Assembly: GCF_902728285.1 (NCBI RefSeq)
Contig: NW_027103826.1
Coordinates: forward strand, 116,759-180,758
Source of the DNA: Clytia hemisphaerica
Lineage: Eukaryota
Length of the DNA stretch: 64,000 nt
Reading direction: 5' to 3'
Shown here: piece by piece, positions 1-64,000 of the stretch
How the letters are laid out: each line of letters opens with the position of its first letter
Numbering within the stretch: position 1 is the stretch's first letter
Notes under the pieces: generated by a model
Told to the model about the DNA's origin: nothing
Seen by the model: only the letters and a program-made list of their open reading frames with translations
Databases searched by the model: none
Translations under genes and position numbers: made by a program

Positions 1-267
1 GAGTTTTGGAACTCAATCTTTATGAAAAATTAAATTAGCTATGGAAAAAGGTAAATGAGTGAAAAATGTCTTCAAATATTTGATATTGTAGCGCTTAATT
101 GGGCCAGTTGGGCTATTTACAAGACCCCTATTTTCGAGCCTAAGGCACATTCTGAAAATCAATCTTTTGATTAAAAACGGTAGCAGCTCCAAATCCTGGA
201 ATTTTGCCTGCGATGGGGAGATGATTTATTAACTAAAAATAATCCGACGAATACCGTTTCCACTTAC

Positions 268-387
268 CCATATAGTCAACAATAGTGTCGACATACATGA
301 CTCTTTTATCCTCCAATGACATCGATTCTGTGCACGTGTTCAACATGTAACCGAAAGTGATGCGATTACAAATGTTCATATCTAAAC
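268..387 (-). CDS. COLGALT-like gene A exon 6; the gene continues beyond the 5' edge of the window
   Basis: Acceptor tttccatag, donor g|gtaagt. Encodes LDMNICNRITFGYMLNTCTESMSLEDKRVMYVDTIVDYM (compare QMYVCNKEEYGFLPVPL). Same length (120) and phase as gene B exon 6. Confidence 0.5.
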
Positions 388-433
388 CTATGGAAACAAG
401 ATGGAAACCGTTAAAAACATTGTTTTGACAATA

Positions 434-607
434 CAGTTGATGCTCTCTAATTCTATCTTCAAGGGGGATTGGATTTTTATCGAATAAGGGAGCTTATCGA
501 ATAAGGGAGCGTCGTTTATGAGAGTTTCTTGTTGACGAGGACTTTAAATTTCATCGAATAAGGGAGCCTATCGAATAGTAGAACATCGAATTAGAGAGCG
601 TCAACTG
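434..607. mobile_element. Tc1/mariner-type (Stowaway-like) MITE, 21-bp TIRs CAGTTGATGCTCTCTAATTC, TA TSD
   Basis: TA at 432..433 and 608..609. TIR reverse complement at 587..607. Internal TCGAATAAGGGAGC repeats. Confidence 0.6.
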
Positions 608-1133
608 TAAACAAAACAGGTGCGCTATTATATGCTGACAAAGCAGAATTAACAAAAGAAGTTTTCTGCGATAAAATGCTTGGACGAGAAAAAAGCAAAG
701 AAAACAGAAAAACAAAAAAACCCTAACTATCCTCTAATTGAGTTTTAATGGCAGATAAGAGATCTAGAAAAAATGACTTCTTCCTCAAATGAAATTGCAA
801 GCCTTTTCCGAAAAGAAAGGAAATCTTATAAGGGACTTAAATGATTCATTAAAAAATGTATCTTCTACGATTCTCCATTCGATTTCAAACTCACGAGGAG
901 TTTTATCTAAAGAATCCTATATTACTAAAGATAGACAAAAAGAACGACAAATTAAAAAAACGACATTTCACAAAACGCCGTTCACAACCCCGACCGAAAG
1001 TAATTGTAACACTCCTACAAATTCATACCTCTTTGTTTATCACGGAAACTAACTGCATGTGGTTTAAAAGAACGACGAATTACGCATGCATGTTACAATG
1101 CAGGATTCTTTAGAGGAACAGACTGTCACTCAC

Positions 1134-1338
1134 CAAGGTTCCTTGCAGTATGAGCAAACACCAGGATGTCGTCGACTTCATTCTCATAACTGGATACAAC
1201 AGGATAAAATTGTAAATTATCTGTCTTATTGTTCCTTAACTCGATCAAGTAGGTTGAATGGACCATGGGCACAGTGAAAGTCCCTAATTTCTCCCATCGC
1301 AAAATCTCAAAATAGCTGTCAACACGTTTGTAGTAACC
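1134..1338 (-). CDS. COLGALT-like gene A exon 5
   Basis: Acceptor ctattacag, which lies in the (TATC)n tail of an upstream SINE. Encodes GYYKRVDSYFEILRWEKLGTFTVPMVHSTYLIELRNNKTD..VDDILVFAHTARNL (compare GYYKRTP.Y.PIR...GCFAVPMVHSTFLIDLRK). Donor g|gtgagt. Confidence 0.55.
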
Positions 1339-1341
1339 CTG

Positions 1342-1688
1342 TAATAGATAGATAAATAGATATGAACGAATGCATTTGGGATGGGTCCTACTCCCGAAGG
1401 AGTATGAATCATGGCGCTGACAGACACTGCGACTCGAAAGACGCGAACTGCCAAGCTATGGCGTATACCATGACACTCGAACGACACTGGGAGAGCGATG
1501 CTTACACGAGGTCGAACCTTATGAGTACTAAGGCACGTGTCCTTCCCCATTCAGCTCACATGGCATGGATTAACCCGGGTAAGGTATACTCACTTGCCAA
1601 GTGAATCGTAGAGACACGGTGGGTATCGAACTCGGGCCTCCCAAGCGGGAGTCAAGGATGATAACCACTATACCACTACGCCTGTAAC
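1342..1688 (-). mobile_element. tRNA-derived SINE, copy 1 (tRNA-like head at the high-coordinate end, (TATC)n tail at the low end)
   Basis: The minus-strand head GGCGTAGTGGTATAGTGGTTATC...GGGAGGCCCGAGTTCGATACCC has A-box and B-box consensus. The body holds cacatggcatgg..acccggg..cacttgccaagtgaatc. The tail atatctatttatctatctat abuts the gene A exon 5 acceptor. Confidence 0.6.
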
Positions 1689-2325
1689 CTTGTAACAGAT
1701 TTAGAAAAAATAGTATATCAGCCTTGTTTTTTCTGTCATATGTTTCCAACATTGAAACATTTTTTCGTTAGAGATTTTTCAATCAAAACGTACAGTAGCA
1801 ATACTTGTGCAATACTACAAAATACAGAAAGTCTTCCAAACGTGGATGAAACTTCGAGGAGCTTTTTCACGAGTCTATTATTGAAGCCAATTTTTCCTGT
1901 GGGTAGGGAGCCCTAGGCAGGTCTATGGTACGTGATAAATATGATACACGCTTTTTTTTTATAAGAATACACTTTATAAGAATGTCCATGATGAAAATGG
2001 CCAAAAAAATAAGAATATGGTAAGAATATCACCATCATGGAATTTAGCAACTGAACCTAAAAATGCCATTTTTAATGCATTTTAACCTGTAGATTGCCAA
2101 TTTCGATCTTAACCTAAGAATACCGTAAGAATATTTTTGGATGATTTTCACCAAAAAGTTAAGAATATCCATGATGGAATGAAAATACACCATTCTTATA
2201 AAAAAAAAGCATGTACTACAAGCTAAAAGTAACGGGCAAGAACTATTCATATTGAATAAAAATAAAATTCTATCGAAGCACTCCCAACATTTTGAGTAAA
2301 GAATCTGACTGAAATGAATTCTTAC

Positions 2326-2404
2326 CCGTTCATCGACACCGCCCCAGAAATTGGAATATGCTGATTTGCCTTGAAACAATCGGAGCATAGGAGCTATAAT
2401 CGCT
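2326..2404 (-). CDS. COLGALT-like gene A exon 4
   Basis: Encodes (K)AIIAPMLRLFQGKSAYSNFWGGVDER (compare VAPML...AYSNFWCG). Donor CGG|gtaaga. Phase consistent with exon 3. Confidence 0.55.
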
Positions 2405-2852
2405 CTATAATATAATGAAGAAAAAAATAGTTGAATTAAAATGTTTAGCTTAAGATTATTGAGCATTTCTTCCTCATCGTATCTACTATAAGATACTTTA
2501 AAACAGCCAAATAAACAAATCTTGGAGTCATGTGATTTTTTTCCTGGACCTCAAAATATGTTTGCTTAAAACTATTTTCAAAAGTCGAATTATATTAAAT
2601 ACAAGTTTATGACTTTTTGTGAAAAGAAACAATAGAATTTCAACGTAAGAACCGTGTAAGAACTCATTTTCAGAAATTTCAAATTGTGATATTTCGATTT
2701 GGGAAAAAAGTTAGACGAAGATACTTAGGAATTTTACTCGGGACCAACGAAGGTTTATGCGGGCTCAAACCATCTGTTTATCACTTTAACTATAATATCG
2801 CAATTTATCGAGGCCCAATTCGTCGCAATACTCAGTATGAATAAATACTTAC

Positions 2853-2917
2853 TTCTTCTCATTGATTAGTATTTTCAGCGTCCTTGATTCTGTAATAAAG
2901 TTGTCACCATCAACAAA
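2853..2917 (-). CDS. COLGALT-like gene A exon 3 (65 nt)
   Basis: Acceptor ctttag, donor aa|gtaagt. Encodes FVDGDNFITESRTLKILINEKK (compare FVDADN...L..LI.ENK). Phase consistent. Confidence 0.55.
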
Positions 2918-3251
2918 CTAAAGAATGAAAAGAAACTATAGTAATAATGAAATAGAAATGTCACATATAATTCAAGGGCTTTATTTATTTGGAGTTACTG
3001 CTATATGGCCATGATTGACGGACTTGTATTCAATCAAGAGGGTTTATTCAAGTAAAAGATTCATGATATTGGTTATAGATATACAGACAGTAGAGACTCT
3101 ATAACTAGAACAGAAAGGGGAGGAAATGAAATGGTTCTTCGAGTTGAGAAGACATCCGTGTTGATAGCTATCGAAAGAGGAGCCTTCGGGTCGCCTCCGA
3201 CTGCGGCCGCAGACTTACTTATAAAGATTTATTAGGAGGAATTTCACGTTA

Positions 3252-3565
3252 CCAAGGAGCCCGGGGGGGGGGGGTAGTCAGGCAAATTGACCGACGGGTA
3301 TGTGCGGCGGTTAAGGGTATATTTTTTTAAATAGCAGAAATGCACTGTACGGGTTGAAATTTCAGCATATCTAGGAAAAAATTTCAAATTTTTGTCCGAA
3401 ACTCTTGATTTTTTTTGCTCTAAAAGAGTTGAAAATTTGAAAAAAGTCACTGCAAGGGTGTGAATTTCACCGATTTTTTGCTGCACTGTAAGGGTGCGAT
3501 TCTAAAAGCCAATTTTTTCTCCACACATACCGTCGTTGGTAAACCAACTGCCCCCCCCCCCGGGC
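3252..3565. mobile_element. ~310-bp inverted-repeat element with G12/C11-containing ~40-bp TIRs
   Basis: gagcccgggggggggggtagtcagg..accgacgggtatgtg (3252..) is the reverse complement of cacataccgtcgttggtaaaccaactgcccccccccccgggcc (..3565). Confidence 0.45.
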
Positions 3566-3923
3566 CAAGAAGACATTTGAGTTGTTAAGACTCCTCTGTA
3601 TCAGAATACAAAAAATCTGTCTTCAGTATAGTCAGAATCACAGATACACGTAGTATAAGCTGGTATAAGACGTAAATAGTTAGAAGATACCAGACTGTGA
3701 CAAATACAATGGTCAAACCAAGGTTTTTCGTCTGAGATGGAAAACGGATTTTACACAGCAATTTTAGGACATATCTTGAAATTTCGGAGAATTATGCAGA
3801 ATTTTGAGACGGAAATCCCTCTTTATTTACTTCATAAAGACGGATATCGGTCTGAGATGGAAGACTCTGCAAATACAATGCTGCTGTACAAACTATTATT
3901 AGAAAAACAGTCAAACCACTCAC

Positions 3924-4152
3924 GAAAATATAATCTGCCCATTGTTTTCTTGCTTCATCCAAAGCATTTTGTTTCAATTTCAATAAATTATGATATCGTT
4001 CTGATGTCCATTGATTGGGTCCTTTTGCATTACTATAGTTTTTTGGTTGTGCTTCATGTCTCAAGATGATGTTGTGATATCCTTTCTCAACATTTTCCTT
4101 CCAAGTTTTCAAAACATGCGCAGTGTCGTCTTCATTATGATCCGTTTGAATT
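3924..4152 (-). CDS. COLGALT-like gene A exon 2 (229 nt)
   Basis: Acceptor ttttgtag, donor TTC|gtgagt. Encodes ..IQTDHNEDD..WTSERYHNLLKLKQNALDEARKQWADYIF (conserved ..KLRQ.AL..AR..WADYI.F). Same length and phase as gene B exon 2. Confidence 0.6.
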
Positions 4153-4207
4153 CTACAAAATTTGAAAAATGTTTTCTTTCACTTTCACTTTCTTTTTTTA
4201 TATAAAT

Positions 4208-4443
4208 CGAGACCAATTTAATTTATCGTTCTACAGGAAGACCTTCAGAAAAATACGGGTCGGTCGGTCGATTGGTACTTCTTTATCTATCAGCGACTCT
4301 CGTGCCGTTTTCATTGTGATATTCTAAATTCATCTCAGTTCTAGGATTTACACTATCTGCAAAAAAACTTTCAGATTATTAATCTTTTCGATTTTAGATA
4401 ACAGGGTCGGTCAGGTCCGTTAGAGTAATAAATTAATTTGGTC
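4208..4443. mobile_element. MITE family with GAGACCAATTTAATTT.. TIRs and an internal GGGTCGGTCGGTCG motif, copy 1
   Basis: 4208..4236 (gagaccaatttaatttatcgttctacagg) is the reverse complement of 4415..4443 (ccgttagagtaataaattaatttggtctc). Confidence 0.5.
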
Positions 4444-7089
4444 TCCCCTAAAGGATAAAAAATCATTTATACACGTTGGTTGAATTTTTTATAAAAACAT
4501 CAAAAGTTTTTGAAGCCTTAGGACATTCTTAATTTTTTGAGTTTTAAGCCTAAAAATGTTCAAAACATGTTCTTAAAATGTTCTTAACATAACATGTTTT
4601 TTAAAATCTTGGACATCGAAGCCGTATGTTCTTATATAGTTTGTTCTTATAAAAAATCATCTATACATTTCTTAGAAGGGAAAACTGGAAATTATTATTA
4701 TCGAGTATTATTATTGGTAGATGTTTAATAATAATTCTAACTGTGGATGTGATATAAAAAGTACGAGACTTTGATGGATGTTTTCTCCAAGACTTCATTC
4801 AATAATAATAATACAAAAAACAACATTTTGGTTTCTGATTTTCAATCATCAGTGAAAATCTTTCTGATTTTCAAAATATGGCTTCAATTATTATGGCTTT
4901 ATAAATTTGTTTAGACTATGATCAGACTATATTGTAAATCGAAGCGAGAATTATACCGAAATTTCAGAGAAATGTCTCCCTTATATCACCAAGGATTTGT
5001 GGGTTTCTGAACCAGAAATTCAAATAATACTTGACAGTATAACATAGTTTTATAAGGTGTAGTAATAATGGCCCTTGTAAAATCTTAAGACTTTTTTACA
5101 CATTGTCTAACGTCTTTTTATCATTGTTAAAAGACTTATCCCATCACAGGGATGGTGCTCTAAGAATGTGGAATCTTTATAAAGAAGGTCATTTTCTCTG
5201 CGAATGGAATTCAGAACTAAATTTGGCAGGGCTTAGAATGGATTTAATAGTTTCTCAATTCAGAAGCTCCAATAACCTACTCCGTGTTTGTTAAGTGGGG
5301 CAAACAAAACATTCCCTCATTGAAAAACATAATCCAGCGATGATTAAGGACCTCTTCAAAAAAAAAAGAAATATTTTATTTATATGTCAAATAAACAAAA
5401 ATGACAATACGATTGAAACAATATATTTGCTGAAGAAAATAAAATGCCTTTATCAGTTATTCATGTTAGAAGTCTTTTGATAGACTTATTAAAAATTGAC
5501 AAACTTTTAAACGTTTAAAAAGATCCCCACAAAACTAAATATTAGAGGCTTAACATCATCATCTTTTTAGGTCTATTTCCTGTGCAATATTTACTTATAT
5601 AGTGTGATGTTTGTTCATTTAAGTATTTAGAGTATTATCAAAATGACATCAGTTTCCTGCTTCACATTTTAAGGAGGCTGTGTGACACTTTTTTTCATAT
5701 GAAAACATTTTTTGAAACCTCCAATTTGATAGATGAGAACTTTCCAAGTTTTCAATTTATATAAAGTAAAGCCACTTTGAATAAACAAAATGTTAGATTC
5801 AAAATAAATAATTTTTCAATCGTAATATGCCAAATGAAACACCTGCTTGATTTTGTCTGTAGAATAAACCACTCCCCAAATCAAATAACTTTTTTACCCT
5901 TTGATATAAAGAGTCATAAAGACAGATACAGAGACACAAACAATGGTTAGGAAAAGGGAATAAATGATGAGAGGCAATTACAATATACTGTGTTTACAAC
6001 TTTTAATTAACCCCATTCAAGAGCATTTTACATTTGAACCTTTATTTTTGCACACCTCATATTTTCTAAATATTTGTGGTCGAAAATAGTGATATAATGG
6101 GAAAATAATGCAGGCCTTTTTCTTGCACTTTTTTATTATTCCACCATTACTATAGGACACCCTCTAAACCAACAACCAAAAATAAAAATCTGAAAAGAGC
6201 ACCACCCTCTAATATGCCCATCAGGGCTTTACTCTTCATAATAAATATCATTGGCTTACTCACCATAATTCAACCTTTAAAAAAAAATAGATAAATTTCA
6301 ATTCAGGGTCAAGGTAGCTTTGAAATTCATGCTATGATTTCTTCTTTTATATACTGATGACAAAATGAATAGGTGGTTTGGGCTATGAGATTGAATTTCC
6401 CAGATTCTAATGACAGTTGACAAACTAATCAAATTTGTTAAACTTTCACTGGTCATACTTTCTTAGAAAAAAACACAAATTCTGGAAATTTGATATTAAT
6501 ATTAGCGCTAAATTTGAATTTCCCACAGTAAATTTTTTGAGGCAGAAGAGAAATCTACCTCACAGGTCATACCTATATATATATCAGATTATAAAAACAC
6601 AGAACGGGTCTCCTGACTAGGGTCAGTGCAAGAATAGGGAACAAAATATGGGCTAGTTTCAAACACAATTGTGAAGGCGATTCCTGAGTTTAAATTACAG
6701 GAAAGGTGTAGATTTCAAAATATATTAAAGGAGGAAATTTCATAGTGTGCAGAGGGGTCCAGCCCCCAGCATTTTTCAGGGGGGGGCTAAGGAAATTATA
6801 GCCCCCGTCTAAATTCTAGAAACATAGCCCCCACCCTCACAAAGCAAAATATCAAAGAAATTTTGCATGTAAATTCTCAATAAACTTACTGCCCCGCAGA
6901 TAAAAATTTTTTTCAAGAGGGATAAAACCTTCCCCACAGCATAGATTTTTAACATAATTTAAAATATCTTTAACCTATAAGCTTTGCTCCCAGTTCTATT
7001 ACACAACACTCAGCCCACCCCTAGCAAGCTAGTCGCCAGTATTTTTTTTTAAATACAGCCCCTAATCAATCAAAAACGATTTAGCCCCC

Positions 7090-7320
7090 CCTAAACTCAG
7101 GGGGTGCGTTCTATGAATTTTGAGGGAACTTAATTTTGGGAATTTGATCAAAATCTGCCAAATTAAGTTACCGCCAAATTTAATTTTTCTGTCATCCGCC
7201 AAATGAAATTCCTGCCAAATTTTGTTTTCCAAGTTAACTGCCAAATTAAATTCACTCTGAAAAAACTTTTTCTACCATCCGCCAAATTAAATTCCTGCAA
7301 AAATTTCTTCCTTTAATGTA
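7090..7320 (+). repeat. Tandem ~40-bp repeats (CCGCCAAATTAAATTCCTG..) x4
   Basis: ccgccaaatttaattttt, ccgccaaatgaaattcctg, ctgccaaattaaattcac, ccgccaaattaaattcctg. Confidence 0.6.
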
Positions 7321-7692
7321 ACAATTTTGCAGATAAAAGAAATTGCAAATACAATAGGCATAACACAAAAGTGACTACTGTAAGTTAGCCTAATAACGTC
7401 ATCCCTTATCTAATTATGATGACACCCTAGGATTAAAAGGTAGGTTAGAATCACTGATTGAAAATATTTTTTCCTGTCCAGCCGCTAAATAGCCACCAAC
7501 GATTCTTACCTTCCTATTGTTCCAAGCTATAAAGAAGGGTGTCAGAATTAGATTAGGGATGCTGACATTAGACCAACTTATGGTGTGTAACACCTTGTGT
7601 AACTTCATTGGAGAAATTGATAAAATTGTATTTATTGAAAATTGGATGGATGAAATAGTTGTGAATGGGATAGGGTGTATATATTGTATTAC

Positions 7693-7993
7693 TGTTAACT
7701 GCTCTAACTTGAGACAAAACTCTGACAAAACATGGGGCGGCAATTTGGCTACCATTTCACCAAACCTCCAAAGTCATTTGATTTGATTTAATGAACGGCG
7801 TATTAAAAAGTACACGATTTCTCTTTTGCACCGAGTAGGCTTTTAAATCAAAATATGAGAAGTATGATTGATAAACTTGGTTGAGTTATCAAAACAAATT
7901 TGTTGTCAAAGAGATTTAACAGTGAAAATACAGGCCAGACAATATCAACCAGCCCCATGTTTCGACCAATCATCCCAAGTTAGAGCAGTTGAC
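7693..7993. mobile_element. MITE with GTTAACTGCTCTAACTTGAGA / TCCCAAGTTAGAGCAGTTGAC TIRs
   Basis: The termini are inverted complements. Interior (acatggggcggcaatttggctaccatttcacc...ttgttgtcaaagagatttaac) recurs at 13859..14160 and 14815..14893. The spurious ORFs 7414..7755 and 13645..13917 derive from it. Confidence 0.5.
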
Positions 7994-8061
7994 CGTATTA
8001 CTCCAGCATAGATTACTTCCCCTCAGCTAGTACAAACAGGTATGAATTATTGTCCCAGGTA

Positions 8062-8300
8062 CCGTGAAGTCGGGTAACTTCCATCTGTGGAGGCTAACAT
8101 TCAAAGCCCTCAAATTCACCAATCAAAGCAGCAAAATTTCAAAACAAATTAACTACGCAGCCAGACGCAGCTCCTTGTCGCAGCTCTACTCTACCATTTT
8201 TGTTTTGATTGAACTTTGTATACTTTAAGGACCAGCCAGGTCATTCGTTTGAGGGCTATGCATGTTAGCCTCCACTGATGCAAGTTACCTGATCTCACGG
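8062..8300. mobile_element. TA-flanked MITE with ~52-bp TIRs (CCGTGAAGTCGGGTAACTTCCATCTGTGGAGGCTAACAT...)
   Basis: 8062..8115 is the reverse complement of 8248..8300, with a few mismatches. TA on both flanks (8060..8061, 8301..8302). Confidence 0.5.
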
Positions 8301-8542
8301 TATATAACAGCTGTGTTGTAAAAAAACAAATCAATTATATGATGTTTTTAGGAAAAAAAGATTTATGCTGGAGTATTTAGCTATTCAAAAGACTGTTATG
8401 TTTACCCAAACCACTATTCTAATTCTGATTGATATCCTAACCACTAGAAAAGTGGCAAAAGTATCTTAGTGCAGAAATGGGAATCATTTCTTCTTCGCAA
8501 TAAAGAATAGCATAGACAATCAAGCAAAAAAATTATACTTAC

Positions 8543-8739
8543 AAAATTGATATCCTATCCTTTGGATAGTCTAATTTTTCGATATAACCTAAGTATGTTG
8601 GTAGTGTGTGTTCTTCATTCCTTGATATAATTGATAGGAAAACAGATGGTGGCTTCAAGAAGGCTTCTCGGTTGTATTCTTGACATAAACATTTAGCCAA
8701 CAAAAGCCCAACAATAAAAAGTTTAGAACCTGCCATCAT
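8543..8739 (-). CDS. COLGALT/GLT25D-like glycosyltransferase gene A, exon 1. ATG at 8739, signal peptide, ends phase 2 at donor tt|gtaagt
   Basis: Translation MMAGSKLFIVGLLLAKCLCQEYNREAFLKPPSVFLSIISRNEEHTLPTYLGYIEKLDYPKDRISI matches the N-terminal motif of GT25 collagen galactosyltransferases (..ARNAEHSLP..LG.LERLDYP..R..). GT donor follows. Confidence 0.6.
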
Positions 8740-9233
8740 GAAAATCTGCAGTACTAAAATAAAAAACACTTTATACTTTCATTTCTTTTCACAACTGAAT
8801 GGCAACTTGTAAAATTGTTTTTAATATGATATGTACAGCTTGATGATATCTTGTTGACTTCCGTTAAAAAGGCTTAAAAATTGAATTAAAATTGTATCAA
8901 TTGTCTTTGAGAGAGACTCTCACTTTTTTTTTAGTCAATTCGAATGATTCTACACGTTGTCAGTTTTGTTATGTCTTGATTACCCAATCGGAACATAGCT
9001 TTTATCTTTTTTCGTGTTTGAGCAGTCGAGGCAAGTATAAACAAATCAGAATCGAAAGTGTTTTTTTGATCGCTTTTTTGCATTTGGCGCTTGACAAAAA
9101 AACAGACACTTAAGTCAATCTTTGAGGCAAGTATAACAGGTAAAATAAAAGGCTCTTCAAATTTAAAAACAATCTAAAGAAATGATAATTTGTTTGTATT
9201 TCTGAATTTAAGTTTTCAAATTGCTCAAAAGAT

Positions 9234-9447
9234 ATGGTTGTCGATGACAAGTTTGTTAGGATTTGCGCCAGTGGCAACAAAGATGGCGTCATAGAAATGA
9301 TCGAAAATGAAAGTGAGAATAACAATGTAAATGCGAAGATCTTGCATGGGAAATCTCCTATAGAGGTAGCAACATGTTTTGGACACATTGGTGTAGTAGA
9401 AGAGTTGATCAAAAATGGTGTGGAAGTTCAGCAGACATCTCAATCAG
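9234..9447 (+). CDS. Ankyrin-repeat protein gene exon 1 (ATG 9234)
   Basis: MVVDDKFVRICASGNKDGVIEMIENESENNNVNAKILHGKSPIEVATCFGHIGVVEELIKNGVEVQQTSQS carries the ANK consensus (..G.TPL..A...GH..VV..LL..GA..N). Donor cag|gtattt. Confidence 0.5.
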
Positions 9448-9530
9448 GTATTTAAAGGAAAGCAAGAAACTTCAATTTCAATTTAAAAAGCCGATATTTT
9501 GAAACTGCGAGACTAATATCTTCAAGATAA

Positions 9531-10700
9531 ACGACCCTGCCGACGCGCATCGGGCAGTCGTCCGGGGTTTTGTCCGGTGCCAAAAAGTAGGAAAGAGTTA
9601 CATCGGATCACCCAAAGTACCTTCATGTTTTTATTTTATTTTCTTATCTCTGATCCTGTCTTTCTCTTTTCTGACTGTCTGAGTTTCTGAGTTTCTGAGA
9701 CTTAGTTTCTCATTTCTGACTGAGTTTTCATACCTGTCAATCATTTGTCCATCAATTTCGACCTTCCTAATTTTCGACCCGAGCGGGATTCGAACTAGAC
9801 TAGTAAACTAGTCGTTGAAAACAGACCTATTATACAAAAAATCAAGCTCCAAATAGAAGTTGCGTCTCTTTTCTGAATTTCAACGACTAGAAGCTACTTC
9901 CCTCAAAAAACGTTGTTTAATTTTACAACTTTTTTTAGGTTTTTGAGAATCCATCCAACTTTTTTGACTAAATAATATTTCATAGTAACATTGAACATGG
10001 GAACATATAAATAAATGAGCATTTCTAAAAACGCAGTAAACAGAAAGAAAAATAAATGCAATCCCGCACGGGTCAGACATACAGAAATCTGTATGTCTCT
10101 CCTTACGATTTTAGGTGAAGAAAAAAAGGCGTTGGAAGTAGCTTCTAGTCGGTTATTTTCCTTTTCTCTCACGCGCGCTGAATATTTAATTAGTGTTTAC
10201 ATTATTTGATTGACAGTTTTATTATAAGGTTATAAGTAATAACCGACTAGTTTACTAGTCTAGATTCGAACCACCACCAAAGAAAGACCTTCAGATTCGG
10301 AAGCCAGCGCTCTATCCAAAGAGCCATCGCCGCACATCAAATCCACACAATTCATAACATATTATACCGAACTGGCAAAAGACGGGGGTAATGTTATTAT
10401 AATATGGGTAAAAGTACCCCTTTTTTAAACCTGACTGAAATTCGAGCCGTTACTAGCAACCCTGCGGGGCCCAAGGCGCCGAGTATGCACCCGGCACAGT
10501 GACAAGCCGTTACTAGCAACCCTGACCCTACCTAACTGTTAGTTAATCAATTCCAAACAACAAAACCCCCGGAAAGGTGACTATCAGCGATCCGTGGATA
10601 AAAAAATAAAAAAATGAAAAATAAAAAAATGAAGGTAACTTTGGGTGATCCGATATAACTCTCTCCCAAAAAGTATCCCTCAGCCACACCGGAAACCTTT
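9531..10700. mobile_element. Composite nested inverted-repeat element inside the ANK-gene intron (outer IR 9560..9610 vs 10625..10670; inner IRs 9793..9820 vs 10243..10272 and 9884..9902 vs 10133..10151). It carries a tRNA-like module (10262..10340, minus) and GGTTGCTAGTAACGGC repeats
   Basis: gagttacatcggatcacccaaagtacc is the reverse complement of ggtaactttgggtgatccgatataactc. cgactagtttactagtctag is the reverse complement of ctagactagtaaactagtcg. The modules are shared with the MITE at 46690..47187. Confidence 0.45.
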
Positions 10701-10995
10701 TGTCCGGTGTTAGTCTAGTTTTAATTTTTTGGGACTCAAGTCTGGTGTTCGTAAAGTCTGGGTGCATCGGCAGGGCGTCAAGATAATAGGCTATAAGTAA
10801 GGGCCATTAGGCTATTAGGTACCAGAGAGTAAATAGGTGAATCAATTATTATATCGTTAAAGGGATGGTCACAATAAGAGAAGTTAAGGAAACTTTACTT
10901 ATTTTACTCCCATTTTGCAAAATTTAACAAAATAATATTTTTATCATAAAATTTAACTTGTATTTTACAAATTTTCGTGATTTTATTTATCACAG

Positions 10996-11163
10996 GGTAT
11001 ACACTTCTTCATTGGGCAGCATGTTGGGGTCGCCTTGAACTGGTGAAGTTCTTTGTTGAATCCAATGTCAACATTTTCTTGAAAAACAACAATGATGAAA
11101 CAGCAACAGAAATGGCTGAACGTTACGAAAAAATGGATTGTGTTGCATTCTTGAAAAAAGCAG
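10996..11163 (+). CDS. Ankyrin-repeat protein gene exon 2 (more exons lie downstream, unresolved)
   Basis: Acceptor ttatcacag. Encodes (G)YTLLHWAACWGRLELVKFFVESNVNIFLKNNNDETATEMAERYEKMDCVAFLKKA. Donor g|gtattg. Phase consistent with exon 1. The 1.5-kb intron holds a composite inverted-repeat element. Confidence 0.5.
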
Positions 11164-12519
11164 GTATTGCGATTAGGAAAAACTTATTTATTCGTGTTAT
11201 TAGCTATAATCTAGGTCATATAAAAACACCCCTGTCTCACAGCCCCGATGGAACTTTTTTCTCAGTGGGACGTATGTGACCACTTCCCAAATTTTCTCAT
11301 CTGTCAAAACAATTTGGAAACTTTCAAAAACGAAATAACTATTTCCAGACGTTTTATTGACAAAAATTCAACAAAAATATTTTGCGATTCGTTAAAAACT
11401 ATGAACTGAGAGCTTTTGACTGTAACCAAACATGCAGAATATTCTTATAATGTTTTCAAAGAAATTTTTACAAGGTGCTACGACAAGGCTTTTCCAAAAA
11501 AAGAAGTCACAGTCAAGCCAAAAACATTGAACTTTCCATGGATGACTGAAGGCTTTAAAAAATCTTCAAAAAAGACTATTATTCAAAACGCATAAACAAA
11601 TTTCAAGGAAATTCAAAACGATGGTTTTGAAGTGCAATTTTTAAACATTGAATTTCGAATGGGTATGAAATAAAAGTTAATTTCCAAGTGGGACTGAAAT
11701 TTTAAGGTATTTTCCGACTGGGGACGAAATTTTTGTCAACTTTCCAGTGGGGCTTTGGGCTCCCAACGGGCCTGTGTATATGAAAGCACTACAAAAACTT
11801 TATTTCATAAGTTCGTTACATAATAAATGCAGACGGTGGAATGAATTAACAGCATATTGTGCCTTCCGAAAGATCTCTCTCTACCTATTTATTGAAGTGA
11901 CCTATCCCGTCGTCTCATATTTATTAAAAATCAAGTCAAAATAGCCATATTCTTCGGAGTCTTAAAACAAAAACAAACAGTTACCTTGAGTTAAGAATTC
12001 TGTGTGATGTCTCCCTTCCCAGACATTTATCTCAAATGAAAACTCTCGTACTCTCAGGGTATCTACAGTGAGCAATAAACGAAGCAGTTGAAAAATTCTC
12101 GAGTCACGTGATAAAGGGGGAGGGGGCTAATTCCCGGCATGTTGTAAAGATTCTCAAATTATGTGATAAAAGAGTCTGCTGGGGATTGGAAATCGTACCT
12201 CTGTTTACCCCCCCCCCAAAAAAAAAAAAAAATACGGTAAAATATAGACTGAACTGGTGGATTCCAACACATTAGCAATGCGGAGATGGATTTCTCCTAA
12301 TTCACTGTCTCTGTCCAGTCGGTAGACAAGAATTCACTTCCAGTTCTACCTAGTGGGTGGCAGTCGAGTCCATAGTGTTCCACACCGGGGGGAGTACAGT
12401 ATATGCACTGTAAGAGTGGACTTTTGATAACCATACATGTCCAGATTTAGTGTAATGAAGGCAAAGTGTTGATAAAAAATGATAAAAAAGGTAAATGAGC
12501 CCCCCCCCAGCGGTTTGCA

Positions 12520-12730
12520 TGGTGGCGTGATTGGGACTTTTTTCTTGCGTGATGGCGTGATTAGAGATTTTTTTTGGCGTGATCAAGATTGGCGTGATGC
12601 GTGATAGGGCAAAAATTTGAGGCGTGATGCGTAATTTGGGCTATTTTTCGCTATTTTTTGCGTGATAACAAATTTTAGCGATTTTCGTGATGCGTGATGG
12701 AGAAATTTTTTTGCGTGATGGCGTGATTAG
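12520..12730 (+). repeat. GCGTGATG-type minisatellite
   Basis: ggcgtgattgg, gcgtgatggcgtgattag, ggcgtgatgcgtgatagg ... irregular 8 to 12-bp units. Related TTTGCGTGGG and TTCGCGAAA motifs recur at 60400, 63120, 47220..47480, 31330..31520 and 33480..33560. Confidence 0.6.
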
Positions 12731-13858
12731 GGGTGCCACTGGGGGGACTCGTTAATCCACATATCTTTTGTTTATTTGTCGTTCTTCAAAAGAATCTTTT
12801 GTTAAATATTTCCTATCTATAGGAAATATTTGTTAAAACGGTAATTTTTCTCCTTCTCCTCCTCCTTCTCCTTCTTCAAGTCTAACGCCGGTTTTGGTCA
12901 ATTTCGTGAGTTTGTACATGAGTCTCTTTTTAAATCAAGCTCCGGCGATAAAAACAGTAGGATGTTCTTTTTTCGAGGCGGAAGACGTCATTTCTTCGAG
13001 AAACGTCTGTGGTAAATATCCGTACGGCGCTCTATTCTCCTTGTCGATCGGGCAACGTCGGCCGTTTTAGAAGCGTATTGTTGATCGGACTGTCAAAACA
13101 AAGATGGCAGAAAATAGACAACAACTTTTGCTCTTTCGCTACTTTTCTTTGCTTTGGTTTATATGCTTTGATAAGTTGAATTGGATCATGATTTTTGTAC
13201 GATTGTCACAAGGAATGGTCGATAGTGAACTTTTCTTAATATTCCTTTCTGGATTTGATATTTCGTTTACATTCTGTTGGTTTTGAATGAGCTGGAATGA
13301 GAGATGATACATATCTCTTGGTCTTGGAAAAACTAGGACATTTTATCAACTTTCACAACAAACTAACTTCAATTTTGTTTGTATATTTACATAAATCATA
13401 CGAAGGCAAGTGACTGTGAATAAATCTGACCATGTTATACCTGAAAAATTACATACTTGCAATATGAAAAAAGTTTGCACCCAACGAATGCAATGCCGAC
13501 AATGCAAGTTTTTTTATCTACAACAATGAATTAACTGCTGGGGTTAGTGACAGTTAAGGAAAACTCGTTGCAGTTATAAATTTCAAATTTTAAAGCTGAT
13601 AACCGGATCCGGAACACCACGGCCCCAATACGAAGAATGTTATGTTATACTTCTTTTAAAGGTTTATTGCATTGAATATGGATGTTAATAATTTGAAAAC
13701 ACCTCACATGTACAATTAAAATTTTTCTTGAACTTGGAGATTTTCTTCCCCGCGTGCATTTCAAAACGTGGAAAACTTTAGTTGTGAATTTAGAGATCTT
13801 TTGCAACGTGTGTTTTAAACGTGGAAACTTTTGTCGTGAATTTTGAGATTTTCTTACC

Positions 13859-14893
13859 GTCAACTGCTCCAACTTGGGACTATCTGACAAAACATGGGAC
13901 GGCAATTTGGTCACCATTTCACCGAACCTCTAAAGTCATTTGACTTGAGTTAATGAACGGTGTATTAAAAAAATGGCAAAACGATGGAGCGTTTGACGTC
14001 ACTCGCGCAGCAAGTCATTCGTTCTCTAATTCTACAATCGGCGCTATCAGTGAAAGTTATCGTGACATGTTATGAAAGGAAGTATGATTGATAAACTTGG
14101 TGAAGTTATCAAAACAAATTTGTTGTCAAAGCGATTTAACAAGTTAGTAGTGAAAATACAGACAGTGTAGACCTAACTCTTCATACAAAAATTACGGGAA
14201 ACGCATATTTGGACTTTGTACCCTATGCTGCACTCAAGCACTTGAGCCAAAATCCCGCAAAGGCGGGACAAAAATCAGTTTTTTGAAGTTTGCAAAAAAA
14301 CGCCACATAGAAGATCTTTCAAATTCAGTATGTGAATAGAGCAGTAAAAAATACAACTTTTCTATTTTTCCTTTTTTTTGCAAAAGTTCTAGGAATGAAA
14401 ATAAAGGAATAATGATAATTGAATACTATCCATTGATGATCCGCGGCACTATCGTAAAGCTAGAATCGCTTCGCGTACTCTTCGCTTGAGAAAATGATTG
14501 ACAGATTGAATTTTTTCATCCCCGCGGCGCGCGCCGCGCGGGAGCTCGGGCGCTCTGCGCGAGTTCTTGGCTCAATCCTCAGACCGCACTAAAAATGGTA
14601 GACTGAGCTGTGATAGATCATTTCGATGGAAGTTGTTGGAATGTTTACAAGGCTCTTGACAGAAAATCGTTTGTTTTATTGTCAATGATGACAGTGTGGT
14701 TATTAATTTTGTTAGATCTGACAAATTGATGTTTATAAGTGCACTTTATAGTTTTGATTCTTATTGAAGAATCATATTCTGGTTTTCATGTTATTAGATG
14801 CTGTTTTAGAGCTTTAGAGCTACACTGACAGACCAGATATCAAACAGTCCCATGTTTCGACCAATCGTCCCAAGTTAAAGCAGTTGACGGTAT
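13859..14893. mobile_element. Second copy of the 7693 MITE family, split by a ~650-bp insertion that includes a GC-rich palindrome at 14520..14570
   Basis: The 5' part 13859..14160 and the 3' end 14815..14893 match copy 1. The intervening sequence is unrelated. Confidence 0.4.
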
Positions 14894-15957
14894 GTACATT
14901 TAAAATGTGGAAACTTTTGTGATAGATTAGATAGATAGATAGATTACACGTGCATTCAGACCGTGGAAAACTTTTGTCGTGAACTTGACATTTTCTTCCA
15001 CATGCATTTAAAAAATGAAGAAAACCCAAGTGATTTCCTATGCTTTTGGAAATCATAAAATGGCTTCTGTTAGGGGAATTTTTTCCTATTGACATTCTTT
15101 CAGATTATGAAATGTTTCCCAGTATATGAAAATGTGATTTTTTTTTTTCCTTTCTGTCGGAAAATATGAAATTGTTTCCCTGTTTTGAAAGATTTGTACT
15201 TTTTAGCACGTACATTATTTCAAAAAACTCCAAAAGTTACTTTAAATTTTTACATTTTTTACAATATTTTATATATGAAAGTATAATGCAAAATATTTCA
15301 TCTCATTTTGAAAATATATAAAAGTTTCTTTGGTTTTCTTACTGTGAAATATTCTCCTTTTTGTCATTCTTTCATTTTAAATATTTGCCCTTTTTGGCTA
15401 TATAATATTTCTGGAAATCACCGCTCAAAATAATAATTATATAATCAGGTCTTTTGATGTGTTCAACAACACTCTACTTGGCGGTGCGACGCCGGGTGAC
15501 CGCTAGTATAATACTAAAATCCATTTAAAGTTCACCTAACGAAAATTAAAGTTCCAGCCAATTTGATTACTGAATTGTTATTCTCAGTCAAGTTCAGCTT
15601 GGATATATTCCGTGATCCGTAGCTTTGAACCTACAGTCATCTCATGAATAATCCTGTAAATACTGGCAATAACATAAATGGAAATTTGAAATTCTTAGGG
15701 ACTTGTGTTGGCTTGATGTTATCTGAGAGTTAAAGCACTTTGAAATCTTTTGAGGATATCAATTATTATTTTAACATTTGTAAAGGAAATATTTATCCGC
15801 ATCTTTGCGGCTCTTGTTTTATTTTTCAACTCGAAATATTTTGCTAATTAATAAAGGGCTTGTTTATTAATCACCTGAGAAAACCAGCCAAAGGTTAGGT
15901 ATGGACATGGACTAGTAGAGGTAAGGGTGTAAGGTTATTGCTATTCGAATTTTTCAG

Positions 15958-16331
15958 GCGAGACCAATTTAATTTGTTGTCCTACGGGCAGATAGTTAGC
16001 AAAATATGAGTCGGTCGGTCGGTAAAATAAAAATAAATTTTTCATTTATCAGGGTTGGTAAAGTACCGAAAATGTTTTCCAAAAAATATCTGATTCAAAA
16101 GTTCACTTTTTTTATCTTCGATGAAGATCATAATAAAATCTTAGTGTATGGAATGCTTGATTTTCTAAATTTTTCAATTTCTTGAATTAATTTTCAGCTT
16201 TATTCAAATTTGATTCTTACAAATAACTAGTGTGTAAAATATATTGTATTGGAAATTCAATATCATTATTTTTTTGATTTTAGCAAAAATAGGGTCGGTC
16301 GGGCCCGTAGAACAACAAATTAAATTGGTCT
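15958..16331. mobile_element. MITE family with GAGACCAATTTAATTT.. TIRs, copy 2
   Basis: gcgagaccaatttaatttgttgtcctacgggc (15958..) is the reverse complement of gcccgtagaacaacaaattaaattggtctcgc (..16331). Internal GTCGGTCGGTCGG. Confidence 0.5.
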
Positions 16332-17129
16332 CGCCTCAGTGAATAAAATTGTCGAACAGACAGTGGCTACCCACTCAGATTCTACAACAGACTTTTGTTT
16401 TTATAGAATTGTTGCAGAATTTTAAACAGTTAGCGTTATCGTACAAAGAAATTATTGCTGATCCTGAGAAGAATCAAGGACGTTTTGCGAAAGAAGATAA
16501 AGTTCACGGCAACCGAAATTGTGATGATAAATTAGATTGGATCGAAGCGAATCGTGATATAGCATCCTATCAAACCATTTTGGATAAAAAAGAGGAACTT
16601 ATTGAACAATTGAAAAACACGATGAATAAGCTGGAGCAATGATTGATGATTTCGTTCTGGGCAGTTTAAATAAATATGAAGAATGATAAGTTAGTTTTCA
16701 AGCAATGTCAGTTTTTTTTCAAAATTAAACCCAAAACAATTTTCGCTAATGGTTTCAGAAGAGAAAAAGAAGAACTTTCAAATTCTAACAAAGAGGAAAT
16801 TAGGTTCTTGAAGAAGAGTTCATGATAACGAGGGTTCAAGTGTGCTGGTGTATTTATTTCAGTACTTAATTATTGGTGTAAATATATATGTGAATTGACA
16901 TAAAGTACAATTTTTTTTTTAAGGAAACAAAATTAATTTTAAAAATGTAACAGCAAGAAAATTTTATCTAATTTTTGCTCAATCGCATCAGCTCTCAGTT
17001 TTTCAAAAACAAACCATATTGTTTTTCCTTTTTTGCACAATAATGTAGTTCAAGGTATAATACACCCCCTTCTCACAAACCCACTGGGAGGAACCCTTCC
17101 CAATGGAAAAATTGACCAAAATAGTGTCC

Positions 17130-17520
17130 CCGGTGGAAGGTTACCCTCCCATTTTTGTCCCCACTGAAAATAATCAAATACTCTTAGGTTCCAAATAAAC
17201 GGCCCCCCCCCCGCTTGTTAATTTTTCGAAAATTTTCCAACCCCCCGGACCTTATTAGGACCCCCCCCGTTTATTAATCTCTAAGAATATTTTCAGCTGT
17301 TAAAGAGAAGGCCCCTTATTTTGCTCTAAATAGCCTGATTTTAGCCTATTTTTACCTTATTTTTAGGTTTCAGAAGTACAATTTCCAACCCCCCCGGCAA
17401 TTAGGTCCCCCCCCCCGTTTATTAAAATCTAGAAAAATTTTCCAACCCCCCCCCCCGTTTATTCGAACCCCCCCGTTTATTTGGAACCTAAGAGTAAACC
17501 AATCCTCACTGAAAAAGATT
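17130..17520. mobile_element. Inverted-repeat element with poly-C motifs (..AATACTCTTAGGTTCCAAATAAACGGCCCCCCCC..) inserted into a copy of a dispersed repeat. The other copy, at 24000..24250, is uninterrupted
   Basis: 17040..17130 and 17500..17580 are co-linear with 24010..24240. The insert termini cactgaaaataatcaaatactcttaggttccaaataaacgg and ccgtttatttggaacctaagagtaaaccaatcctcactgaaaa are inverted. Confidence 0.4.
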
Positions 17521-17774
17521 TACTTTTTGCCTATTCCCAATGAATAATGGGAAAGGAATTGAAATCCCCAGCAATAAAAAATATATGCGACTTGAGAGGT
17601 AAAACGCGAACAAATTTCTTAACTTACTTACAAGGCTGCTGTACTCAATTTTCGATCGAGTGAACGGTGCAATTTTGCCCACTAGGCAATAAAAGGTAAG
17701 ATTGTTTCAGTCTAAGGACAAAGAAGTTCCATTTAGTGTTTTAAAGATATCTGTAGATTTTACTCTGTGTTTAA

Positions 17775-18165
17775 CCAAATAGATAGATATAGATAGATAT
17801 GCCCTCCGATGCACCGGAATGGGTCCTACCCACGGTGGAGTAGGAATCACAGCGCAAGCAGACATTGCAACTCTGCAGATGCGAGCTGCCGAGCCATGGT
17901 GTATACCACGACACTCGAACTACACGGGAGAACGGATGTCCTTGCAGGTGTAGAACCTCCTGAGTGTCACGGCACACCACAATGTCTGAAATATCTACCC
18001 ATACTTTTTTATCAGAGTTATGGTACCCAATTCCCCTCACATGGCATGGGTTGACCCGGGCGAAGGAGCATTCACTTGCCAAGTGAATCTTAGTGCCACG
18101 GTTGGTATCGAACTCGAGCCTCCTGGACAGAAGTCAAGCACGATAACCACTACACCACTTTAACC
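17775..18165 (-). mobile_element. tRNA-derived SINE, copy 2 (full length), just 3' of the FReD gene
   Basis: Same head, core and (GATA/TATC)n tail as copy 1. The spurious ORFs 17771..18082 and 17809..18054 lie inside it. Confidence 0.6.
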
Positions 18166-18292
18166 AAATATAGTTTCGCAAAAGATTTTGTTCAATCACT
18201 TTTACAAGTTCTTTAAAGATTTTAAATCCTCGTCAAATTCATATTTTCCTACAATTTTGCCCCTATATCCACGAATATTATCACACGTCATG

Positions 18293-19255
18293 TTAGGGTA
18301 AAAAAGATGATTGTCTGATCATGATCAAACTTTCTTTCAAGTTTTTATAGTTACCATTTCCGTCAAAAAATCGCCAAATAACACCATTTGTTACACCAAG
18401 GTTCTCGGAATTCCTATATACTCCATTCATTGCATGGTCATGGCAATCCTTGAACCACCAAGGTCCATAATGTTTTGCACACGATGAACTTGGATCATTA
18501 TTCCAGTCATTATCTCTATCTTTTGTTGAAAAGAGTACACCTTTCATGTGATAACCCCAATTTTGTGGACCAACAGCTGGATGGTAAGTGAATTGATAGT
18601 TGAGTGTTTCACTTTCGATACGTACTTTTGGAATCATTTCCATTTTGGTGACTTGATGGAAATCGATACCTCTTACAAGTAAATCGTGATCTTCTGAAGT
18701 TGTTAAAAGATGTACTAATTCATTCCCAAGCCAATATTCCCCATCCTCGTTTCCAAACCCTTTTTTACATTCGTTCCAGTCTCTTGAAAAAAAATCAACG
18801 CTTCCATCATATCTTCGTTGGAAAGCCATCCAACCTCCACCAGCTTGCTGCATAAGACAATATACAACGCGCTGATACCGTCCCAAGAGAAACACTTCGT
18901 AGACGCCATCTTTACGCGCACCCATTTTGTACCAGTCTGCGCAACTTGTGAACATTACATATGAATAGTACTTGGTACCAGTTTGTTGCTTTAATGCTCT
19001 TGATTCATTTTGATATGTTATGAATGGAATATCATAGAATTGACATACTCCGAACGGTGGCATTGGTGTGAAGTCGAAGGAAAAGCATTCTCTGTTTAAT
19101 GAACAGAAACTCACACATCTTTGATAAGGAATGTTCTCCTCCGTATGGAAAGGAGTGTAAATGATTGTCTTTCCAGTAGAAATTAAGTTAAAAAGCCGAT
19201 GTCGAGCTTCAATAGATACAATGATAAATAACCACAATAGAAACATTACTTTCAT
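18293..19255 (-). CDS. Fibrinogen-related domain (FReD) secreted protein; single exon, 320 aa from the MKVMFLLWLF start
   Basis: A continuous ORF has the signal peptide MKVMFLLWLFIIVSIEA and an N-terminal Cys-rich segment. The C-terminal FReD carries the hallmark blocks CADWYKMGARKDGVYEV, GGGWMAFQRRYDGSVDF, WNECKKGFGNEDGEYWLGNELVHLLT and FSTKDRDNDW..SCAKHYGPWWFKDCHDHAMNGVY. These match the ficolin/angiopoietin/tenascin/FREP family. Confidence 0.7.
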   Translation of the reverse strand: MKVMFLLWLFIIVSIEARHRLFNLISTGKTIIYTPFHTEENIPYQRCVSFCSLNRECFSFDFTPMPPFGVCQFYDIPFITYQNESRALKQQTGTKYYSYVMFTSCADWYKMGARKDGVYEVFLLGRYQRVVYCLMQQAGGGWMAFQRRYDGSVDFFSRDWNECKKGFGNEDGEYWLGNELVHLLTTSEDHDLLVRGIDFHQVTKMEMIPKVRIESETLNYQFTYHPAVGPQNWGYHMKGVLFSTKDRDNDWNNDPSSSCAKHYGPWWFKDCHDHAMNGVYRNSENLGVTNGVIWRFFDGNGNYKNLKESLIMIRQSSFLP

Positions 19256-20016
19256 TTTCTTTGGAGTTGCAATAGAGAAAACTGAGTGATGATAGGCCAA
19301 CAAATGTTCCACTTGAATCTGAAATCTAGTTCAGTTGAATTTTAAAATTATGAAAATGAAAAAAAAAAAAGAAATCTGAAAAACTTGAAAAAAAATTATG
19401 AATTAAGTTAATCAAAAAACCACAGATGAGAAAAGTTGAATATTCATGTTTGCACAACAATTTAACAGAAAAATTAAGTGATTCAAAATATTCTATTCAT
19501 ACAGGTGGTGTATGTACGAACCTTTCCAGGGGGTAATTGCAGGAAGAATTTCAAGGGGGTCTAAAAGGAAAGCTTTTTTTAATTTTTCTATTTTTCTAAG
19601 TGTGAAAAATACTTGCTTTAGTTCGTCCACCCTAACTTTAATGTATGACAAAGAATTTTTCCAAGAAGGGTCTTTGCAAGTTTTGCCGCTTTCCAGGGGG
19701 GGTATCCACACATTCAAGTGAATTATTCTTTTGCTTTAAAGGTTTTGTCCACCCCCGGTTTAGATTATAAATGGAGCAGCCCATTCATGAATATAGATAT
19801 AAATGAATTAAAATCTATTTCAAATTAGCTGACTGTGTTTTTTCAAACCTCAATAACCATTGATAGAATTTGAATTAAGTAGGGATTTTGTGCTCGTTGA
19901 AAAGACAAAATGGGGCGAGCTTCTAACTCCTTCTAGATCCGGAGATACAAGCCTTTAAAGTTTGAACTAGCAATTTTCTATAAAAAAAATTAGAAAAAAA
20001 TGACCGTGGTACTTAA

Positions 20017-20628
20017 CCCTTTAAGTGCCGATGTCGTATATATACGACATGGGCTATATAGGAGGGCGAAGCCCTCCTGTAATGCCCAGTTTGAGTTAGA
20101 AATCGTTATTTTTGGTCGAACTCGTAGGAATTAGATTGTCCTTTATGGTCAAGCAAAAAAAAATTCAAAAGTGAGTCTTTCCAGCGAAATTTTAAGCAAA
20201 AAAGTCAAAAAAATGCAAAAAATTGACAAAAATTCACTTTTTTGAGATTCTGACCGTTTTTTGACTATTTTTGGTCAACGAGTGATCCAAGAACCTCCAA
20301 ATTTGGCCCTGTTTTACTTTATTCTGTCTTCTAGTGAATTGATTTGAAATTTTACCACTGGGCACCTTTCATCAGTTCAGTCAGGTCCGCGCAGCGGGCC
20401 TGACTGCTTTAATTCCCTAACCTACCCCCCCCTTGGCCGCCGCCCACCACGCCCTTCCTAAATCGGGCGGCGCCGAAGGCGCCCAAAAGAAAGAAGAGAC
20501 TCTAAGCTATCCAACGAGCTATATACGAGCTTCTAATTCCTTCTAGATCAGGAGATATAAGCCCTTAAAGTTTGAACTAGCGATTTTTTAAAAAAAACTT
20601 AGAAAAAAGGACCCTGGCACTCAAAGGG
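20017..20628. mobile_element. piggyBac-type MITE (612 bp): TIR CCCTTTAAGTGCC...GGCACTCAAAGGG, flanked by TTAA
   Basis: TTAA at 20013..20016 and 20629..20632. Termini start CCC and end GGG, as in piggyBac. Internal hairpins CCGATGTCGTATATATACGACATGG and GTCAGGTCCGCGCAGCGGGCCTGAC. Confidence 0.6.
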
Positions 20629-20753
20629 TTAAAGAAAAATTGCAAAAATTATTTTTTTTTTAGATTTCTCAATTTTTGGCCTAAACTCACTCAAAAATGC
20701 TGAAAAACACCAAAAAATCACATTTTCAAATTTTTTTTTTCACTTTGTTTAAC

Positions 20754-21366
20754 CCTTTAAGTGCCGATGTCGTATATATACGACATGGGCTATATAGGAG
20801 GGCGAAGCCCTCCTGTAATGCCCAGTTTGAGTTAGAAATCGTTATTTTTGGTCGAACTCGTAGGAATTAGATTGTCCTTTATGGTCAAGCAAAAAAAAAT
20901 TCAAAAGTGAGTCTTTCCAGCGAAATTTTAAGCAAAAAAGTCAAAAAAAATGCAAAAAATTGACAAAAATTCACTTTTTTGAGATTCTGACCGTTTTTTG
21001 ACTATTTTTGGTCAACGAGTGATCCAAGAACCTCCAAATTTGGCCCTGTTTTACTTTATTCTGTCTTCTAGTGAATTGATTTGAAATTTTACCACTGGGC
21101 ACCTTTTCATCAGTTCAGTCAGGTCCGCGCAGCGGGCCTGACTGCTTTAATTCCCTAACCTACCCCCCCCTTGGCCGCCGCCCACCACGCCCTTCCTAAA
21201 TCGGGCGGCGCCGAAGGCGCCCAAAAGAAAGAAGAGACTCTAAGCTATCCAACGAGCTATATACGAGCTTCTAATTCCTTCTAGATCAGGAGATATAAGC
21301 CCTTAAAGTTTGAACTAGCGATTTTTTAAAAAAAACTTAGAAAAAAGGACCCTGGCACTCAAAGGG
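20754..21366. mobile_element. Second copy of the piggyBac-type MITE (613 bp), 125 bp downstream of the first, flanked by TTAA
   Basis: TTAA at 20750..20753 and 21367..21370. About 99% identical to 20017..20628. A 3' fragment of a third copy lies at 19900..20012. Confidence 0.6.
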
Positions 21367-22288
21367 TTAAAAAAGGTTAATGTGAAAAAAAATTTATATA
21401 ATAAGATATAGTCCAAAGTTTATCAATGATTGACTTCAAAAATTATCAAAAACGACAAAAAAGAGCCTTTTTTTTAGTCAAACAGGGATAAAGTTTTAAG
21501 CTGTATTTTTTTATTAAATGAAAAGTTTTTTAATATTTTTTCGCATTTATGACGTTCTAAGATTGACGAAATTCTGATACAAAAATGAAGATCATAGCGG
21601 TACAAGAAGTTGATTTTCTTCTTCTTCATTTTTCATCTTCGTTTTTCCATTTTTTAATTTTTTTCTTTTTTGATAATATTTTACTCCGAATTATCTTTTT
21701 AACGAGCCCAAAACCGTTAACTAATTCAAATTCTATCAAAATTTATCGAGGTTTGAAAATAAACTCTGCCAGCTAATTAGAAATAGACTTTACGAAATTC
21801 TCGCGGTTTTTCACCTTCAAAAGTCCTTCTAAGTGTTACAAAATTACAAAAGACTAAAGAGTAAAAAAAATGAAATATAGCCAATGGTTAGTGTGGAATA
21901 TTCAAGTTTTCCCAAGCAAGCAAAAGTGGTGCCTTTAAAGATTTACGCGGCATTTCACGGGTTGGCGGCATTTCACGGGTTGAATCTGTACTTTCTTCGT
22001 TTTGGGCGTTTTACATTTTTCAAATTCTGGCGATAGCGAAAAAATCCAGTGTTTACATGAAAACCACGCAGGCTGAGCAATATAGGTAGGGAATAAATCG
22101 CTTCAAACACTGAATATGAGATTGACTCTAGGTCGTTGACGTTCCATTTTTTTAGTCGTTTAGCATGCTAGACGATAACTTCAGTTCTATTGAAGAGCGT
22201 GAAAATTGTTATGTTGATGTATATTATAAAAGATTGTGAACTAGAAAATTCTAAAAAATATTTCGTAGTACATTCACATTAAAAGAAA

Positions 22289-22499
22289 CTAAAGGTCAGT
22301 TCGTGTAGATTTTTTCTGGAGATGATCGTCATCGTCCACCTGAGGATTCCCTGGTGGTTTTGAGCCGTCAATCAAAAGACTGTTTTTCGTGTCACTATAG
22401 TAACCATCTTGCATTGGTAGATGCGTGGGTTCTATCAAATGATTGGTCGCTGATATTGCGATAAGGTCACGTGTATCGTATTGTTTCATCAACACTTTA
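22289..22499 (-). CDS. COLGALT-like gene B exon 10 (terminal; stop at 22289..22291)
   Basis: Encodes (D)KVLMKQYDTRDLIAISATNHLIEPTHLPMQDGYYSDTKNS..HLQKKSTRTDL* (compare SVEPLLIYPTHYTGDDGYVSDTE....RDEL). The RTDL end is KDEL-like. The ten exons sum to 1611 nt, which is 537 codons, and every exon phase is consistent. Confidence 0.6.
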
Positions 22500-23011
22500 C
22501 TGAAAATAGAAAACAAAAGATAATTTATCGGAACGTTTTTGTTTTTTTTTGGTTTGACTAAAACCTAGCCAGTGCCTTCCCACAAACCAAATTTTTTCTT
22601 TGTTTTAAAAATCGCGATAAAAAAGCGGTTTTCGTCTAACAGGCTAACTAAAACCTTTCTTGACAAAAAAATTATCGTCACAGTTGTGCACGGCTTTAGG
22701 AAGCCTGAAAAACTAACCCTCAAGGACCAAAACTTCGGATTACCTAGGGGCGCCCCTACAGATAATTTCCCCTCGTTTTTATATGGACTTCAAAAGTGAT
22801 CTTAGGTAAAAATTATACCAAATACCATATTCATGATATTCACGACGTAATGTTTTATACAGAAACACCCATAAGATAACCCAGGCGTTTGGCACTAGCT
22901 TTATTATTTAAATTCAAAAATAGTGGCAAGTGAATGTTCGTATAAGACGCCACGTCATGAATATCACCAATTGCACTAAAAACCATAAGATTACTAGTAC
23001 AAGTCACTCAC

Positions 23012-23218
23012 TCTTCATGTTTATTGAACTTAATTGTCAAATATTCATCCACAGGAACCATCTTCGCAAACCCTTCGCCACCTGCCAATAATTTTCGTGC
23101 ACCCGAAAGCCTCAAAACGTATCCAATCGCCCAGTTCGAATGTTTCGGAAAAATTAATGTTTTATCCGTTTCACCGACGTACGATTCGCTCGTTTGTTTT
23201 GCTTCACGTCCAAGGTAT
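23012..23218 (-). CDS. COLGALT-like gene B exon 9
   Basis: Acceptor catttcag, donor ga|gtgagt. Encodes (L)YLGREAKQTSESYVGETDKTLIFPKHSNWAIGYVLRLSGARKLLAGGEGFAKMVPVDEYLTIKFNKHE (compare YVGRKR...[39 protein letters not shown]). Confidence 0.6.
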
Positions 23219-23440
23219 CTGAAATGATAGAAAAATAGCTCACGGTCCATCAATAGGGAGGGGATAAGAGGCTAAATCGCATGCAAAACCTTTTTGGAAG
23301 AAAAGCTATTTTGATAATTTTCATTTAAATTTTCCATGATTTCCTTAAATTTTTAGTTGTATTGTAAGTATTTTAAATACAGTAAGCTTGAGGAATTTCC
23401 GAGCGAAAACAAAAAGAATATTTTGCTTAAATGTACTTAC

Positions 23441-23639
23441 AATAGGTCCCAGTCTTTTTCAGGTTTCATTTCCAAAGAACTGGCAGTTTTCATGAGCTTT
23501 GTCAATTTTTTACGAAAGTTAGATACAAAGCGAACGTCATCTTCTAAGATCAAAACTTCGTCCAAATTTCGTTCGACCATCTGTGAAAAAAGTGAGTGAC
23601 AATTGTGAAGAAAGACAAAACACACCTCTGTCTGGTGGC
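23441..23639 (-). CDS. COLGALT-like gene B exon 8
   Basis: Encodes (G)HQTEVCFVFLHNCHSLFSQMVERNLDEVLILEDDVRFVSNFRKKLTKLMKTASSLEMKPEKDWDL (compare GELGCFLSHYNIWKEV..LVFEDDLRF...GLDWDLIY). Donor tt|gtaagt. Confidence 0.55.
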
Positions 23640-23765
23640 CTCATTGGAGGCTTTGGCTAACATCAAACCTGACTGTTTGACCTAGGAGGATCCACCCCGC
23701 TTGCCAACCCAGTTGAAGTTTGTCCAAAAGCGACCCCTTTTCATTGAACTGGATAAACCACTCAC

Positions 23766-23876
23766 CCCTATGAAATGTTGTATGGTTCGATTGAAAACGA
23801 CCAAGAATCTCCCGTTTTTCTTTGTCATAGATCTTAGTATACCGCCTTCTCACAGACCGACTGTAAACTCTTCCCA
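23766..23876 (-). CDS. COLGALT-like gene B exon 7 (start of the GT25 catalytic domain)
   Basis: Acceptor tttttttcag, donor g|gtgagt. Encodes (M)GRVYSRSVRRRYTKIYDKEKREILGRFQSNHTTFHR (compare [21 protein letters not shown]). Phase fits exon 6. Confidence 0.5.
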
Positions 23877-24884
23877 CTGAAAAAAATTGGCCGATGGAAA
23901 ATCTCAAAAATTAGAAACTAGAAATAACGAAAAATTCCTACATATCCAAACTACTAAGAATGCCCTGGTAAGCCAGCAACAATTTTTCTGTTTTACAATA
24001 ATTTTATTATTCCCCCTTCCCCTTCCCATTGGAAAAATTGACCAAAATATCGTCCCCGCTGGAAAATTATCCTCAAATAGGTGTCCCCATTGAATATAAT
24101 CATGATATAATCAAATTAACTCACTGTAAAATATTTACTTTTTTCCCATTCCAACTGAATGTTTTGACTTGAAAACAAAAGAATTGAAATCCCCAACAAT
24201 AAAAAATATGGAAATATCAATCCCCATCGAGTTTCAGTCTGTTTGTTAGTTTATCCCCACTGGCCGAAAAAATCCTAACGGGTCTGTGGGAAGGGGGTGT
24301 CTTTAGTACAATAAATTTATTTATTGAAATAGGGTTGAGACTGGATCCCACTTTGCCCTACCTCTTGCCAAACATAATAGTGGCTCAAAAAGCAACCAAC
24401 ATCTCCTCTGGTTATCGGCCGGAAAACGTATGAACTAAAAAAAGGATGATTAGCTGTTAGATCATTCCAATCATAATGAACTATGTTCGGAAGAGTATTG
24501 GTGTATAGGCCAGTTCACAGTCGAAATGGATCAGGACTGATTGCGCTCCGATAACGGTTTCCCGTTGGTTAGACGCAAAAATCTTCAAATTTTTTCAAAA
24601 CTTTAGACCAATAGTAAGTTGCCATTAGCGCGCAGTGGTCCTGATTACCCATTACGCTTTTTGACTGTGGGTATTAGGGAAGAACGGTTATGGACTCTCT
24701 ACTTTTACTTTCTCTCAATCTCAAAAAACCGACTCATAAACAAAGTATTGATTTACTTTAAGATATAAAACGATGCATGCGCGTTTTACTGCGATACACG
24801 TTTTTTTTTCTATAAGAACAAACTATATCAGAACATAAGGCTTCAATGGCCAAAATATTAAGAACAATTTAAGAACATTTTAAG

Positions 24885-25156
24885 GGGGGGGTTTGTAGGA
24901 GTTCGAAATACCGTTTTCCCGTCAAAATGTTTTTATATATCCCGGAATCCCGAAAATTGAAAAAAATAATAACACCGTCACACCGGTTTGTACAGGTTCA
25001 AATACCGGCATAATGACAAAAAATAAGGCCAAATACCGTCACCGTCTGATTTTAAAATACCGTTTTCCCGTCTTTTTTTTTTTTTGTCAAATCCCGTAAT
25101 ACCGTACTAAAAAAGGGCCAATCCTGTCACACCGTAAAAGTACAAACCCCCCCCCC
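24885..25156. mobile_element. Short element with a poly-G / poly-C-tipped TIR (GGGGGGGGTTTGTA...TACAAACCCCCCCCCC), internal ATACCGT repeats, both ends abutting TTTTAA
   Basis: G-run at 24885 and C-run at 25147. TTTTAA immediately outside both ends (24879..24884 and 25157..25162). Confidence 0.45.
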
Positions 25157-25634
25157 TTTTAAGGCTTTGAGTACTCTGTGGAAAATGGACAAAAAACTGA
25201 AAATGGTGAAAAAAGGAGCATCTTAAAAACATTTTTAGACTTAAATCTCAAAAAGTCAAGAACATCCAAAGACTTAAAAAATTCTGGATGTTCTTATTAA
25301 AAACGTGTAAGGTTTATGGGATTGTCCAGAATTTTGAAGGAAAACTCAACTCTGGACACGCAAATTCTGTCTGAAGAATTGTGTAAATTAAAACATTCGG
25401 AATGTTACAATTTTGTAACAAACCTATTGAATGTTGGGTCTTTATAATCAGTCAGTGGTTTAACGCCAAGGTCTTCCATCCATTCCTTGTTAAGGTTGCT
25501 AAAATTATGAGAATGGAAAAAAAATTATACATAATCCTAAACTCTGTAAACTCTTTAAAAACCCTCTGACAAAATTATGTTCGGCAAAATGCGCCAATTT
25601 AGTACTCTCACACCGCGAAAATTAGTTCCCTTAA

Positions 25635-25902
25635 CCCTTAGACTCCATGAGACGCGTTTTTGCGTCCTGAAACAGCCAAAATACCAAGTCCCAAAGGTTG
25701 GGTCCCAGGTCCCTTGGACTTGATTTAAAGGGGCATAAACCGAATGCTTTTTGAAAGAGTACAAAATTACCATTCCAATGGTACCAAAACGAGTGTCTAA
25801 ATCAAAAGCTACAAGCTTTTACGCCATTTTGAATTTTCAAGTTTAAAAAAAAAAATCATTGAAATTTTTCAACTTTTTCAAAACTACTGCGCGCTCAAAG
25901 GG
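25635..25902. mobile_element. Related piggyBac-type MITE (268 bp): CCCTTAGACTCC...GCGCTCAAAGGG, flanked by TTAA
   Basis: TTAA at 25631..25634 and 25903..25906. The right end CTGCGCGCTCAAAGGG resembles the 20017 family terminus. Confidence 0.5.
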
Positions 25903-26541
25903 TTAAGGAAGCCTGAGATTTCATAAAATGACGTATGTTCTAAATAACACTATTCTGAGTGCAAAAAAATGAGTCTCGTATTCTTATAAATGAAAGCCAT
26001 GCTTACTTTCCATCCACAGCCTCGAAGTGTGTCCATTTCAAACCTAATTCCCTCATCGAGTTCCTCATGTGCAAAAACCGATTTTTACGACGTTTCAAAT
26101 TGATGACAAAGATCTGTAAAAGAATTGAAAAGTGCTGGATTTGTATTCCAGTGCTTCTTTTTGCAATAGTTGTATAATAAAATGTTCAGGAAATGTATTT
26201 TCCATGTATTTAGGAAATTCAAACCATAGAAACTTTCGCATTCAGTTTTTTTTATTATCAATTCTAGTCATTTTCAGTTGATATCTAACCTTTCAATTAT
26301 TTTCGGTTTCCTTATTTAGAATGCATTGGATACTCAGATGGCTTAAGATTTTCGCCTTAAATTGTCCCCTTTACGTCCACTATGAGAATCCTCTTGTTTA
26401 GAGAAAATATTGATTGAAATAACGATTGACGTCAAATTGAAAAGGATCCTTGGGATCTTGAATCCTCAATTCAGAAATCCAATTTCCACAGAGTTAAGAT
26501 AAAAAATCCATGTCTTAGTGTGTCTCTACAGGGCAAAAATC

Positions 26542-28500
26542 GGATCAGGTGCAGTTAGCGTGGTCACTGGTTGGATTCTTTAGCAGTGGAGAGCACTGTT
26601 AAAGAATATAACCTAATGTCGTTTAACCTAATAATGTTATAAAATACAGACCAGAATATATTTCACTGTTAAACAATCCAACCTAGTCCACTGTTAAACA
26701 ATCCAACCTAGTCCACTGTTAAACAATCCAACCTAGTCCACTGTTTAACAATCCAACCTAGTCCACTGTTTAACAATCCAACCTAGTCCACTGTTTAACA
26801 ATCCAACCTAGTCCACTGTTTAACAATCCAACCTAGTCCACTGTTTTTTAACAATCCACCTAGTCCATACAGTCCAACTAGTCCACTGTTAACAATCCAA
26901 CCTAGTCCATGTTAAACAATTTGACCTAGTCCACTGTTAAACAATTTGACCTAGTCCACTGTTTAACAATTTAACCTATAGTCATGCCCGGTCCACTGTT
27001 AAACAATTTAACCTACAGTCATGTCCGGTTCACTGTTAAACAATCTGACGTAGTCCAACCCCTGGTCACTGTTTAACAATTTGACCTAGTCCACTGTTAA
27101 ACAATTTAACCTACAGCCATGTCCGATCCACTGTTAAACAATTTAACCTACAGCCATGTCCGGTCCACTGTTAAACAATCCAACTTAGTCCACTGTTTAA
27201 CAATCCAACCTAGTCCACTGTTTAACAATCCAACCTAGTCCACTGTTTAACAATCCAACCTAGTCCACTGTTAAACAATTTGACCTAGTCCACTGTTTAA
27301 CAATCCAACCTAGTCCACTGTTTAACAATCCAACCTAGTCCCACTGTTTAACAACAATCCAACCTAGTCCACTGTTAAACAATTTGACCTAGTCCACTGT
27401 TTAACAATCCAACCTAGTCCACTGTTTAACAATCCAACCTAGTCCACTGTTTAACAATCCAACCTAGTCCACTGTTTAACAATCCAACCTAGTCCACTGT
27501 TTAACAATCCAACCTAGTCCACTGTTTAACAATCCAACCTAGTCCACTGTTTAACAATCCAACCTAGTCCACTGTTTAACAATTTGACCTAGTCCACTGT
27601 TTAACAATCCAACCTAGTCCACTGTTTAACAATCCAACCTAGTCCACTGTTAAACAATTTGACCTAGTCCACTGTTAAACAATTTGACCTAGTCCACTGT
27701 TTAACAATTTAACCTATAGTCATGCCCGGTCCACTGTTAAACAATTTAACCTACAGTCATGTCCGGTTCACTGTTAAACAATCTGACGTAGTCCAACCCC
27801 TGGTCACTGTTTAACAATTTGACCTAGTCCACTGTTAAACAATTTAACCTACAGCCATGTCCGATCCACTGTTAAACAATTTAACCTACAGCCATGTCCG
27901 GTCCACTGTTAAACAATCCAACTTAGTCCACTGTTTAACAATCCAACCTAGTCCACTGTTTAACAATCCAACCTAGTCCACTGTTTAACAATCCAACCTA
28001 GTCCACTGTTAAACAATTTGACCTAGTCCACTGTTTAACAATCCAACCTAGTCCACTGTTTAACAATCCAACCTAGTCCACTGTTTAACAATCCAACCTA
28101 GTCCACTGTTAAACAATTTGACCTAGTCCACTGTTTAACAATCCAACCTAGTCCACTGTTTAACAATCCAACCTAGTCCACTGTTTAACAATCCAACCTA
28201 GTCCACTGTTTAACAATCCAACCTAGTCCACTGTTTAACAATCCAACCTAGTCCACTTTTTAACAATTTGACCTAGTCCACTGTTAAACAATTTAACCTA
28301 CAGCCATGTCCGGTCCACTGTTAAACAATCCAACTTAGTCCACTGTTTAACAATTTAACCTTAGTCATGTCCGGTCCACTGTTAAACAATCCAACCTAGT
28401 CCACTGTTAAACAATTCAACCTACAGTCATGTCCGGTCCACTGTTAAACAATTTGACCTAGTCCACTGATAAACATTCCAACCTAGTCCCATCCCTTGTC
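26542..28500 (+). repeat. Left arm of the giant element: unique terminus plus a ~1.85-kb minisatellite array (unit CCACTGTTTAACAATCCAACCTAGT, ~25 bp) with a ~730-bp higher-order periodicity
   Basis: Direct tandem units with variants (caatttgacctag, caatttaacctacagtcatgtccgg). Blocks at 26940..27180 recur at 27660..27900. Confidence 0.8.
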
Positions 28501-28699
28501 ACGAGTAAACAACCTAACTTAGTTTCATTCCTGGTCACTGGGTTCTTAAAAAAAGAAGAAACTCTCAGGCTCTCAGCTATCCAACGAGCTATAAAACAAA
28601 GTCTAAATCTTTCTGGTTCAGGAAGTATTGGCATTTAGATATTTTCCTAGCTCATTGTAACAAAAAAGGCACGGAACGCTGCTTGGTGAAAATACAGTA

Positions 28700-29950
28700 C
28701 ATGGTGTGATTTGCGTTGTCACTAAAAGAGGTAACGAGTGGTAAGGATGTGGTAACGAGTGGTAACGAGGTGGTAACGAGGTAACCAGTTAAATACGTTG
28801 GCCCTAAAAGGCTCTAATTTTGAATTACTCGATTCTGATGAATGTAGAGCAGGACAATGTTTCCAGTGAATATGATAGTGGAGTTGATGGTCCTGTTGAA
28901 TGTGCAGCAGGGGTTGGTGGTTTAGGTAAATGTGCATCAGAGTTTTATGGTTCTGGTGATTTTAATGGTGGAGTTGATAGTTCTGGTGAATGTGATGACA
29001 GAGTTGGTGTTTCTGGTGAATGGGAGGCAGAAGTTGATGGTTCTGGTTAATGTGCTGGTGGAGGTAACGTTACTGGTGAATTTGATGGTGGATTTGGTGG
29101 TTCTGGTGCATATGATTGTGGAGCAGGAGTTTGAGTTTCTTGTGGATGTAAGTTTGGAGCTTATAGGTATCTGGCAAAATAAGTCAAACACCGACAGTTG
29201 TTAATGTCTTTAGATAGATAGCATTTATCACAATTCTAGCCCTATAGAAAACTGTCAAACACTTGAATACAATATATCGAAATTCATGATAATCCATCCA
29301 TCCCAAGAACAACCAGACCTGATGTAGATCTACCAAAACTAACAGTCTTGCGCTAAGAAGCATCAGAACCAACATGTATTTCTGTAGAACCTTTATAACC
29401 ACAAGGATCTGTTGCATAACCACCAGAACAACCAGTTCCTGCACTGCAGAATCACCATAATCACAAGTTGCTGCTTAAGAATAAGCAGATCCTTTAGGTT
29501 TTGTTGCAGAATCACCAGAATAACAAGGTTCTGTTGCAAGGTCACCAGTTCATGTTGCAGAATCAACAGAACAAACATGTCCTGCTGCAGAATCACAAGG
29601 ACCACCAACTCTTCTATCACATTCACCTAAACCACCAACTCCTGATGCACATTCACCAGAACTACCAACTCTTGCTGCACATTCACCAAAACCAGCAGTT
29701 CCTGCGGCACATTCACCACAACCACTAGTCCCTACTGCAGATTCAACACAACCACCAGTTCCTGATGGACATTCACCAAAACCATGTTAACTAAAGCTGT
29801 AAAGGCATAAATCAGAATCGATTCTTTCGGTTTTACAATATTTGACTCTTTAGGGCTACCATTTTCAACTCGTTACCTCGTTACCACATCGTTACCACTC
29901 GTTACCAGCCGTTACCACTCGTTACCAGCCGTTACCACTCGTTACCACTT
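28700..29950. repeat. ~1.25-kb imperfect palindrome: GGTAACGAG mini-repeats and coding-like (GSGECD..VDGSG) 30 to 40-bp repeats on one arm, with their reverse complement on the other
   Basis: 28733..28790 (ggtaacgagtggtaacgagg..) pairs with 29866..29950 (ctcgttaccactcgttacc..). The 28820..29200 repeats are reverse-complementary to 29400..29780. The centre is near 29250..29350. Confidence 0.6.
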
Positions 29951-30754
29951 TTAGTAACAACGTGTGATTTAATGTATTTAGGAATTTGTATAAACTTTTT
30001 CTGCTTTTTCACACAGCCTACGTATTTATAAGGGCTACTTAGACTACACAATATATTGACGAACAATATTCGACAATATGGTTTGCGGACCGTAATGTAC
30101 GAAGTAAACAACTGGTACTCTATTATAAAAAGGAATTTTCTTTCTGTAAACAATCCCCCTTTATTGTTGGAATATTGCAAATCGAGCTGACAATATATTG
30201 CGGACACCTTTTCAATATATTGCCGACATTCAGCAATATACCATCAATATATTGCCCGACAATATATTGTGTAGTGTATGTAGCCCTATACGGTTTGAAA
30301 AGATGTTTTTACCGGTGTGAACCGGACACTCTCTATTGGTCATAACTCTATACCTAAATGGTTTGTCAGTGATTTGTTATCGGATATCGTATCTGTTCTC
30401 CGTTATGTCAGCTATTAAAATTAAAAAGTCATATAAAGATTTTTTTTAGCCAATCAGATTGCGTTTTGTCCTTGCGGCAAATGAGTAGAAGAAAAAAATA
30501 AAAACATATGTGTACTCCATTTTGAGAATGTGAGAATGAAGTTCAAGAAAAAGACTATTATTTATTTATCATGCATATTAAAAAGGCATTAACAATAGTG
30601 TCTACAATTTCTTCTTTTGTTCTTTCAAATCAAAAAAATACTTAAAGTTATATCTGGAAGCGTTTGCGTCGCTATTCACACATATATTTTTTTCTCATGG
30701 AAATTAATATTTCCACAAACGCAGGTTTTTCATATCATTGTCGACGCGTTTACT

Positions 30755-30936
30755 ATGGCTGCAGTGCATCGGAGATTTTTACAGAGATGGGGAGCATTAC
30801 TTTTAGGCAATGATAAAATTGCAATCATACATTTTCTACAAGGACAAGGTTTACTAAGTGTTGTCAAGATGTGTCAAACTTGTGGTTCGCCGATGCAACT
30901 TGAAGCTAATAGACAATGCCGTGATGGGTTTAGATG
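30755..30936 (+). CDS. IS1595/ISXO2-like (Merlin-superfamily) DDE transposase, exon 0 (ATG 30755; N-terminal zinc ribbon)
   Basis: MAAVHRRFLQRWGALLLGNDKIAIIHFLQGQGLLSVVKMCQTCGSPMQLEANRQCRDGFR(W) matches the IS1595 transposase zinc-ribbon N-terminus (..C..YL..RWP.G..CP.CG...). Donor tg|gtaagt is phase 2 and joins exactly to exon 1 (tg+g=W). Confidence 0.55.
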
Positions 30937-31822
30937 GTAAGTTTTTATCATGAAGTTGTAATCGTACCTTTAGTTTTGAGGCAATTTGAAATCCAACTTG
31001 CTCCCTTTGGGTTCTGGGTTAAGTTAAAGGCTCCTCCTTGCAAAAAGGCTAGAAATACATCTTAAAATAATTTATTACTTAGAATAAACACCCCTTCTTT
31101 TAAACACCTCCTCGGATAAAAGCCCCCTTTTTTAGGAAAATAATTAATAAACGTCTCCTCCTCAAATAAACGCTCTTCCCTGGAAGGGTTTTTTTATTTA
31201 AAAATAGGCTCTTAGTCGAAACTTTCATTTTGAGAGAGAAATGGATACTTCGACACACAAGAACAAGAACATCGATAATTTTTAAAAATGTTGTTATGGT
31301 ATAAAAATATATGTATCGCATTATCAAAAACAATTCTTCGTGTTTAATTTTTCAAAATTCTCGAATAAATGCGCACACCCCCTTAAAATCCAAAAAAACG
31401 AATTTTTCACGAATATGGCCCTAATTCGCAAAAGTTTCTTCAGAAAAATTAATCTCAGACAGGCAATTCGCAAAATATTTCTTTCGCGAAAGTTACTTTC
31501 TTTCAATCAATTTTTAGTCAGAGATAAAAAAATATTAAAATGATCTAAGAGACAATCATTAATTAATACAAATACATTTTCTAGTCCATAACAACTAACG
31601 TTTCCTTTTTTTCATCAAAACGTGATTAAAACAGTACGCATTTTTATATAATTTGCGAAAACTTCTTCCGTAAAAGTAATTTCGGAGAGCTCAATTCACG
31701 AAATATTTTCCGCGAAAATTACTTCCCTTAGGGTAGGAGCGATAATGGAATGTAGTTAGAAGGTCGGTTATGACAACATAAATTTTATCCAGACAATTTC
31801 TAACACAGATATTTTTGTTTAG

Positions 31823-32123
31823 GAGGTGTAACCGACCATGTCGCAGATGTTTGAGGCTCCGAGATGGGACAATATTTGAATCGTGGACGCATATTTCCCT
31901 TAGTGATTTATTTTTGATAATCTTCCTGTGGTCAAACAACGTTTCTATGACCAAAATAACGAATATTGTTGGAATACCAAAAAAAACAGTGATCAAAATG
32001 TTGCAGCTTCTTCGCCAAGTCTGTACGAATGATCTAGCCAGAAACCCAGTTGCTATTGGTGGTGGGGGGGGTGCTAATTTTGTTGTCCAGATTGACGAGA
32101 GCCAATTCCATCACAGGCAAAGA
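31823..32123 (+). CDS. Merlin/ISXO2-like transposase copy 1, exon 1
   Basis: Acceptor tttgtttag, donor AGA|gtatgt. Encodes RCNRPCRRCLRLRDGTIFESWTHISLSDLFLIIFLW..TKITNIVGIPKKTVIKMLQLLRQV..VAIGGGGGANFVVQIDESQFHHRQR. These are the second Cys pair, the HTH, and the first catalytic Asp of the DDE motif (V.IDES). Confidence 0.65.
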
Positions 32124-32324
32124 GTATGTTTTCATACGAGTGAGAGAGATTTTTAACTACATTTTGCTCAAAAGTTTGTCATTCTTTTAAATTTTTGATA
32201 GAATCGAATGCATATTTTGCAGTTTAGTCTTAACAAAAAAATTGAATATTTTCCAAAGTGCGTTCGACTTCATTACATAATGTTGTTTTGACCCTATTCT
32301 TTTAATTCTCGTTTCTTTATATAG

Positions 32325-32603
32325 GGAGGAAGAGGAAGAAGAGCGCAGGCACCTGTTTGGGTATTTGGCTTGGCCGATACTCAATACACACCCGCCAAAG
32401 GCTATATGGAAATTGTGAACAGGCGAAATAGGCCCACTCTCACTGCTGTAATTAATCGGGTTTTGAACCCTAACTCTGTCATACATAGCGATGAATGGCG
32501 TGCTTACAATAGGCTTCGAAACTTTGTACCGAACTGCATACAACACGATACCGTAAACCATACATACAACTTTGTCGATCCTCTAACAGGAGCCCACACA
32601 CAG
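32325..32603 (+). CDS. Merlin/ISXO2-like transposase copy 1, exon 2
   Basis: Acceptor tttatatag, donor CAG|gtaacc. Encodes GGRGRRAQAPVWVFGLADTQ..TLTAVINRVLNPNSVIHSDEWRAYNRLRNFVPNCIQHDTVNHTYNFVDPLTGAHTQ. This fits the ISXO2-like consensus (GGK.K.RGR...V.G.VER......L..II...V..GS.I.TDEW.GY..L..GY.H.TVNHS..FVDP.TG.HTN). Confidence 0.7.
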
Positions 32604-32809
32604 GTAACCAGACAATAATTTTTTGTAAAATTAGCCATTGGGCTCGGTACATTTTTTTAGTTCTCTGTAAAATTCTTGTAAAGTTTGCAGTTCCCTAAAA
32701 ACCCCACCCCACCCATAAAAGTAAAAGCTTTGAAAAGTGATATTTTTAACGTTTTTATATTTTAGAAAAGTTTATACTTTTTTCAAACCCTTTCTTTTTT
32801 TTTCATTAG

Positions 32810-32910
32810 AACATTGAATCGTACTGGAACCGTTTTAAGCTGAAACTGAAAGCTATGAAAGGTGTCGAACGAGCCAATTTACAAAGTTACATGAACGAGT
32901 TCATGTGGAG
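32810..32910 (+). CDS. Merlin/ISXO2-like transposase copy 1, exon 3
   Basis: Acceptor ttcattag, donor ag|gtaatt. Encodes NIESYWNRFKLKLKAMKGVERANLQSYMNEFMW (consensus NTIEGFWS.LKR...G...L..YL.EF.FR). Confidence 0.6.
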
Positions 32911-33232
32911 GTAATTATTTTTCAATCGGAAAGAAATGATTTGAAGCTACCTGACACTGGCAGGCCTCTCATAACAGATGAGATGAAGTTTTTATAAGAT
33001 ACTTTAATGATTGGTCATTTGAAGTAATAACAATGACGTGTTCTTTAGAAAAAGTAACAAAATTGTTTTATTACTGGTTAACGACCAACCGAATCAAATG
33101 AGAGCTTGTAAAAATTCAATCTCGTCCCTCTCATAAGGAATAAAACAGCTAGTCCTAAATTTTTATTGGGTTTAAACGTCATTTGATAATCCATAGATTA
33201 GGCAATTTAATGATTTTGTAATTCTTTTTTAG

Positions 33233-33305
33233 GGACTGGTATGGACTAGACCAAACATTTGACAACATAATCAACCGGATAAATATTGATTATCCACAAG
33301 CTTAA
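33233..33305 (+). CDS. Merlin/ISXO2-like transposase copy 1, exon 4 (stop TAA 33303..33305)
   Basis: Acceptor tttttag. Encodes (R)DWYGLDQTFDNIINRINIDYPQA*. The five exons sum to 936 nt, which is 312 codons, so the phases are consistent. Confidence 0.55.
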
Positions 33306-34503
33306 GTTTGCTTTCATTGAAGTATGATTTTTATGTTTTCTTTTGTTATTGATTCACAAGTCATAGTTTGACTTCTAGAGACTAAAGCTATTTTTAGGTA
33401 TTTTGTATGTATATGGTATAACATTTCATTATGCAGAACAAAGACTCTTACCATTAAAAATATACTTTAACTCTTTATATTTTGCCCTTTCCGCCAAAAT
33501 TTGTCTCGCGATATCGCGTGGGATCGTCGATTCGCGAAATCAAATCGTCAAATCCACGCGAAATTTTTGAAACTACCATTTTAGCAAACAAAGTTATCAA
33601 AACCATGCAATTTTGGTAAAATATGTCCATTTTTAGGGTCTTTCGCGAAATTATACTCACGCGAAAGTCTTGACTCACAAAATTAAATCCTATTAAAGTA
33701 GCCTTAATCTGTCTTATCTTGAAATTGTTCACATTGGTTAGTGCTCCTTCTTTTCCAGGCAACGTTGAAAAAAAGGTAAACAAACAGGGTAAAAAGGCAC
33801 GTATAGTAGTGACAGGAACAATGTGAAAAGTATACTTGGGTGCGATGTATACTTGTCTTGGGTGCGAGGAATACTTATGAAATGTACAGTGCTCAGTAAA
33901 ATTGTTTTGTGTAAGTTCCTGTGAAAAGTGCTGAACATCCTAGTTTGGAAGATAGGCAAAAAAGTGTTCTTTTTCGCAAAGGTTGATTTTAGTTAAATCG
34001 GAGTCAAATGGGTCAATCATGAAAATTAATTCTTGCGAAATATATAGTCAAATAATCTTGATTTCCTTAAGATTTGCTCAAAAATTAAGAACATCTTAAA
34101 AACATGCCAAGGTTGAAATGAAGAAGAAAAGTCTACTAAGGGATTCTTAACGCTTAAATAACAGACACAAAACATAATTTCAACATTGTTTCAATGTCCA
34201 ACTAATGTCTGATGTTGAAATAACATTTTTTGAACAACAAATTTCAAAGCTACTTTTTTGGATTCATTTTCTCAAAAAAATTGTTTTTAGCACTTACAAG
34301 TACCATAACGGGCGTTTTTCAGACTTGTCGAGCGCCCTCTCCACCCGATATAATTTATTTATAGAAGTGTATTTCTCAGGTCCATTGACCTCTATGAAAC
34401 AATCTTACATTTTTACAATTTATAGATCTTATCATTCGTTTGTCAATTCTGTTATAGAGTTTTACAGTTAGGTACCTGGGCCTCTAACCCACTCTTCTTA
34501 TAA

Positions 34504-35455
34504 TCATGTTGTTTCCGTCGAAAATTTCTTTAAATAGAGTTTAGTCCTAGGACTACCTCTCACTTTCCATATACCACTCTTGTCTTTTTCATTCGATGTT
34601 TTTTCTTTTGCTTTACGATGCCATTGTTTTATTATCTCCCGTTCTTTCCTTGAAAAATCGTCTGATACCCTGAAATCATCTTTATCTAGTTTGTGGGCTG
34701 ATGCAAGTATTCTAATCCTTTCTTCTTCACTCTCGAGAGTAACTTTCAATGGTCTCCATCGTTCATTTGTATACATTTCATCTTTACGAGCACCTATGCG
34801 TCTTCTACCTTGATTATCGTCACATCGAAAACCCATTTGTTGTTTCAGTATTCTTTCTATGAAATCTTTGTCACCAACTCGTTGCTCTTCTTCGTTTTCG
34901 TGCTTGTTTTCACCTAAATCATGCACCATGATGTTGCACTTGGTTGATTTGAGCCAACGCTCCTCTTCGTTCACTGATTTGATGAAACTTTTTATGGTCA
35001 CCTCTTGTTTTTTGTAGATCTTCTTTGGTGACTTCTGCATATGATTGTTTTTTTGTTTCTGTGTTGTTGAGCTGTGTTTCAGATCGTTTGTTGTTCCGTT
35101 CTTTGTTGACGTCTTTTTTTTTCATTAGCTTCTCGATTTTCCTTTCTAGAGAGGTTATTCTCTCGTTGAAACCTAATTTCAATCCATGATGTTCATCTTT
35201 GTCTGCTTCTTTCGTTGTGATGTCACTGCGAGCTTTTTGTCTGCTTGTTTTAATCCTCTCAAATAAGAGTGGCGTTATTGTAACACAATTTCCACATTCG
35301 AAGCGCCGGCTTTTATATTGCAGACAAAGCTGAATCTGATAGGCCGGGAGCTCAGAGCAAGCATAATGGACAAGTCTATCACATCTCCTACATTGTAAGG
35401 TGTCGTTATCTTCTATGATGGTGTTTATCAAACAGTTATTGGTTGTGCAATACAA
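34504..35455 (-). pseudogene. Frameshifted duplicate of the L1 ORF1p-like gene (tandem-duplication copy 1)
   Basis: Two overlapping frames (34504..35040 and 34919..35455) together cover the same protein as 39355..40302. Indels of 4 nt net break the frame. Confidence 0.55.
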
Positions 35456-36671
35456 TATCCATAATTTTTTTGAATTTCCTTGTTAGAATTTTCGTTGATT
35501 TCCGTCATATTGTTGCATTTTCAGGATCGTGGCAGCACAGAAAAAATTTGACGTCAATATATAAGGGGGGGTAAACCGGCCGGAGTACCATTTTCAACTA
35601 GTAATATCTCCTAAACCAAGCATTTTATGAGGCTTTTGTAGCTACCAATCGAAAGAGGACAAAATTCTGAACAAAAAAAACTGGTTTTGGGCGCCACCTA
35701 GCCGTTAACGATTATCACCATGCATTAACTCCTTTGATACCGTTCCAGCCAAAATCGTTCCTATTGGAACGACGTTTTCTCCAGCCTCTGATAGAAAGAA
35801 ATTTTCAATCGCTTTGAAACTGCATTTTCTTGAAAGTTGATACTTTTAATTAAAACGAAAACGACGTTTTCATACCGTGAAAAGCACAGCTCAAAATCAT
35901 ATATTTACGCTGTGCCGACGAATCGAGATTCTATTCATCGCGCAATCAGCGAAGACAAAAGTAACCATGACGACCATCCAAGATCTTGGATGAGCGTCAT
36001 AGTCGATATTTTTATTCCCGTCGTTGAAAACACAACTTACAAAAAGTCATCAATGCTTTTTAAAAAGAGTCAGTGATAGAGAATCATAACATAAAGTCTG
36101 TCTATTATTTCGATTCAATTAAAGTGACATTTCCATAATTAAAAGTTTAGTAATTACTGTTATACATTTGGGGATCATGTAAGAGATTTCTTTCGAAATA
36201 AACTCATTTCAACTAAACTTGGAGGTTGTTTCTGGGGAATTCGTAAATAGTAAACTGCATACTGATACAGTCTGCTAGACATTAATATGGTAATATTTGC
36301 TCTTCATCTTTGATTTTTTTTACAGTGATTAGATTGACACATGCGCGATAAAATTTCTATTATTTTGTCTTCAGAGGTTACTATTTTCTTTGAAAACTTA
36401 ACCTCTGATACTCAGGGTAACGTTTTCAAGTCTTTCATTAGTAAGTACGTTTCCTTTTTTTCATCAAAACGTGATTAAAACAGTACGCATTTTTATATAA
36501 TTTGCGAAAACTTCTTCCGTAAAAGTAATTTCGGAGAGCTCAATTCACGAAATATTTTCCGCGAAAATTACTTCCCTTAGGGTAGGAGCGATAATGGAAT
36601 GTAGTTAGAAGGTCGGTTATGACAACATAAATTTTATCCAGACAATTTCTAACACAGATATTTTTGTTTAG

Positions 36672-36969
36672 GAGGTGTAACCGACCATGTCGCAGATGTT
36701 TGAGGCTCCGAGATGGGACAATATTTGAATCGTGGACGCATATTTCCCTTAGTGATTTATTTTTGATAATCTTCCTGTGGTCAAACAACGTTTCTATGAC
36801 CAAAATAACGAATATTGTTGGAATACCAAAAAAAACAGTGATCAAAATGTTGCAGCTTCTTCGCCAAGTCTGTACGAATGATCTAGCCAGAAACCCAGTT
36901 GCTATTGGTGGTGGGGGTGCTAATTTTGTTGTCCAGATTGACGAGAGCCAATTCCATCACAGGCAAAGA
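36672..36969 (+). CDS. Merlin/ISXO2-like transposase copy 2, exon 1. This is the duplicated paralogue; its unit has no exon 0, so it is probably 5'-truncated
   Basis: Near-identical to 31823..32123 with one Gly codon fewer. There is no upstream zinc-ribbon exon inside its 4.85-kb unit. Confidence 0.5.
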
Positions 36970-37170
36970 GTATGTTTTCATACGAGTGAGAGAGATTTTT
37001 AACTACATTTTGCTCAAAAGTTTGTCATTCTTTTAAATTTTTGATAGAATCGAATGCATATTTTGCAGTTTAGTCTTAACAAAAAAATTGAATATTTTCC
37101 AAAGTGCGTTCGACTTCATTACATAATGTTGTTTTGACCCTATTCTTTTAATTCTCGTTTCTTTATATAG

Positions 37171-37452
37171 GGAGGAAGAGGAAGAAGAGCGCAGGCACCT
37201 GTTTGGGTATTTGGCTTGGCCGATACTCAATACACACCCGCCAAAGGCTATATGGAAATTGTGAACAGGCGAAATAGGCCCACTCTCACTGCTGTAATTA
37301 ATCGGGTTTTGAACCCTAACTCTGTCATACATAGCGATGAATGGCGTGCTTACAATAGGCTTCGAAACTTTGTACCGAACTGCATACAACACGATACCGT
37401 AAACCATACATACAACTTTGTCGTCGATCCTCTAACAGGAGCCCACACACAG
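37171..37452 (+). CDS. Merlin/ISXO2-like transposase copy 2, exon 2
   Basis: Same as copy 1 exon 2 with a 3-nt insertion (..NFVVDPLTG..). Confidence 0.5.
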
Positions 37453-37658
37453 GTAACCAGACAATAATTTTTTGTAAAATTAGCCATTGGGCTCGGTACA
37501 TTTTTTTAGTTCTCTGTAAAATTCTTGTAAAGTTTGCAGTTCCCTAAAAACCCCACCCCACCCATAAAAGTAAAAGCTTTGAAAAGTGATATTTTTAACG
37601 TTTTTATATTTTAGAAAAGTTTATACTTTTTTCAAACCCTTTCTTTTTTTTTCATTAG

Positions 37659-37759
37659 AACATTGAATCGTACTGGAACCGTTTTAAGCTGAAACTGAAA
37701 GCTATGAAAGGTGTCGAACGAGCCAATTTACAAAGTTACATGAACGAGTTCATGTGGAG
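37659..37759 (+). CDS. Merlin/ISXO2-like transposase copy 2, exon 3
   Basis: Identical splice sites and coding sequence to copy 1 exon 3. Confidence 0.5.
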
Positions 37760-38086
37760 GTAATTATTTTTCAATCGGAAAGAAATGATTTGAAGCTACC
37801 TGACACTGGCAGGCCTCTCATAACAGATGAGATGAAGTTTTTATAAGATACTTTAATGATTGGTCATTTGAAGTAATAACAATGACGTGTTCTTTAGAAA
37901 AAAGTAACAAAATTGTTTTTATTACTGGTTAACGACCAACCGAATCAAATGAGAGCTTGTAAAAATTCAATCTCGTCGTCCCTCTCATAAGGAATAAAAC
38001 AGCTAGTCCTAAATTTTTATTGGGTTTAAACGTCATTTGATAATCCATAGATTAGGCAATTTAATGATTTTGTAATTCTTTTTTAG

Positions 38087-38159
38087 GGACTGGTATGGAC
38101 TAGACCAAACATTTGACAACATAATCAACCGGATAAATATTGATTATCCACAAGCTTAA
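38087..38159 (+). CDS. Merlin/ISXO2-like transposase copy 2, exon 4 (stop 38157..38159)
   Basis: Identical to copy 1 exon 4. Confidence 0.5.
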
Positions 38160-39354
38160 GTTTGCTTTCATTGAAGTATGATTTTTATGTTTTCTTTTGT
38201 TATTGATTCACAAGTCATAGTTTGACTTCTAGAGACTAAAGCTATTTTTAGGTATTTTGTATGTATATGGTATAACATTTCATTATGCAGAACAAAGACT
38301 CTTACCATTAAAAAATATACTTTAACTCTTTATATTTTGCCCTTTCCGCCAAAATTTGTCTCGCGATATATCGCGTGGGATCGTCGATTCGCGAAATCAA
38401 ATCGTCAAATCCACGCGAAATTTTTGCTACCATTTTAGCAAACAAAGTTATCAAAACCATGCAATTTTGGTAAAATATGTCCATTTTTAGGGTCTTTCGC
38501 GAAATTATACTCACGCGAAAGTCTTGACTCACAAAATTAAATCCTATTAAAGTAGCCTTAATCTGTCTTATCTTGAAATTGTTCACATTGGTTAGTGCTC
38601 CTTCTTTTCCAGGCAACGTTGAAAAAAAGGTAAACAAACAGGGTAAAAAGGCACGTATAGTAGTGACAGGAACAATGTGAAAAGTATACTTGGGTGCGAT
38701 GTATACTTGTCTTGGGTGCGAGGAATACTTATGAAATGTACAGTGCTCAGTAAAATTGTTTTGTGTAAGTTCCTGTGAAAAGTGCTGAACATCCTAGTTT
38801 GGAAGATAGGCAAAAAAGTGTTCTTTTTCGCAAAGGTTGATTTTAGTTAAATCGGAGTCAAATGGGTCAATCATGAAAATTAATTCTTGCGAAATATATA
38901 GTCAAATAATCTTGATTTCCTTAAGATTTGCTCAAAAATTAAGAACATCTTAAAAACATGCCAAGGTTGAAATGAAGAAAAGTCTACTAAGGGATTCTTA
39001 ACGCTTAAATAACAGACACAAAACATAATTTCAACATTGTTTCAATGTCCAACTAATGTCTGATGTTGAAATAACATTTTTTGAACAACAAATTTCAAAG
39101 CTACTTTTTTGGATTCATTTTCTCAAAAAAATTGTTTTTAGCACTTACAAGTACCATAACGGGCGTTTTTCAGACTTGTCGAGCGCCCTCTCCACCCGAT
39201 ATAATTTATTTATAGAAGTGTATTTCTCAGGTCCATTGACCTCTATGAAACAATCTTACATTTTTACAATTTATAGATCTTATCATTCGTTTGTCAATTC
39301 TGTTATAGAGTTTTACAGTTAGGTACCTGGGCCTCTAACCCACTCTTCTTATAA

Positions 39355-40302
39355 TCATGTTGTTTCCGTCGAAAATTTCTTTAAATAGAGTTTAGTCCTA
39401 GGACTACCTCTCACTTTCCATATACCACTCTTGTCTTTTTCATTCGATGTTTTTTCTTTTGCTTTACGATGCCATTGTTTTATTATCTCCCGTTCTTTCC
39501 TTGAAAAATCGTCTGATACCCTGAAATCATCTTTATCTAGTTTGTGGGCTGATGCAAGTATTCTAATCCTTTCTTCTTCACTCTCGAGAGTAACTTTCAA
39601 TGGTCTCCATCGTTCATTTGTATACATTTCATCTTTACGAGCACCTATGCGTTCTACCTTGATTATCGTCACATCGAAACCCATTTGTTGTTTCAGTATT
39701 CTTTCTATGAAATCTTTGTCACCAACTCGTTGCTCTTCTTCGTTTTCGTGCTTGTTTTCACCTAAATCATGCACCATGATGTTGCACTTGGTTGATTTGA
39801 GCCAACGCTCCTCTTCGTTCACTGATTTGATGAAACTTTTTATGGTCACCTCTTGTTTTTGTAGATCTTCTTTGGTGACTTCTGCATATGATTGTTTTTT
39901 TGTTTCTGTGTTGTTGAGCTGTGTTTCAGATCGTTTGTTGTTCCGTTCTTTGTTGACGTCTTTTTTTTTCATTAGCTTCTCGATTTTCCTTTCTAGAGAG
40001 GTTATTCTCTCGTTGAAACCTAATTTCAATCCATGATGTTCATCTTTGTCTGCTTCTTTCGTTGTGATGTCACTGCGAGCTTTTTGTCTGCTTGTTTTAA
40101 TCCTCTCAAATAAGAGTGGCGTTATTGTAACACAATTTCCACATTCGAAGCGCCGGCTTTTATATTGCAGACAAAGCTGAATCTGATAGGCCGGGAGCTC
40201 AGAGCAAGCATAATGGACAAGTCTATCACATCTCCTACATTGTAAGGTGTCGTTATCTTCTATGATGGTGTTTATCAAACAGTTATTGGTTGTGCAATAC
40301 AA
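39355..40302 (-). CDS. LINE-1 ORF1p-like protein (Transposase_22-like RRM plus C-terminal domain) with an N-terminal PHD-like C4HC3 zinc finger and a coiled coil; 315 aa, intact
   Basis: The C-terminal half (KCNIMVHDLGE...FIERILKQQMGF...RWRPLKVTLESEEERIRILASAHKLDKDDFRVSDDFSRKEREIIKQW) parallels L1 ORF1p (NLRIIGVPE...R.IIVKF.K...KE.IL.AAREK....G..IRL.AD.SAET...RREW). The N-terminus is CLINTIIEDNDTLQCRRCDRLVHYACSELP..C..C, followed by a K/E-rich coiled coil. There is no RT or endonuclease ORF nearby. Confidence 0.6.
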   Translation of the reverse strand: MYCTTNNCLINTIIEDNDTLQCRRCDRLVHYACSELPAYQIQLCLQYKSRRFECGNCVTITPLLFERIKTSRQKARSDITTKEADKDEHHGLKLGFNERITSLERKIEKLMKKKDVNKERNNKRSETQLNNTETKKQSYAEVTKEDLQKQEVTIKSFIKSVNEEERWLKSTKCNIMVHDLGENKHENEEEQRVGDKDFIERILKQQMGFDVTIIKVERIGARKDEMYTNERWRPLKVTLESEEERIRILASAHKLDKDDFRVSDDFSRKEREIIKQWHRKAKEKTSNEKDKSGIWKVRGSPRTKLYLKKFSTETT

Positions 40303-41809
40303 TATCCATAATTTTTTTGAATTTCCTTGTTAGAATTTTCGTTGATTTCCGTCATATTGTTGCATTTTCAGGATCGTGGCAGCACAGAAAAAATTTGACG
40401 TCAATATATAAGGGGGGGTAAACCGGAGTACCATTTTCAACTAGTAATATCTCCTAAACCAAGCATTTTATGAGGCTTTTGTAGCTACCAATCGAAAGAG
40501 GACAAAATTCTGAACAAAAAAAACTGGTTTTGGGCGCCACCTAGCCGTTAACGATTATCACCATGCATTAACTCCTTTGATACCGTTCCAGCCAAAATCG
40601 TTCCTATTGGAACGACGTTTTCTCCAGCCTCTGATAGAAAGAAATTTTCAATCGCTTTGAAACTGCATTTTCTTGAAAGTTGATACTTTTAATTAAAACG
40701 AAAACGACGTTTTCATACATACCGTGAAAAGCACAGCTCAAAATCATATATTTACGCTGTGCCGACGAATCGAGATTCTATTCATCGCGCAATCAGCGAA
40801 GACAAAAGTAACCATGACGACCATCCAAGATCTTGGATGAGCGTCATAGTCGATATTTTTTATTCCCGTCGTTGAAAACACAACTTACAAAAAGTCATCA
40901 ATGCTTTTTAAAAAGAGTCAGTGATAGAGAATCATAACATAAAGTCTGTCTATTATTTCGATTCAATTAAAGTGACATTTCCATAATTAAAAGTTTAGTA
41001 ATTACTGTTATACATTTGGGGATCATGTAAGAGATTTCTTTCGAAATAAACTCATTTCAACTAAACTTGGAGGTTTCTGGGGAATTCGTAAATAGTAAAC
41101 TGCATACTGATACAGTCTGCTAGACATTAATATGGTAATATTTGCTCTTCATCTTTGATTTTTTTTACAGTGATTAGATTGACACATGCGCGATAAAATT
41201 TCTATTATTTGTCTTCAGAGGTTACTATTTTCTTTGAAAACTTAACCTCTGATACTCAGGGTAACGTTTTCAAGTCTTTTCATTAGTAAGAAAACGCCCC
41301 GCAAACTTTCTCATTTCTCAATTGTTCTCTTTCTGGCGGTATTGAAAGAGTTAAAACAACGCTCCGTGCCTGCTATTACGGTTCTCTAGAGAATTGGACT
41401 CGTATATAGAAGAACATTAAGAAGAACATCCCATCTGAAAATTGAGAAAATAAAGTCCAAATAATACGTAAATACGATTTTAGAACAAAATTAAAATGCC
41501 TTGCGCATGATTTTATTTTCGTCACCCGGTAATGCAGAAATGAAGAGTTTTTAGATTTGGCCGCGGGTTGAATTTTTTTCATTCATTCATTCATTCATTT
41601 AATGAATGAAAATGAAATGGGATGTCTTTTCCCCCAAAAGAGCAAGAAAAAAAATTTAATCACGTGTTTTTTTTTCTTTCACGTTTTTTTTCTTTTGTAT
41701 CCCCTTTTCATTTTTCTTTCTTTATTTGTTGGCTTGAACGTCAGACGTTCACATTAGTAAACTTTGAGGGAGATTTCATTTCGGTCATTTGCCAATTGAA
41801 ATCGTAATC

Positions 41810-43521
41810 ATGACCTTTGAAGACATATTAGCGATTTGTGAAGATGAGCAAGTTTTGATAAGGGAGCTGATGGATGCTGGCTTATTAGCGAGTACAAGAA
41901 AATGTATGAACCGGAGAAAACACGAAGACGATATTCAGATGATATTATTGCCAGATATGAAGACTTGGTAAGACGTTTTAATTTGCTTTTGTTTACCCTG
42001 AAAAATCATTTACGTTTCTATGAAGCTCTTTCTCCTTTCATGAATCTGATAAATATCAATCTCAAAGATGTTTGATACTTTCATTTGAAGTCTTAAAAGC
42101 CTTTAAATATAAAATATATCAAGAAACAAAGTCTAATAAAATATCAACACAATATATCAGCAGTAAACAAATAACTGACGCTTAAAAGCGGCAATTTTTT
42201 AATCCCCAGTAAGTTAATTATTTTTAACTTATTTTTTGCCTACATGTTTTTAAGGCGATGCCCAAGATGTACAAGCAAAGCTTCATTCAAGACGGGGTCG
42301 TTTTTTTCGCAAACAAATATACCACTTTCAAAATGGATTCAAGGCATTGATAGATGGGCACGCCAGATGAGCCTTAGGGTAATGATATATTTAAAAAAGA
42401 GGACACAATGAAAAAAACAGACCTTTATGTCCTTTATCGTAAATACTAACCTGATATTCATATGCTGAATTTTCTATCGGTACGTTTTTAAAGCTCTAAA
42501 GACACAATGAAAATATACCATCTACGTAGGCTAGGTCATCTTTTCAAAGCCCTACCTTAAGCTTAAGTAGCTAAATGCATACCCAGCAGGCATGGGACGT
42601 TGTTTTAACGTCCAAAATACGTTTTAAGAAATTTTAAGCTCTTAACAATTTCGGTCCAGTTTAAAAATAAAAACCAGTAAACAGTTTAAAATGTCTGCGA
42701 AATTTTCATGTAATAAAATATACTTTGATTCTTTAGGAGATTGCTGAGGATTTGGACTTGTCGATTCCTACAACAAGCCAAATGATGAAGCATTTTCGAG
42801 AGCAGTGTCAAAGTTTTTTCGACCGCAATCTTCATGAAACTGGTGGCCCTGGTATTCAAGTAAAAGTTAAAGAACTTAAGGTAATACCATTTTTACCGGT
42901 TGAAAGAGAGATCGCTACAATCGGTACAAAATCCTTTTTGCTTATTACCTAACCCTAACAAGAAACTATTTAAAAACAAAAGGTTGTTGAATCAAAACTA
43001 ACCAGATGGCCCGGCTGGTATCCTACTTAAAATTTGGGTATTTCTTAAAAAAGAGAATAGATAACATCGGGTGCCTAGGATTTGTTACTCTTAATCTAGA
43101 CTCAAATTAGTTTTATACTTTTTTTCAATAGAAATGCACCAACACGTGTAATATTCTTATCGCGTTAGATGGCAGTTGCGGACGAGGATACCTTTTCCAC
43201 AATACCAATGGAAGATTCCAGGAAGAAGATTATATGTTTGTGTCACCAATCAAGTCTGGAACCATGGTCTTCACCGACATTCGCGATTTAAACGTAAGGC
43301 CAAATGTTGCCATGTCCAATACTCTGGAGTTGTTTCAAGGCAATGACGATCAAGCGACACAAGCAATTAGATGGCTCAGGCACTTCAGAGGGGTACAATG
43401 TCAAAAGGCTGGTGCCCTATTATCTGAATATAATTTGCGCTTTTGGGTCGATGATGGACTGGAATTCCATGAAAGATTTTTTCAAGCTTTCGTAAGAAAC
43501 TATGAAAATGAATTTGTATAA
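41810..43521 (+). pseudogene. Divergent third IS1595/Merlin-like transposase paralogue, probably degenerate or catalytically inactive. Exon-like blocks at 41810..41967, 42737..42880 and 43132..43521
   Basis: Block A, MTFEDILAICEDEQVLIRELMDAGLLASTRKC.., is the N-terminal F.DE..C..L motif. Block B, EIAEDLDLSIPTTSQMMKHFREQC...TGGPGIQVKVKELK, aligns to ITNIVGIPKKTVIKMLQLLRQVC...GGGGGANFVVQIDES with the first catalytic D replaced. Block C, ..ILIALDGSCGRGY..FTDIRDLNVRPNVAMSNTLELFQGN..RHFRGVQCQKAGALLSEYNLRFWV, aligns to IHSDEWRAY..FVDPLTGAHTQNIESYWNRFK..LQSYMNEFMW. The GGK/RGR linker segment is missing and the A-to-B phases do not join cleanly. Confidence 0.4.
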
Positions 43522-43639
43522 ACTAAAATATATTGATCGCTAATTGTTGATTAAAGTGATAGTTTTTTATGGATCTATGAAAATCTTATATTTTTTATTG
43601 TTCTTTTTTTGAGAAAAAAAATATAAACTTAATTCCTAT

Positions 43640-44882
43640 GCTTTCATCGCCTATGCTTTCATCAATTTGACTAGGTCAAATTGTTTAACAGTGAACCGGA
43701 CATGGCTCTAGGTTGGATTGTTAAACAGTGGAAGGTTGGATTGTTTAAAAGTGGACTAGGTCAAATTGTCAGTGGACCGGACATGACTGTAGGTTAAATT
43801 GTTAAACAGTGGACTAGGTTGGATTGTTAAACAGTGGACTAGGTCAAATTGTTTAACAGTGGACCGGACATGACTGTAGGTTAAATTGTTAAACAGTGGA
43901 CTATAGGTTGGATTGTTTAACAGTGGACTAGGTTGGATTGTTAAACAGTGGACTAGGTTGGATTGTTAAACAGTGGACTAGGTTGGATTGTTAAACAGTG
44001 GACTAGGTCAAATTGTTTAACAGTGGACTAGGTTGGATTGTTAAACAGTGGACTAGGTCAAATTGTTTAACAGTGGACCGGACATGACTATAGGTTAAAT
44101 TGTTAACGTGGACTAGGTGGTTGGTTACTAGTGGACTAGAGGTTGGATTGTTTAACAGTGACCGGACATGGCTAGGGTTGGATTGTTAAACCGTGGATTA
44201 GGTTTGGCTTGTTAAACAGTGGACTGTAGGTTGGCTTGTTTTCACAGTGGACTTGGGGGTTGTTTAAACAGTGGACTGGTTGGATTGTTAAACAGTGGAC
44301 TAGGTTGGATTGTTTAAACAGTGGACTAGGTTCAAATTGTTTACAGTGGACTGTTGGCTTGTTAAACAGTGGACTAGGTCAAATTGTTTAACAGTGGACC
44401 GGATGTGTGGTTTGTTAAACAGTGGACTAGGTTGGATTGTTAAACAGTGGACTAGGTTGGATTGTTAAATAGTGGACTAGAGGTTGGATTGTTTAACAGT
44501 GAACCGGACATGGCTAGGTTGGATTGTTAAACAGTGGATTAGGTTGGATTGTTAAACAGTGGACTAGGTTGGATTGTTAGTGAAATTGTTAAACAGTGGA
44601 CTAGGTTGGATTGTTAAACAGTGGACTAGGTTGGATTGTTAAACAGTGGACTAGGTTGGATTGTTTAACAGTGGACTAGGTTGGATTGTTTAACAGTGAA
44701 CTAGGTCAGATTGTTTAACAGTGGACCGGACATGATTATAGGTTGGATTGTTTAACAGTGAAATACTTTCTGGTCTGTATTTTATAACATTATTAGGTTA
44801 AACGACATTAGGTTATATTCTTTAACAGTGCTCTCCACTACTAAAGAATCCAACCAGTGACCACGCTAGCTGCACCTGATCC
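43640..44882 (-). repeat. Right arm of the giant element: the same minisatellite in inverted orientation plus a unique terminus
   Basis: CTAGGTTGGATTGTTAAACAGTGGA units are the reverse complement of the left array. 44760..44882 is the reverse complement of 26542..26650. Confidence 0.8.
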
Positions 44883-45631
44883 CAAAAATCAAAACCACCC
44901 GATCGCCCTTTTCAGGAGTTCTGCAAATTCTAACTCAAGAGCTACAAATAAGGATTTTAAAATCATGTAAAGTCACCTCCTCAAATTCAGCAAAAGTAGG
45001 TTTAGGAAATCGATGAGGTATATTTGGACTTCGCACTATTTCCTCGCCGTGTGCTTCACCTGAAATAAGTGGATTTATATTGTTATTAAAGGTTATACTA
45101 GGAACAAGTGTAAATTATAGTCTATGCTCTTTCATAGGACACAGTTAATAAAGGGTCATTCGACATCAGTTATGAAATTGAACACTTTTCAACCAGACCA
45201 AAGGAAAACAACATCGGAAAATTTCGAAATACTAGGTTACGCAAGCTCTTTTTAGCGTATCAGAACTATACAGACGAACAAAGAATTAGTAGACATCTCA
45301 AAGCTACTAACTTTTGGAAAAATCTTTGGGGGGCAAATGCCCCCCCCCCCCCCCCGGTTGCTACGGGCCTGAACTGACCTCGAACCGGGAAAGCAACCAA
45401 GAGTTCCCAAAGAAGAAGCATTTTGAGCATTATTTGGCATTGAAATGTGCACCGATGGTATTCGAATACCTAATTAGAGGTATCTTGAATATAAAATGAG
45501 ATAAAAGCCAAAATTTTCGAAGTTGCTAAACATTTTAGGCTCAAAATCTATGCGCATCTTTTTGACTGAAATCCAGAAAATCCTTAGCAACTCCAGAACT
45601 CTTGAAAAGACTCGGAAAACAGATGACCTAC

Positions 45632-45751
45632 TTATTTTCCGTACAAAAGCATCAGTAAATTGAAGTCTTCGATCATTTAACGATAACTTGGCATCACTTG
45701 GAACCAACATGAATCCAAAAGTGTATTTATTGCAGATATGGAATTTCAGCT
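45632..45751 (-). CDS. COLGALT-like gene B exon 6 (120 nt)
   Basis: Acceptor ttcttttcag, donor a|gtaggt. Encodes (K)LKFHICNKYTFGFMLVPSDAKLSLNDRRLQFTDAFVRKI. Confidence 0.5.
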
Positions 45752-46168
45752 CTGAAAAGAATAATAGAGTATACATTGGGCAGGTAACGATATAAAACTA
45801 AAATATGAAATATGTTGTTAGAGCATTGAAAATAAACATATCATGCATCAATTTGGATTTAGAAAATTATTTAGATAACTCAATACTTATGTAGTCAATG
45901 GATAAATTCAGCTCTCTACCTCGCAAACCAACGTGGTAATTTAAAGTTAACATGTCCAGTAGGCTGCTGGGATCCACAAAACGGATTTGGACTCAACTAA
46001 ACGGATTCGGACTCCTTAAAGGTGGTCATAGGAGGTCTGTGATTCAGATTCAATGTTCAGTCAATACTTATTTTGTCAAAGAACGTTCTCGGTAGTGATC
46101 CTACTTTTGACTAACCACAAAAAATCAACATATCTTGAGTGGATAGATTTTCGCTAATGTATTTGTAT

Positions 46169-46337
46169 ACAGTTGACGCTCTCTAATCCGACGTTCTACT
46201 ATTCGATAGGCTTCATTATTCGATAAAATTCAAAGTCAACAAGAAACTCTCTTAAACAACGCTGTTTTATTCGATAAGCTCCCTTATTCGATGAAAATCC
46301 AATTCCCCTTGAAGATCGAATTAGAGAGCGTCAACTG
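46169..46337. mobile_element. Second copy of the same TA-TSD MITE, 15 bp downstream of the exon 5 donor of gene B
   Basis: TA at 46167..46168 and 46338..46339. Termini CAGTTGACGCTCTCTAAT / GAATTAGAGAGCGTCAACTG. Confidence 0.6.
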
Positions 46338-46352
46338 TATTTGTAAACTTAC

Positions 46353-46560
46353 TGGCAATCTTTTGTATCACAAAGGCAAAAATGAGAAGATCATCAATCA
46401 TTCCTTTGTAAGAAGCAGGTACGGGACTTAATTGGATGTCATCGGTGTTTGAATCTCGGAGGTGTATCAGGATAGCAGAATGGATCATTGGAACCCTGAA
46501 CGTTCCCTTTGTTGTTTGTGAAAGTATCAAAGGGTAGTTTTCAGATCGCTTGTAATATCC
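46353..46560 (-). CDS. COLGALT-like gene B exon 5
   Basis: Acceptor cttcag, donor a|gtaagt. Encodes GYYKRSENYPLILSQTTKGTFRVPMIHSAILIHLRDSNTDDIQ..IDDLLIFAFVIQKIA. Confidence 0.6.
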
Positions 46561-46689
46561 CTGAAGTGAAGAAAAAAAACATGCAATAAATTAGCCAACG
46601 ATGTCTAATGGTGCTTGGAGATTTTATTTCAATTCTAATACGTCTAAAATATACTGCATGTATGTTCTTTTATCTCCTAGGGAATAGTA

Positions 46690-47187
46690 GGAAAAAACTC
46701 TTGTCTATTGCTCGTTCCGACATTTTAAATTTTCCGGGGGTTTTGCTGTTTGGGATTGTTTAGGTCAGGGTTGCTAGTAACGGCTTGTCACTGTGCCGGG
46801 TGCATACTCGGCGCCTTGGGCCCCGCAGGGTTGCTAGTAACGGCTCGAATTTCAGTCAGGTTAAAAAAGGGGCAATTTTGCCCATATTATAATAACATTA
46901 CCCCCGTCTTTTTTGACATTCTATAAGTATTTCCAAATTTCGTGGTTTGCTGTGCGAGTGTGGCTCAACGGATAGCGCGCTGGGTTTCTGATCAGAAACT
47001 CTTTCATTTGGTGGGTTCGAATCCCGGTCGGGTCGATATTTCAAGGTCAGTTAAAACACTTCAAAATAGTCAGAAAACATAATAAATGAGTTAGAAAAGT
47101 CACCAGGGGGTCAGAAAAGAGCCTCAGAGAAGATAGGCTGAAATAAAAAGACGATGTCGGAACGAGCAATAGACAAGAGTTTTTTCC
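46690..47187. mobile_element. 498-bp MITE with 34-bp TIRs (GGAAAAAACTCTTGTCTATTGCTCGTTCCGACAT) and a 9-bp TSD, GGAATAGTA. It carries a tRNA-like module (46955..47035) and GGTTGCTAGTAACGGC repeats
   Basis: TIR 46690..46723 equals the reverse complement of 47154..47187. GGAATAGTA at 46681..46689 recurs at 47188..47196. The internal modules recur in inverted orientation at 10262..10540. Confidence 0.7.
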
Positions 47188-47775
47188 GGAATAGTATAAG
47201 ATTGAGTTTATTAATTAGATTACCTTAATCGGATTAAATTTCGCGAGGAAAAAAATCGCGAAATTTTCTTGATTTAATTTCGCGAAGATTTAATTTCGCG
47301 AATAAGCCTGAAAACGAGCCATTTTTTGCCACAACTAGAGACTTTGGACTGGTTTCTCCACCAAAAATGCAAATTTAAAAATTTTGTGGTGGATTTAATT
47401 TCGCGAGGCAGAAATCTCACCCGTTTTCGCGAGTTTTAATTTCGCGAAAATGGCAAAAATTAGAGAAATCGCGAAATTTAATCTTGCAAAAGTATCAATT
47501 TAATAAAAAAAACATCCTTTCCTTCAGTCCTTCAGACACCGACGAATCGAGTACATATAATTATCTTTTCTTTGAACTTCATAAATTCGATAAACCTCGC
47601 CTAGAAATTTTAGACCAAGCACCGGTAATGAAAGTTTTCTAAACTTTATTCTAAAAACTTTAATGAGCTTTTGCTGAATTTTGAGACACGAATACCTCTA
47701 GGATGGAAACATGTCTGAGAAGGGAAAAACTATTTGAACACTACATTACATTATCAATCAAAAATTGGATCTTAC

Positions 47776-47857
47776 ATTTTTGTCAGTTTCACCCCAGAAA
47801 TTTGAATATAACGTTTCTTTTGGATGAGTTGCTCTCAATAATGGTGCGATCACAGTC
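47776..47857 (-). CDS. COLGALT-like gene B exon 4
   Basis: Acceptor ttttctag, donor AAT|gtaaga. Encodes (R)TVIAPLLRATHPKETLYSNFWGETDKN. Confidence 0.55.
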
Positions 47858-47924
47858 CTAGAAAAAGAAAAGAAGATTTGATCAATATTTGAAACTTAAA
47901 ACCTCTAATGGACAAAAGAATAGT

Positions 47925-48180
47925 AGCAAAGAGCGACCGTAGTGCAGTGGTAGAGCACCCGGCTACGATTCGTAATGTTGTGGTTTCAACCCCCTGCCGG
48001 GTCATACCAAAGATTCTCAAAATGGTACTGGATGTCTCTCTGCTTGATGCAATTAAGAAAAGGATCAAGGGTAAGTTGACTAATCCATGGAGAAAGAGTG
48101 GCGCCCTCGCCTACCTTCGGGTGGATATCGAAAGAGGAGCCTTCGGGTCGCCTCCTTTTCAACGCAAAAATTAGTAAAGT
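47925..48180 (+). mobile_element. Second SINE-like family: a tRNA-like head (GACCGTAGTGCAGTGGTAGAGCAC ... GGTTTCAACCCC) plus a 3' region holding the conserved 29-mer ATCGAAAGAGGAGCCTTCGGGTCGCCTCC
   Basis: A-box and B-box-like motifs. The same 29-mer occurs at 3173..3201 in an otherwise unrelated context. Confidence 0.35.
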
Positions 48181-48202
48181 ATTCTCTCAAATGAAAAAGT
48201 AC

Positions 48203-48267
48203 CTTCGTTCTTTGATAAGATGCTGAAGTATCTCGGGATCAGTCAAAAAGTTGTCCGTGTCTATAAA
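48203..48267 (-). CDS. COLGALT-like gene B exon 3 (65 nt)
   Basis: Acceptor tctcag, donor ag|gtac. Encodes FIDTDNFLTDPEILQHLIKER. Confidence 0.55.
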
Positions 48268-48474
48268 CTGAGAAGTGAAATACTATGATGTAGTCATAAT
48301 TGATGATCTGGAAATTTAAAAAGTTTCAGAGCTACTTATTGACCTGCTTTTTACAAAATGCGTATTCTTTTCAGAGAAAAAAAACTGGTTTCTAACATAG
48401 CTGAAATATTGATAAAGGGATTTTCCTGAAGCCTCAAGAGAATATGGAGGAAAAACGATAAGATAAAAACATAC

Positions 48475-48703
48475 AAAAACGTAGTCAGCCCATTGACTTC
48501 GTGCTTCTTGTATAGCATTTTGACGTAACTGAAGTAGCATCAAGTATCTTTGCTCTGTGAAGTGATTCGAATTCTGAGCATCAGAATAAACGAGTGGTTC
48601 CGCCTTGTGACTGACTTGTATCTTGTGGTAGAGATGACGAACGTTGGTGGACCATGTCGAGAGCAGCTCGTATGTGTCATCTTCATTGTGGTCTGTTTGG
48701 ATC
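48475..48703 (-). CDS. COLGALT-like gene B exon 2
   Basis: Acceptor caacatag, donor TTT|gtatgt. Encodes (L)IQTDHNEDDTYELLSTW..HFTEQRYLMLLQLRQNAIQEARSQWADYVF. Confidence 0.65.
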
Positions 48704-49202
48704 CTATGTTGGAAAAGCATAGCTTAGCATAGGTTTATTTCACCCCCCCCCCCTTCAATGTTGAAATCTTATCCCCTTGTTTTACAGAAAATCTGTTTCA
48801 TTCGCTCTATGCGCTACATAAGTAATAAATGAGTACAAAATGTATACAATCACGAACTAACAATTTCACAATATAACAATATGACCAGCGTTTTTATTAA
48901 CGTTATACCCGTTTGGTGTTTTGATGCTACAGACTGTGACCACTTGAATATGATCAAGTTAACCAAGATTGCCGACCCTCTCCTTTCTTATTCGATCCCC
49001 CAATTAGATAGCCCCTCCAAAGGCCCCCAAAATATTTAGCATTCCCCCCCCTCCCCTATTAAACTATCAAACTCCGGGGGTTTGACTTATGGAGATTGGA
49101 CTGTATAATCTTTTCAAGTAATAGCTAACCTCCGAGCATATTCTGATACTCCAGGCATAAAAAGTACCAAAACATCAAACAAAGAAATAGTACAAAACTT
49201 AC

Positions 49203-49381
49203 AGAATTGATATTCTAGTTTTTGGATATTCCAATTTTTCAAGATACCCAAAGAACGTTGGTAACAAGTGTTCATCATTCCTTGAATTGATGGCAACCAA
49301 GACTGTTGGATCTTTGGTGATACAATGTACATTTGAAAAAAAATGAAAGTAGAATATCCCAAATATTGCTGGCCAAATCAT
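49203..49381 (-). CDS. COLGALT/GLT25D-like gene B exon 1 (ATG 49381; signal peptide)
   Basis: MIWPAIFGIFYFHFFSNVHCITKDPTVLVAINSRNDEHLLPTFFGYLEKLEYPKTRISI. Donor ct|gtaagt at the same intron position and phase as gene A. Confidence 0.65.
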
Positions 49382-49924
49382 CACAATGAAAACTGACCTT
49401 CCGTTTCTTGTTTTATTTATCTATGATGAAAATATCAAAAAATATTCACCGAGCCATCAAGTGTATTTCTGGATGTGCGTACTCTGTATTCGTGCTTTTG
49501 TCTCTGAATAAAAACGGAGAAAGTAAATATAATACCAATACATCATACCATTGCAAAATTGCATTTTTACTTTATGTGGCATACATCTACATATTACACT
49601 ACGTATCATTTTTGATTGCAACTCGTTTTACTACCTCATCTACTAAATGGAGGTAATTAAGATAGATAATTAAAGAAAGTCTATTATGCTATCAATGAAA
49701 TACGGAAATGAATCAATTAAAGTGAATATAAACAAGCAACATGCTGAATGGACCTACCTGATTAACATCAGATGAAAATAAGAAAAAAGTGACAATAATT
49801 GTACAAAAATTCAGAATGGAAAAATAAAGCTTGTGTGTTGAATAATGTAAAATGGTAAAAAGGAATTTCCCCAAATACGAAAATCACTTAAACCATTCAG
49901 GCTCAAAAAACCTTTTAAGCTGTT

Positions 49925-51020
49925 TTTGGCCCAAATTTGCCCAAAATAATTTTCCTTAAAAATCTGGCTCCGTCACATTTTGGGCATTGCCATTTTGCAT
50001 TATTGTGCAAAAAATCAGAAAGAAAATATGAGTCAACATTGAGAAAAGCTATATTTTCTTATTTGGTTAAAGGGAATTTCCCCAAAAATACGAAAATCCG
50101 TCTTTTAAGGCAAATAAGAATTTCCCGGGAAAAACCACTTCAGTCATTCTTTAGAGAATCTTGCACCCCATCTTTGTACAAAAAATCAGAAAAAAGTAAT
50201 AACAGGATTTTGCATAAAGTCCAAAAAACCCTATATTAGGCAGTTTTTGACCCAAATTTGCCCAAATATATTTTTTTTCGAAAATCTGGCTCCGTCACAT
50301 TTTAGGCATTGCCATTTTGCATCATTGTGCAAAAAATCAGAAAAAAATAATGAGTCAACATTGAGAAAAGCTATATTTTCTTATTTGGTTAAAGGGAATT
50401 TCCCCAAAAATACGAAAATCCGTCTTTTTAGGCAAATAAGAATTTCCCGGGAAAAACCACTTCAGTCATTCTTTAGAGAATCTTGCACCCCATCTTTGTA
50501 CAAAAAATCAGAAAAAAGTAATAACAGGATTTTGCATAAAGTCCAAAAAACCCTATATTAGGCAGTTTTTGGCCCAAATTTGCCCAAATATATTTTTTTT
50601 CGAAAATCTGGCTCCTTCACATTTTAGGCATTGCCATTTTGCATCATTGTGCAAAAAATCAGAAAAAAATAATGAGTCAACATTGTTAAAAGCTATATTT
50701 TCTTATTTGGTTAAAGGGAATTTCCCCCAAAATACGAAAATCCGTTTTTTAAGGCGAATAAGAATTTTCCGGGAAAAACCACTTCAGCCATTCTTTAGAG
50801 AATCTTGCCCTCCATCTTTGTACAAAAAATCAGAAAAAAGTAATGACAGGATTTTGCAAAAAGTCCAAAAAACCCTATTTTTAGGTAGTTTTTGGCCCAA
50901 ATTTGCCCAAATTAACTTTTTCTCAAAAATCGGGCTCCGTCACGTTCTGGGCATTGCCATTTTGCATCATTGTGCAAAAAATCAGAAAAAACTAATGAGC
51001 CAATCCTGAGAAAAGCTGGT
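49925..51020 (+). repeat. Satellite: ~322-bp unit x ~3.4 copies (it produces the near-identical ORFs 49937.., 50247.., 50569..), followed by a (GACGAACG)n microsatellite at 51025..51055
   Basis: Units start at ~49925, 50247, 50569 and 50890, with >95% identity. Confidence 0.8.
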
Positions 51021-51248
51021 AACAGACGGACGAACGAACGAACGGACGAACGGACATGGGTTAATTTATAGAACCTCCACCGGGGCACCCGGAGGTAGGT
51101 CCAAAAAGCATACCTCTAAGTAATGACAGTATCCAATGACCTGAACGTGAAAATAGCTAATTCAGCAATTTTTTGAAATCTAAGGCAGCTGGAAATCTGA
51201 AATCATGCATAGATATTCTGATAGTTTTTACTGAAATATTAGTTCAAA

Positions 51249-51543
51249 CCAGACTCTCCCACTCGATGACCAATTGATAACCGATCAATTGATTGGATAT
51301 CGATTAATTCAGATGATCAATAGGTAATCGAGCCTATTCTAAAATCTTGAGTATTGATTAATCATTTGTTGCTTTTTTTTCATCAATTGACAACGATCGT
51401 GATCAATCGATCATGATCATCTTAGACCCAATCAATGAATAATCGATCAATCGATAGGCAATCGAGCCTCCCTTGAAATCCTGATTATCGATTGGTCATC
51501 GATTGGAAAAGGTTATCGATTGTATCGAGTGGGCGAGTCTGGT
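51249..51543. mobile_element. ~295-bp MITE-like element with 19-bp TIRs CCAGACTCTCCCACTCGAT / ATCGAGTGGGCGAGTCTGG and an ATCGAT-rich interior
   Basis: The terminal inverted repeats have 1 mismatch. The TSD is not resolved. Confidence 0.45.
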
Positions 51544-52274
51544 ATAAAAAATATTAGACAAATTCAATTTCTTATACAGAATTTATTGTTCCATTTTATT
51601 ATTACATTGTTATATCATATTATCGATATCATATTTAGAAATGTCATTTCATTTTTAGTATTTTTTTAGAAAAAAGGTCTAGTGCAACTTTAATGTTTTA
51701 CGAGTCTAAGTTAAGTCTAAGTTAAGCATTCAATTTTTGAAAGATAAAAAAGCTCCAGGTATAAAAATAATTATAAATATGGTCAAAACTAGCAGATCTA
51801 CAACAGAAAGAACAACAAAAAGAACACGATAAATCTATGAAGGTCGTAAAAAAATTATAAATTTAAATGACAGTAAATTCTAATATTCTGATAAATTTCA
51901 ATTTTTATAAAGAACAGAAAAGAGGTTTCCCTCAAAGTAAACGTGGTAATAATGTACTTAAATTTTCATCCATTTAATAATTCCAAAAAAAAATTTCTTT
52001 TTAAAGCATCTGATAAAATTTTCACCCAATCGTACATTTTAAGCTTCACGTTCATAACTTCCAGGCTGTATCTTCCAAATAAAGTTTCTACTGGATAAGA
52101 AAGCAATAATTTGGATGCAAAAAACACCTGATATCCGACCACCACTCGTCCGCTCTTTGGAGTCACACTGCACGCGCACGCTTGCTCTCTCAACTTCCAA
52201 ATAATGTGCATCGAGCAGCGATGACTCTATACACACATTTTGGGAAAATATATTTTTGTATTGAGAGCACTTCA

Positions 52275-55200
52275 TCAAGCTGATGGCAATGAGCCTCCAA
52301 AGTTGAAGTTTTGTTCTGGTGCAGCACCCCCACCCCCGCCGTTTGCGACTTGGAATTGGAATCCTCCTTGTTCTTCAAGTTTCATCGACTCTGCAGAGAA
52401 AAATATAAAACACGTAAATTTTCTCATTCTGATGAAGTACTTTTTGATAGGTTTAAACATAAATGTTGTGTCCGCATAAGGGACAATAAGCTGCTATAAT
52501 AACCCTCTTTAACAATGGCGGAATTTACATTGAGATTTGTTTTAAAATACCTTATTACACGAAAATAAGTAAACATGTAATTAATTAACACGAGTATAAG
52601 AAATTTTGTGTTAATTAAAAGTAGTACACAAAGGCTTACACAATGTAAATTGAACTTACCGAGCTTATTTTGTTTGTTGATACCGGTATTGATGACAAAC
52701 TGTACATTATTCTTTTGTTCCTCGTTCAACGATTGCGTCATGACAGTGAACAGCTTACCGTCGCCTGCTTGGATGCCTAGAAAATAATAGAGGGTGCATA
52801 TCAATGAAATTGCATACTCTTAAAAATCTGGAAAATTTTCAAGCAAAAGAGCTTATGGTATTCTCCTTACAGAGGATTCCCGGTTCAGTATTGAGCGGTC
52901 TAGGAGTCGTCTCGTTAGAACCGTCTTACACTGTAGTTTATACTGCCTGCCAGCTTGCGAGACACTGACACACAGTTTTTTGGATCAAGTGCGTTAATAC
53001 AGCTTGAATCATCCATTATTATGGAATCGATACCCAGTACAGTCACTGACAGGCTTCCTGAGTTTCTGTCTTCCCAATTCCCCTCAAATGGCATGGGTCG
53101 GCCCGGGCGAAGGTACATTCACTTGTCAAGTGAATCACAGCAGCGAGTGGGAATCGAAACCCGACCTTCTGGATGGCAGTCAAAATTGATAACCACTACA
53201 CTACTGCGCCTGCTTAATACCATATTAGTTAGTGCCAAAGCAACGCTTTTCTTGTCATATTGACCTAAAAAATTCGCGAGATTTGTCAAATTTGCAGAAT
53301 TTTAAGAAAGCCCCTTTTTTTCTGTCCGAGGCGTAAGTTTACGTAAGCAGTGAAATAAAGGTTTGATTTCTTGCGTAGTGAACGATACCTTGAAAAGTGT
53401 TTTTGAAAGTAATGAATTCGTCAACATAAGGGTTATCGTCGAGTGGTGTCGTAAACATTTCAAGTTCGTTCGCAAATTCGTCATCGTCGAAAAAGTCGAA
53501 GCCTTTATCCTATAAAAAAACAAAAACGAATATTAAATGAATTTAAATCTTAATTCCGATAATGATTTAGCGGCTCTTTAACCTTTTTTTCCGCTATCGA
53601 GACAATGAAAACAAAGGTTCATAAAAGAAGGTTGCAAAAATTCAACCAAGGCGAATAACGTGAACGAATTTTACCGACGTATTCGAAATACAATATACAG
53701 AACAAAAAGCACAAATGATTACTGGCGGAAAGGTAGACTGTCGTAATGAGAAGTAGCAATGAGGAGTCGCAAACAAACTTAAAAACAGAAATTGGATTCA
53801 AGCCTTAAACTAAACTTAAAAGCACGCCTAAAGAGGGATAATCGTTCAATAACCTCTTTAAAAACAAAGATCTCACTCGTTTCTGGTTGAGCATTTCGAC
53901 GTATTGTGTTCCTTCTTCATCATATTCATCGTCCGAATCGTTCAATTCTAAAAATGAGAGAAATACAAGGTAATGATTTTGTGCTATTTTTGTTACATTT
54001 AATTATTATTATTATTAATTTATTTTCAGTTGGTACACAAAGTAAAGGACCTAACGTCCTAAATAGTTACAGCCTTAAACCGTTACTAGTAAAATCCAAC
54101 TTTTATAAAAATAGTCTTAAATATCTACCACAATTTACATATTGGGCAGGTGCAAAAATCGTTTGGCAACATTTTTAGTTTGCCCCTAAATGTATTAAAC
54201 GTTGCAGAGCTTTTCACATCCTTAGAGAGGCGATCCCAAATGAGGGAGCCAACAAAACTTAAAGATTGTAAGCCAAACTTAACTGTGTTAGCTGAAGGTA
54301 ACATAAGTTGGTCTCCTCGTCTAAGTTTATAGCCCGAGGTTTTCGTGACAAAGAGCTCAGCTAAGAAAGGCGGGTTTAGTTTTTTAAGAGTTAAATAAAT
54401 TTCCTCAAGAATGTTATGAACAAATTTGATGTGAAAAGAAGCAGTTCTAGTTAAAGTTAATAATTTATATAAATTAGAGCCATAGTTTTCATAAACTACG
54501 CTAAGAGCTCTTCGTTGAATTTTTCCAATTTGTTTGTTGTTGTGTTTTACAAAATTCATCCAAATTAATGGACAATAATTGAAATTAGAAAAAATATAGG
54601 CGTGACACAAGGCCTTCGCTGTTTTAAGAGAAATGAAGGGGCGGATGCGCCAAAGAGCGCTGATTTTATTTCCCGCCGACTGGCATTTTGATTCAACGTG
54701 AGAGTTAAAGCGTAGCTTATTATCAATATAGATACCTAAAAGTTTGACCTGATTTTTAACCTTAACTTTGATATTTCCTATATTAAAAGTAGATATAGGC
54801 TCAAAGCTACCAAGAAACATAACTTGGAACTTTCCTGGATTCGCAACAAGCCCATTGATTTTAAACCAGTACAAAATATCTTGAATTTCGATATTGAGTT
54901 TTGAAATAACTTCAGCAAGGGCTTTAGCGATTGCGAAAGAGTGTTGTCATCAGCAAAGTTACAGAGTTCTGCTTCACGGTCAGACAGGGGGGGTCTATGT
55001 ACAAAAAAGCGGCATGTCTCATGGGGTGGGTGGGTGTTTTCAAAAAAATTTAGCTGTTTAGTACTTGTGGGGGTGTCAGGGTCAAATTTCTAATTTGCTG
55101 TTTAGTGTACGTGTACTATACAAGGGGTGTCAGGGTCAAATTTCGGATTTTCTGCTTAGTATTTGTGTACTAAAAAGCCAAAATCAAATCAAATTGTGAT

Positions 55201-58200
55201 TTATTTTAGATTTTTGTCGAAAATTTTTTTAAATTCTCAATTGTTTTTGTCAATTTTCGAGAAAATTTTTTGAAATTTTTTTATGGGAAGAATAAAAAAC
55301 TTGCCCCAAAGTTTCAAGTTTTTTGGCTTAAAATTTTTATTTTATGAAGGGGTGTAGGGTATATTTGGTAGTTTTCTGGATAGTATATTGTACTATGTAA
55401 GGGGGGTGTTGGGGTATATTTGGCAGTTTGCTTGATAGTATATTGTATTATACAGGGGGTGTCAGGATGTATTTGGCAGTTTGCTGGATAGTACTGGATA
55501 GTATATTGTAAAATATAGGGGGTGTTGGGGTGTTTTTGGGAGTTTGCTGGATAGTATTTTGTACATTTTGTACTATAGGGGTGGGTGGGTGTTTAAAATC
55601 GAAATTTGCTACAAAGTACTGATACATGCCGCTGTTTTGTACATGGACCCCCCCCCCTGGGTCAGATAGTAAGAGATCATTCAAAAATATGTTAAAAAGA
55701 AATGGGCCTAAAATGGATCCCTGAGGAACGCCCATACTAATAGATAAAAAGCTACTCAAACTATTTCCAATTTTGACTCTATGGTAACGGTTTATCAAAT
55801 AATCATAAATAAACTGTAGACTATTTTGGTTAAGACTATTGTGGTTAACACCATATGCTGCTAATTTTGCAATCAGTAAATCAGGGGGTAAACAATCGTA
55901 AGCTTTCGATAAATCCATAAGTATTGTACCCACAATATTTGAATCATCAAGTGCCCTTTGCCTAGAACATGCTGCGTACTGTGTCCTTTTCGAAAGCCAC
56001 ACAGTAAATCTGAAAAGCAGTTTTCTAAAAAAGGATTTAATTATTGGGCAATGATTTATTCAAATACTTTGGATACTGTAGAAATATGCTAATAGGTCTG
56101 TAGTTTTTAACACTCGTCGGATCGCCTTCTTTAAGAACCGGGGTAATTGTAGCTCTTTTTAAGGATTCCGGGAAAATAGTCTTGTCGAGACAAGAGTTGA
56201 AGCAATCTTTGAGTGCAAAAGAACAGAGTTACCAGCAAAAATATTTTTGATTTTTATAATGCTAGCGGGATGATCTGAGTATTTTGCAATAGCATTGAGC
56301 ACCGGATCGTCGTTGCATATTGCGGCCACTTATATATGTCCAGTGTCTTAGTTATACCATTAAAACCGCTAATATATTTGGTTTACTCGCTTTTTTATAC
56401 GAGCCAGTAAATATTGGTTCAAGCTAGGTTGTTCTTAATTTTTTGATATGTTCAGGCTTAAATGTTCCTTATACGCTTAGTTTCTTCACTTAAAAACTTA
56501 AAAACTTAAATTCCTAAAATCTGATGCTAAATATTGCTCTTAGGTTTTGGCCAATTTTCAGTCTCGAGTTCTTATAAAATGAACAAATTATTCAATGTAA
56601 TTCTTTGGACGGCTAATATTTCCATTCAAGTTTCAAATTTGATATCCTATAGTCAGCGAAAATTATTATCTTTGAACCAAAGATCATCGAAGATTGCTGA
56701 TCAGTAAAAAAGGCGTACCTTCTTCTTCAGCTGGTTTTTCTTCCGTTTCTTCTTCGATATCTTTCTCGTATTCTGAAAAAAAATTATTGATTGTTACTTA
56801 GTTATTTGAGCAGATAGATTTTAAGATTGTAAGTAACTTGAAAAACCACATTAAATGTATGGGATACTTGGATAAGTTTTCAAGCTATTTGGAGTTTTAG
56901 AGTTTGCGTGAAACACTTGTTCCAAAGTCATAAAATTCCAATCGTCTCAATAATTCAATCGAAATCCGTTCTTGCTTTCGAAGTCTCGCAGCCTGACAGT
57001 TTGGTGCATAGAGGACAAATAGAAACATACTCTAATATTCTCGCTCTGCTTTTTTATTTGAAACAATCCAGGGAAGATACCAGGCGACTTGTACTTACTT
57101 TCATACATGGTGATGAGCCCCTTGAATACAACTAGAAGGGCGGGAACGAATTGAGGGGCGAATAATTCAACAGCTTGAGGGCGGTTTTCTGGTGGTAACG
57201 TTAACAGAGAACAGATACCGAAGACATAGACTTTGCGATCGTGCATTCTGAAAGATAACAATATTAAAAAAGTGAAATTAGGAAAAAATAGGATCAATAA
57301 AGTAGAGGAGATCAACAATTTGGTACTATAAGTAAGTAAACGCTTTATTAATTTATAAAATACGGAGTTCGGGTTTTTCAGGAAAAAAGTTGGCCCATGT
57401 ACTTGTGGACACAACATTTACTCCTACATATTGTAAATATTGTAAAATCTGCGATCCGATCCCATCTCGATAGTTGTTTCAATTGTGAACATCTATTTTC
57501 ATTTAACAATATGTTTATGAATGATGTTGTCCCTAGCGATTTCAGGTTGAATTTAGTTCGTGACAACTTAAAAGTGATCGGCACTGCGGATACTGTTACA
57601 CAATAGAATTTAAAGAAGCATATTTTAACAATGGAATCAAAAGCCTCCAAAGAGTTCCAATTATTTTGACTGTCAACGACGTGATTTTATTTCTTTTGTA
57701 TAATCTATTGTTTTTAATCGTTTTATAACAAGTTTTCATTCCCAAATGTATCTTATAGTTTTTTTAGCAATGTACCAAGTTTTCTACATAAGCTAGTTTG
57801 CAGAATTTCAAGACTTGATAATGATGTCGTAAAGGCTATCGAAACACCGACTTATTTTAAGATCATCGAATTTCTCGCTACCTCTTGGTACGGCTAAAGA
57901 AAATGTCCTCCACCCTCCCTGAACGGTTTTTACTCGAAAAAAAAACCCTGTATGGTTATCATACGTTTGAATCATAGATATCTTAAAATATTTGTCTTCA
58001 TACGATATCTGTGATTTGATTCCTGTCTGAAAAAGGACAGAATTGTTAGGAAGACAGATTATGCCAAAGCATACCCTAAGAAACAGTCAGTATCGTTGAG
58101 CCAGAGCTGAAGGAATTCGTTTGTGAAACCCATTGGATAACGTTCAGTAACACACTTCTCCAAGTGAGATAGCGTAAGGATGGGATTGCTGATCACGCAA

Positions 58201-60280
58201 GAAATGATCTAAAATACAAAATAAAATCAATCAGAATTCAAGACGAGATATCAAAGGATGAGAAAGGACCTTAATGCATTTTTCTTTGAAAATATTATGC
58301 GACCTTTTCTAAATAAAGTATTATTATTATCCATATAGCGGTCATAAAGTAAGCCATTAAAGGTTCAATCGGCGGGCGGTATTGAAAGGTTTTGTGACTC
58401 AAATTGTCATACCCTCGCTAAGGAAACTAAAGCGCCAGGCTTCAGAGGGCTAAACTATCATTAACTGCCCGGGTATAGGGCAATAATGTCATTTGCGGTC
58501 CGCTCGGAATTGGATTGAAGTCGTTGCATTGAAGCAAAGAGACTAAACTAACGTCAGAAAAAAACATTTTTGGTCATTTGTAGCCCGCTCGCAAGGTGCT
58601 AAAAATTTGTTGAAGACATTGCATTGAAACAAAAAGAATTGGTTGACGCTAGAAAAAAACGTTGTTTGAATGTCCGATATGGATAATAATAGTAATAGCG
58701 TTAAGTTTTCGTTCGTTGTTGTCATTAATTCTGCCCTTGCAGAAAATAACAACAATGACCTCAAACTGAACGCTATTGTTACATTATACGTTTGGCTGTA
58801 TACAGTTGGTTATGTCTAGTTCAAACTCGAAGGGGAACTCTTCTTAGACCATGTTCTCACACGCGACGGTTCCGTTTCGCTCCGAAACGGAATGAAGCCA
58901 TTCTATTGGTTGGAAGTGACGTAACACTTGAATGTAACCAATAGAATGACTTCATTCCGTTTCGGAGCGAAACGGAACCATCACGTGCGAACATGGCTTT
59001 AAACAAAAAGATTCGGGCTCGAATCAATCTATATTGGACTATTTTTTACTCAATAGTTTTCTCTGGCGGAAGAATGAAACTTACAACTTGAAGAAGCATG
59101 ACTCTCAATTCACTGGTCTTCAAATCCATAGATAAACGTTCCAAACACAACGAGATGAAAGCTGGTATCGTCTGAAATTTAAAGAAAATGAAATGCACGT
59201 TAAACTATCATATATACCAGTGGTATCATATGATATGAGATCGCCCGATTTTCATGTATTGTAGTACCGATAAATCTGGGACTAGGAGAGCCTAAAGTCG
59301 AGGGTACCAATTCTTTCTTGAGTTGAGATGTGTTTTGTTACGCACGTAAGTTATGACGTGTAATGGTTGAGAGGGATTGGCTGGATATCAGGTGGTATGA
59401 CGTATACTTTATTTTTAACATTCGGAAAGCTTTATGTAAGCTTCATTTAAGGATTACAGTGAGTTTCAGTTGACAATCGTAAGTTTAAACTAAGAAAAAC
59501 CCATTAAAGACTCCGTTTAACGGTGCCACAGGCTTGACACTAAGTTATGAAAAATCAACAATATACAATACGAGATACTTACGCTATCCAAATGACCACG
59601 GTATTGCAAAACAATGACTTCTAACAACTTAGCCGCTTGACACTGCGCTCCTTCCCCTGTGTACTCGATCAACATCTAAAAAATCCAACACATTTATGAA
59701 ATGGTTTTCATCTGGAAATATCAATAAAGAATAGGTCTGGAAACGAGAACGTAGAATTTGAAATAATTTCTATTTTTTTGACCACGTGAACAAAAAAGAG
59801 TGGGCAATCTATACAGTATTTTGACTTGGTGACGTCGCAAGGCTTTCATCCCCCTCTTTGAGGGATTTCTAAAAAAATTCAAATCAACTTCCAGCCTATT
59901 TGATTCACGTTGTGGAGTAATCAAGCGATAAATACCATGCGAAAAAAAGAGACCCTCTACATCTACATCTACGTCTACATACTGACTGACTGAGGACGAC
60001 GGTAAAACACTTTTACCGTCCTCAATTTTGCGGGTCAGAACTGTTGGTCAGTCAATTCAGTCACTCCTCCGCCGTCCTCAAAAATACATAAACTCGCTTA
60101 CAATAAGTGGTAACACATAATCAAAAAAAGAAAAACAGACAAAAAATCTGCAGCATTCCCTTCAAATAGGCACGATACCAACCTGTTTACACATGTTGAA
60201 GATCACTTCACAATACTTGGGATTGGCCAGAAATGCTTGAGGATCCACAGTGACGTAGTTGTGTAAGCATGGCATCATTT
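52275..60280 (-). CDS. Unidentified multi-exon gene (HEAT/karyopherin-like exons, acidic exons, Gly/FG-rich C-terminus). Exons 60183..60280, 59583..59675, 57099..57247, 56719..56772, 53877..53947, 53389..53509, 52659..52775, 52275..52390 (stop)
   Basis: All junctions are canonical GT-AG with consistent phases. The exons encode ..MMPCLHNYVTVDPQAFLANPKYCEVIFNMCKQ, MLIEYTGEGAQCQAAKLLEVIVLQYRGHLDS (compare importin-beta ..CLEAYTGIVQG..), MHDRKVYVFGICSLLTLPPENRPQAVELFAPQFVPALLVVFKGLITMYE, YEKDIEEETEEKPAEEE, ELNDSDDEYDEEGTQYVEMLNQKR, DKGFDFFDDDEFANELEMFTTPLDDNPYVDEFITFKNTFQ, GIQAGDGKLFTVMTQSLNEEQKNNVQFVINTGINKQNKL and ESMKLEEQGGFQFQVANGGGGGAAPEQNFNFGGSLPSA*. An exon between 57248 and 59582 is missing. 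The LINE fragment and a SINE lie in its introns. Confidence 0.35.
52990..53215 (-). mobile_element. tRNA-derived SINE, copy 3 (3'-truncated)
   Basis: Head ..GGCGCAGTAGTGTAGTGGTTATCAATTTTGACTGCCATCCAGAAGGTCGGGTTTCGATTCCC.. plus the core cacttgtcaagtgaat and ggcatgggtcggcccggg. Confidence 0.55.
54000..56100 (-). mobile_element. Non-LTR retrotransposon (LINE) fragment: RT domain, 5'-truncated, interrupted by a nested MITE, (TAA)n-like 3' tail near 54000
   Basis: ORF 55448..56002 has RT motifs (ILMDLSKAYDCLP; GVPQGSILGPFLFNIF). 54880..54965 encodes SDREAELCNFADDNTL (the FADD box). ORF 54125..54874 is the RT C-terminal part. 54986..55668 is an inserted element with TIRs and a roughly 8-bp TSD. 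Confidence 0.65.
54986..55668. mobile_element. MITE nested inside the LINE RT: 30-bp TIRs (AGGGGGGGTCTATGTACAAAAAAGCGGCATG), ~8-bp TSD GGTCAGAC/GGTCAGAT, internal ~60-bp tandem repeats (GGGGTGTCAGGGTCAAATTTC..)
   Basis: The TIR reverse complement is at 55636..55668. Flanking 8-mers differ at one position. The insertion separates the RT motifs from the FADD box. Confidence 0.55.
58859..58990. repeat. Near-perfect hairpin palindrome (44-bp arms, 30-bp loop containing TGACGTAA)
   Basis: ggttccgtttcgctccgaaacggaatgaagccattctattggtt ... aaccaatagaatgacttcattccgtttcggagcgaaacggaacc. Confidence 0.6.
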
Positions 60281-60389
60281 CTGGAAAATAATCTAAGCAT
60301 TTTTTAGATCAGGATGGTCGAGAGAGAAAAAGTAAGGGCCAAAATTGAAATATAATTGAATCTATGGATTTTATACATCTTGTTGAAAG

Positions 60390-61763
60390 GAGTCTGCTAA
60401 ATTGCGTGGGTTGCGTGGGTGCGTGGGTCAATATTTTTGCGTGGGTTAATATTTTTGCGTGGGTCATTTTTTTGCGTGGGTGCGTGGGTCAAAATATTTT
60501 TTGCGTGGGTCAAATTTTTTGCGTGGGTCAATTTTTTTTGCGTGGGTCAAATTTTTTGCATGGGTCATTTTTTTTGCGTGGGTCATTATTTTTTTGCGTG
60601 GGTCAATTTTTTTTTGCGTGGGTCAAATTTTTTGCGTGGGTCAAAATTTATGCGTTGGTCATTATTTTTTGCGTGGGTCATATTTTGTGCGTGGGTCATA
60701 TTTTTTGCGTGGGTCATTATTTTTTGCGTGGGTCAAAGTTTTTGAGTGGGTCACTATTTTTTTGGTGATTTTTTAGTTAAGTCGATTTTTTTACCAAATT
60801 AAAACTTTCGAGTTAGCTAAGACGTTTTCTTTGTCAAAATAAAAATTTTAAGTTATCTTATACAAAAATGTGTTGTGTATATATCTACGAAAACTAAACA
60901 AAAGCACACAGTTTTTATGTAGTAACACCTTGTGGTTTATTTTACATAGCTGCACTTATTTACTATAACATTATACAGAATCAACACACACCCGTCTAAT
61001 TTTTGTAGACACACTTCAGGATCACACTTTTGAATTTTAGCATGCTATATTTCAGGATTCCAGTGTCATGGAAATAAACACTATAACTTTAATTTTTTCC
61101 TCCCTTTTCTATTGCTTTGAAAAAAAGTACAGCGTCTTTATTTCGTCCAATTTTTAAATTGGCCTTTAATGTACTTAAATCAAAGAAATTACAAGTGGGG
61201 TGGACGAAATAATTGACAACGATTAAATTGTTTAGTAATCGGTCGCCTAATGAATATAACTTTTGTAGAAAAATTTTCAGATTTTGTCGCCATTTGCTTT
61301 GTTCTTTAACACTCAAAGGAAACCCAAAAGATTAAAGCGTGCTATAAGAAGCTTTAAAGCTTCTAAAAATATTCTATAAAGCTTCCTCTTATAAAAAGAC
61401 AGCTACAGCTATGCAAAATAAACAAAATAAACCAAAACGTGTTATGTAAAACACATCCAACATTTTGGATGTGACCAGTTCGAATTTCAAGGGAAGGCAT
61501 TTTTTCGAATTACAGAGAGAATTTTGACCCACGCAAAAATTTGACCCACGCAAAAATATGACCCAAACAATAACCCACGCAAAAAATAATGACCCACGCA
61601 AAAATTTTGACCCACGCAAAAAATTTGACCCACGCAAAAAATTGACCCACGCAAAATTTTTAACCCACGCAAAAAATATTTTGACCCACGCACCCACGCA
61701 AAAATTACCCACGCAAAAATATCGACCCACGCACCCACGCAACCCACGCAATTTAGCAGACTC
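60390..61763. mobile_element. 1.37-kb non-autonomous foldback-like element with a 9-bp TSD, TGTTGAAAG
   Basis: Termini GAGTCTGCTAAATTGCGTGGG and CCCACGCAATTTAGCAGACTC are reverse complements. TGTTGAAAG at 60381..60389 recurs at 61764..61772. Inverted TTTTGCGTGGGTCA(n) mini-arrays (60400..60770 and 61510..61755) flank ~740 bp. Confidence 0.7.
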
Positions 61764-61802
61764 TGTTGAAAGTGCTTAACTAAGAGTCAATTGTAGGCAC
61801 CA

Positions 61803-63437
61803 TGGGGGGGGGGGGGTGGGTTCACTTTTACGGTATGACGGTATTGGGCCTTTTTACCCCCGGTAAATCGGTATTACGAGAAAAAAACGACGGGATTACG
61901 GTATTTCATTTTCTACCGGTGTCGGTAAATTGCCTGTTTTTTTGTCGGTATTTCGATATTTTTATCAATAAAAAACGGTATTTCGGTATAAAACTATTTA
62001 CCTTTTAGTTTCTTCATGAGTTTCATGAAGAAATTTTTCAAAAAAGATAAGTCTACTCCGCTATTTAAACCAGTAAAATTTTCTTGCTCGCTTCGCTCGC
62101 ACAATCTTGGATGTCCTATTGACTTATTGTCATGGTGAGGTTCTTCAAAATAAGCAAAACTTTACGATATCTAAACAAATATTTTCGTAAATTTTCTGCG
62201 GGCGCATTTTTTAATGACAATTTTTGTGATGCAAATACTGCATCCAACGAATGAGTCTAGATGAAATTTTCTCCGTCAGCACTTAATGATATGGTCGTCT
62301 CTCCGTATTCACCTATATTGCTACTACAATACAATACACTGATACTGCAGTAACTTAGAGACAGTAAAGGCGGTATTTACTCCTTCAATAATTAGTAAAA
62401 GTAGGTTGTTCTAAAAACATCTTGTGCAGTATCGAACGATTAAAAAATAGTTCACATCATGATGCACATAATGCGTTTTCAGGCAATCTAGGCATTCTAA
62501 ATTTTTAATTTTTTCTTGGGCGAAACTCTTGGAACGCCGCACCAGGTACGGCAGGTACGTCGCTTGCCATACCATATTTTTCTTTTTGCCAACAAATGGT
62601 CAGTGTTAAATAAAATCAAAAATTGTGTGACCAAACAAGGCATCCTTGGCTAACAATAGCGTATTAATGCCGTTTTTCAATAACAAAGAAGAGCGAAAAT
62701 TTTCGAATTTAGAATTCGCGTCCTCTAGTTGCACCACAGCACCACCTCTATGAAACCTGTGTTGAAGTCTACGGCTTCTCAGACCATGATTGGACCAAAC
62801 CGCGATTTTTAATTAATTCTCAATATAAAAGACATCTTACGGGTCTGCGAGAAAGAAATTATTGGGGGAAAGGCTTAATTTTGCATTCGCCTCCCGTGAC
62901 AAGCAAGTAACTTTGGCGCGGCAGACCTAAAATATTGCTTTATGAAAGCTCAAACAGCTGTAAAAGAGGCCTTAAAAAGTCGATGATATCGAGAATAAGG
63001 TCACAAAACTAGCAAAAAACTTTATATATTGGTGAAAATGTTTGGTATAAGAACAGGTTTAAAAGAGACCATAAAAAGGTTAAATTTAGCCCAATAAGGT
63101 CACAATCGTTTAACCAAAGATGTAAAAGCAAAATTGGTGCGTGAACGTGAAAATGTTTTTTTTCGCGCGTGAATACGTGAATTGGCAAAAATTTGTGCGT
63201 GAATACCTGAATTGAGGGTTGACTGGAGGGCCTCATAAAGTACAAGACTTGTTTGTACAGTTTCTAATTTGTTACTACACAATAGATTTGATAACTGAAA
63301 ATTCATTATTTTCGAGAAAAAAAACACATAAATATAATATCGGTATCGGTATAAGGCTTCCTTCACCGACGGTATAACGGTATTTGACCCAAAATTTTGT
63401 CGGTATGACGGTATTTAAGACCCCTGAAACCTCCCCC
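61803..63437. mobile_element. ~1.6-kb element with a poly-G (61803) and poly-C (63428) tipped inverted terminus and CGGTAT/ACGGTATT internal repeats. Same family type as 24885..25156
   Basis: ATGGGGGGGGGGGGTGGGTT versus AACCTCCCCCCCCCCAT. ggtatgacggtatt motifs lie near both ends. Confidence 0.35.
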
Positions 63438-64000
63438 CCCCCATCATGTTTATCACACAAAACAATTTTGGGTTGACAAATCTAATAATGATATACAAAT
63501 ATTCCGACAAACAAAGTCCAGGGTTTGAAAGAACAATAACTGTGGTAAGAAAATTATTTTCTTGTTTAGCCAGGTAACATTTTATTTAGCTCATTCAGGG
63601 CAATTCGAGGAAAAGTCTTACCAGTAAAGTAGTCCGCAGTATCGTTGTGGAAAGTTTCCATCAGTAAGAATAAGACATTCCACATTACTGGTGACACTTG
63701 GACAGTGGTACATTCATTGATCAATGCAAACACTTCTTCGTAATATTCTAAATGGAAGAAGGCGTGACAATGCTTAGAAGAATAGTTTATTTTGAAAAAG
63801 AAAAGTAAATTCACAGGATGATTCTGTTAAGAGAAGGACGATTGCCAGGCCGTACGGCGTTTTCAGGAGGTCGAAGTGGCCTTGGTGCATCTCTAACGAA
63901 TGGAGAACAAGCCGGCGAAATATCTAAGACGTAGCATCAAAACAGCAGACTAGCCAATTGGACTATAAAAATTACATATATCTGCTGTCAAAAAGTCTCA

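Follow-up and report, generated by a model that had tools for sequence, protein, structure and literature searches.

A probable Merlin-superfamily DNA transposon with long repeat arms in a COLGALT1-like intron of Clytia hemisphaerica

What occupies the 18.3 kb that interrupt an intron of a COLGALT1-like gene in Clytia hemisphaerica? An initial annotation of the window (the whole stretch of 64,000 nucleotides that was analysed, with positions counted from its first letter) proposed a composite Merlin/IS1595-type transposon of architecturally new kind, with foldback-like arms and gene cargo. We consider it very probable that positions 26542–44882 are one copy of a cut-and-paste DNA transposon of the Merlin superfamily (IS1595/IS1016-related), inserted in that intron. 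The superfamily assignment thus agrees with the initial annotation, given a DDE_Tnp_IS1595 match, a DDE triad, an 8-bp target-site duplication and 5'-GG termini, while the composite structure, the novelty and the cargo do not survive. DNA transposons of the Merlin superfamily were reportedly treated by Feschotte in 2004.

Insertion site, termini and subterminal arrays

The host gene is a homolog of COLGALT1 (collagen galactosyltransferase) on the minus strand and was aligned to human COLGALT1 (PDB 9u7j). Coding exons were found on both sides of the insertion, in keeping with the intronic location first proposed:

44977–45059, minus strand: host exon directly upstream of the insertion, ending KPTFAEFEE and followed by gt; donor site 86 nt from the element
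26006–26113, minus strand: host exon directly downstream of the insertion, preceded by ag and reading IFVINLKRR…EAVDGK; acceptor site 420 nt from the element

The intron between them measures 18,863 bp with the element and 514 bp without it. An earlier estimate of growth from 3.4 to 21.7 kb was wrong because two small exons had been missed. The locus illustrates how a single step can lengthen a 0.5-kb intron 37-fold, with further growth via nesting and internal duplication. A paralog, gene A, was considered as a stand-in for the empty site; the homologous intron of this paralog falls beyond the window.

The limits of the element are set by the following features:

26534–26541: left copy of the target-site duplication, CAAAAATC, read from the sequence and abutting the element's first base
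44883–44890: right copy of the target-site duplication, CAAAAATC, read from the sequence
26542–26663, plus strand: left unique terminal inverted repeat, starting 5'-GGATCAGGTGCAG and pairing with the reverse complement of the right end
44761–44882, minus strand: right unique terminal inverted repeat, whose reverse complement begins GGATCAGGTGCAGC
26664–28523, plus strand: left subterminal array (1.86 kb), built of the 25-bp unit CACTGTTTAACAATCCAACCTAGTC and 37-bp variants
43680–44760, minus strand: right subterminal array of the 25-bp unit CACTGTTTAACAATCCAACCTAGTC, inverted (1.08 kb, about 34 core motifs)

Direct reading bears out the perfect 8-bp target-site duplication, since both exact copies abut the inverted termini. 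The match cannot be extended to 9 bp, and its length is one of the two (8 or 9 bp) that characterize Merlin; by our own calculation, an 8-mer would match at fixed positions with a chance of about 3e-5 at local base composition. Both termini start with 5'-GG, reading GGATCAGGTGCAG, and such a start of the terminal inverted repeats is a Merlin criterion (PMC8101967).

The terminal 29-mer occurs twice in the window, once per strand, where shuffles expect no occurrence. Termini that are reverse complements over 29 bp had been described; the ends are indeed inverted, but they are neither perfectly matched nor limited to 29 bp. At position 14 one 29-mer has T and the other C, and inverted identity continues for 144 nt, of which 140 match (~97%; mismatches at positions 14, 43, 116 and 117). 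Within the left unique terminus lie one diverged 25-bp unit (element positions 53–77) and an inverted partial core. Scans of metagenome contigs with a 26-nt terminus and with the 25-bp unit each returned 0 matches.

The arrays start at element position 123, the first 122 nt of each end being unique sequence. About 65 core motifs make up the left array, which also contains a higher-order duplication of ~738 bp. In the window, the 25-bp unit is restricted to the two arms and stands there in opposite orientation; outside the arms, the short core motif matched at three scattered places, with 2 mismatches, as expected by chance. Long inverted minisatellite arms are therefore present as claimed, and in the inverted orientation claimed, though with the lengths listed above in place of 1.2 to 1.9 kb.

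An intact Merlin transposase

Between the two arms lies the gene that identifies the superfamily:

30755–33304, plus strand: Merlin transposase gene, five exons (30755–30936, 31823–32123, 32325–32603, 32810–32910, 33233–33304)

The gene model is intact, with canonical GT–AG introns and a product of 311 aa, and so corroborates the full-length, intron-containing ISXO2/Merlin-like DDE transposase reported at the outset. As anticipated, the protein matches the Pfam profile DDE_Tnp_IS1595 (PF12762) over residues 154–288 (E=4.2e-20; 72.7 bits versus a cutoff of 27). Its catalytic residues D152 (IDES), D217 (HSDEW) and E257 (NIESYW) occupy invariant or near-invariant columns in an alignment of 12 family sequences, as does E153 beside D152. 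The D-D spacing of 65 aa falls within the range of 50–70 aa given for Merlin (PMC8101967). Alignment over 291 aa with Acropora XP_015769854.1, a protein listed there as a cnidarian Merlin, shows 40% identity (E=1e-72).

Save for one glycine in a G-run, the window transposase is identical to the annotated Clytia protein XP_066924142.1 (P0217). A second, near-identical gene that bears exon 1 (P0001, with D74N and a 2-bp deletion) has been annotated together with P0217 on one 1.31-Mb RefSeq contig, and the two annotations suggest at least two copies of the element. Mobility and family copy number, as we read them, draw on one insertion plus such protein annotations. Relatives of the transposase from marine metagenomes (L001–L003) are intronless and lie beside tandem arrays (66-bp x6, 146-bp x3) on short contigs. 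Matches of the transposase profile to viral contigs reached 21–33% identity only; we took them to be prokaryotic IS1595 transposases on phage contigs and regard them as irrelevant.

These features make it very probable that the element inserted, in antisense orientation relative to the host gene, into an intron of ~514 bp at a point 86 nt beyond the 5' splice site, duplicating the 8-bp target CAAAAATC. By analogy with other DDE transposases, the encoded protein would bind both the 5'-GG termini and the numerous subterminal 25-bp units; it would then bring the two ends together, cut the element out and insert it by way of 8-bp staggered cuts. We know of no biochemical model of Merlin transposition. 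The Clytia locus offers a clean Merlin copy, apparently of recent origin and perhaps autonomous even now, in a cnidarian that serves as a laboratory model; its transposase is intact, its ends are defined and its empty site can be reconstructed. It could be put to use in the study of Merlin transposition or as a source of genetic tools for Clytia.

g3, a paralog lacking the DDE residues

A second intact gene adjoins the right arm, ending ~160 bp from the array:

41810–43521, plus strand: gene g3, four exons (41810–41967, 42255–42378, 42737–42880, 43132–43521)

It encodes a protein of 271 aa without DDE residues, so that the "third divergent copy" of the transposase noted previously does exist at this position, but as a DDE-less paralog. 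Profile comparison with the Merlin transposase family (hhalign) gave a probability of 99.7% and E=5e-27 over 260 columns. The two genes have an intron position and phase in common, in the W codon of a W-R-C motif. The N-terminus of g3 keeps a zinc-ribbon/HTH DNA-binding layout, and its AF2 model (pLDDT 90) combines an integrase-like core with an HTH. Full-length Clytia paralogs of g3 are 40–43% identical, and identity within the family ranges from 25 to 43% across Clytia and unassigned sequences from marine metagenomes. The family came to light only by exhaustive HMMER search, a word-index search with g3 having returned no match. One metagenome relative (L010) occupies a 2.2-kb contig by itself and has no neighboring transposase.

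The g3 protein would most plausibly serve as a non-catalytic end-binding cofactor or as a regulator. We propose tentatively, and with more doubt than confidence, that the Clytia Merlin lineage is a two-protein transposon, consisting of a catalytic transposase and a conserved, intact DDE-less paralog. By analogy, g3 might bind the subterminal arrays of 25-bp units and act either as an architectural cofactor or in the regulation of copy number, a role for which the truncated repressors in P elements provide a parallel. CACTA/En-Spm elements encode two proteins, the TNPD transposase and TNPA, which binds subterminal repeats. The Clytia element likewise has many short subterminal repeats in both arms and two element-encoded proteins, of which one could bind and the other cleave; however, the transposase superfamilies are unrelated and the second Clytia protein is a degenerate transposase paralog, so the analogy is one of mechanism only. 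The Merlin superfamily is not known to encode more than one protein, and we found no description of a second gene like g3 in Merlin in the accessible literature. Should g3 prove a regular component, a two-protein variant would be added to a supposedly one-protein superfamily. The conserved DDE-less paralog is the only real surprise in this element and the one lead worth pursuing.

Secondary growth, known architecture and alternative readings

Much of the remaining interior consists of repeated or inserted sequence:

31598–36446: tandem duplication unit 1 (4.85 kb), starting within transposase intron 1
36447–41290: tandem duplication unit 2, with transposase exons 2–5 only (~36673–38156) and the better-preserved ORF1-like copy
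34504–35455, minus strand: ORF1-like gene copy 1, its frame broken by frameshifts
39355–40365, minus strand: ORF1-like gene copy 2, with PHD finger, coiled coil and RRM-like region
28713–29962: nested foldback-like non-autonomous element (1.25 kb), with terminal inverted repeat CGTTGTYACTAAAAG followed by (GGTAACGAG)n and 30-bp repeats in inverted arms

The two duplication units differ from each other by 18 short indels and 0 substitutions, an indel-only pattern that could partly reflect assembly noise. The duplicated transposase copy of the initial annotation exists, but it lacks exon 1 and forms part of the 4.85-kb tandem duplication. Since this second copy has neither exon 1 nor its own termini, the element is not composite; it has a single pair of termini, and inside them no inverted pair of at least 12 nt brackets the genes. 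We therefore rejected the composite label for what is a head-to-tail tandem duplication.

The nested element is flanked by its own 8-bp duplication, TGTGATTT (28705–28712 and 29963–29970), and is a secondary insertion that did not belong to the original Merlin. Together with the tandem duplication it accounts for ~6.1 kb, so the present 18.3-kb size is partly secondary, acquired after or during this copy's history. Another small element, at 60390–61770, has a short terminus, inverted tandem arrays and an 8–9-bp duplication, and is without a transposase. Neither Pfam searches with the other small ORFs in the duplicated unit and the nested element nor an Rfam search over the whole window found a match.

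The element also carries a decayed, solo gene of non-LTR ORF1 type. In copy 2, a Met codon at 40365–40363 is followed by an in-frame stop at 40332–40330 (codon 12) and then by an open frame of 315 codons. Like PHD-finger ORF1 proteins of non-LTR elements, this frame combines a PHD finger with a coiled coil and an RRM-like region; unlike them, it is accompanied by no ORF2/RT in the element and bears the nonsense codon at position 12. In L008, a homolog (P0060; 30% identity over 99% of the frame's length) is directly followed by an APE+RT ORF2, and closer homologs were found only on short contigs. The Transposase_22 (L1 ORF1p) profile had 0 matches to the protein or its 13 aligned homologs, among which the PHD finger alone was matched, and no RT/ORF2 remnant lies beside the gene inside the element, the sole one in the window being at 54149–56201. 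We accordingly rejected the L1-type ORF1p label, for lack of a Transposase_22 match, in favor of a PHD-type non-LTR ORF1 homolog. What had been called gene cargo is a solo ORF1-type pseudogene.

The case for architectural novelty had assumed that published Merlins span 1 to 3.5 kb and have short terminal inverted repeats, a premise contradicted by zebrafish entries in Repbase (PMC8101967 S1 Table). Merlin-1_DR has terminal inverted repeats of ~1000 bp and repeat coordinates reaching 10,335; Merlin-2_DR carries 79-bp arrays close to its two ends (x12.5 and x9.7), with coordinates reaching 13,661; and Merlin-N5_DR combines terminal inverted repeats of ~1000 bp with 113-bp arrays at both ends (PMC8101967 S1 Table). 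Tandem repeats are, more generally, a recurrent Merlin feature (PMC8101967).

The Clytia element shares with these three entries its long terminal inverted repeats, subterminal tandem arrays at both ends and a total above 10 kb, and with the superfamily its IS1595-type DDE transposase, 8-bp target-site duplication and 5'-GG termini. It differs from the zebrafish elements in belonging to an undescribed family in a hydrozoan host, in its longer arrays (1.1–1.9 kb of 25-bp unit) and in the addition of the DDE-less paralog and the ORF1-type pseudogene, the zebrafish elements being compared by their tabulated features. Because long, repeat-filled ends are already known for the superfamily, the Clytia element is a new Merlin family in a known architecture, not a new kind of element.

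We accordingly judge it very unlikely that the element represents a structural class of its own, a composite or cargo-carrying giant Merlin defined by 18-kb size, foldback-like arms and passenger genes. The element is long, its inverted arms reach kb scale, three gene types lie inside it, and Clytia is absent from the published Merlin survey (PMC8101967). Set against this, Merlins of at least 10.3 kb and at least 13.7 kb with such arms are already on record (PMC8101967 S1 Table), ~6.1 kb of the length here is tandem duplication plus nested element, the second transposase copy has neither exon 1 nor termini of its own, and the supposed ORF1-like cargo stops at codon 12 in its better copy and is frameshifted in the other.

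The arms also recall Drosophila Foldback (FB) elements, in which long inverted arms are likewise built of short tandem repeats and the duplication (9 bp, compared with 8 bp here) is of a similar size class. Unlike those of FB, the Clytia arms begin with 122 nt of unique sequence, so that the repeats stop short of the tips, and the element carries a Merlin transposase; with no sequence relationship, the resemblance is descriptive only. One could nevertheless suppose that the outer termini and arms belong to a non-autonomous foldback-type element into which the Merlin genes arrived separately, the 8-bp duplication then not being the work of the encoded transposase. The elements at 28713–29962 and 60390–61770, with arms and 8–9-bp duplications but no transposase, show that such arms exist independently in this genome. 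We nonetheless find this reading very improbable: no inverted-repeat pair of at least 12 nt brackets the transposase and g3 inside the arms, the outer termini combine the 5'-GG start and 8-bp duplication typical of Merlin, and g3 ends next to the right array, while the transposase gene, with the nested element discounted, starts ~1 kb from the left one.

Compared with insertion of a single Merlin copy, an assembly artefact, or a local inversion or duplication via the minisatellite arrays and no transposition, is scarcely credible: although long inverted arrays and a near-identical 4.85-kb tandem repeat, whose units differ by short indels alone, are hard to assemble, misassembly would not yield unique 144-nt inverted termini with an exact flanking 8-bp repeat in a continuous intron, and independent Clytia annotations hold both duplicate-unit variants (NFVDPLTG in P0217 and P0218, NFVVDPLTG in P0219).

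Boundaries and affiliation of the insertion

The 18.3-kb segment at 26542-44882 is a genuine, well-preserved insertion of a Merlin transposon. It represents a new family member, found in a cnidarian, and its architecture is not itself new. As the initial annotation had proposed, exact 8-bp direct repeats abut its inverted termini: plus-strand CAAAAATC occurs at 26534-26541 and 44883-44890, each copy exactly adjoining a terminus (left boundary, …tctacaggg CAAAAATC GGATCAGGTGCAGTTAGCGTGG…; right boundary in reverse complement, …ggtggtttt GATTTTTG GGATCAGGTGCAGCTAGCGTGG…), and the empty site reconstructed from the flanks reads …GTGTCTCTACAGGGCAAAAATCAAAACCACCCGATCG…. The terminal 29-mer occurs twice in the 64 kb, once per strand, where shuffles give an expectation of zero. 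The inverted termini had been described as 29 bp long; they are present, but their identity extends over 144 nt, within which the two ends differ at just four positions (14, 43, 116 and 117). Inverted arrays of one 25-bp minisatellite were also confirmed next to both termini. The unit CACTGTTTAACAATCCAACCTAGTC, with 37-bp variants, builds an array at each end from element position 123 onward:

26664-28523, left array of the 25-bp unit, opposite in orientation to the right array, ~65 core motifs
43680-44760, right array of the 25-bp unit, opposite in orientation to the left array, ~34 core motifs

Outside the arms, just three scattered short-core-motif matches were found, at two mismatches, while the unique terminus itself holds one diverged 25-bp unit and one inverted partial core. 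The combination of duplication, inverted termini and arrays is real and far beyond chance.

Three features lead us to treat the whole as a single element: within the arms, the genes are not bracketed by any inverted-repeat pair of at least 12 nt; the outer ends show both Merlin hallmarks, starting with 5'-GG and being flanked by a duplication of 8 bp; and the right array lies only ~160 bp beyond the end of g3, the last gene before it. That a Merlin is instead nested in a foreign foldback element, with outer ends alien to the transposase, would fit the presence in the window of two further transposase-less elements of similar arm architecture; against these three features, we give it a small probability.

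The single element also has catalogued counterparts. Internal tandem repeats are a recurrent Merlin feature (PMC8101967), and the S1 Table of that survey includes Repbase elements with a ~1000-bp terminal inverted repeat and repeat coordinates to 10,335 (Merlin-1_DR), with a 79-bp array of 12.5 copies at 847-1832 and 9.7 copies at 12117-12880 and coordinates to 13,661 (Merlin-2_DR), and with a ~1000-bp terminal inverted repeat and a 113-bp array of 5.2 copies at both ends (Merlin-N5_DR). Long Merlins with kilobase-scale inverted ends and subterminal arrays were thus already on record, and the description of the Clytia element as architecturally new has to be withdrawn. Without its tandem duplication and a nested element it measures ~12.2 kb, within the size range of the catalogued Repbase Merlins. 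Every criterion that could be tested places it among Merlins; by the criteria for each, it is neither a composite transposon, as it had been called, nor a true Foldback element. The survey took in no Clytia, and our literature search found no paper describing this Clytia Merlin family.

The host gene, on the minus strand, is a homolog of procollagen galactosyltransferase 1 (COLGALT1; PDB 9u7j, E=5.5e-68). In the alignment with the human protein, …KPTFAEFEE continues into IFVINLKRRKNRF… (human counterpart, …MGFDE followed by VFMINLRRRQDR…), and these peptides are encoded by two small exons:

~45059-44977, minus strand, exon encoding …KPTFAEFEE, canonical splice site
~26113-26006, minus strand, exon encoding IFVINLKRRKNRF…, canonical splice site

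The intron occupied by the element is therefore 18,863 bp long and would measure 514 bp without it; 86 nt separate the element from the donor site, and 420 nt from the acceptor site. The previously reported growth from 3.4 kb to 21.7 kb was wrong, both small exons having been missed. A COLGALT1-like paralog (gene A, 8655-1153, minus strand) stands in tandem with the host gene, with 46-66% protein identity in the exons seen; it extends beyond the window and so is of no use as an empty-site comparison.

The transposase gene and its duplication

The element encodes a 311-aa transposase in five exons separated by GT-AG introns:

30755-30936, exon 1
31823-32123, exon 2
32325-32603, exon 3
32810-32910, exon 4
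33233-33304, exon 5

Its identification as an intron-containing ISXO2/Merlin-like DDE transposase held up: the protein matches the Pfam profile DDE_Tnp_IS1595 (E=4.2e-20), and the triad D152, D217 and E257 falls in conserved alignment columns. Clytia hemisphaerica proteins match it at ≥99% identity, and one of them (XP_066924142.1, 310 aa) equals our gene model except for one glycine in a G-run. It shares 40% identity over 291 residues (E=1e-72) with an Acropora protein that is among the cnidarian Merlins listed in PMC8101967. Marine-metagenome relatives (50-57% identity) are intronless and sit beside tandem arrays, as would be expected if subterminal arrays were a trait of the lineage:

L001:149-611, metagenome contig, 66-bp unit, six copies
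L002:2238-2663, metagenome contig, 146-bp unit, three copies

A duplicated transposase copy had been reported, and it does exist, within a head-to-tail duplication of 4.85 kb:

31598-36446, unit 1
36447-41290, unit 2

Since the duplication starts inside transposase intron 1, this second copy consists of exons 2-5 only. The unit junction is simple (…CATTAGTAAG/T/ACGTTTCC…), and between the units there are 18 indels of 1-4 nt and not one substitution. Most of these indels are micro-tandem duplications (e.g. GTC, TCG, CCGG and CATA), an odd mutation spectrum for which slippage, repair or assembly noise could be responsible. The protein variants NFVDPLTG and NFVVDPLTG both occur in independent Clytia annotations, which argues that both units are real.

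A DDE-less paralog and a possible mechanism

The supposed third divergent copy of the transposase proved to be a real gene, g3, encoding 271 aa in four exons:

41810-41967, exon 1
42255-42378, exon 2
42737-42880, exon 3
43132-43521, exon 4

A word-based search with g3 found no relatives; an exhaustive HMMER search found 286, among them three full-length Clytia paralogs (40-43% identity) and sequences from metagenomes (25-31%). The Clytia paralogs are RefSeq 'uncharacterized proteins' (XP_066923368.1, XP_066928349.1 and XP_066925006.1), and a family of ~270-aa DDE-less paralogs is conserved in Clytia and marine metagenomes (P0064-P0066, P0075 and P0085), whose members may be either transposon components or domesticated genes. 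In profile-profile comparison the g3 and Merlin transposase families matched with a probability of 99.7% (E=5e-27) over 260 columns, and g3 and the transposase are therefore homologous end to end. The catalytic residues, however, are gone: the first D is missing in all members, the second D is variable and the E is missing. In both genes the first intron interrupts the W codon of the W-R-C motif, and in identical phase, a sign that an intron-bearing ancestor was duplicated at the DNA level. We conclude that g3 is a maintained, non-catalytic transposase paralog, and a lead worth following. A g3 paralog (P0064, XP_066923368.1) and a transposase paralog (P0012) are annotated on one 2.89-Mb contig, the only hint that these elements may regularly include g3.

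Four features with a bearing on mechanism were shown directly: the gene for an intact DDE transposase, inverted ends with defined limits, the 8-bp duplication, and iterated 25-bp motifs common to terminus and arrays. By inference, the transposase would bind the terminus and subterminal units through its zinc-ribbon/HTH N-terminus, pair the ends and carry out cut-and-paste with 8-bp staggered target cuts. With the same DNA-binding layout and no active site, g3 may compete or cooperate at common sites as a regulator or architectural factor, a role that would be analogous to that of En/Spm TNPA or P-element repressors.

Nested and neighbouring repeats

Each duplication unit carries an ORF1-like gene on the minus strand, frame-shifted in one copy and better preserved in the other:

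39355-40365, minus strand, ORF1-like gene (Met, stop at codon 12, then a 315-codon open frame)

Its protein family contains a PHD finger. On contig L008 a homolog (30% identity, 99% coverage) is immediately followed by an APE+RT ORF2 of 1025 aa, which points to a non-LTR ORF1-type protein; 'L1 ORF1p-like', as first annotated, is inaccurate, the protein having no Transposase_22 match. No RT remnant was found within the element. In our reading the gene is a fragment, captured or nested, that has decayed, and it is no functional cargo. A non-LTR RT remnant lies outside the element, at 54149-56201 on the minus strand (tblastn with the L008 ORF2, E down to 5e-16). Metagenome contig L004 (532-5189) has an ORF1-like homolog (38% identity) beside a Mutator-type transposase and a THAP-domain ORF, possibly another instance of an ORF1-type gene in or adjoining a DNA transposon.

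The left part of the element also contains a smaller insertion:

28713-29962, nested foldback-like non-autonomous element, 1.25 kb, with its own termini, which occur only twice in the window

Its terminal inverted repeat, CGTTGT(C/T)ACTAAAAG, does not start with GG, and the inverted arms behind it contain (GGTAACGAG)n and diverged 30-bp repeats; an exact TGTGATTT duplication flanks the element at 28705-28712 and 29963-29970. A ~1.4-kb element at 60381-61779 is similar in style, with inverted termini GAGTCTGCTAAATTGCGTGGG…, inverted-orientation arrays of an 18-bp unit (TGCGTGGGTCAATATTTT) and a flanking 9-bp direct repeat, TGTTGAAAG. Elements that combine short termini, inverted subterminal arrays and duplications of 8-9 bp seem to be common in this genome.

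Between the nested element and the transposase gene lies a MITE-like 257-bp inverted-repeat unit (30031-30287; AGGGCTAC…GTAGCCCT) with TA-rich flanks. Elsewhere, the window holds a 627-bp direct repeat of 99.5% identity (20013-20637 and 20749-21374) and a ~322-bp tandem array of ~3.5 copies (49904-51017) containing ORFs of 100-146 aa.

What the first reader, a model, noticed from the sequence alone, without database searches (positions are those of the whole stretch)
30755..33305. Full-length, intron-containing IS1595/ISXO2 (Merlin) transposase gene reconstructed as 5 exons / 311 aa; the first (zinc-ribbon) exon lies outside the tandemly duplicated unit
Five exons with canonical GT-AG junctions and consistent phases give 936 nt (312 codons). 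They encode a zinc ribbon (C-x2-C...W-R-C-x3-C-x2-C), an HTH, the V.IDES catalytic Asp block, a GGRGRR linker, IHSDEWRAY...VNHT..FVDP.TG.HT, and NIESYWNRFK...YMNEFMW. These are all the landmark blocks of the ISXO2-like transposase family. Exon 0 (30755..30936) is 0.9 kb upstream of the duplication boundary at 31597. Only copy 1 therefore encodes a complete protein. Copy 2 (36672..38159) is an exact 5'-truncated duplicate. The introns and intact ORF suggest either a recently active eukaryotic Merlin element or a host-adopted transposase.
Basis: partly seen in the sequence, partly recalled or inferred. Interest (0 to 1): 0.75.

Follow-up and report, generated by a model that had tools for sequence, protein, structure and literature searches.

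The report
Intron-bearing Merlin transposase gene, Clytia
This is an intact, four-intron gene for a Merlin/IS1595-type "cut-and-paste" transposase in the jellyfish Clytia hemisphaerica; it is already in RefSeq as an uncharacterized protein and is an ordinary member of a large, known transposon family.

Summary
The five-exon model checks out: 936 nt, GT-AG at all four introns, and a 311-aa ORF. It hits DDE_Tnp_IS1595 (Pfam E=4e-20) and the NCBIfam IS1595 transposase model (E=2e-35).

RefSeq already holds the same model for Clytia hemisphaerica. XP_066924142.1 (310 aa) is identical apart from one Gly.

Exon 0 belongs to the gene. It carries half of a zinc ribbon (C40/C43 with C63/C67) and aligns with the N-termini of intronless full-length relatives.

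The 4.85-kb tandem duplication starts in intron 1 at 31598, as reported. Copy 2 is not exact: the units differ by 18 short indels and no substitutions, two of them in-frame in the CDS. That pattern suggests assembly noise.

I found no TIRs or 8-9-bp TSD at this locus.

Relatives in other contigs (51% identity over the C-terminal half) are canonical Merlin transposons. They have GG-initiated TIRs of at least 111 bp and 8-bp TSDs. They carry an intron at the position of intron 2 here and one a codon from intron 1. Introns are therefore a family trait, not a sign of domestication.

Clytia holds at least six paralogue clusters, with both intact and decayed members.

Verdict: a known kind of element, probably an immobilised copy that still has coding capacity. 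Interest is low.

The parts
30755..30936 (+). Exon 0: start codon, N-terminal helices and the first zinc knuckle (C40-x2-C43). It ends in phase 2 inside the W61 codon.
   Evidence: It aligns with the N-termini of full-length relatives and with bacterial IS1595 N-termini. It is present only once in the window.
30937..31822 (+). Intron 1 (886 bp, GTAAGT...TTTAG). It contains the left breakpoint of the tandem duplication at 31597/31598.
   Evidence: The Tara scaffolds L005-L007 have the same exon break. The WLWD01 Merlin element has an intron one codon away in the same phase.
31823..32123 (+). Exon 1: second zinc knuckle (C63-x3-C67), helix-turn-helix, and the first catalytic Asp (D152 in VVQIDES).
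32325..32603 (+). Exon 2: GGRGRR, the RNase-H-like core strands and the second catalytic Asp (D217 in IHSDEW), VNHT..FVDP.TGAHTQ.
   Evidence: Intron 2 (32124-32324, phase 0) is at the identical position and phase in the TIR-bounded WLWD01 elements.
32810..32910 (+). Exon 3: catalytic Glu (E257 in NIESYW) and K264, ending ...NEFMWR.
   Evidence: The intron 3 position is shared with L005-L008 and P0027.
33233..33305 (+). Exon 4: C-terminal helix (DWYGLDQTFDNIINRINIDYPQA) and the TAA stop.
   Evidence: The C-terminus is conserved in P0002, P0004, P0006, P0009, P0038, P0040 and P0046. ATTAAA lies at 33453.
31598..36445 (.). Tandem duplication unit, copy 1 (4848 bp): the 3' part of intron 1, exons 1-4, and 3.1 kb downstream including a frameshifted PHD-finger repeat ORF on the minus strand.
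36447..41290 (.). Tandem duplication unit, copy 2 (4844 bp). It differs from copy 1 by 18 short indels and 0 substitutions. There is no homology at the breakpoints.
36672..38159 (+). Copy 2 of exons 1-4 (36672-36969, 37171-37452, 37659-37759, 38087-38159). All splice sites are intact. It lacks exon 0, so on its own it has no start codon and no first zinc knuckle. It has one Gly fewer and one Val more than copy 1.
   Evidence: The UniProt entry P0037 carries the same NFVVDP variant.

Best explanation
The locus is a copy of an intron-bearing Merlin-superfamily DNA-transposon gene in the hydrozoan Clytia hemisphaerica. Merlin is the eukaryotic branch of the IS1595 family.

**What it encodes.** The product is a 311-aa DDE transposase with four parts:
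- N-terminal helices followed by a four-Cys zinc ribbon, split between exons 0 and 1.
- A helix-turn-helix.
- An RNase-H-like catalytic core carrying D152, D217 and E257, plus K264.
- A long C-terminal helix.

**How it would work (inferred).** By analogy with DDE transposases, the zinc ribbon and helix-turn-helix bind the transposon ends. The DDE triad then coordinates two metal ions, cuts the ends and joins them into a staggered 8-bp target. This is inferred from the family and was not tested.

**State of this copy.** The coding capacity is intact, but the locus has no recognisable terminal inverted repeats or target-site duplication. It is most likely an immobilised member of a multi-copy, birth-and-death transposon family. 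At most it could supply transposase in trans. It does not look like a mobile element or a dedicated host gene.

**The duplication.** A 4.85-kb non-homologous tandem duplication, or an assembly artefact that mimics one, begins inside intron 1. It repeats exons 1-4 together with an unrelated neighbouring repeat.
For: **Identity.** Pfam PF12762 scores E=4.2e-20. NCBIfam NF033547 scores 122.6 bits against a cutoff of 75. D152, D217, E257 and K264 are nearly invariant across 29 relatives. The N-terminus (aa 19-81) matches bacterial IS1595 N-termini by hhalign with probability 93.7% and E=1.9e-7. The AlphaFold2 model has pLDDT 92.3 and pTM 0.88, with a three-strand ribbon, a helix-turn-helix and an alpha/beta core. 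Its best PDB fold matches are retroviral integrases and the ISCth4 transposase.

**Gene model.** RefSeq XP_066924142.1 (P0035, 310 aa) equals the model minus one Gly.

**Transposon nature of the family.**
- The WLWD01 loci L017-L025, L043 and L055 are about 1.9-kb elements, 94-97% identical to one another.
- Their TIRs are at least 111 bp long and start GGATCAATTGC.
- They have 8-bp TSDs: GCTAAATG, GATTTCAG and CCAGCTTC.
- Their transposase is 51% identical over aa 164-309. It has an intron at the position and phase of intron 2 and another one codon from intron 1.

**Family in Clytia.** There are at least six paralogue clusters sharing less than 90% identity.
- Intact members are P0035, P0038, P0040, P0044 and P0046 (308-315 aa).
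- Decayed members include P0003 (D to N and E to K in the first catalytic block), P0001, P0012 and P0041 (C-terminal frameshifts), and P0025 (fused to a Harbinger ORF).
- Members sharing 90% identity or more within clusters 3 and 4 lie on different scaffolds.
- A homologue with in-frame stops, a frameshift and the same exon breaks occurs in Tara scaffolds L005-L007.

**Family size.** 8879 representative clusters match at E<=1e-3. Most of the 150 best listed are about 300 aa and match from about residue 20 onward.
Against: - No TIR or TSD was found at this locus by three searches, so the defining structural features of a Merlin element are missing here.
- I could not read the other Clytia copies as DNA. 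Copy number, element edges and empty sites are therefore untested. The family-level argument rests on protein records and on elements from another, unidentified organism.
- An intact ORF, four retained introns, a RefSeq model and transcript-derived models for paralogues (TCONS entries) fit a host-adopted gene equally well.
- No transcript evidence for this particular locus was available.
Confidence: 0.65

Rival explanations
1. It is a host-adopted (domesticated) Merlin transposase: a stationary gene kept by selection for a cellular function such as DNA binding or cleavage, and part of a small hydrozoan gene family.
For: No TIR or TSD is present. The 311-aa ORF is intact, with four introns and good splice sites. 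Introns 3 and 4 are absent from the TIR-bounded WLWD01 relatives. Five distinct full-length paralogues exist in Clytia, some with transcript-derived models. TIR-less conserved Merlin ORFs in ciliates and dinoflagellates have been read as domestication in PMC8101967.
Against: Frameshifted, catalytically mutated and chimeric copies occur alongside intact ones in the same clusters. Copies sharing 90% identity or more lie on different scaffolds. A homologue with stops and a frameshift occurs in another organism's scaffolds. The full DDE+K triad is retained, as in active elements. Introns are shared with bona fide transposons, so they carry no weight.
Confidence: 0.2
2. It is a complete, potentially autonomous Merlin element whose ends I failed to recognise. 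The TIRs could be short or imperfect, or displaced by nested insertions and by the tandem duplication.
For: The ORF and catalytic residues are intact. Merlin families with very imperfect TIRs (12 mismatches in 26 positions) have been described in PMC8101967. The flanks are full of other repeats: a palindromic array at 28730-29949, a MITE-like element at 30032-30288 and a PHD-ORF repeat downstream.
Against: Exact-seed, 14/20+TSD and GG-anchored 17/24 searches over 0.8-2.3 kb upstream and up to 5.6 kb downstream all returned nothing beyond the satellite. In the WLWD01 relatives the ends lie within about 0.45 kb of the CDS.
Confidence: 0.15
3. The 4.85-kb 'tandem duplication' is an assembly artefact, for example an uncollapsed overlap or haplotype in a noisy long-read assembly. 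In that case the real locus holds a single gene copy.
For: The units differ by 18 indels of 1-4 bp and 0 substitutions, which is the signature of consensus error rather than divergence. RefSeq's P0035 has neither the extra Gly of copy 1 nor the extra Val of copy 2. Three indels break the PHD ORF in copy 1 only. There is no homology at the breakpoints. Another near-identical tandem pair at 20013-21374 is also indel-biased, with 2 gaps and 1 mismatch.
Against: The NFVVDP variant of copy 2 also exists as a separate UniProt entry, P0037. RefSeq lists two distinct near-identical proteins on the same scaffold, P0001 and P0035. More than one copy therefore probably exists.
Confidence: 0.3

Closest known systems
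RefSeq XP_066924142.1 (and XP_066936947.1), 'uncharacterized protein' of Clytia hemisphaerica; UniProt A0A7M5UND6 / A0A7M5X7V9, 'ISXO2-like transposase domain-containing protein'
   Same: It is the same gene. XP_066924142.1 (310 aa) is identical to the 311-aa model apart from one Gly in the poly-Gly run, and it uses all four splice junctions. A0A7M5X7V9 carries the copy-2 NFVVDP variant.
   Different: The window's copy 1 has GGGGG where the RefSeq protein has GGGG. XP_066936947.1 has D75N and a 2-bp deletion that truncates the C-terminus. None of these records names the protein as Merlin or describes the zinc ribbon.
Merlin superfamily of eukaryotic DNA transposons (Feschotte 2004; survey in PMC8101967)
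   Same: It shares the DDE_Tnp_IS1595 catalytic domain, the DDE triad and a transposase of about 300 aa. Its relatives in the WLWD01 contigs have 5'-GG TIRs and 8-bp TSDs, exactly as Merlin is defined. Merlin hits in Cnidaria are already reported in PMC8101967.
   Different: This locus has no TIR or TSD and the gene has four introns. It also has an N-terminal zinc ribbon homologous to that of bacterial IS1595. [quoted passage not shown]
Bacterial IS1595 family insertion sequences (ISXO2 / ISPna2-type; NCBIfam NF033547, Pfam PF12760 + PF12762)
   Same: It has the same three-part architecture of zinc ribbon, helix-turn-helix and DDE(K) core. NF033547 matches over aa 83-289. The N-terminus aligns with those of P0028-P0033.
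   Different: Identity is only 23-25%. The Pfam PF12760 model itself does not hit. The host is eukaryotic and the gene has spliceosomal-type GT-AG introns.
TIR-less conserved Merlin-derived ORFs in Stentor and Symbiodinium, interpreted as possible domestication (PMC8101967)
   Same: Both are intact DDE_Tnp_IS1595 ORFs without TIRs or TSDs, amplified by segmental rather than transpositional duplication.
   Different: Those cases are protists. Here the family also contains many decayed copies, and its relatives include canonical mobile elements.

Membership tests
Merlin superfamily (eukaryotic IS1595-like DNA transposons) | Transposase with a DDE_Tnp_IS1595 (PF12762) catalytic domain | tested here: met
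   Pfam E=4.2e-20, 72.7 bits against a cutoff of 27, aa 154-288. NF033547 scores 122.6 bits against 75.
Merlin superfamily (eukaryotic IS1595-like DNA transposons) | Conserved D..D..E catalytic triad in three blocks (50-70 aa between blocks 1 and 2, per PMC8101967) | tested here: met
   D152, D217 and E257 are spaced 65 and 40 aa apart. All three, plus K264, are conserved in at least 90% of 29 aligned relatives.
Merlin superfamily (eukaryotic IS1595-like DNA transposons) | Terminal inverted repeats of 24-462 bp with a terminal 5'-GG | tested here: not met
   No inverted match was found between the flanks, apart from an unrelated 25-bp satellite. The feature is met in the related WLWD01 elements, whose TIRs are at least 111 bp and start GGATCAATTGC.
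Merlin superfamily (eukaryotic IS1595-like DNA transposons) | 8- or 9-bp target-site duplication | tested here: not met
   No TIR-plus-TSD candidate flanks the gene. 8-bp TSDs are seen in the relatives L017, L043 and L025.
Merlin superfamily (eukaryotic IS1595-like DNA transposons) | Multiple dispersed copies sharing their termini (evidence of transposition in this genome) | tested here: inconclusive
   Only protein-level evidence is available: at least six paralogue clusters, some with members sharing 90% identity or more on different scaffolds.
Bacterial IS1595 family | N-terminal Zn_Tnp_IS1595 zinc ribbon | tested here: met
   C40-x2-C43...C63-x3-C67. hhalign against bacterial N-termini gives probability 93.7% and E=1.9e-7. 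The AlphaFold2 model shows a three-strand ribbon. The Pfam PF12760 HMM itself gave no hit even at E<=10.
Bacterial IS1595 family | Prokaryotic insertion sequence with a single uninterrupted transposase ORF | tested here: not met
   The gene has four GT-AG introns. The host is Clytia hemisphaerica, shown by 99-100% identity to RefSeq proteins.
Domesticated (host-adopted) transposase gene | Loss of transposon ends (TIR and TSD) | tested here: met
   The feature is necessary but not sufficient.
Domesticated (host-adopted) transposase gene | Orthologue kept at a syntenic site across species under purifying selection | not testable with these tools
   No hydrozoan genome DNA was available. The only homologue with the same exon breaks that I recovered (L005-L007) carries stops and a frameshift.
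Domesticated (host-adopted) transposase gene | Not part of a decaying multi-copy repeat family | tested here: not met
   Frameshifted, catalytically mutated and chimeric paralogues occur in the same clusters as intact ones.

The most novel reading that the evidence does not exclude
The Clytia clade (four introns, no TIRs, several intact transcribed paralogues) could be a hydrozoan-specific domestication of a zinc-ribbon-bearing Merlin transposase. It would then be a catalytically competent DDE nuclease kept for a host function. Its zinc ribbon would also support the idea that eukaryotic Merlins descend from a Zn-ribbon IS1595 lineage rather than from IS1016.
Probability: 0.15. Interest if true: 0.45.

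Novelty: new member of a known kind. Interest (0 to 1): 0.2.

Why it matters
The practical value is mostly in annotation. RefSeq's 'uncharacterized protein' can be named a Merlin/IS1595-type transposase. The neighbouring exon set at 36672-38159 should not be called a separate gene.

Two points may interest transposon specialists.
- This Merlin lineage keeps an N-terminal zinc ribbon homologous to that of bacterial IS1595 elements. A 2021 survey said described Merlins lack this domain.
- Canonical TIR-bounded relatives carry an intron at the position of intron 2 and one a codon from intron 1. Introns in such genes should therefore not be taken as evidence of domestication.

Neither point opens a major question.

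Tried and rejected
**TIR and TSD search at the locus.** Three searches found nothing beyond the unrelated 25-bp satellite.
- blastn-short between the flanks, minus strand.
- A 20-bp TIR with at least 14 matches plus an 8/9-bp TSD with at most 1 mismatch, over 28400-30755 against 33306-36445 and 41200-43700.
- GG-anchored 17/24 matches and any 19/24 matches, with shuffles as control.

**The inverted 25-bp satellite arrays (26.5-28.5 kb and 43.7-44.8 kb) as giant TIRs.** I rejected this. No unique inverted sequence lies at their edges, and 1-2-kb satellite arrays enclosing about 15 kb are far beyond the 24-462-bp TIRs reported for Merlin.

**Fetching Clytia paralogue DNA.** RefSeq proteins P0001 and P0012 are not on record in the contig index. 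Element edges in Clytia could therefore not be mapped.

**TIRs around the intronless marine-metagenome homologues L001-L004.** None were found, and similarity between L002 and L003 is confined to the ORF.

**Pfam Zn_Tnp_IS1595 on the N-terminus.** There was no hit even at E<=10. Homology showed up only by profile-profile comparison.

**The 315-aa PHD-finger ORF in the duplicated unit as a second gene of the element.** I rejected this. It belongs to its own multi-copy family with dozens of homologues on short contigs.

**Unequal crossing-over as the cause of the duplication.** There is no homology at the breakpoints.

**First metagenome scan.** It failed with the 29-sequence alignment because no conserved stretch was found, and I repeated it with a tighter alignment.

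**dN/dS.** I did not attempt it. No paralogue CDS was available, and it would not separate an active transposase from a host gene.
Full report
**Observation.** The exons are 30755-30936, 31823-32123, 32325-32603, 32810-32910 and 33233-33305 on the + strand. They total 936 nt. Each of the four introns (886, 201, 206 and 322 bp) begins GT and ends AG, with pyrimidine-rich acceptors. The joined frame is open for 311 codons plus TAA. tblastn of the product against the window finds exon 0 once and exons 1-4 twice.

**Identity of the protein.**
- Pfam gives a single hit, PF12762 DDE_Tnp_IS1595, at E=4.2e-20.
- NCBIfam gives NF033547, 'IS1595 family transposase', at 122.6 bits against a cutoff of 75, covering aa 83-289.
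- In alignments of 27-29 relatives, D152, D217, E257 and K264 are conserved in at least 90% of sequences. This is the DDE(K) signature of the family.
- The AlphaFold2 model is confident, with mean pLDDT 92.3 and pTM 0.88. It shows N-terminal helices, a three-strand ribbon (46-51, 59-62, 70-72), helix-turn-helix helices (87-134), an alpha/beta core (147-269) and a long C-terminal helix.
- Its best matches among solved structures are retroviral integrases and the ISCth4 transposase (E about 5e-5). This is the RNase-H-like DDE fold. No IS1595 or Merlin chain appears among the 50 top matches listed.

**Exon 0 belongs to the gene.** The four best-conserved cysteines of the ribbon are C40 and C43 in exon 0, and C63 and C67 in exon 1. 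Full-length, intron-free ORFs from marine metagenomes align continuously across the exon 0/1 junction. These are P0004, P0006, P0007, P0008 and P0011, at 50-57% identity. A profile of the eukaryotic N-termini matches the N-termini of bacterial IS1595 transposases that carry Pfam Zn_Tnp_IS1595, with hhalign probability 93.7% and E=1.9e-7. The Pfam model itself does not hit.

**Source organism and prior annotation.** The nearest database proteins are from Clytia hemisphaerica.
- RefSeq XP_066924142.1 (P0035, 310 aa) equals the model apart from one Gly fewer in the poly-Gly run.
- XP_066936947.1 (P0001, 295 aa), on the same 1.31-Mb scaffold, has D75N and a 2-bp deletion that frameshifts the last exon.
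- UniProt entries A0A7M5UND6 and A0A7M5X7V9 are partial models named 'ISXO2-like transposase domain-containing protein'.

The gene and all four junctions are therefore already in public annotation, under an uninformative name.

**The duplication.**
- Positions 31598-36445 and 36447-41290 form a head-to-tail pair.
- The copies are not exact. They differ at 18 sites, all indels of 1-4 bp, with no substitution at all.
- Two of the indels are in the CDS and in frame: +GGG in copy 1 and +GTC in copy 2. Three others break a 315-aa minus-strand ORF in copy 1 that is intact in copy 2.
- Copy 2 retains every splice site. Exon 0 joined to the copy-2 exons also gives an open 311-aa frame.
- There is no homology at the breakpoints.
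- An indel-only spectrum is what consensus error looks like, not divergence. The RefSeq protein has neither CDS indel.
- I therefore hold open, at about 0.3, that the duplication or at least its 'differences' are assembly artefacts.
- Against a pure artefact, the NFVVDP variant exists as an independent UniProt entry, and RefSeq has two near-identical genes on the scaffold.

**Is this locus a transposon?**
- Merlin elements are defined by 24-462-bp TIRs with a terminal 5'-GG and by 8-9-bp TSDs (PMC8101967).
- Three searches of the flanks, with the duplication collapsed, found nothing apart from an unrelated 25-bp satellite.
- The upstream flank holds a palindromic set of tandem arrays and a 257-bp MITE-like inverted-repeat element.
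- The downstream flank holds a PHD-finger ORF that belongs to a separate multi-copy family.
- The structural hallmarks of an intact element are therefore absent here.

**What the relatives show.** A metagenome-collection scan returned 355 related stretches.
- Nine loci from one WGS project (WLWD01; L017-L025, L043, L055) are about 1.9-kb elements, 94-97% identical to each other.
- Their TIRs are at least 111 bp long and begin GGATCAATTGCATTAGACGG.
- They have clean 8-bp TSDs: GCTAAATG, GATTTCAG and CCAGCTTC. These are textbook Merlins.
- Their transposase is 51% identical to aa 164-309 here and includes the zinc-ribbon region.
- It is interrupted by an intron at exactly the position and phase of intron 2 (phase 0 after the R161 equivalent).
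- A second intron sits one codon from intron 1, in the same phase.
- Introns are thus a trait of this mobile lineage, so their presence in Clytia says nothing about domestication. Introns 3 and 4 are absent from those elements.
- Introns 1-3 are shared with a homologue in Tara scaffolds L005-L007 that carries in-frame stops and a frameshift.

**The family in Clytia.** The protein database holds at least six clusters sharing less than 90% identity with each other.
- Intact 308-315-aa members are P0035, P0038, P0040, P0044 and P0046.
- Decayed members are P0003 (D to N and E to K in the first catalytic block), P0001, P0012 and P0041 (C-terminal frameshifts), and P0025 (an exon-0-like N-terminus fused to a Harbinger ORF, breaking exactly at the exon 0 boundary).
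- Clusters 3 and 4 have members sharing 90% identity or more on different scaffolds.
- This birth-and-death pattern is typical of a transposon family.
- Family-wide, 8879 representative clusters match at E<=1e-3. Most of the 150 best listed are about 300 aa and match from about residue 20 onward. The architecture is the norm, not an oddity.

**Mechanism.**
- Shown here: the domain architecture, the catalytic residues, the fold, and the TIR and 8-bp TSD structure of close relatives.
- Inferred from established knowledge of DDE transposases: the zinc ribbon and helix-turn-helix recognise the element ends, and the D152/D217/E257 centre performs hydrolysis and strand transfer into a target cut with an 8-bp stagger.
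- Inferred for this copy: without ends it cannot move itself. If expressed, it could at most act in trans on other family members.

**Comparison and novelty.** The locus is a member of the IS1595/Merlin transposase family by sequence, but it fails the structural definition of a Merlin element (no TIR or TSD). Merlin hits in Cnidaria are already reported. The one mildly unusual feature is the IS1595-type zinc ribbon. PMC8101967 says described Merlins lack it and notes only a few eukaryotic exceptions. Here it is evidently widespread in the clade.

**Verdict.** The gene is a new member of a known kind and of low interest (0.2). The domestication reading is not excluded (about 0.15-0.2) but has no positive support.

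Noticed in passing
window 26522-28523 (+) and 43710-44802 (inverted): Large arrays of a 25-bp satellite (GTCCACTGTTTAACAATCCAACCTA, with 37-, 62- and 100-135-bp higher-order variants) lie in opposite orientation on either side of the whole Merlin/duplication region. Individual arm pairs are 93-97% complementary over 175-201 nt. No unique inverted sequence lies at their edges.
   Followed up: partly
window 28730-29949: A palindromic arrangement of tandem arrays: GGTAACGAGT x5 at 28730-28780, 30-bp units at 28866-29123, the reverse complement of those units at 29543-29784, and ACTCGTTACC x8 at 29868-29949. It looks like a foldback structure about 0.8 kb upstream of exon 0.
   Followed up: no
window 30032-30288: A 257-bp MITE-like element with inverted ends of about 28-39 bp (AGGGCTACTTAGACTACACAATATATTG / its complement). 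It may be flanked by ATA. This is not Merlin-like, because the TSD is too short.
   Followed up: partly
window 39355-40302 (-); frameshifted copy at 34504-35455 (-): A 315-aa ORF with a weak PHD-finger match (E=0.004), followed by a Lys/Glu-rich middle region and a C-terminal domain. It is intact only in duplication copy 2. It belongs to a multi-copy family, with 32 homologues including several Clytia 'uncharacterized' proteins. It may be an ORF1-like protein of another repeat.
   Followed up: partly
window 31598-41290: The two duplication units differ by 18 indels of 1-4 bp, most of them gains or losses of a short tandem unit, and by zero substitutions. Another near-identical tandem pair (20013-20636 / 20749-21374) shows 2 gaps and 1 mismatch. 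This is either residual assembly error in repeats or an odd mutation spectrum.
   Followed up: partly
window 18293-19312 (-): A single-exon 339-aa ORF with a fibrinogen C-terminal globular domain (Pfam E=3.9e-42) and a weak PAN-domain match. It is probably a genuine host gene.
   Followed up: no
window 54125-56002 (-): Two ORFs of 249 and 184 aa. The 184-aa ORF matches reverse transcriptase RVT_1 (E=5.6e-10) and is a fragment of a non-LTR retrotransposon. The 249-aa ORF has no significant Pfam hit.
   Followed up: no
window 49901-51017; 60474-60790: A 322-bp tandem repeat in about 3.5 copies, 84-98% identical. Separately, an array of 18-19-bp units overlaps an ORF at 60364-60768.
   Followed up: no
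L017-L025, L043, L055 (WLWD01 contigs): A young Merlin family of about 1.9 kb in an unidentified eukaryote-like WGS project. Its TIRs are at least 111 bp and its TSDs are 8 bp. L025 holds a head-to-head composite of two copies sharing one TSD. The three copies translated (L016, L018, L020) share an in-frame stop near the N-terminus, which could be a further intron or could mean non-autonomous copies.
   Followed up: partly

Follow-up and report, generated by a model that had tools for sequence, protein, structure and literature searches.

A large, apparently young Merlin element of Clytia hemisphaerica has gained a PHD + ORF1p-like gene and has undergone an internal head-to-tail duplication. 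The two units of this duplication differ by 18 indels of 1-4 nt and by 0 substitutions (an absence that had been missed in an earlier note on this DNA), the indels show no bias with respect to coding sequence or reading frame, and the ORF1p-like gene carries the same frameshift in either unit. On balance, we favour a young and real duplication, created by non-homologous joining or a template switch, with neutral slippage indels that are mostly consensus noise and with no part played by selection.

Anatomy of the element and of the duplication

Within the window, by which we mean the whole 64,000-nt stretch of DNA that was analysed, the element (Table 1) possesses both the TIRs and the 8-9-bp target-site duplication that characterise Merlin. 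The TIRs are 144 nt each and 97% identical, and a perfect 8-bp target-site duplication, CAAAAATC, flanks the element at 26534-26541 and 44883-44890. The spliced transposase matches Pfam PF12762 (DDE_Tnp_IS1595) at E=5.1e-20 (72.5 bits; cutoff 27), confirming its earlier identification as a transposase, and exon C by itself is recognised as DDE_Tnp_IS1595 at E=5e-7. A cysteine pattern, CQTCG...CRDGFRWRCNRPCRRC, runs across exons A and B, and a search for PF12760 (Zn_Tnp_IS1595) gave no match at E<=0.01. Near-identical annotated paralogues of the transposase exist in Clytia hemisphaerica (P0071, 100%; P0033, 99%).

Table 1. Features of the Merlin element and its internal duplication (positions in the window).
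Feature	Position	Strand	Remarks
Merlin/IS1595-type DNA transposon, entire	26542..44882	+	18,341 bp; TIR alignment, flanks, transposase Pfam match
Left TIR, unique part (GGATCAGGTGCAG...)	26542..26685	+	TIR alignment
Left subterminal array of 25-mers (CACTGTTTAACAATCCAACCTAGTC)	26664..28523	-	
Transposase exon A (with start codon and zinc-ribbon-like CxxC region)	30755..30936	+	upstream of duplication
Duplication unit 1	31598..36446	+	4849 nt; left breakpoint in transposase intron 1
Transposase exons B-E, copy 1	31823-32123, 32325-32603, 32810-32910, 33233-33305	+	open
PHD + LINE-1 ORF1p-like gene, copy 1	34504..35508	-	shared 5-nt frameshift and three private insertions
Duplication unit 2	36447..41290	+	4844 nt
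Transposase exons B-E, copy 2	36672-36969, 37171-37452, 37659-37759, 38087-38159	+	open
PHD + LINE-1 ORF1p-like gene, copy 2	39355..40355	-	315-codon frame open, cut off from ATG
Right subterminal array, 25-mer as in left array but inverted	43669..44760	+	
Right TIR, unique part	44739..44882	-	TIR alignment

The tandem duplication of 2 x 4.85 kb inside the transposon, with units about 99% identical, holds up as first described: there are two head-to-tail units with one novel junction, and blastn aligns them over 4865 columns at 99.2% identity including gaps, with 0 mismatches, 18 gap openings and a bit score of 8739 that excludes chance. Microhomology at the junction (36446/36447, ...GTAAG-T-ACGTTT) amounts to 1-2 nt at most, and a search for flanking repeats at the breakpoints found none, for which reason we reject unequal homologous recombination via such repeats. 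Nor are the units two adjacent or nested full elements, given that the unit ends lack TIRs and that exon A, which matches P0071 residues 1-61 at 100%, occurs a single time in the window.

We envisage that non-homologous joining or a template switch made the duplication. The breakpoints lie in transposase intron 1 and, ahead of the antisense ORF1p-like gene, approximately 1 kb upstream, so that each unit contains transposase exons B-E and the entire ORF1p-like gene while exon A is single. A full transposase comes only from a transcript joining exon A to copy 1, in line with the earlier claim that the gene is complete only via copy 1. Copy 2 has no exon A of its own, which reflects the position of the breakpoint within intron 1 rather than decay. 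Exact-protein look-ups in public assemblies (P0033, P0014, P0071, P0073, the 315-aa ORF of copy 2 and the 178-aa frameshift ORF of copy 1) returned none, and two metagenome scans with the junction 24-mer and the FV(V)DP site gave 0 matches.

Indels without substitutions

Nearly all of the indels (16/18) are of the tandem or homopolymer type expected of slippage, and the single-base ones lie within runs in 8/8 cases, runs of at least 4 holding 14% of bases. Even if substitutions and indels were to occur at a ratio of 1:1, the probability of seeing 0 substitutions among 18 events would be <=4e-6. How are these differences distributed? The earlier note had read them as a sign of selection on coding capacity, allowing that differences spread evenly and consistent with sequencing error would refute it. 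This is essentially what we find: a uniform spread along the unit fits the indel positions (KS p=0.49). Classifying the aligned differences by coding status and frame, as had been proposed, reveals neither coding depletion nor frame bias. Five of the 18 indels are coding, with 36% of the unit coding (binomial p=0.63), and in-frame versus frameshifting indels number 2 versus 3 in coding and 4 versus 9 in non-coding sequence (Fisher p=1).

These figures leave little room for a scenario in which selection kept the transposase readable along with one ORF1p-like copy while the other decayed. Two observations might be thought to favour such reciprocal partitioning: the two indels in transposase exons each have a length divisible by 3, and all three frameshifting unit-private coding indels lie in the ORF1p-like gene of copy 1. 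However, two in-frame indels are obtained by chance with a probability of 0.098, the ORF1p-like gene is frameshifted in either copy, and both transposase indels are derived insertions, one of them lying 9 residues ahead of the catalytic E region of a conserved motif. Moreover, with zero substitutions, selection has not had the time to act. We regard this scenario as highly improbable. What survives is the fallback offered alongside it, namely that the duplication is very recent.

Other repeats in the window provide a yardstick. The two units differ at an indel density of 0.37%. A piggyBac-like MITE pair (20013-20637 and 20749-21374) shows 0 substitutions and indels at 0.32%, and a 738-bp duplication in the left 25-mer array (26878-27523 versus 27614-28257) shows 0 substitutions and 4 indels, or 0.62%. 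Older repeats have a normal spectrum, with 4 substitutions and 0 indels between the TIRs and 37 mismatches and 9 gaps in a 322-bp array. The recurrence of the indel-only pattern in two unrelated young pairs points to a noise floor or to general slippage, not to selection.

Alternatively, the duplication itself might be false, with an assembler, scaffolder or gap-closer placing one unit, or its two alleles, twice, so that the indels would be consensus errors or allelic differences. In heterozygous, haplotype-merged assemblies, allelic sequences are known to land in tandem. An indel-only difference over 4.85 kb, equal indel densities in two further repeat pairs and an arbitrary junction devoid of repeats would all fit, as does the fact that the published Clytia genome is about 0.9% heterozygous and required haplotype merging (10.1101/369959). 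At this level, however, alleles should differ by about 40 SNPs where we find 0, which makes tandem haplotype copies unlikely, and long reads, typically exceeding a 4.85-kb repeat, normally resolve such repeats. The 2018/2019 assembly was built from Illumina and 454 data with SOAPdenovo2/HaploMerger2 (10.1101/369959); our literature search for a long-read Clytia assembly yielded nothing usable, only this Illumina+454 description. A stretch of 64 gap-free kb that includes 1.8-kb 25-mer arrays would favour long reads as the source of the window.

The transposase offers an independent check. We find the in-frame 3-nt indels reported previously, GGGGG/GGGG in exon B and FVDP/FVVDP in exon C. GGGG is the form found in every independent Clytia transposase record (P0071, P0072, P0033), and FVDP in every one except P0073, so that each copy has one derived insertion: GGG in copy 1, yielding GGGGG (G8 run 32064-32071), and GTC in copy 2 (37420-37422), yielding FVVDP. 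FVVDP recurs in P0073 (UniProt A0A7M5X7V9), an independent record, and units 1 and 2 are therefore not a single sequence read twice. The FVDP/FVVDP difference fits two distinct independently annotated records, P0072 and P0073, which means that no fewer than two real and distinct sequences underlie the units and lends indirect support to the copy number. Judged by these protein records, the GTC insertion is certainly real and not noise. False tandem duplications in draft assemblies arise when allelic or overlap sequence is put down twice; the Clytia units resemble such cases in differing by indels alone, as other repeats in the window do, and depart from them in that FVVDP exists in an independent record. 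Taken together, we consider a false duplication a rather unlikely, though serious, competitor.

Imagine instead that the duplication and all or most micro-indels are real, stemming from an indel-prone process such as repeated dissociation and mis-reinvasion in synthesis-dependent gap repair following excision. All three zero-substitution pairs reside in DNA transposons (Merlin body, Merlin subterminal array, piggyBac-like MITE), the GTC insertion is real, and P0033 is set apart from the canonical transposase protein by a 2-nt deletion along with a single substitution. In addition, a 5-nt tandem duplication found in both units must already have been present in the template, the polarisable private differences are insertions in 5/5 cases, and alleles are weakly clustered in blocks between the units (runs test p=0.045). 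Against this, about 1 indel per 270-540 nt would demand an error rate well above that of known repair synthesis, a technical noise floor accounts more simply for the equal densities, independent verification covers 1/18 indels, and the independent records contribute few events (2 indels versus 1 substitution). Such a process strikes us as improbable, and we are equally doubtful of its generalisation, that young Clytia cut-and-paste transposon copies, like the 4.85-kb duplication itself, bear slippage scars of 1-5 nt at intervals of a few hundred bases long before they gain substitutions. Were this true, repair micro-indels would break transposon reading frames first, a built-in, mutation-driven route to inactivation. 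If the micro-indels are real, the locus is a compact natural record of a gap-repair error signature in a cnidarian and provides a testable account of DNA transposon decay.

To return to the duplication that we favour, real and neutral, it would be so young that no base substitution yet separates its units, and most of the 18 indels would represent assembly consensus noise in repeats that cannot be polished, with a few being real. With a length of 2-4 nt, however, 10 of the 18 indels are large for leftover consensus errors. The reality of the GTC indel, together with the 2-nt deletion in P0033, hints at true family copies that are rich in indels. If the window assembly is of HiFi grade, the 18 indels are not noise and the indel-only spectrum needs a biological cause. 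In any event, near-identical repeats in this assembly differ by indels alone, so that calls of frameshift or of intact versus decayed copies of repeated genes here should not be relied on unless reads back them.

A PHD + ORF1p-like gene disrupted in both units

The ORF1p-like gene had been described as intact only in copy 2, and with the transposase as one of two cargo genes in reciprocal decay. Neither description is borne out. The 315-codon frame of copy 2 (39355-40302) has no ATG, and the actual start, ATG 40355 (MTEINENSNKEIQKNYGYC), is out of frame with it owing to the 5-nt tandem duplication TATTG|TATTG. This duplication is common to both copies (35448-35457 in copy 1, 40295-40304 in copy 2), and removing one TATTG yields a 331-aa protein whose N-terminus agrees with homologues. 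The frameshifting indels noted in copy 1 are present, as private insertions relative to copy 2: TC at 34801 (+2 nt), A at 34828 (+1) and T at 35008 (+1). The ORF1p-like gene is hence frameshifted twice and transposase exons B-E are open twice; the former had already become a pseudogene when the duplication arose.

That the gene product resembles LINE-1 ORF1p is evident from its predicted structure. In an AlphaFold2 model (pLDDT 80-94 over residues 150-315), a long coiled-coil helix is followed by an RRM and then a C-terminal domain, the architecture of L1 ORF1p, and the best 10 Foldseek matches in the PDB are all human L1 ORF1p (E 2.6e-7 to 6e-5). The top match is to the ORF1p trimer (2YKO/2YKP/2YKQ) and spans about 229 aligned columns (E=2.6e-7, prob 1.00), which supports the original label. 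At the sequence level, neither the 315-aa frame nor the repaired 331-aa protein matches Pfam Transposase_22 / L1 ORF1p; the former has a sub-threshold PHD match alone (17.5 bits versus a cutoff of 24), the latter no Pfam match at E<=0.001, and a profile search of PDB sequences recovers MLL PHD fingers only.

There are further differences from LINE-1 ORF1p. Identity is just 15%, the Clytia protein has a PHD-like finger at its N-terminus, and its gene sits, frameshifted, inside a DNA transposon with no adjoining ORF2, endonuclease or RT: inside the unit, the minus strand has no downstream ORF of at least 110 aa, and the sole RVT_1 match in the 64-kb window lies at 55448-56002. Its homologues, both in Clytia and on contigs roughly 1.3 kb long, stand alone as proteins of some 320 aa. 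The gene does not appear to be a regular Merlin partner either. It is absent from three related Merlin contigs (L002-L004), and a contig with an ORF1p-like gene (L001) is without transposase; as these four contigs never pair the two, we treat the gene as captured or nested, not core.

Comparison with known systems

Merlin, a superfamily of DNA transposons in eukaryotes, is related to IS1595/IS1016 of bacteria and has a transposase described by Pfam DDE_Tnp_IS1595. The Clytia element shares with it this domain, including the motifs VQIDES / HSDEW / NIESYW, the 8-bp target-site duplication and TIRs beginning GG. Unlike other Merlin elements, it is very large (18.3 kb), carries subterminal 25-mer arrays of 1.1-1.9 kb, has a transposase gene of five exons and contains a 4.85-kb tandem duplication internally; unlike the related Merlin contigs, it bears an antisense PHD + ORF1p-like gene.

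The duplication also invites comparison with the internal rearrangements that double-strand-gap repair produces in the cut-and-paste transposons P element, Ac/Ds and Mutator, which it resembles in that its junction, inside a DNA transposon, is non-homologous and shows microhomology of no more than 1-2 nt. Whereas the classic products of gap repair in those systems are internal deletions and filler DNA, the Clytia case is a clean 4.85-kb duplication, whose mechanism we infer.

The tandem pair and the element that carries it

Comparing the region from 29 to 44 kb with itself reveals a single long match in direct orientation (31598-36445 against 36447-41290) between units of 4849 nt and 4844 nt, so that the coordinates, unit size and "about 99%" identity given in the earlier note are correct. 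The alignment of the pair spans 4865 columns at 99.2% identity, with 18 gap openings and no mismatches. This complete lack of substitutions is the key fact, and one that the earlier note overlooked.

The duplication sits within a single large element (26542-44882; 18,341 bp), whose 144-nt TIRs begin with GGATCAGGTGCAG and which is surrounded by a perfect 8-bp target-site duplication (CAAAAATC). Its transposase has five exons, B to E being present again in unit 2, and when spliced is 99-100% identical to two independent Clytia hemisphaerica records, XP_066936947 (P0033) and XP_066924142 (P0071). Because the protein matches Pfam DDE_Tnp_IS1595 (E=5e-20), the element is a Merlin/IS1595-type DNA transposon. 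Between its left subterminal array and the transposase gene lie two mutually inverted arrays with a 30-nt period (28866-29123 and 29543-29784); an ORF inside the first (28820-29050) has no Pfam match. The window is of eukaryotic origin, and its GC content of about 35% compares with 35% in the published Clytia genome (10.1101/369959).

Coordinates of repeats and coding features in the window
Feature	Position	Strand	Details
piggyBac-like MITE pair	20013-20637 and 20749-21374		0 substitutions, 2 homopolymer indels (A7/A8, T3/T4), 0.32%
25-mer subterminal arrays	26664-28523 and 43669-44760		mutually inverted
738-bp higher-order duplication, left 25-mer array	26878-27523 vs 27614-28257		0 substitutions, 4 indels, 0.62%
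Transposase exon A	30755-30936
Transposase exon B	31823-32123
Transposase exon C	32325-32603
Transposase exon D	32810-32910
Transposase exon E	33233-33305
315-codon frame of ORF1p-like gene, copy 2	39355-40302	minus
322-bp-unit tandem array	49904-51017		3.5 copies, 93% identical, 37 mismatches, 9 gaps

Differences without substitutions

Aligned base by base, the units differ by eight 1-nt, two 2-nt, six 3-nt and two 4-nt indels, a density of 0.37%. All eight single-base differences are homopolymer changes, and 16 of the 18 are of slippage type (exact tandem or homopolymer). Even with a 1:1 ratio of substitutions to indels, the probability of seeing no substitution among 18 events is at most 4e-6; ordinary neutral divergence cannot account for such a spectrum.

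Two unrelated young repeat pairs of the window, the MITE pair and the 738-bp duplication, show a matching signature at a matching density. The MITE copies (about 625 bp each, 111 bp apart) have TTAA flanks and termini CCCTTTAA.../...TTAAAGGG. Within the 738-bp duplication 432 nt are exactly identical (26910-27341 and 27648-28079), and all four derived states, judged against the 25-mer consensus, fall in the first copy. Older repeats, in contrast, show a normal spectrum: left and right TIRs differ by four substitutions and no indels, and the 322-bp array is, in the ordinary way, dominated by substitutions. An indel floor of this kind, about 0.2% per base in each copy and independent of age, is how residual consensus error shows itself in repeats beyond the reach of short-read polishing.

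Elsewhere in the window, an intact single-ORF gene (18293-19312, minus strand; 339 aa, Fibrinogen_C domain, Pfam E=4e-42), probably a host gene, shows no frameshift over a 1-kb stretch of unique coding sequence. Despite its 35% GC content, the window contains 30 G or C runs 7-16 nt long (for example at 17203-17474, 45340-45355 and 61804-61816), several of them inside repeats; the C16 run at 45340-45355 lies just beyond the right TIR, in sequence that weakly matches the GGGG motif of the transposase (E=1.5). Broken reverse-transcriptase fragments of a non-LTR retrotransposon (54125-56002, minus strand; RVT_1, E=6e-10) include a C10 run in their coding region. Mutually inverted arrays of an 18-mer (TGCGTGGGTCAATATTTT) at 60420-60764 and 61520-61742, about 750 bp apart, look like subterminal repeats of another small DNA transposon.

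Coding capacity of the two cargo genes

Transposase exons B to E are open in both units, and exon A is absent from copy 2 simply because the left breakpoint falls in intron 1. GGGG is found in every independent Clytia record compared (P0071, P0072 and P0033) and FVDP in all but P0073; each unit therefore has one derived insertion, GGGGG (a run of G8 where copy 2 has G5) in copy 1 and FVVDP (a tandem duplication of GTC) in copy 2. Two changes set P0033 itself apart from the canonical protein, a single substitution and the loss of 2 nt in exon E (TGGTATGG to TGGTGG), and the family may be genuinely indel-rich. Noise does not explain everything, since FVVDP recurs, next to records with FVDP, in P0073 (UniProt A0A7M5X7V9, from the Illumina/454 assembly): at least one indel between the units is real, and the units are therefore not one sequence read twice. 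This argues against a duplication made by the assembler, which we regard as unlikely if still worth weighing.

The 315-codon frame of the antisense gene has about 30 homologues (51-60% identical, about 320 aa), some from Clytia and others from short marine contigs. Pfam returns only a sub-threshold PHD finger, and membership of Transposase_22 was not found at the sequence level. An AlphaFold2 model built from the family alignment reaches pLDDT 80-94 across the C-terminal 165 residues; because human LINE-1 ORF1p accounts for each of its ten best matches in the PDB (E 2.6e-7 to 6e-5), the label ORF1p-like holds for the predicted fold (coiled coil, RRM, CTD). We found no ORF2 near the gene. It is absent from related Merlin contigs, the transposase is absent from one homologue's contig, and the gene has the look of a captured or nested one rather than of a core component of Merlin. 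On that contig (L001, from JGI; ORFs 2-976 and 1186-2226) the homologue, 58% identical, lies 210 bp downstream of a same-strand ORF (324 aa, cut by the contig end, weak TPR match only), a layout which hints that the family can belong to a two-ORF unit.

The earlier note held this gene to be intact only in copy 2, which is wrong; the rest of what it observed is confirmed. Homologues start about 18 residues upstream of the long frame, with MA.K..E....E....YG.C, and the matching start (ATG...MTEINENSNKEIQKNYGYC, at 40355 in copy 2 and 35508 in copy 1) is in a different frame in both units. A 5-nt tandem duplication, TATTG-TATTG (40295-40304 and 35448-35457, minus strand), parts start from long frame after codon 19; deleting one TATTG gives a 331-aa protein bearing the family N-terminus. 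As both units share this lesion, itself one more short indel of the tandem-duplication type, the gene was already frameshifted before the 4.85-kb duplication. Insertions of TC at 34801, A at 34828 and T at 35008 are private to copy 1.

Reciprocal decay under selection, as the earlier note proposed, is thus left unsupported, and we consider selection highly improbable. None of the tests of position, coding share or frame reveals a signal among the 18 indels: their positions are compatible with a uniform spread (KS p=0.49), five fall in coding sequence, which makes up 36% of the unit (p=0.63), and in-frame to frameshift ratios are 2:3 where the sequence is coding and 4:9 where it is not (Fisher p=1.0). 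By chance alone, two in-frame indels in transposase exons would be expected with a probability of 0.098. The spread is essentially the uniform one, consistent with error, that the earlier note itself had named as counting against its reading; its fallback, a very recent duplication, is supported.

Origin of the duplication

We lean towards a duplication inside the element that is real and extremely young, with micro-indels that are for the most part technical and in a few cases genuine slippage changes. That a real indel-prone repair process produced them strikes us as rather improbable. The finding as a whole is an ordinary one. Microhomology at the junction (...CATTAGTAAG-T-ACGTTTCC...) does not exceed 1-2 nt and no flanking repeats were found there, which favours non-homologous joining or template switching as the probable route over unequal crossing-over. 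Aberrant gap repair after excision would be a natural source of such rearrangements in a cut-and-paste transposon.

Follow-up and report, generated by a model that had tools for sequence, protein, structure and literature searches.

An ORF1p-like gene without an ORF2 in Clytia probably belongs to a short non-autonomous derivative of a CR1/L2-lineage LINE

The window analysed here, a 64-kb stretch of Clytia DNA, contains an open reading frame (ORF) whose product resembles ORF1p of L1 retrotransposons and carries a zinc finger at its N-terminus. An earlier note made from the letters of this stretch had stated that no reverse transcriptase (RT) or endonuclease ORF follows the gene at 39355..40302, and none was found to follow it in the 64-kb window. 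Fragments of a DNA-transposon transposase are located nearby. This raises the question of how an ORF1p-like gene came to stand alone at this locus. According to the earlier note, it could be cargo of a cut-and-paste element, captured or domesticated, or part of a chimeric element. The results point to a different origin: the ORF is very probably the sole gene carried by a non-autonomous non-LTR retrotransposon of ~1.2 kb, which arose as an internal-deletion derivative of a CR1/L2-lineage hydrozoan LINE.

The following features define the reading frame.

39355..40302, minus strand: ORF of 315 amino acids, stop codon included in the span
40295..40304, minus strand: 5-bp tandem duplication TATTG-TATTG, present in both duplicated copies of the element
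40305..40355, minus strand: true start ATG and the codons preceding the 5-bp duplication (MTEINENSNKEIQKNYG), matching the N-termini of the family

The position, length and strand proposed for the ORF were confirmed. The gene as originally listed is real, but it lacks an ATG and is a frameshifted copy of a longer ORF. The ATG that is used by the family is located at 40355, in another frame than the long ORF, and the shift is due to the duplication of TATTG. Removal of one TATTG unit restores an intact ORF of 331 amino acids; the full N-terminal peptide of the window element is MTEINENSNKEIQKNYGYC.

The domains of the encoded protein were assigned as follows.

40132..40296, minus strand: PHD-type C4HC3 zinc finger, residues 3-57 (Pfam PHD, match to MLL1 PHD3, ligands)
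39790..40119, minus strand: helical, putative coiled-coil region, residues 62-171 (AF2 helices)
39508..39789, minus strand: RRM-like domain, residues 172-265
39367..39507, minus strand: CTD-like domain consisting of a long helix and a beta-hairpin, residues 266-312 (predicted structure)

The C4HC3-like finger suspected at the N-terminus could be substantiated. All eight ligands are present in the window ORF, the first pair being spaced C-x4-C, and the ligand columns are nearly invariant across 96 relatives. The family profile matches MLL1 PHD3 (3lqh_A) with E=4.6e-4. The Pfam PHD profile gave a mixed result: the window ORF (E=0.0043, 17.5 bits) stays below the 24-bit cut-off, whereas 58 of the 96 relatives are matched. 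Searches of the PDB sequences by means of phmmer and hmmsearch yielded only PHD fingers and no ORF1p.

The C-terminal domain is confidently folded in the AF2 model (pLDDT ~90) and is preceded by long helices at residues 62-82, 97-123 and 139-171; the pLDDT values of the region 62-171 are in the range of 40-77. The best structural matches of the C-terminal domain are the human L1 ORF1p trimer, RRM-CTD and RRM structures. In a Foldseek search, the top 12 matches were all human L1 ORF1p, led by 2yko_A with E=2e-7 over 187 columns, in which the last helix (139-171) falls on the coiled coil of the 2yko chains. Generic RRMs begin only at E~1e-2. The aligned portion amounts to 161 residues for 2yko_A and to 117 for the RRM-CTD structure 2ldy_A; the RRM is of the non-canonical ORF1p type and is followed by the CTD. 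The Transposase_22 set of Pfam (PF02994/PF17490/PF17489) did not match the window ORF even at E<=10, and Transposase_22 matched 0 of the 96 relatives. It is hence the structure that ties the protein to L1 ORF1p, and the membership in Transposase_22 claimed beforehand holds for the fold but not for the Pfam profile. A comparison with human ORF1p by means of hhalign was marginal (E=1.1e-3 and 3.5e-4, probability 20-37%). Its register is identical to that of the block alignment proposed in the earlier note (NIMVHDLGE/NLRIIGVPE, RPLKVTL/RHIIVRF, FRVSDDFS/IRLTADLS). Taken together, the predicted structure supports an L1-ORF1p-like architecture with finger, helical region, RRM and CTD in the order that had been suggested.

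The ORF is embedded in a discrete unit, whose features are given here.

39202..40403, minus strand: copy A of the ORF1-only retroposon over its full length, ~1.2 kb (conserved ends, alignments to L010 and L013)
40396..40403, minus strand: 5'-terminal TGACGTCA, a CRE-like palindrome ~45 nt upstream of the ATG
39310..39340, minus strand: block 1 of the 3'UTR (GGTTAGAGGCCC..CCTAACTGTAAAAC), conserved in several subfamilies
39264..39281, minus strand: what is left of the final ORF2 codons and stop codon of the parent LINE, AAGATCTATAAATTGTAA (comparison with L014)
39221..39252, minus strand: 3'-terminal hairpin with two stems (outer UGUUUC/GAAAUA, inner AGGUC/GACCU)
39202..39218, minus strand: A/T-rich terminal tail CTTCTATAAATAAATTA, beyond which the flanks diverge

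The borders of this unit were deduced from its relatives. The contigs L010 and L013, which belong to the subfamily of the window element, align to it with 94.3-94.6% identity; these alignments end exactly at 39202, and the flanks of both contigs are unlike those in the window. Five contigs encode the identical P0024 protein; they share 5' and 3' ends, with one of them being 5'-truncated, and have different flanks; in the set L001-L005 the flanks differ and L001 is 5'-truncated. Of L011, only the last ~35 nt are retained. The palindrome TGACGTCA is kept at the 5' end of L002-L006, L009, L016, L019 and L021 and also begins the autonomous LINE L008; it is a possible internal promoter element. At the other end, block 1 of the 3'UTR is similar to the terminal module of the P0007/P0008 subfamily. 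The stems of the hairpin are invariant except in L020, the sole divergent sequence, which was mis-registered by MAFFT and keeps both stems with other sequences. Within the window, the hairpin motif occurs only in the two copies of the element, at a chance expectation of 0. Length and sequence of the tail differ from copy to copy. With respect to target-site duplications, the window offers only the weak candidate TTATAT, and none was convincing in L002-L004.

An ORF1 without an ORF2 inside defined ends is common to the window element, L002-L004, L009, L012, L015, L016 and L017-L020, and the element ends recur without an ORF2 in L006, L009, L012, L015, L016, L019 and L020. The statement that ORF2 is missing applies to the window copy and to its whole subfamily. 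This subfamily is rather old and mostly degenerate: the window copy, which is one insertion of it, and its nearest relatives L010, L013 and P0029 are frameshifted or contain stop codons.

The relationship to LINEs follows from two further findings. The ORF directly downstream of P0031, a distant member of the family with 29% identity, is an Exo_endo_phos_2 endonuclease (APE; E=1.4e-14), and the family is therefore a LINE ORF1 family. Moreover, the contig L014 encodes an RT (RVT_1, E=5e-35), which is followed by the same 3' tail as in the ORF1-only elements. This common 3' end comprises a hairpin whose fold is identical in the window element and L014, and a 30-nt tail string is identical in L006 and L014. 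The counterpart of AAGATCTATAAATTGTAA in L014 is AAAGATCTCCATAAATTGTAA, which reads KDLHKL*. Given the APE-bearing ORF2 next to P0031, the tail of L014 and the remnant of ORF2 codons, the elements are therefore most plausibly explained as internal-deletion, ORF2-less derivatives of LINEs. Note that the link to the partner combines two LINE contigs that are both partial and belong to different subfamilies, namely L007/L008 (ORF1 and APE) and L014 (RT and tail); a full-length partner on one contig was not recovered. The Pfam family of the APE and the type of the ORF1 suggest that the parent was a CR1/L2-lineage (Jockey-superfamily) LINE. Whether other copies adjoin an ORF2, which would make the gene part of an ordinary truncated LINE, can thus be answered in two parts. 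Among the branches with readable downstream sequence, a contiguous, APE-bearing ORF2 was found next to P0031 only, and not in the subfamily of the window element. The window element itself is not truncated in the ordinary way; it is internally deleted, retains the two ends of the LINE and has spread in this form. The RT fragment of the window (54125..56002) was rejected as a partner. It has 24-46% amino acid identity to the RT of L014 in short tblastx matches and lacks the shared tail motif, in agreement with the earlier view that the RT at 54000..56100 is unrelated.

The surroundings of the element are shaped by a duplication.

31598..36446 and 36447..41290, no strand assigned: two head-to-tail units of 4.85 kb, 99.2% identity
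31598..41290: in each 4.85-kb unit, one copy of the element and IS1595-like transposase fragments
34351..35556, minus strand: copy B of the element, in the other duplication unit

Due to this head-to-tail duplication, the ORF is present twice in the window. A comparison of the two units gave 0 substitutions and 39 indel columns, with 22 micro-indels in all, and the duplication is either very recent or an assembly artefact. Copy B has the same 5-bp duplication and, in addition, 4 inserted bases (3 indel events), which split its ORF.

These surroundings bear on the origin proposed originally, in which a cut-and-paste DNA transposon carries the ORF as cargo or as a chimeric part; the candidate transposon at this locus is IS1595/Merlin-like. 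Fragments of an IS1595-like DDE transposase (DDE_Tnp_IS1595, E=5.7e-7) are indeed located 1.4-2.5 kb from the element on the opposite strand, and inverted arrays of a 25-bp satellite enclose the whole interval. However, a search around the transposase and the ORF revealed no convincing terminal inverted repeats (TIRs) enclosing both, and a comparison of the transposase-like regions 30400-34340 and 41291-43700 by tblastx and blastn yielded nothing. The element terminates in LINE-type ends of its own, and L010, L013 and members of other subfamilies sit in entirely different flanks. An embedding in a DNA transposon is thus not borne out, and of all explanations considered the cargo model is the least probable. 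Hardly more credible is the domestication of a LINE ORF1 by the host in the manner of L1TD1, giving a gene that would encode a PHD-bearing RNA- or chromatin-binding protein. Such a gene would agree with the strong purifying selection, with the many relatives that have intact ORFs and with the Clytia gene models that exist for family members. It is at odds with a multi-copy family whose near-identical copies lie in unrelated flanks and keep the LINE 5' and 3' termini, with the frameshifts or stop codons in the window copy, L010, L013 and P0029, and with thousands of diverged relatives (7375 cluster representatives at E<=1e-3). Capture, domestication and chimerism all have to be set against the same observation: the ORF is part of a discrete 1.2-kb unit that has termini of its own. 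These termini recur around homologous ORFs in unrelated flanks, and the 3' one is shared with L014.

A more serious competitor, albeit still an improbable one, accepts the LINE origin and regards the ORF1-only copies as by-products that were dead on arrival. Full-length LINE RNAs would repeatedly have lost ORF2 by deletion or splicing and would then have been retrotransposed; a self-propagating ORF1-only lineage would not exist, and the conservation of ORF1 would reflect selection on the parent LINEs. The length of the 3'UTR, which varies by subfamily (~0 nt in L020, ~30 nt in L012 and L016, ~150 nt in the window, ~230 nt in L002), is compatible with several independent deletions. There are also precedents, as HAL1 arose independently several times in mammals (PMC5753468) and the loss of ORF2 is recurrent in Drosophila telomeric elements (PMC13534243). 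The dN/dS values, which the earlier note had proposed to determine among copies, are 0.12-0.16 between ORF2-less copies, and this purifying selection could stem from the parent if derivatives were spawned repeatedly. On the other hand, the five P0024 copies differ by 0-2 synonymous changes only and have different flanks, and all of them lack ORF2 with the same junction. The same junction is also found in sister subfamilies at dS ~0.4 (L012/L016; L017/L019). Furthermore, among the branches with readable downstream sequence, only the most distant one (P0031) adjoins an ORF2; for P0030 (L021), too little sequence is available.

If the element is an internally deleted LINE derivative, its propagation can be pictured as follows. 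Four parts of the LINE would have been retained: the 5' end, consisting of TGACGTCA and a short 5'UTR; ORF1; a few terminal codons of ORF2; and the 3' hairpin together with the A/T-rich tail. Transcription would start from an internal promoter, and the ORF1p, which like that of L1 is probably a trimeric RNA chaperone, would coat its own RNA in cis. The ORF2p of a partner LINE, comprising endonuclease and RT, would recognise the shared 3' hairpin and tail and insert the RNA of the element by target-primed reverse transcription. The element most likely borrows its RT from the partner LINE. In the window, the element would have inserted near IS1595-like remnants and would later have been copied with its surroundings by the tandem duplication, unless the latter is an assembly artefact. 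A farther-reaching and so far doubtful extension is that hydrozoans harbour old, diversified and self-propagating ORF1-only "half-LINE" lineages derived from CR1/L2-type elements. Such lineages would need their own PHD-bearing ORF1p in cis, keep it under purifying selection and hijack the ORF2p of a partner via the shared 3' hairpin. It is less likely that some copies were co-opted by the host.

With this explanation, the apparent orphan ORF1p gene in a DNA transposon becomes an ordinary, explainable object. Since the family escapes Pfam Transposase_22, its members figure in the Clytia annotation as "uncharacterized" or "myb-like" host proteins; the ORFs of the family should be masked as transposable elements. 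If ORF1-only lineages are truly self-sustaining, they constitute a natural experiment on functions that are needed in cis (ORF1p) and functions that can be borrowed in trans (ORF2p).

The combination of PHD finger and Tnp22 is known as type IIC ORF1 and has been described for L2 subgroup 6 and CR1 subgroup 5 (Metcalfe & Casane 2014, PMC4120745). The domain order PHD, coiled coil (putative in our family), RRM and CTD is the same as that deduced here, and the family member P0031 lies, as in type IIC LINEs, upstream of an APE-bearing ORF2; in contrast, the ORF1 of the window element and of most relatives found has no ORF2 beside it. For the Tnp22 of both type IIC groups, the best PDB match is the L1 ORF1p structure 2yko_A (PMC4120745), as it is here. 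For the N-terminus, the match is a PHD finger in both cases: the type IIC groups match 2vpb_A, and 3lqh_A, the match of our family, is the top PHD match of L2 subgroup 5, which is type IIB (PMC4120745). A difference is the first ligand pair of the finger, which is C-x4-C here rather than C-x2-C. With human LINE-1 ORF1p (PDB 2yko, 2ldy, 2w7a), the window protein has the helix-RRM-CTD fold in common. It is, however, only 14-18% identical to it, lacks the Pfam matches (Transposase_22/Tnp_22_trimer/Tnp_22_dsRBD) and possesses an additional N-terminal PHD finger. L1TD1, a mammalian domesticated L1 ORF1 gene (PMC4161310), is likewise derived from an ORF1p and has no adjacent ORF2. It is a single-copy host gene, whereas the ORF studied here is multi-copy, has LINE termini and is frameshifted in the window.

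ORF1-only LINE parasites are already known, and the window element is probably another such element. HAL1 ("half-L1") is a mammalian non-autonomous L1 derivative with ORF1p as its sole product (Smit 1999; Bao & Jurka 2010, as cited in PMC5753468). HAL1 has, like the elements of this study, kept ORF1 and both LINE ends and lost ORF2, and its copies are dispersed and amplified, presumably on the ORF2p of a partner. Several differences are apparent. The parent is a presumed CR1/L2-lineage cnidarian LINE and not L1; the 3' end consists of a specific hairpin with an A/T-rich, microsatellite-like tail instead of poly(A); and the ORF1p contains a PHD finger in a much shorter element (1.2 kb). Because of a partner with a hairpin/microsatellite-type tail, an Exo_endo_phos_2 APE and a CR1/L2-type ORF1, the element is therefore an analogue and not a member of HAL1. 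ORF1-only telomeric elements of the Jockey clade, including HeT-A, exist in Drosophila (PMC13534243). They belong likewise to the Jockey superfamily, have lost ORF2 and depend on the ORF2p of related elements, and their ORF1-only lineages can spawn further ORF1-only lineages (PMC13534243). HeT-A and its kin, however, encode a Gag-like ORF1 with CCHC knuckles and form head-to-tail arrays specialised for telomeres, whereas the elements described here are dispersed and have ordinary flanks. A loss of ORF2 with retention of ORF1, known before from L1 of mammals (HAL1) and from telomeric elements of Drosophila, is thus documented in a stringent-type, hairpin-tailed cnidarian LINE of presumed CR1/L2 lineage, with signs of selection on ORF1.

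The window feature, present twice through local duplication, is an ORF1-only element with slight damage: a non-autonomous derivative of a LINE, probably of the CR1/L2 lineage. The observation of the earlier note was largely right, but the evidence does not support its reading as transposon cargo or as a domesticated chaperone.

The homologous ORF1 protein P0024 is encoded in identical form on five contigs with different flanks. These contigs have in common a sharp 5' end (..TTTGACGTCAAATAAAATTTGTGCGGCCACGC..ATG) and a 3' end (..TTTCATAGAGGTCGATAGACCTGAGAAATACAATTCAATAAATAA) that leads into an A/T-rich tail of variable sequence; the 5' side is truncated in one of the five. Both ends are matched in the window:

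39355..40302, minus strand: window ORF, 315 aa, as given in the ORF listing
40403..40396, minus strand: 5' motif TGACGTCA, matching the P0024-type 5' end
39252..39221, minus strand: 3' hairpin, matching the P0024-type 3' end
39202: last base of the window element

An ORF2-less layout with these ends also occurs in other subfamilies with 36-60% protein identity (contigs L006, L009, L012, L015, L016, L017-L019, and L020). The window element shares 94.3-94.6% identity with L010 and L013; the alignments stop exactly at its last base, and the flanks differ beyond. Of the tail, L011 retains just the final ~35 nt, adjoining unrelated ORFs. The sharp common ends, the 5' truncation and the variable A/T-rich tails mark the unit of ~1.2 kb as a non-LTR retroposon. 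Block 1 of its 3'UTR (39310..39340, minus strand; GGTTAGAGGCCC..CCTAACTGTAA) resembles the entire terminal module of the P0007/P0008 subfamily (L017-L019), which ends with ..GTTTAGAGGCCCACTGAGCGCCTATAACTGTAA.GTCTCTATAATAATA and is devoid of the other hairpin. Window-type elements may therefore have two tandem tail modules, perhaps matched to two partner LINE families.

A metagenome collection was scanned for the 3' motif, which yielded L014, a LINE with an RT ORF of 590 aa (RVT_1, E=5e-35) whose C-terminus reads ..EKDLHKL-stop. A hairpin and tail of the window type stand directly after this ORF, a 30-nt string is identical in L006 and L014, and AAGATCTATAAATTGTAA in the 3'UTR of the window element matches the final ORF2 codons and the stop of L014. 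The predicted tail fold is identical in the window element and the LINE (outer stem UGUUUC/GAAAUA, inner stem AGGUC/GACCU). Both stems are kept with other sequences in the divergent L020 branch (ACAAGU/ACUUGU and AGGUAC/GUACCU), which, being one sequence, lends qualitative support only. In L2-type elements such as eel UnaL2, the LINE RT is known to recognise a shared 3' stem-loop. Because the last ORF2 codons and the shared ends remain, the ORF1-only elements are most likely internal-deletion derivatives of a LINE that kept both of its ends. The earlier note had proposed to look for the same ORF beside an ORF2 elsewhere. Such an arrangement was found for P0031, the most distant homologue examined (29% identity, same architecture), and not for L006, L009, L012 and L015-L020: an APE endonuclease reading frame directly follows the P0031 ORF (Exo_endo_phos_2, E=1.4e-14; two independent contigs), and TGACGTCA is also present at the 5' end of this element. 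The window itself contains a fragmented RT of a different LINE family (54125..56002, minus strand; RVT_1, E=5.6e-10). It was rejected as the partner RT: short segments of it share no more than 24-46% aa identity with the RT of L014, and the hairpin tail is absent.

The L1 ORF1p-like architecture claimed for the window ORF is backed by fold and not by Pfam: the best 12 Foldseek matches in the PDB are all human LINE-1 ORF1p, and the Transposase_22 model did not match the window ORF even at E<=10. In the AlphaFold2 model built from the alignment, residues 170-312 have a pLDDT of ~90, and long helices are followed by a beta-alpha-beta-beta-alpha-beta fold, a long helix and a beta-hairpin. Foldseek matched ORF1p trimer chains with E=2e-7 to 3e-5 over ~187 columns, as well as 2ldy (RRM-CTD) and 2w7a (RRM); generic RRMs appear only from E~1e-2. 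A comparison by hhalign of the family profile with human L1 ORF1p (its sequence confirmed by Transposase_22, E=1.7e-65) gave a weak signal (E=1.1e-3 with 22 sequences, 3.5e-4 with 96), whose register agrees with the block alignment of the earlier note. For the PHD finger, Pfam gave a sub-threshold match to the window ORF (E=0.0043, 17.5 bits; cut-off 24 bits). None of the eight C4HC3 ligands is missing, and they are nearly invariant across 96 diverse relatives, of which 58 were matched by PHD and none by Transposase_22. The family profile matched MLL1 PHD3 (3lqh_A) with E=4.6e-4.

The listed 315-aa ORF begins with TTG, a bacterial-code start codon. An in-frame stop is located upstream at 40332..40330, and the first in-frame ATG does not occur before about residue 110. 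According to an alignment of 21 homologues, full-length family members start ~27 residues further upstream (MA..E..N.E...K.G.CTP..CF). The corresponding N-terminus MTEINENSNKEIQKNYGYC is found in the window with its ATG at 40355, in a different frame. A 5-bp tandem duplication, TATTG-TATTG (40304..40295), joins this frame to the long ORF; in silico removal of one unit yielded an intact ORF of 331 aa.

The regions 31598..36446 and 36447..41290 form a head-to-tail repeat with units of 4.85 kb and 99.2% identity, and a second copy of the element consequently lies at about 34351..35556, its ORF split by further small insertions. No substitutions separate the two units, which differ in 39 indel columns (about 22 events); every one is a homopolymer change or a 2-4-bp tandem duplication. 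This pattern would fit a duplication of very recent date or an assembly/long-read artefact, and small frameshifts in the window need cautious reading because of it. Nevertheless, L010, L013 and the Clytia gene model P0029, which belong to the same subfamily, are likewise disrupted. The NCBI annotation of Clytia hemisphaerica gives P0029, P0014 and P0019 the names 'myb-like protein X', 'DDB_G0284459-like' and 'PF3D7_1120000-like'; as copies of this ORF1 family, they are probably transposable elements mislabelled as host genes. The P0029 model reads through a frameshifted frame of a copy which, estimated by eye, is roughly 85-90% identical to the window's.

The ORF had been placed inside a DNA transposon. 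The following transposase sequences are found nearby:

about 30617..32950, plus strand: IS1595/ISXO2-like (Merlin-type) DDE transposase fragments (DDE_Tnp_IS1595, E=5.7e-7), with a break between the zinc-ribbon part (..CRDGFRW) and the remainder
36664..37467, plus strand: IS1595/ISXO2-like transposase fragment in the duplicate unit
41789..43521, plus strand: second transposase set, a diverged paralogue

A search around the transposase and the ORF1-only element identified no TIRs of these sets and none that enclose both; location inside a DNA transposon is therefore unproven, and the element is more simply explained as an insertion that is nested or adjacent. Two mutually inverted satellite arrays (unit of ~25 bp, about GGTTGGATTGTTAAACAGTGGACTA; 26542..28489 and 43669..44882; ~80% identity) flank a ~15-kb interval with transposase fragments and ORF1-only elements; a composite element of the foldback type could have them as its long, repeat-filled arms. 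A ~1.2-kb unit at 28714..29962 looks like a MITE or foldback-like element: its interior is of low complexity and H/Q/N-rich, and its long imperfect terminal inverted repeats, with arms of up to 168 nt, are built from short repeats of the GGTAACGAG type. Other local repeats (20013..21374, 49904..51017 and 60364..61751) comprise a 99.5% direct repeat of ~625 bp, a ~320-bp tandem repeat with 86-94% identity, and a short-period repeat with CVG/FLRGS-rich pseudo-ORFs on both strands. A single-exon ORF of 339 aa (18293..19312, minus strand; Fibrinogen_C, E=3.9e-42 in Pfam; weak PAN-like N-terminal part) is probably a host FReD gene.

At E<=1e-3 the family has 7375 cluster representatives, of which 1828 are reached at <=1e-10; most have 320-450 aa and match over their whole length. 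For ORF2-less copies, dN/dS values of 0.12 (P0005/P0006, dS 0.44), 0.16 (P0007/P0008, dS 0.40) and 0.16 (P0001/P0007, dS 1.24) were determined. The low values could reflect the parent LINEs, if derivatives were repeatedly spawned from full-length elements. A more novel reading, possible though less likely than not, is that half-LINE lineages of great age sustain themselves and are under selection for an ORF1p of their own. The five P0024 copies are only 0-2 synonymous changes apart, which indicates recent amplification. On the JGI contigs L006 and L011, the element, or its tail alone, directly adjoins long intron-free host-like ORFs (a 324-aa TPR/TTC38-like ORF; acyl-CoA-synthetase-like and lectin-like ORFs), so these contigs may be cDNA-derived (metatranscriptome). 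The elements would then be transcribed, at least within host transcripts.

The protein architecture is already known: type IIC ORF1, with an N-terminal PHD and Tnp22 (coiled coil, RRM, CTD), was described for L2 subgroup 6 and CR1 subgroup 5 (Metcalfe & Casane, PMC4120745). The top structure of Tnp22 in these groups, 2yko_A, is the ORF1p structure best matched by the window ORF. The top PHD match of the window family, 3lqh_A, is listed there for the PHD of L2 subgroup 5 (type IIB); 2vpb_A is given for the type IIC groups. ORF1-only derivatives are represented by HAL1 in mammals (PMC5753468) and by the HeT-A-type telomeric elements of Drosophila, where ORF2 loss is frequent; Jockey elements that are not telomeric are reported to be free of such loss (PMC13534243). 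The window element is an analogue of HAL1 and HeT-A from another phylum and another LINE lineage. Its tail is of the hairpin type, and, unlike HeT-A, elements of its type are dispersed and not telomeric.

Follow-up and report, generated by a model that had tools for sequence, protein, structure and literature searches.

Is the transposase-like sequence at 41810–43521 of this Clytia hemisphaerica DNA a pseudogene, a gene taken over by the host, or a working part of a transposon? The stretch analysed (the window) was 64,000 nt long. A first-pass annotation had described the sequence, here called copy 3, as a third, divergent paralogue of the Merlin transposase encoded by copy 1 of the same window, possibly decaying or domesticated. 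The Merlin superfamily, reportedly described by Feschotte in 2004, is related to the bacterial IS1595 family.

Copy 3 (41810–43521, + strand) started with an ATG at 41810 and ended with a TAA at 43521, exactly the limits given before, and comprised four exons. Exon 1 (41810–41967, +; aa 1–53) encoded the start of a predicted zinc ribbon and ended in phase 2 within the codon of Trp53. Exon 2 (42255–42378, +; aa 53–94) encoded an RCPRC zinc knuckle and the first helix of a predicted helix-turn-helix (HTH), exon 3 (42737–42880, +; aa 95–142) the HTH and strand beta-1, including Lys139, and exon 4 (43132–43521, +; aa 143–271 and the TAA) the remaining RNase H-like domain, with seven residues invariant in the family (C144, C148, H165, W223, G229, C232 and E241). 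The first-pass annotation had seen three exon-like blocks and an A-to-B junction whose phases did not close; it had missed exon 2 (‘RCPRC...’). With this exon included, all introns were GT-AG and each junction closed in frame, giving an 816-nt CDS for 271 aa with no stop or frameshift in 271 codons. The product was also full length for its family, not truncated.

This gene model agreed with annotated and environmental relatives. UniProt entry A0A7M5V6T5 (P0121), a 127-aa fragment, was 100% identical to aa 121–247 of copy 3 and spanned the exon 3/4 junction; it was the only UniProt entry for copy 3, and there was apparently no RefSeq protein model. Intron 1 shared its position and phase with intron 1 of copy 1 (W|RC) and with that of an environmental relative (contig L007), in which intron 2 also lay at the copy 3 position. 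The start of exon 4 was the same in four further environmental contigs (L003–L006), and the start ‘M(N/T)F’ and the C-terminus agreed with full-length relatives. As predicted from sequence, 41810–43521 is an intact gene and not a pseudogene.

Pfam searches of copy 3 did not match DDE_Tnp_IS1595 even at E 10, and none of 21 members of its family matched it at E 0.01. By hhalign, copy 3 matched a 39-sequence Merlin alignment with a probability of 99.2 (E 1e-19), and profile-profile comparison of its family with the Merlin family gave a probability of 99.8 (E 8e-30) over 254 columns, full length, confirming the earlier view that copy 3 and the copy 1 transposase are divergent homologues. The C-terminal part of the family profile matched Merlin when used alone (E 1.8e-5); exon 4 alone, as a single sequence against the Merlin profile, gave a non-significant E of 0.14. 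The AF2 model of copy 3 (pLDDT 94.8, pTM 0.89) showed the same order of strands and helices as that of the copy 1 transposase, and the predicted domains were an N-terminal zinc ribbon, an HTH and a compact RNase H-like fold, so that the fold of the catalytic core was predicted to be present. The loop between beta-1 and beta-2 differed: 15 residues in the transposase, with a basic GGRGRR, were replaced by a 5-residue C-x3-C hairpin in copy 3. C144, C148, H165 and C232 were Cys/His residues invariant in the family and not found in the transposase, and are candidates for a zinc site. A GGK/RGR linker exon had been noted as absent from copy 3; the basic GGRGRR loop was indeed missing, but in copy 1 it has no exon to itself and forms the start of the exon that also carries the second Asp. 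Judged from profiles and predicted fold, copy 3 is related to the Merlin (IS1595-type) transposase as a third, highly divergent paralogue.

All 39 Merlin transposases compared had D, D and E at the catalytic positions. In profile alignments, Lys139 of copy 3 (‘IQVKVKELK’) occupied the position of the first catalytic Asp of ‘VVQIDES’, and in the two AF2 models both residues stood fifth in strand beta-1; the replacement of this Asp by Lys, as read in the first-pass annotation, was thus borne out. A BLASTP pairwise alignment of the first Asp with ‘ILIALDGS’ was dropped because profile alignment and secondary-structure register favoured Lys139. ‘ALDGSCGRGY’, formerly taken as the counterpart of the SDEWRAY block, aligned with the beta2-beta3 region ‘VWVFG..GYM’, and SDEWRAY itself aligned with ‘VFTDIRDLN’. 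The proposed profile check of which DDE residues are lost therefore gave a divided answer: the first Asp was lost and the Glu was not conserved, but the second Asp was kept, as D191. Across the family, here called the dead paralogue family, position 1 was K, E, P, D or L and position 2 was D, E, R, N, T or Q, and no invariant acidic residue was found at any plausible Glu position. The substitutions were common to the whole family, not private to copy 3. On these alignments, copy 3 is without a conserved catalytic triad.

Copy 3 and the copy 1 transposase were enclosed by one element of 18,341 bp (26542–44882). An identical 8-mer, CAAAAATC, lay directly outside both ends (26534–26541 at the left and a perfect match, 44883–44890, at the right), forming an 8-bp target site duplication (TSD). 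The non-repetitive terminal part of the left terminal inverted repeat (TIR; 26542–26663, +) started 5′-GGATCAGGTGCAG, and the terminal part of the right TIR (44761–44882, −) ended ...CTGCACCTGATCC-3′; the two ends, compared as inverted sequences, agreed at 137 of 141 positions, and both started with GG. Next to the left TIR was a subterminal array (26664–28523, +) of ~70 copies of a 25-bp unit, GTCCACTGTTTAACAATCCAACCTA, with 37-bp variants (TRF). The right subterminal array (43666–44760, −) consisted of the same 25-bp unit, inverted, and started 145 bp past the stop codon of copy 3. A core motif, CCACT-N5-7-ACAAT (CCACTGTTTAACAAT in the 25-bp unit), was matched 56 times in the left array, always on the + strand, and 25 times in the right array, always on the − strand. 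These 81 matches (0.6 expected) were all those in the window.

The copy 1 transposase gene (30755–33305, +) was intact, with five exons (30755–30936, 31823–32123, 32325–32603, 32810–32910 and 33233–33305) encoding 311 aa. Its DDE residues, D152, D217 and E257, stood at the invariant columns; it matched Pfam DDE_Tnp_IS1595 (PF12762; E 2.5e-20), gave an AF2 model with pLDDT 93.3 and was 99% identical to C. hemisphaerica XP_066936947.1 and XP_066924142.1. From its GG-start TIRs, 8-bp TSD and intact DDE_Tnp_IS1595 transposase, 26542–44882 is a Merlin element. Self-blastn detected an internal tandem duplication (31598–41290, +) of two units, 31598–36445 and 36447–41290, 99.2% identical. Transposase copy 2 was a product of this duplication and had no exon 1, because the duplicated unit begins downstream of exon 1. 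With a large internal duplication and nested repeats, this particular copy of the element may be immobile now. A nested insertion of copy 1 or copy 3 was considered and rejected: around neither gene were there separate TIRs, only weak AT-rich matches. Rfam detected no RNA family within the element.

An exhaustive HMMER search gave 286 matches, including three full-length Clytia paralogues of 40–43% identity. The exhaustive search was needed because a word-indexed protein search found nothing with copy 3 and two proteins with the family alignment; a scan of JGI metagenomes with a C-terminal alignment found no relatives. The dead paralogues were monophyletic proteins of ~270 aa with invariant motifs of their own, and the family is unannotated, with no Pfam model and no solved relative. 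The Clytia paralogues of copy 3 included XP_066928349.1 and XP_066925006.1, and some members of the family may be immobile host genes. The environmental contigs carrying relatives were 0.65–1.3 kb long, and in L003–L007 no array or TIR was found within 344 bp downstream of the gene. Ten further contigs (L008–L017) represented one locus in many Tara samples, not many copies, and are therefore uninformative on copy number. Between copy 3 and its closest (environmental) relative, pN was 0.24 and pS 0.77 over 220 codons, a pN/pS of ~0.3 with pS saturated. This pattern indicates purifying selection on copy 3, which would be expected of a functional transposon gene as well.

The pair of genes recurred elsewhere. 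A 7,767-bp element from another organism (L019), with the TSD GAAAATTG and inverted 21-bp arrays, contained a dead paralogue and a Merlin transposase, each with one in-frame stop. The gene order was paralogue then transposase, against transposase then paralogue in the Clytia element. In a third TSD-bounded element (L018, ~7.8 kb), the last exon of a dead paralogue adjoined the right array. Both elements came from other organisms and had TSDs different from that of the Clytia element, and the core motif CCACT-N5-7-ACAAT was also present within their arrays. A transposase/paralogue pair at a second Clytia locus is indicated by two RefSeq proteins with consecutive accessions, the transposase XP_066923367.1 and the dead paralogue XP_066923368.1, which share a contig of 2.89 Mb. 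In a bootstrap tree, with saturated distances capped, the dead clade was recovered in 200 of 200 replicates, and the transposases paired with dead paralogues formed one clade in 193 of 200. The paralogues were 27% identical to one another, against 51% between their partner transposases. The paralogue appears to have arisen once, by duplication of a transposase gene, and then to have travelled with the transposases of one Merlin clade, of which it would be a conserved second gene.

The reading we favour, with a probability of roughly 70%, is that copy 3 is the intact, triad-less second gene of the 18.3-kb Merlin element and most likely encodes a protein that binds DNA and assists or regulates the transposase without catalysis of its own; this function is what we infer from these comparisons. 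The paralogue would bind element DNA via its predicted zinc ribbon and HTH, and the likely target would be the subterminal repeats with their conserved core. It could join the transposase through its RNase H-like domain, and would then be a non-catalytic architectural subunit or a regulator of end recognition and synapsis. We propose more tentatively, at somewhat worse than even odds, that one Merlin lineage is an obligate two-protein system, in which the dead paralogue, duplicated long ago and now specialised for structure and DNA binding, coats the subterminal arrays and forms a heteromeric transpososome with the transposase.

An inhibitor, as the first-pass annotation had also suggested, would share the DNA-binding architecture of the transposase, lack its triad and be encoded inside the element, as copy 3 is; it would compete for end or subterminal sites, or poison transposase multimers, and so damp transposition. 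We consider this unlikely. Known inhibitors are usually truncated or frameshifted transposase products, whereas the paralogue is a separate full-length gene; its RNase H-like fold is predicted to be complete and includes new invariant residues, and it has accompanied a single transposase clade through the deep divergence described above. On general population-genetic grounds, a transposon should be under little selective pressure to maintain a gene that purely inhibits its own movement. Purifying selection and conserved introns would also suit a host-domesticated Merlin derivative, for example a DNA-binding regulator, whose location in a transposon is secondary. Divergent, low-copy Clytia paralogues are annotated as ordinary genes, and the locus of one relative, present in 23 Tara samples, suggests a fixed locus in that host. 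Domestication is nevertheless improbable for copy 3, which lies between matching TIRs and a perfect 8-bp TSD, beside an intact transposase, and not immobilised outside any transposon as a gene domesticated in the usual sense would be. An unrelated element (L019) holds an equivalent gene pair within its own TIRs and TSD, and in L018 the last exon of the paralogue stands beside an array.

The remaining alternatives concern the protein itself. That copy 3 is a decaying relic of an older Merlin copy, nested within a younger copy or adjoining it, could be argued from the missing Pfam transposase domain, the replaced catalytic residues and the missing RefSeq model. It is very improbable, since a remnant would not be expected to combine an intact CDS over four exons, canonical splice sites, every family-invariant residue, a confidently predicted fold (pLDDT 94.8) and pN far below pS; moreover, the catalytic substitutions are family-wide, and no separate TIR or TSD surrounds copy 3. 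The earlier suggestion of decay is set aside on the same evidence. Least probable of all is that the paralogue is still an enzyme, a nuclease or transposase with a rearranged active site, made up for instance of D191 with D214/D215, or of Cys/His metal ligands. The RNase H-like fold is predicted to be intact, and acidic residues are frequent, but not universal, both at position 191 (13 of 20) and at 214/215. Against this, most members have Lys in place of the first carboxylate, the acidic positions are never invariant, and the residues that are invariant, Cys, His and Trp, are more typical of a structural site.

Repbase aside, no description of a two-gene Merlin was found in the literature. 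Such elements were found in one hydrozoan and at least one other eukaryote (L019), with L018 as a further derivative. A Merlin lineage that stably carries a dead second transposase copy would add a new example of subunit specialisation within a mobile element and, if the proposed role is true, copy 3 would give the Merlin/IS1595 superfamily its first described accessory protein. Transposon surveys based on DDE_Tnp_IS1595 miss the dead paralogue family, whose members may be mistaken for host genes or for pseudogenes; the first-pass annotation is an instance of the latter. Two small proteins and a defined, repeated candidate binding motif would make a simple test system for the contribution of non-catalytic paralogues to transpososome assembly or self-regulation. 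Dead paralogues carried by transposons could plausibly also give rise to genes domesticated later by the host.

Merlin elements have TIRs starting 5′-GG, TSDs of 8 or 9 bp, a DDE_Tnp_IS1595 transposase and internal tandem repeats, and both Merlin and IS1595 elements have been described with a single transposase gene (PMC8101967). The Clytia element resembled them in its GG TIRs, 8-bp TSD, DDE_Tnp_IS1595 transposase and internal tandem repeats. It differed from described Merlin and IS1595 elements in its second gene, a paralogue without the conserved triad, and from described Merlin elements in its kilobase-scale inverted subterminal arrays, which contribute to a length of 18 kb (~7.8 kb in L019 and L018). 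Putatively domesticated Merlin-related ORFs, conserved and in some cases without an intact DDE, have been reported in alveolates (PMC8101967). Like these, the copy 3 family is conserved, Merlin-derived and without an intact DDE; the alveolate ORFs, however, match DDE_Tnp_IS1595 and have no TIRs or TSDs, whereas the copy 3 family is unmatched and found inside TIR/TSD elements.

Element-encoded, non-catalytic proteins that share DNA-binding determinants with the transposase include InsA of IS1, Inh of Tn5 and the KP and 66-kDa repressors of the P element. They are truncated or alternative transposase products, whereas copy 3 is a separate, anciently duplicated gene with the whole catalytic-domain fold. 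PIF/Harbinger elements encode a transposase and a Myb-like protein, and CACTA/En-Spm elements encode TnpD and TnpA, the latter binding subterminal repeat arrays; in both, cut-and-paste transposition involves the transposase together with a DNA-binding protein that is itself non-catalytic. Their two-ORF organisation has been documented (PMC5543537, PMC8978399). Like them, the Clytia element encodes a second protein with predicted DNA-binding domains (zinc ribbon and HTH). Their second protein is unrelated to the transposase, whereas that of Clytia is a full-length paralogue with the same three-domain layout. In Paramecium, catalytically dead PiggyMac-like paralogues with a transposase fold are essential non-catalytic partners of PiggyMac, a domesticated piggyBac transposase. 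The PiggyMac system consists of host genes for programmed DNA elimination, while the Merlin pair is carried in mobile elements with TIRs and TSDs; if the proposed role is true, a two-protein Merlin would be the transposon-borne counterpart of the division of labour between PiggyMac and its PiggyMac-like partners.

Open frames within 41400–44000 of the window (G+C ~35%) were assembled into a gene of four exons on the + strand (41810–41967, 42255–42378, 42737–42880 and 43132–43521), here called copy 3. All its introns were GT...AG with pyrimidine-rich acceptors, and the 816-nt CDS encoded 271 aa. UniProt A0A7M5V6T5 was 100% identical to residues 121–247 and spanned the exon 3/4 junction; there is seemingly no RefSeq protein model for copy 3. 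The first-pass annotation had placed the gene at 41810–43521, exactly from ATG to the end of TAA, but had described three exon-like blocks. It had overlooked exon 2 (encoding a “W|RCPRC” zinc knuckle) and for that reason left the first junction open, which closes with GT–AG once this exon is included. The genomic CDS was free of internal stops over the full 271 aa.

Copy 1, the intact Merlin transposase gene (30755–33305), comprised five exons on the + strand (30755–30936, 31823–32123, 32325–32603, 32810–32910 and 33233–33305) encoding 311 aa, 99% identical to the RefSeq uncharacterized Clytia hemisphaerica proteins XP_066936947.1 and XP_066924142.1. It matched Pfam DDE_Tnp_IS1595 (E 2.5e-20), and its D152, D217 and E257 sit at columns invariant in 39/39 Merlin transposases. 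Self-comparison revealed a 4.85-kb unit (31598–36445) duplicated in direct tandem as 36447–41290 at 99.2% identity. The repeated unit starts within the first intron of the transposase gene, leaving copy 2 without exon 1; copy 2 thus stems from this duplication and not from a separate insertion. Copies 1 and 2 showed small in-frame differences (GGGGG vs GGGG, plus one extra Val).

Copy 3 had been taken for a divergent transposase paralogue, and the homology held from end to end. Pairwise BLASTP against the transposase was marginal (E 0.016) and Pfam gave weak HTH matches only. A profile of 39 Merlin transposases matched residues 11–141 with a probability of 99.2 (E 1e-19), and a profile-profile comparison of the copy 3 family with Merlin covered 254 columns with a probability of 99.8 (E 8e-30). 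The C-terminal parts alone still matched (E 1.8e-5), and the last exon of one family member was matched directly by one Merlin transposase (E 0.026). Copies 3 and 1 also share the position and phase of intron 1, which splits a common Trp codon just 5′ of “RC..C”.

The predicted loss of the DDE residues stood only in part when checked by profile alignment. “GGPG-IQVKVKEL” of copy 3 paired with “GGGGanFVVQIDES”, placing Lys139 at the position of the first Asp, as had been proposed. The transposase block “SDEWRAY”, previously equated with “ALDGSCGRGY”, paired instead with “VFTDIRDLN”, so that the second Asp is kept as D191; ILIALDGSCGRGYLFHN of copy 3 corresponded to strands β2–β3 of the transposase (“VWVFG...GYMEIV”). 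Local alignment of the Glu region was ambiguous (D214 by hhalign, 213–222 allowed by helix registers), and no acidic residue at the candidate Glu columns was invariant across the copy 3 family. Among copy 3 and its relatives lacking a conserved triad (the dead family), the first catalytic position was K in 6/10 informative sequences and otherwise E, P, D or L; the second was D in six, E in seven, and R, N, T or Q in the rest. None of 21 members matched Pfam DDE_Tnp_IS1595. Judged from its sequence, the copy 3 protein is a derived non-catalytic paralogue of Merlin transposases; it is not filed as a transposase because it fails on two defining features of a functional member, a hit to the Pfam domain and a DDE triad.

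The AlphaFold2 model of copy 3 was very confident (pLDDT 94.8, pTM 0.89) with an alignment of only 21 sequences. It comprised a zinc ribbon, a three-helix HTH and a β1-β2-β3-α-β4-β5-α-α-α domain, and the copy 1 model (pLDDT 93.3) had the same order of elements. In a Foldseek search of the PDB with the copy 3 model, HIV intasome integrase ranked first; no solved structure related by sequence to the dead family was found. In these models the fifth residue of β1 was D152 in copy 1 (β1 148–156) and K139 in copy 3 (β1 135–143), and β4 ended with D217 in copy 1 and was directly followed by D191 in copy 3. Three elements were shorter in copy 3: the β1–β2 loop (a C-x3-C hairpin of 5 residues vs a basic, low-confidence loop of 15 residues containing GGRGRR), helix α1 (6 vs 11 residues) and the Glu-bearing helix (11 vs 16 residues). 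C144, C148, H165 and C232 of copy 3 are a possible structural zinc site.

An exhaustive HMMER search for the copy 3 family yielded 286 proteins at E ≤1e-3, including three full-length Clytia paralogues (XP_066923368.1, XP_066928349.1 and XP_066925006.1; 266–275 aa, 40–43% identity), further, more divergent full-length proteins of marine metagenomes whose genes have no introns (P0133 and P0143) and many fragments corresponding to the last exon. The family has its own invariant residues (C144, H165, W223, G229, C232 and E241, with C148 replaced by His in distant members), all present in copy 3, and the motifs “GYLLHN..GRY”, “LFQGN” and “RG(I/V)xCxKAGGxxxEYN(L/F)RF”. In the closest relative, on environmental contigs L003–L007, the positions of introns 1 and 2 and the start of exon 4 were identical to those of copy 3; the introns themselves were unalignable and differed in length. 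Over 220 codons aligned with this relative, pN was 0.24 and pS 0.77 (saturated), and dN is therefore far below dS. In a neighbour-joining tree the dead family was monophyletic in 200/200 bootstraps. The family signature, retained introns, constraint and monophyly exclude the decaying pseudogene suggested earlier, and the catalytic substitutions prove to be ancient and common to the dead family. The flagged feature is real and of more interest than a pseudogene. Part of the family may be host-fixed.

Contigs L003 and L004, from different studies, both stopped at the same base, 344 bp 3′ of the relative's stop codon, as expected if a repeat (array or TIR) begins there. Another relative (P0148/P0301 cluster, Tara scaffolds L008–L017) turned up in 23 Tara samples with an unchanged protein sequence and unchanged ORF neighbours; the majority of these contigs began ~1.8–2.1 kb 5′ of the exon, suggesting an assembly break at a repeat. 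Six long proteins of public assemblies (P0128, P0130, P0132, P0135, P0150 and P0204; 0.8–1.75 kaa) each contained two to five zinc-ribbon and HTH modules matching copy 3 residues ~50–140, and may be Merlin-type DNA-binding arrays or merged gene models.

Self-comparison also showed that a 25-bp minisatellite at 26664–28523 reappears inverted at 43666–44760, the right array starting 145 bp from the end of copy 3. Beyond the arrays, both ends share a non-repetitive, sharply bounded 141-nt terminus (137/141 identical), defining an element of 18,341 bp from 26542 (5′-GGATCAGGTGCAG...) to 44882 (...CTGCACCTGATCC-3′). The 8-mer CAAAAATC stands as an exact copy immediately outside each end. Merlin elements are defined by TIRs starting with GG and by 8–9-bp TSDs (PMC8101967); this element has a GG TIR, an 8-bp TSD and an IS1595-type DDE transposase, and so qualifies as one of them. 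Separate TIRs of the copy 1 or copy 3 gene were not found. Because shared TIRs and the flanking 8-mer enclose all copies, the transposase gene, the internal duplication and copy 3 are the joint cargo of one element inserted as a unit. The motif CCACT-N5-7-ACAAT occurred 81 times in the window (0.6 expected), always within the arrays, 56 times on the + strand (left array) and 25 times on the − strand (right array).

Other repeats lay within the element. The palindromic decamer CAATATATTG has five exact copies in the window (0.11 expected), and all of them fell within a palindromic element of ~257 bp (30031–30287) that lies ~500 bp 5′ of the transposase ATG and may represent a MITE or a group of regulatory/binding sites; AATATATTGAT also occurred 3′ of the copy 3 stop codon (43527–43537). 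A foldback-like nested repeat (28714–29962), situated after the left array and ahead of the transposase gene, had GGTAACGAG sub-repeats in inverted orientation at its two ends and enclosed 30-bp tandem repeats. Two overlapping 178-aa ORFs at 34504–35455 (− strand; duplicated at ~39350–40300) matched a PHD finger weakly (E 9e-4) and included coiled-coil-like sequence; they probably belong to a fragment of a different mobile element that is nested within this transposon. Outside it, local duplications or tandem repeats occurred at 20013–21374 (99.5%), 49904–51017 (~90–94%) and 60411–61733 (~83–88% identity).

The gene pair recurred elsewhere. A Clytia Merlin transposase (P0014, XP_066923367.1) and a dead paralogue (P0122, XP_066923368.1) have consecutive accessions and share one 2,894,991-bp contig, which strongly suggests that they are neighbouring genes. 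On L019, a contig from a eukaryote other than Clytia, a complete 7,767-bp element (6189–13955) had a perfect 8-bp TSD (GAAAATTG), the terminus (C/G)GACCATGTGCTAAT and inverted arrays built of a 21-bp unit. These arrays enclosed a dead paralogue (10001–10798) and, 3′ of it on the same strand, a Merlin transposase (12309–13229), both intronless with one in-frame stop each; the gene order differed from that of the Clytia element. A third element (L018:4258–12127; TIR GGCAAAACCG..., TSD CTATACTT, termini 93.5% identical over 139 nt, inverted arrays of a 24-bp unit) carried a dead-paralogue last exon ~1.1 kb from its right array. No transposase was detectable within it, and it looks like a derivative copy; it contained instead a 630-aa ORF (L018:6422–8314) with only a faint Mutator-family Pfam signal. 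The repeat units of the three elements have one core in common (CCACTGTTTAACAAT in the window, CCACTGTTGTACAAT in L018 and CCACTTTGGTATACAAT in L019), and the Clytia and L019 elements also have similar TIR tips (GGATCAGGTGCAG vs GGACCATGTGCTA), matching by eye at 10/13 positions. The transposases that are physically paired with a dead paralogue, namely copy 1, P0014 and the one on L019, formed one clade in 193/200 bootstraps.

Copy 3 is an intact, constrained gene with a transposase-like three-domain layout and a triad that is not conserved, and such a paralogue sits next to the transposase in TIR/TSD-bounded Merlin elements with short-motif arrays at both ends. We propose that its protein would bind element DNA through its zinc ribbon and its HTH, with the repeated motif as a plausible target, would join the transposase through the RNase H-like domain and would serve as a non-catalytic subunit or regulator. 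A serious rival is that it is a transposon-encoded inhibitor of transposition. The known inhibitors of transposons, however, tend to be truncated transposase gene products, and selection on a transposon to keep a self-inhibitor is expected to be weak. Copy 3 is a separate full-length gene that has preserved the core fold, acquired new invariant residues and been inherited together with a single transposase clade across deep divergence (27% identity between dead paralogues whose transposases share 51%). For these reasons we consider a positive or architectural role more likely than pure inhibition.

Merlin elements have been described as single-gene, and possible domesticated Merlin ORFs, found via the DDE domain, have been mentioned in alveolates only (PMC8101967). 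No description of a two-gene Merlin was found in the literature searched, though Repbase annotations may contain one. In its lineage of Merlin transposons copy 3 is the second gene, conserved and catalytically dead, and the lineage would be a two-component cut-and-paste transposon. By analogy, the copy 3 protein may be functionally akin to the second protein encoded by PIF/Harbinger or CACTA elements, but it differs from these proteins in origin, being a paralogue of its own transposase. A similar functional likeness may hold for the catalytically dead PiggyMac-like partners of Paramecium, which are host genes, whereas copy 3 is borne by the transposon.
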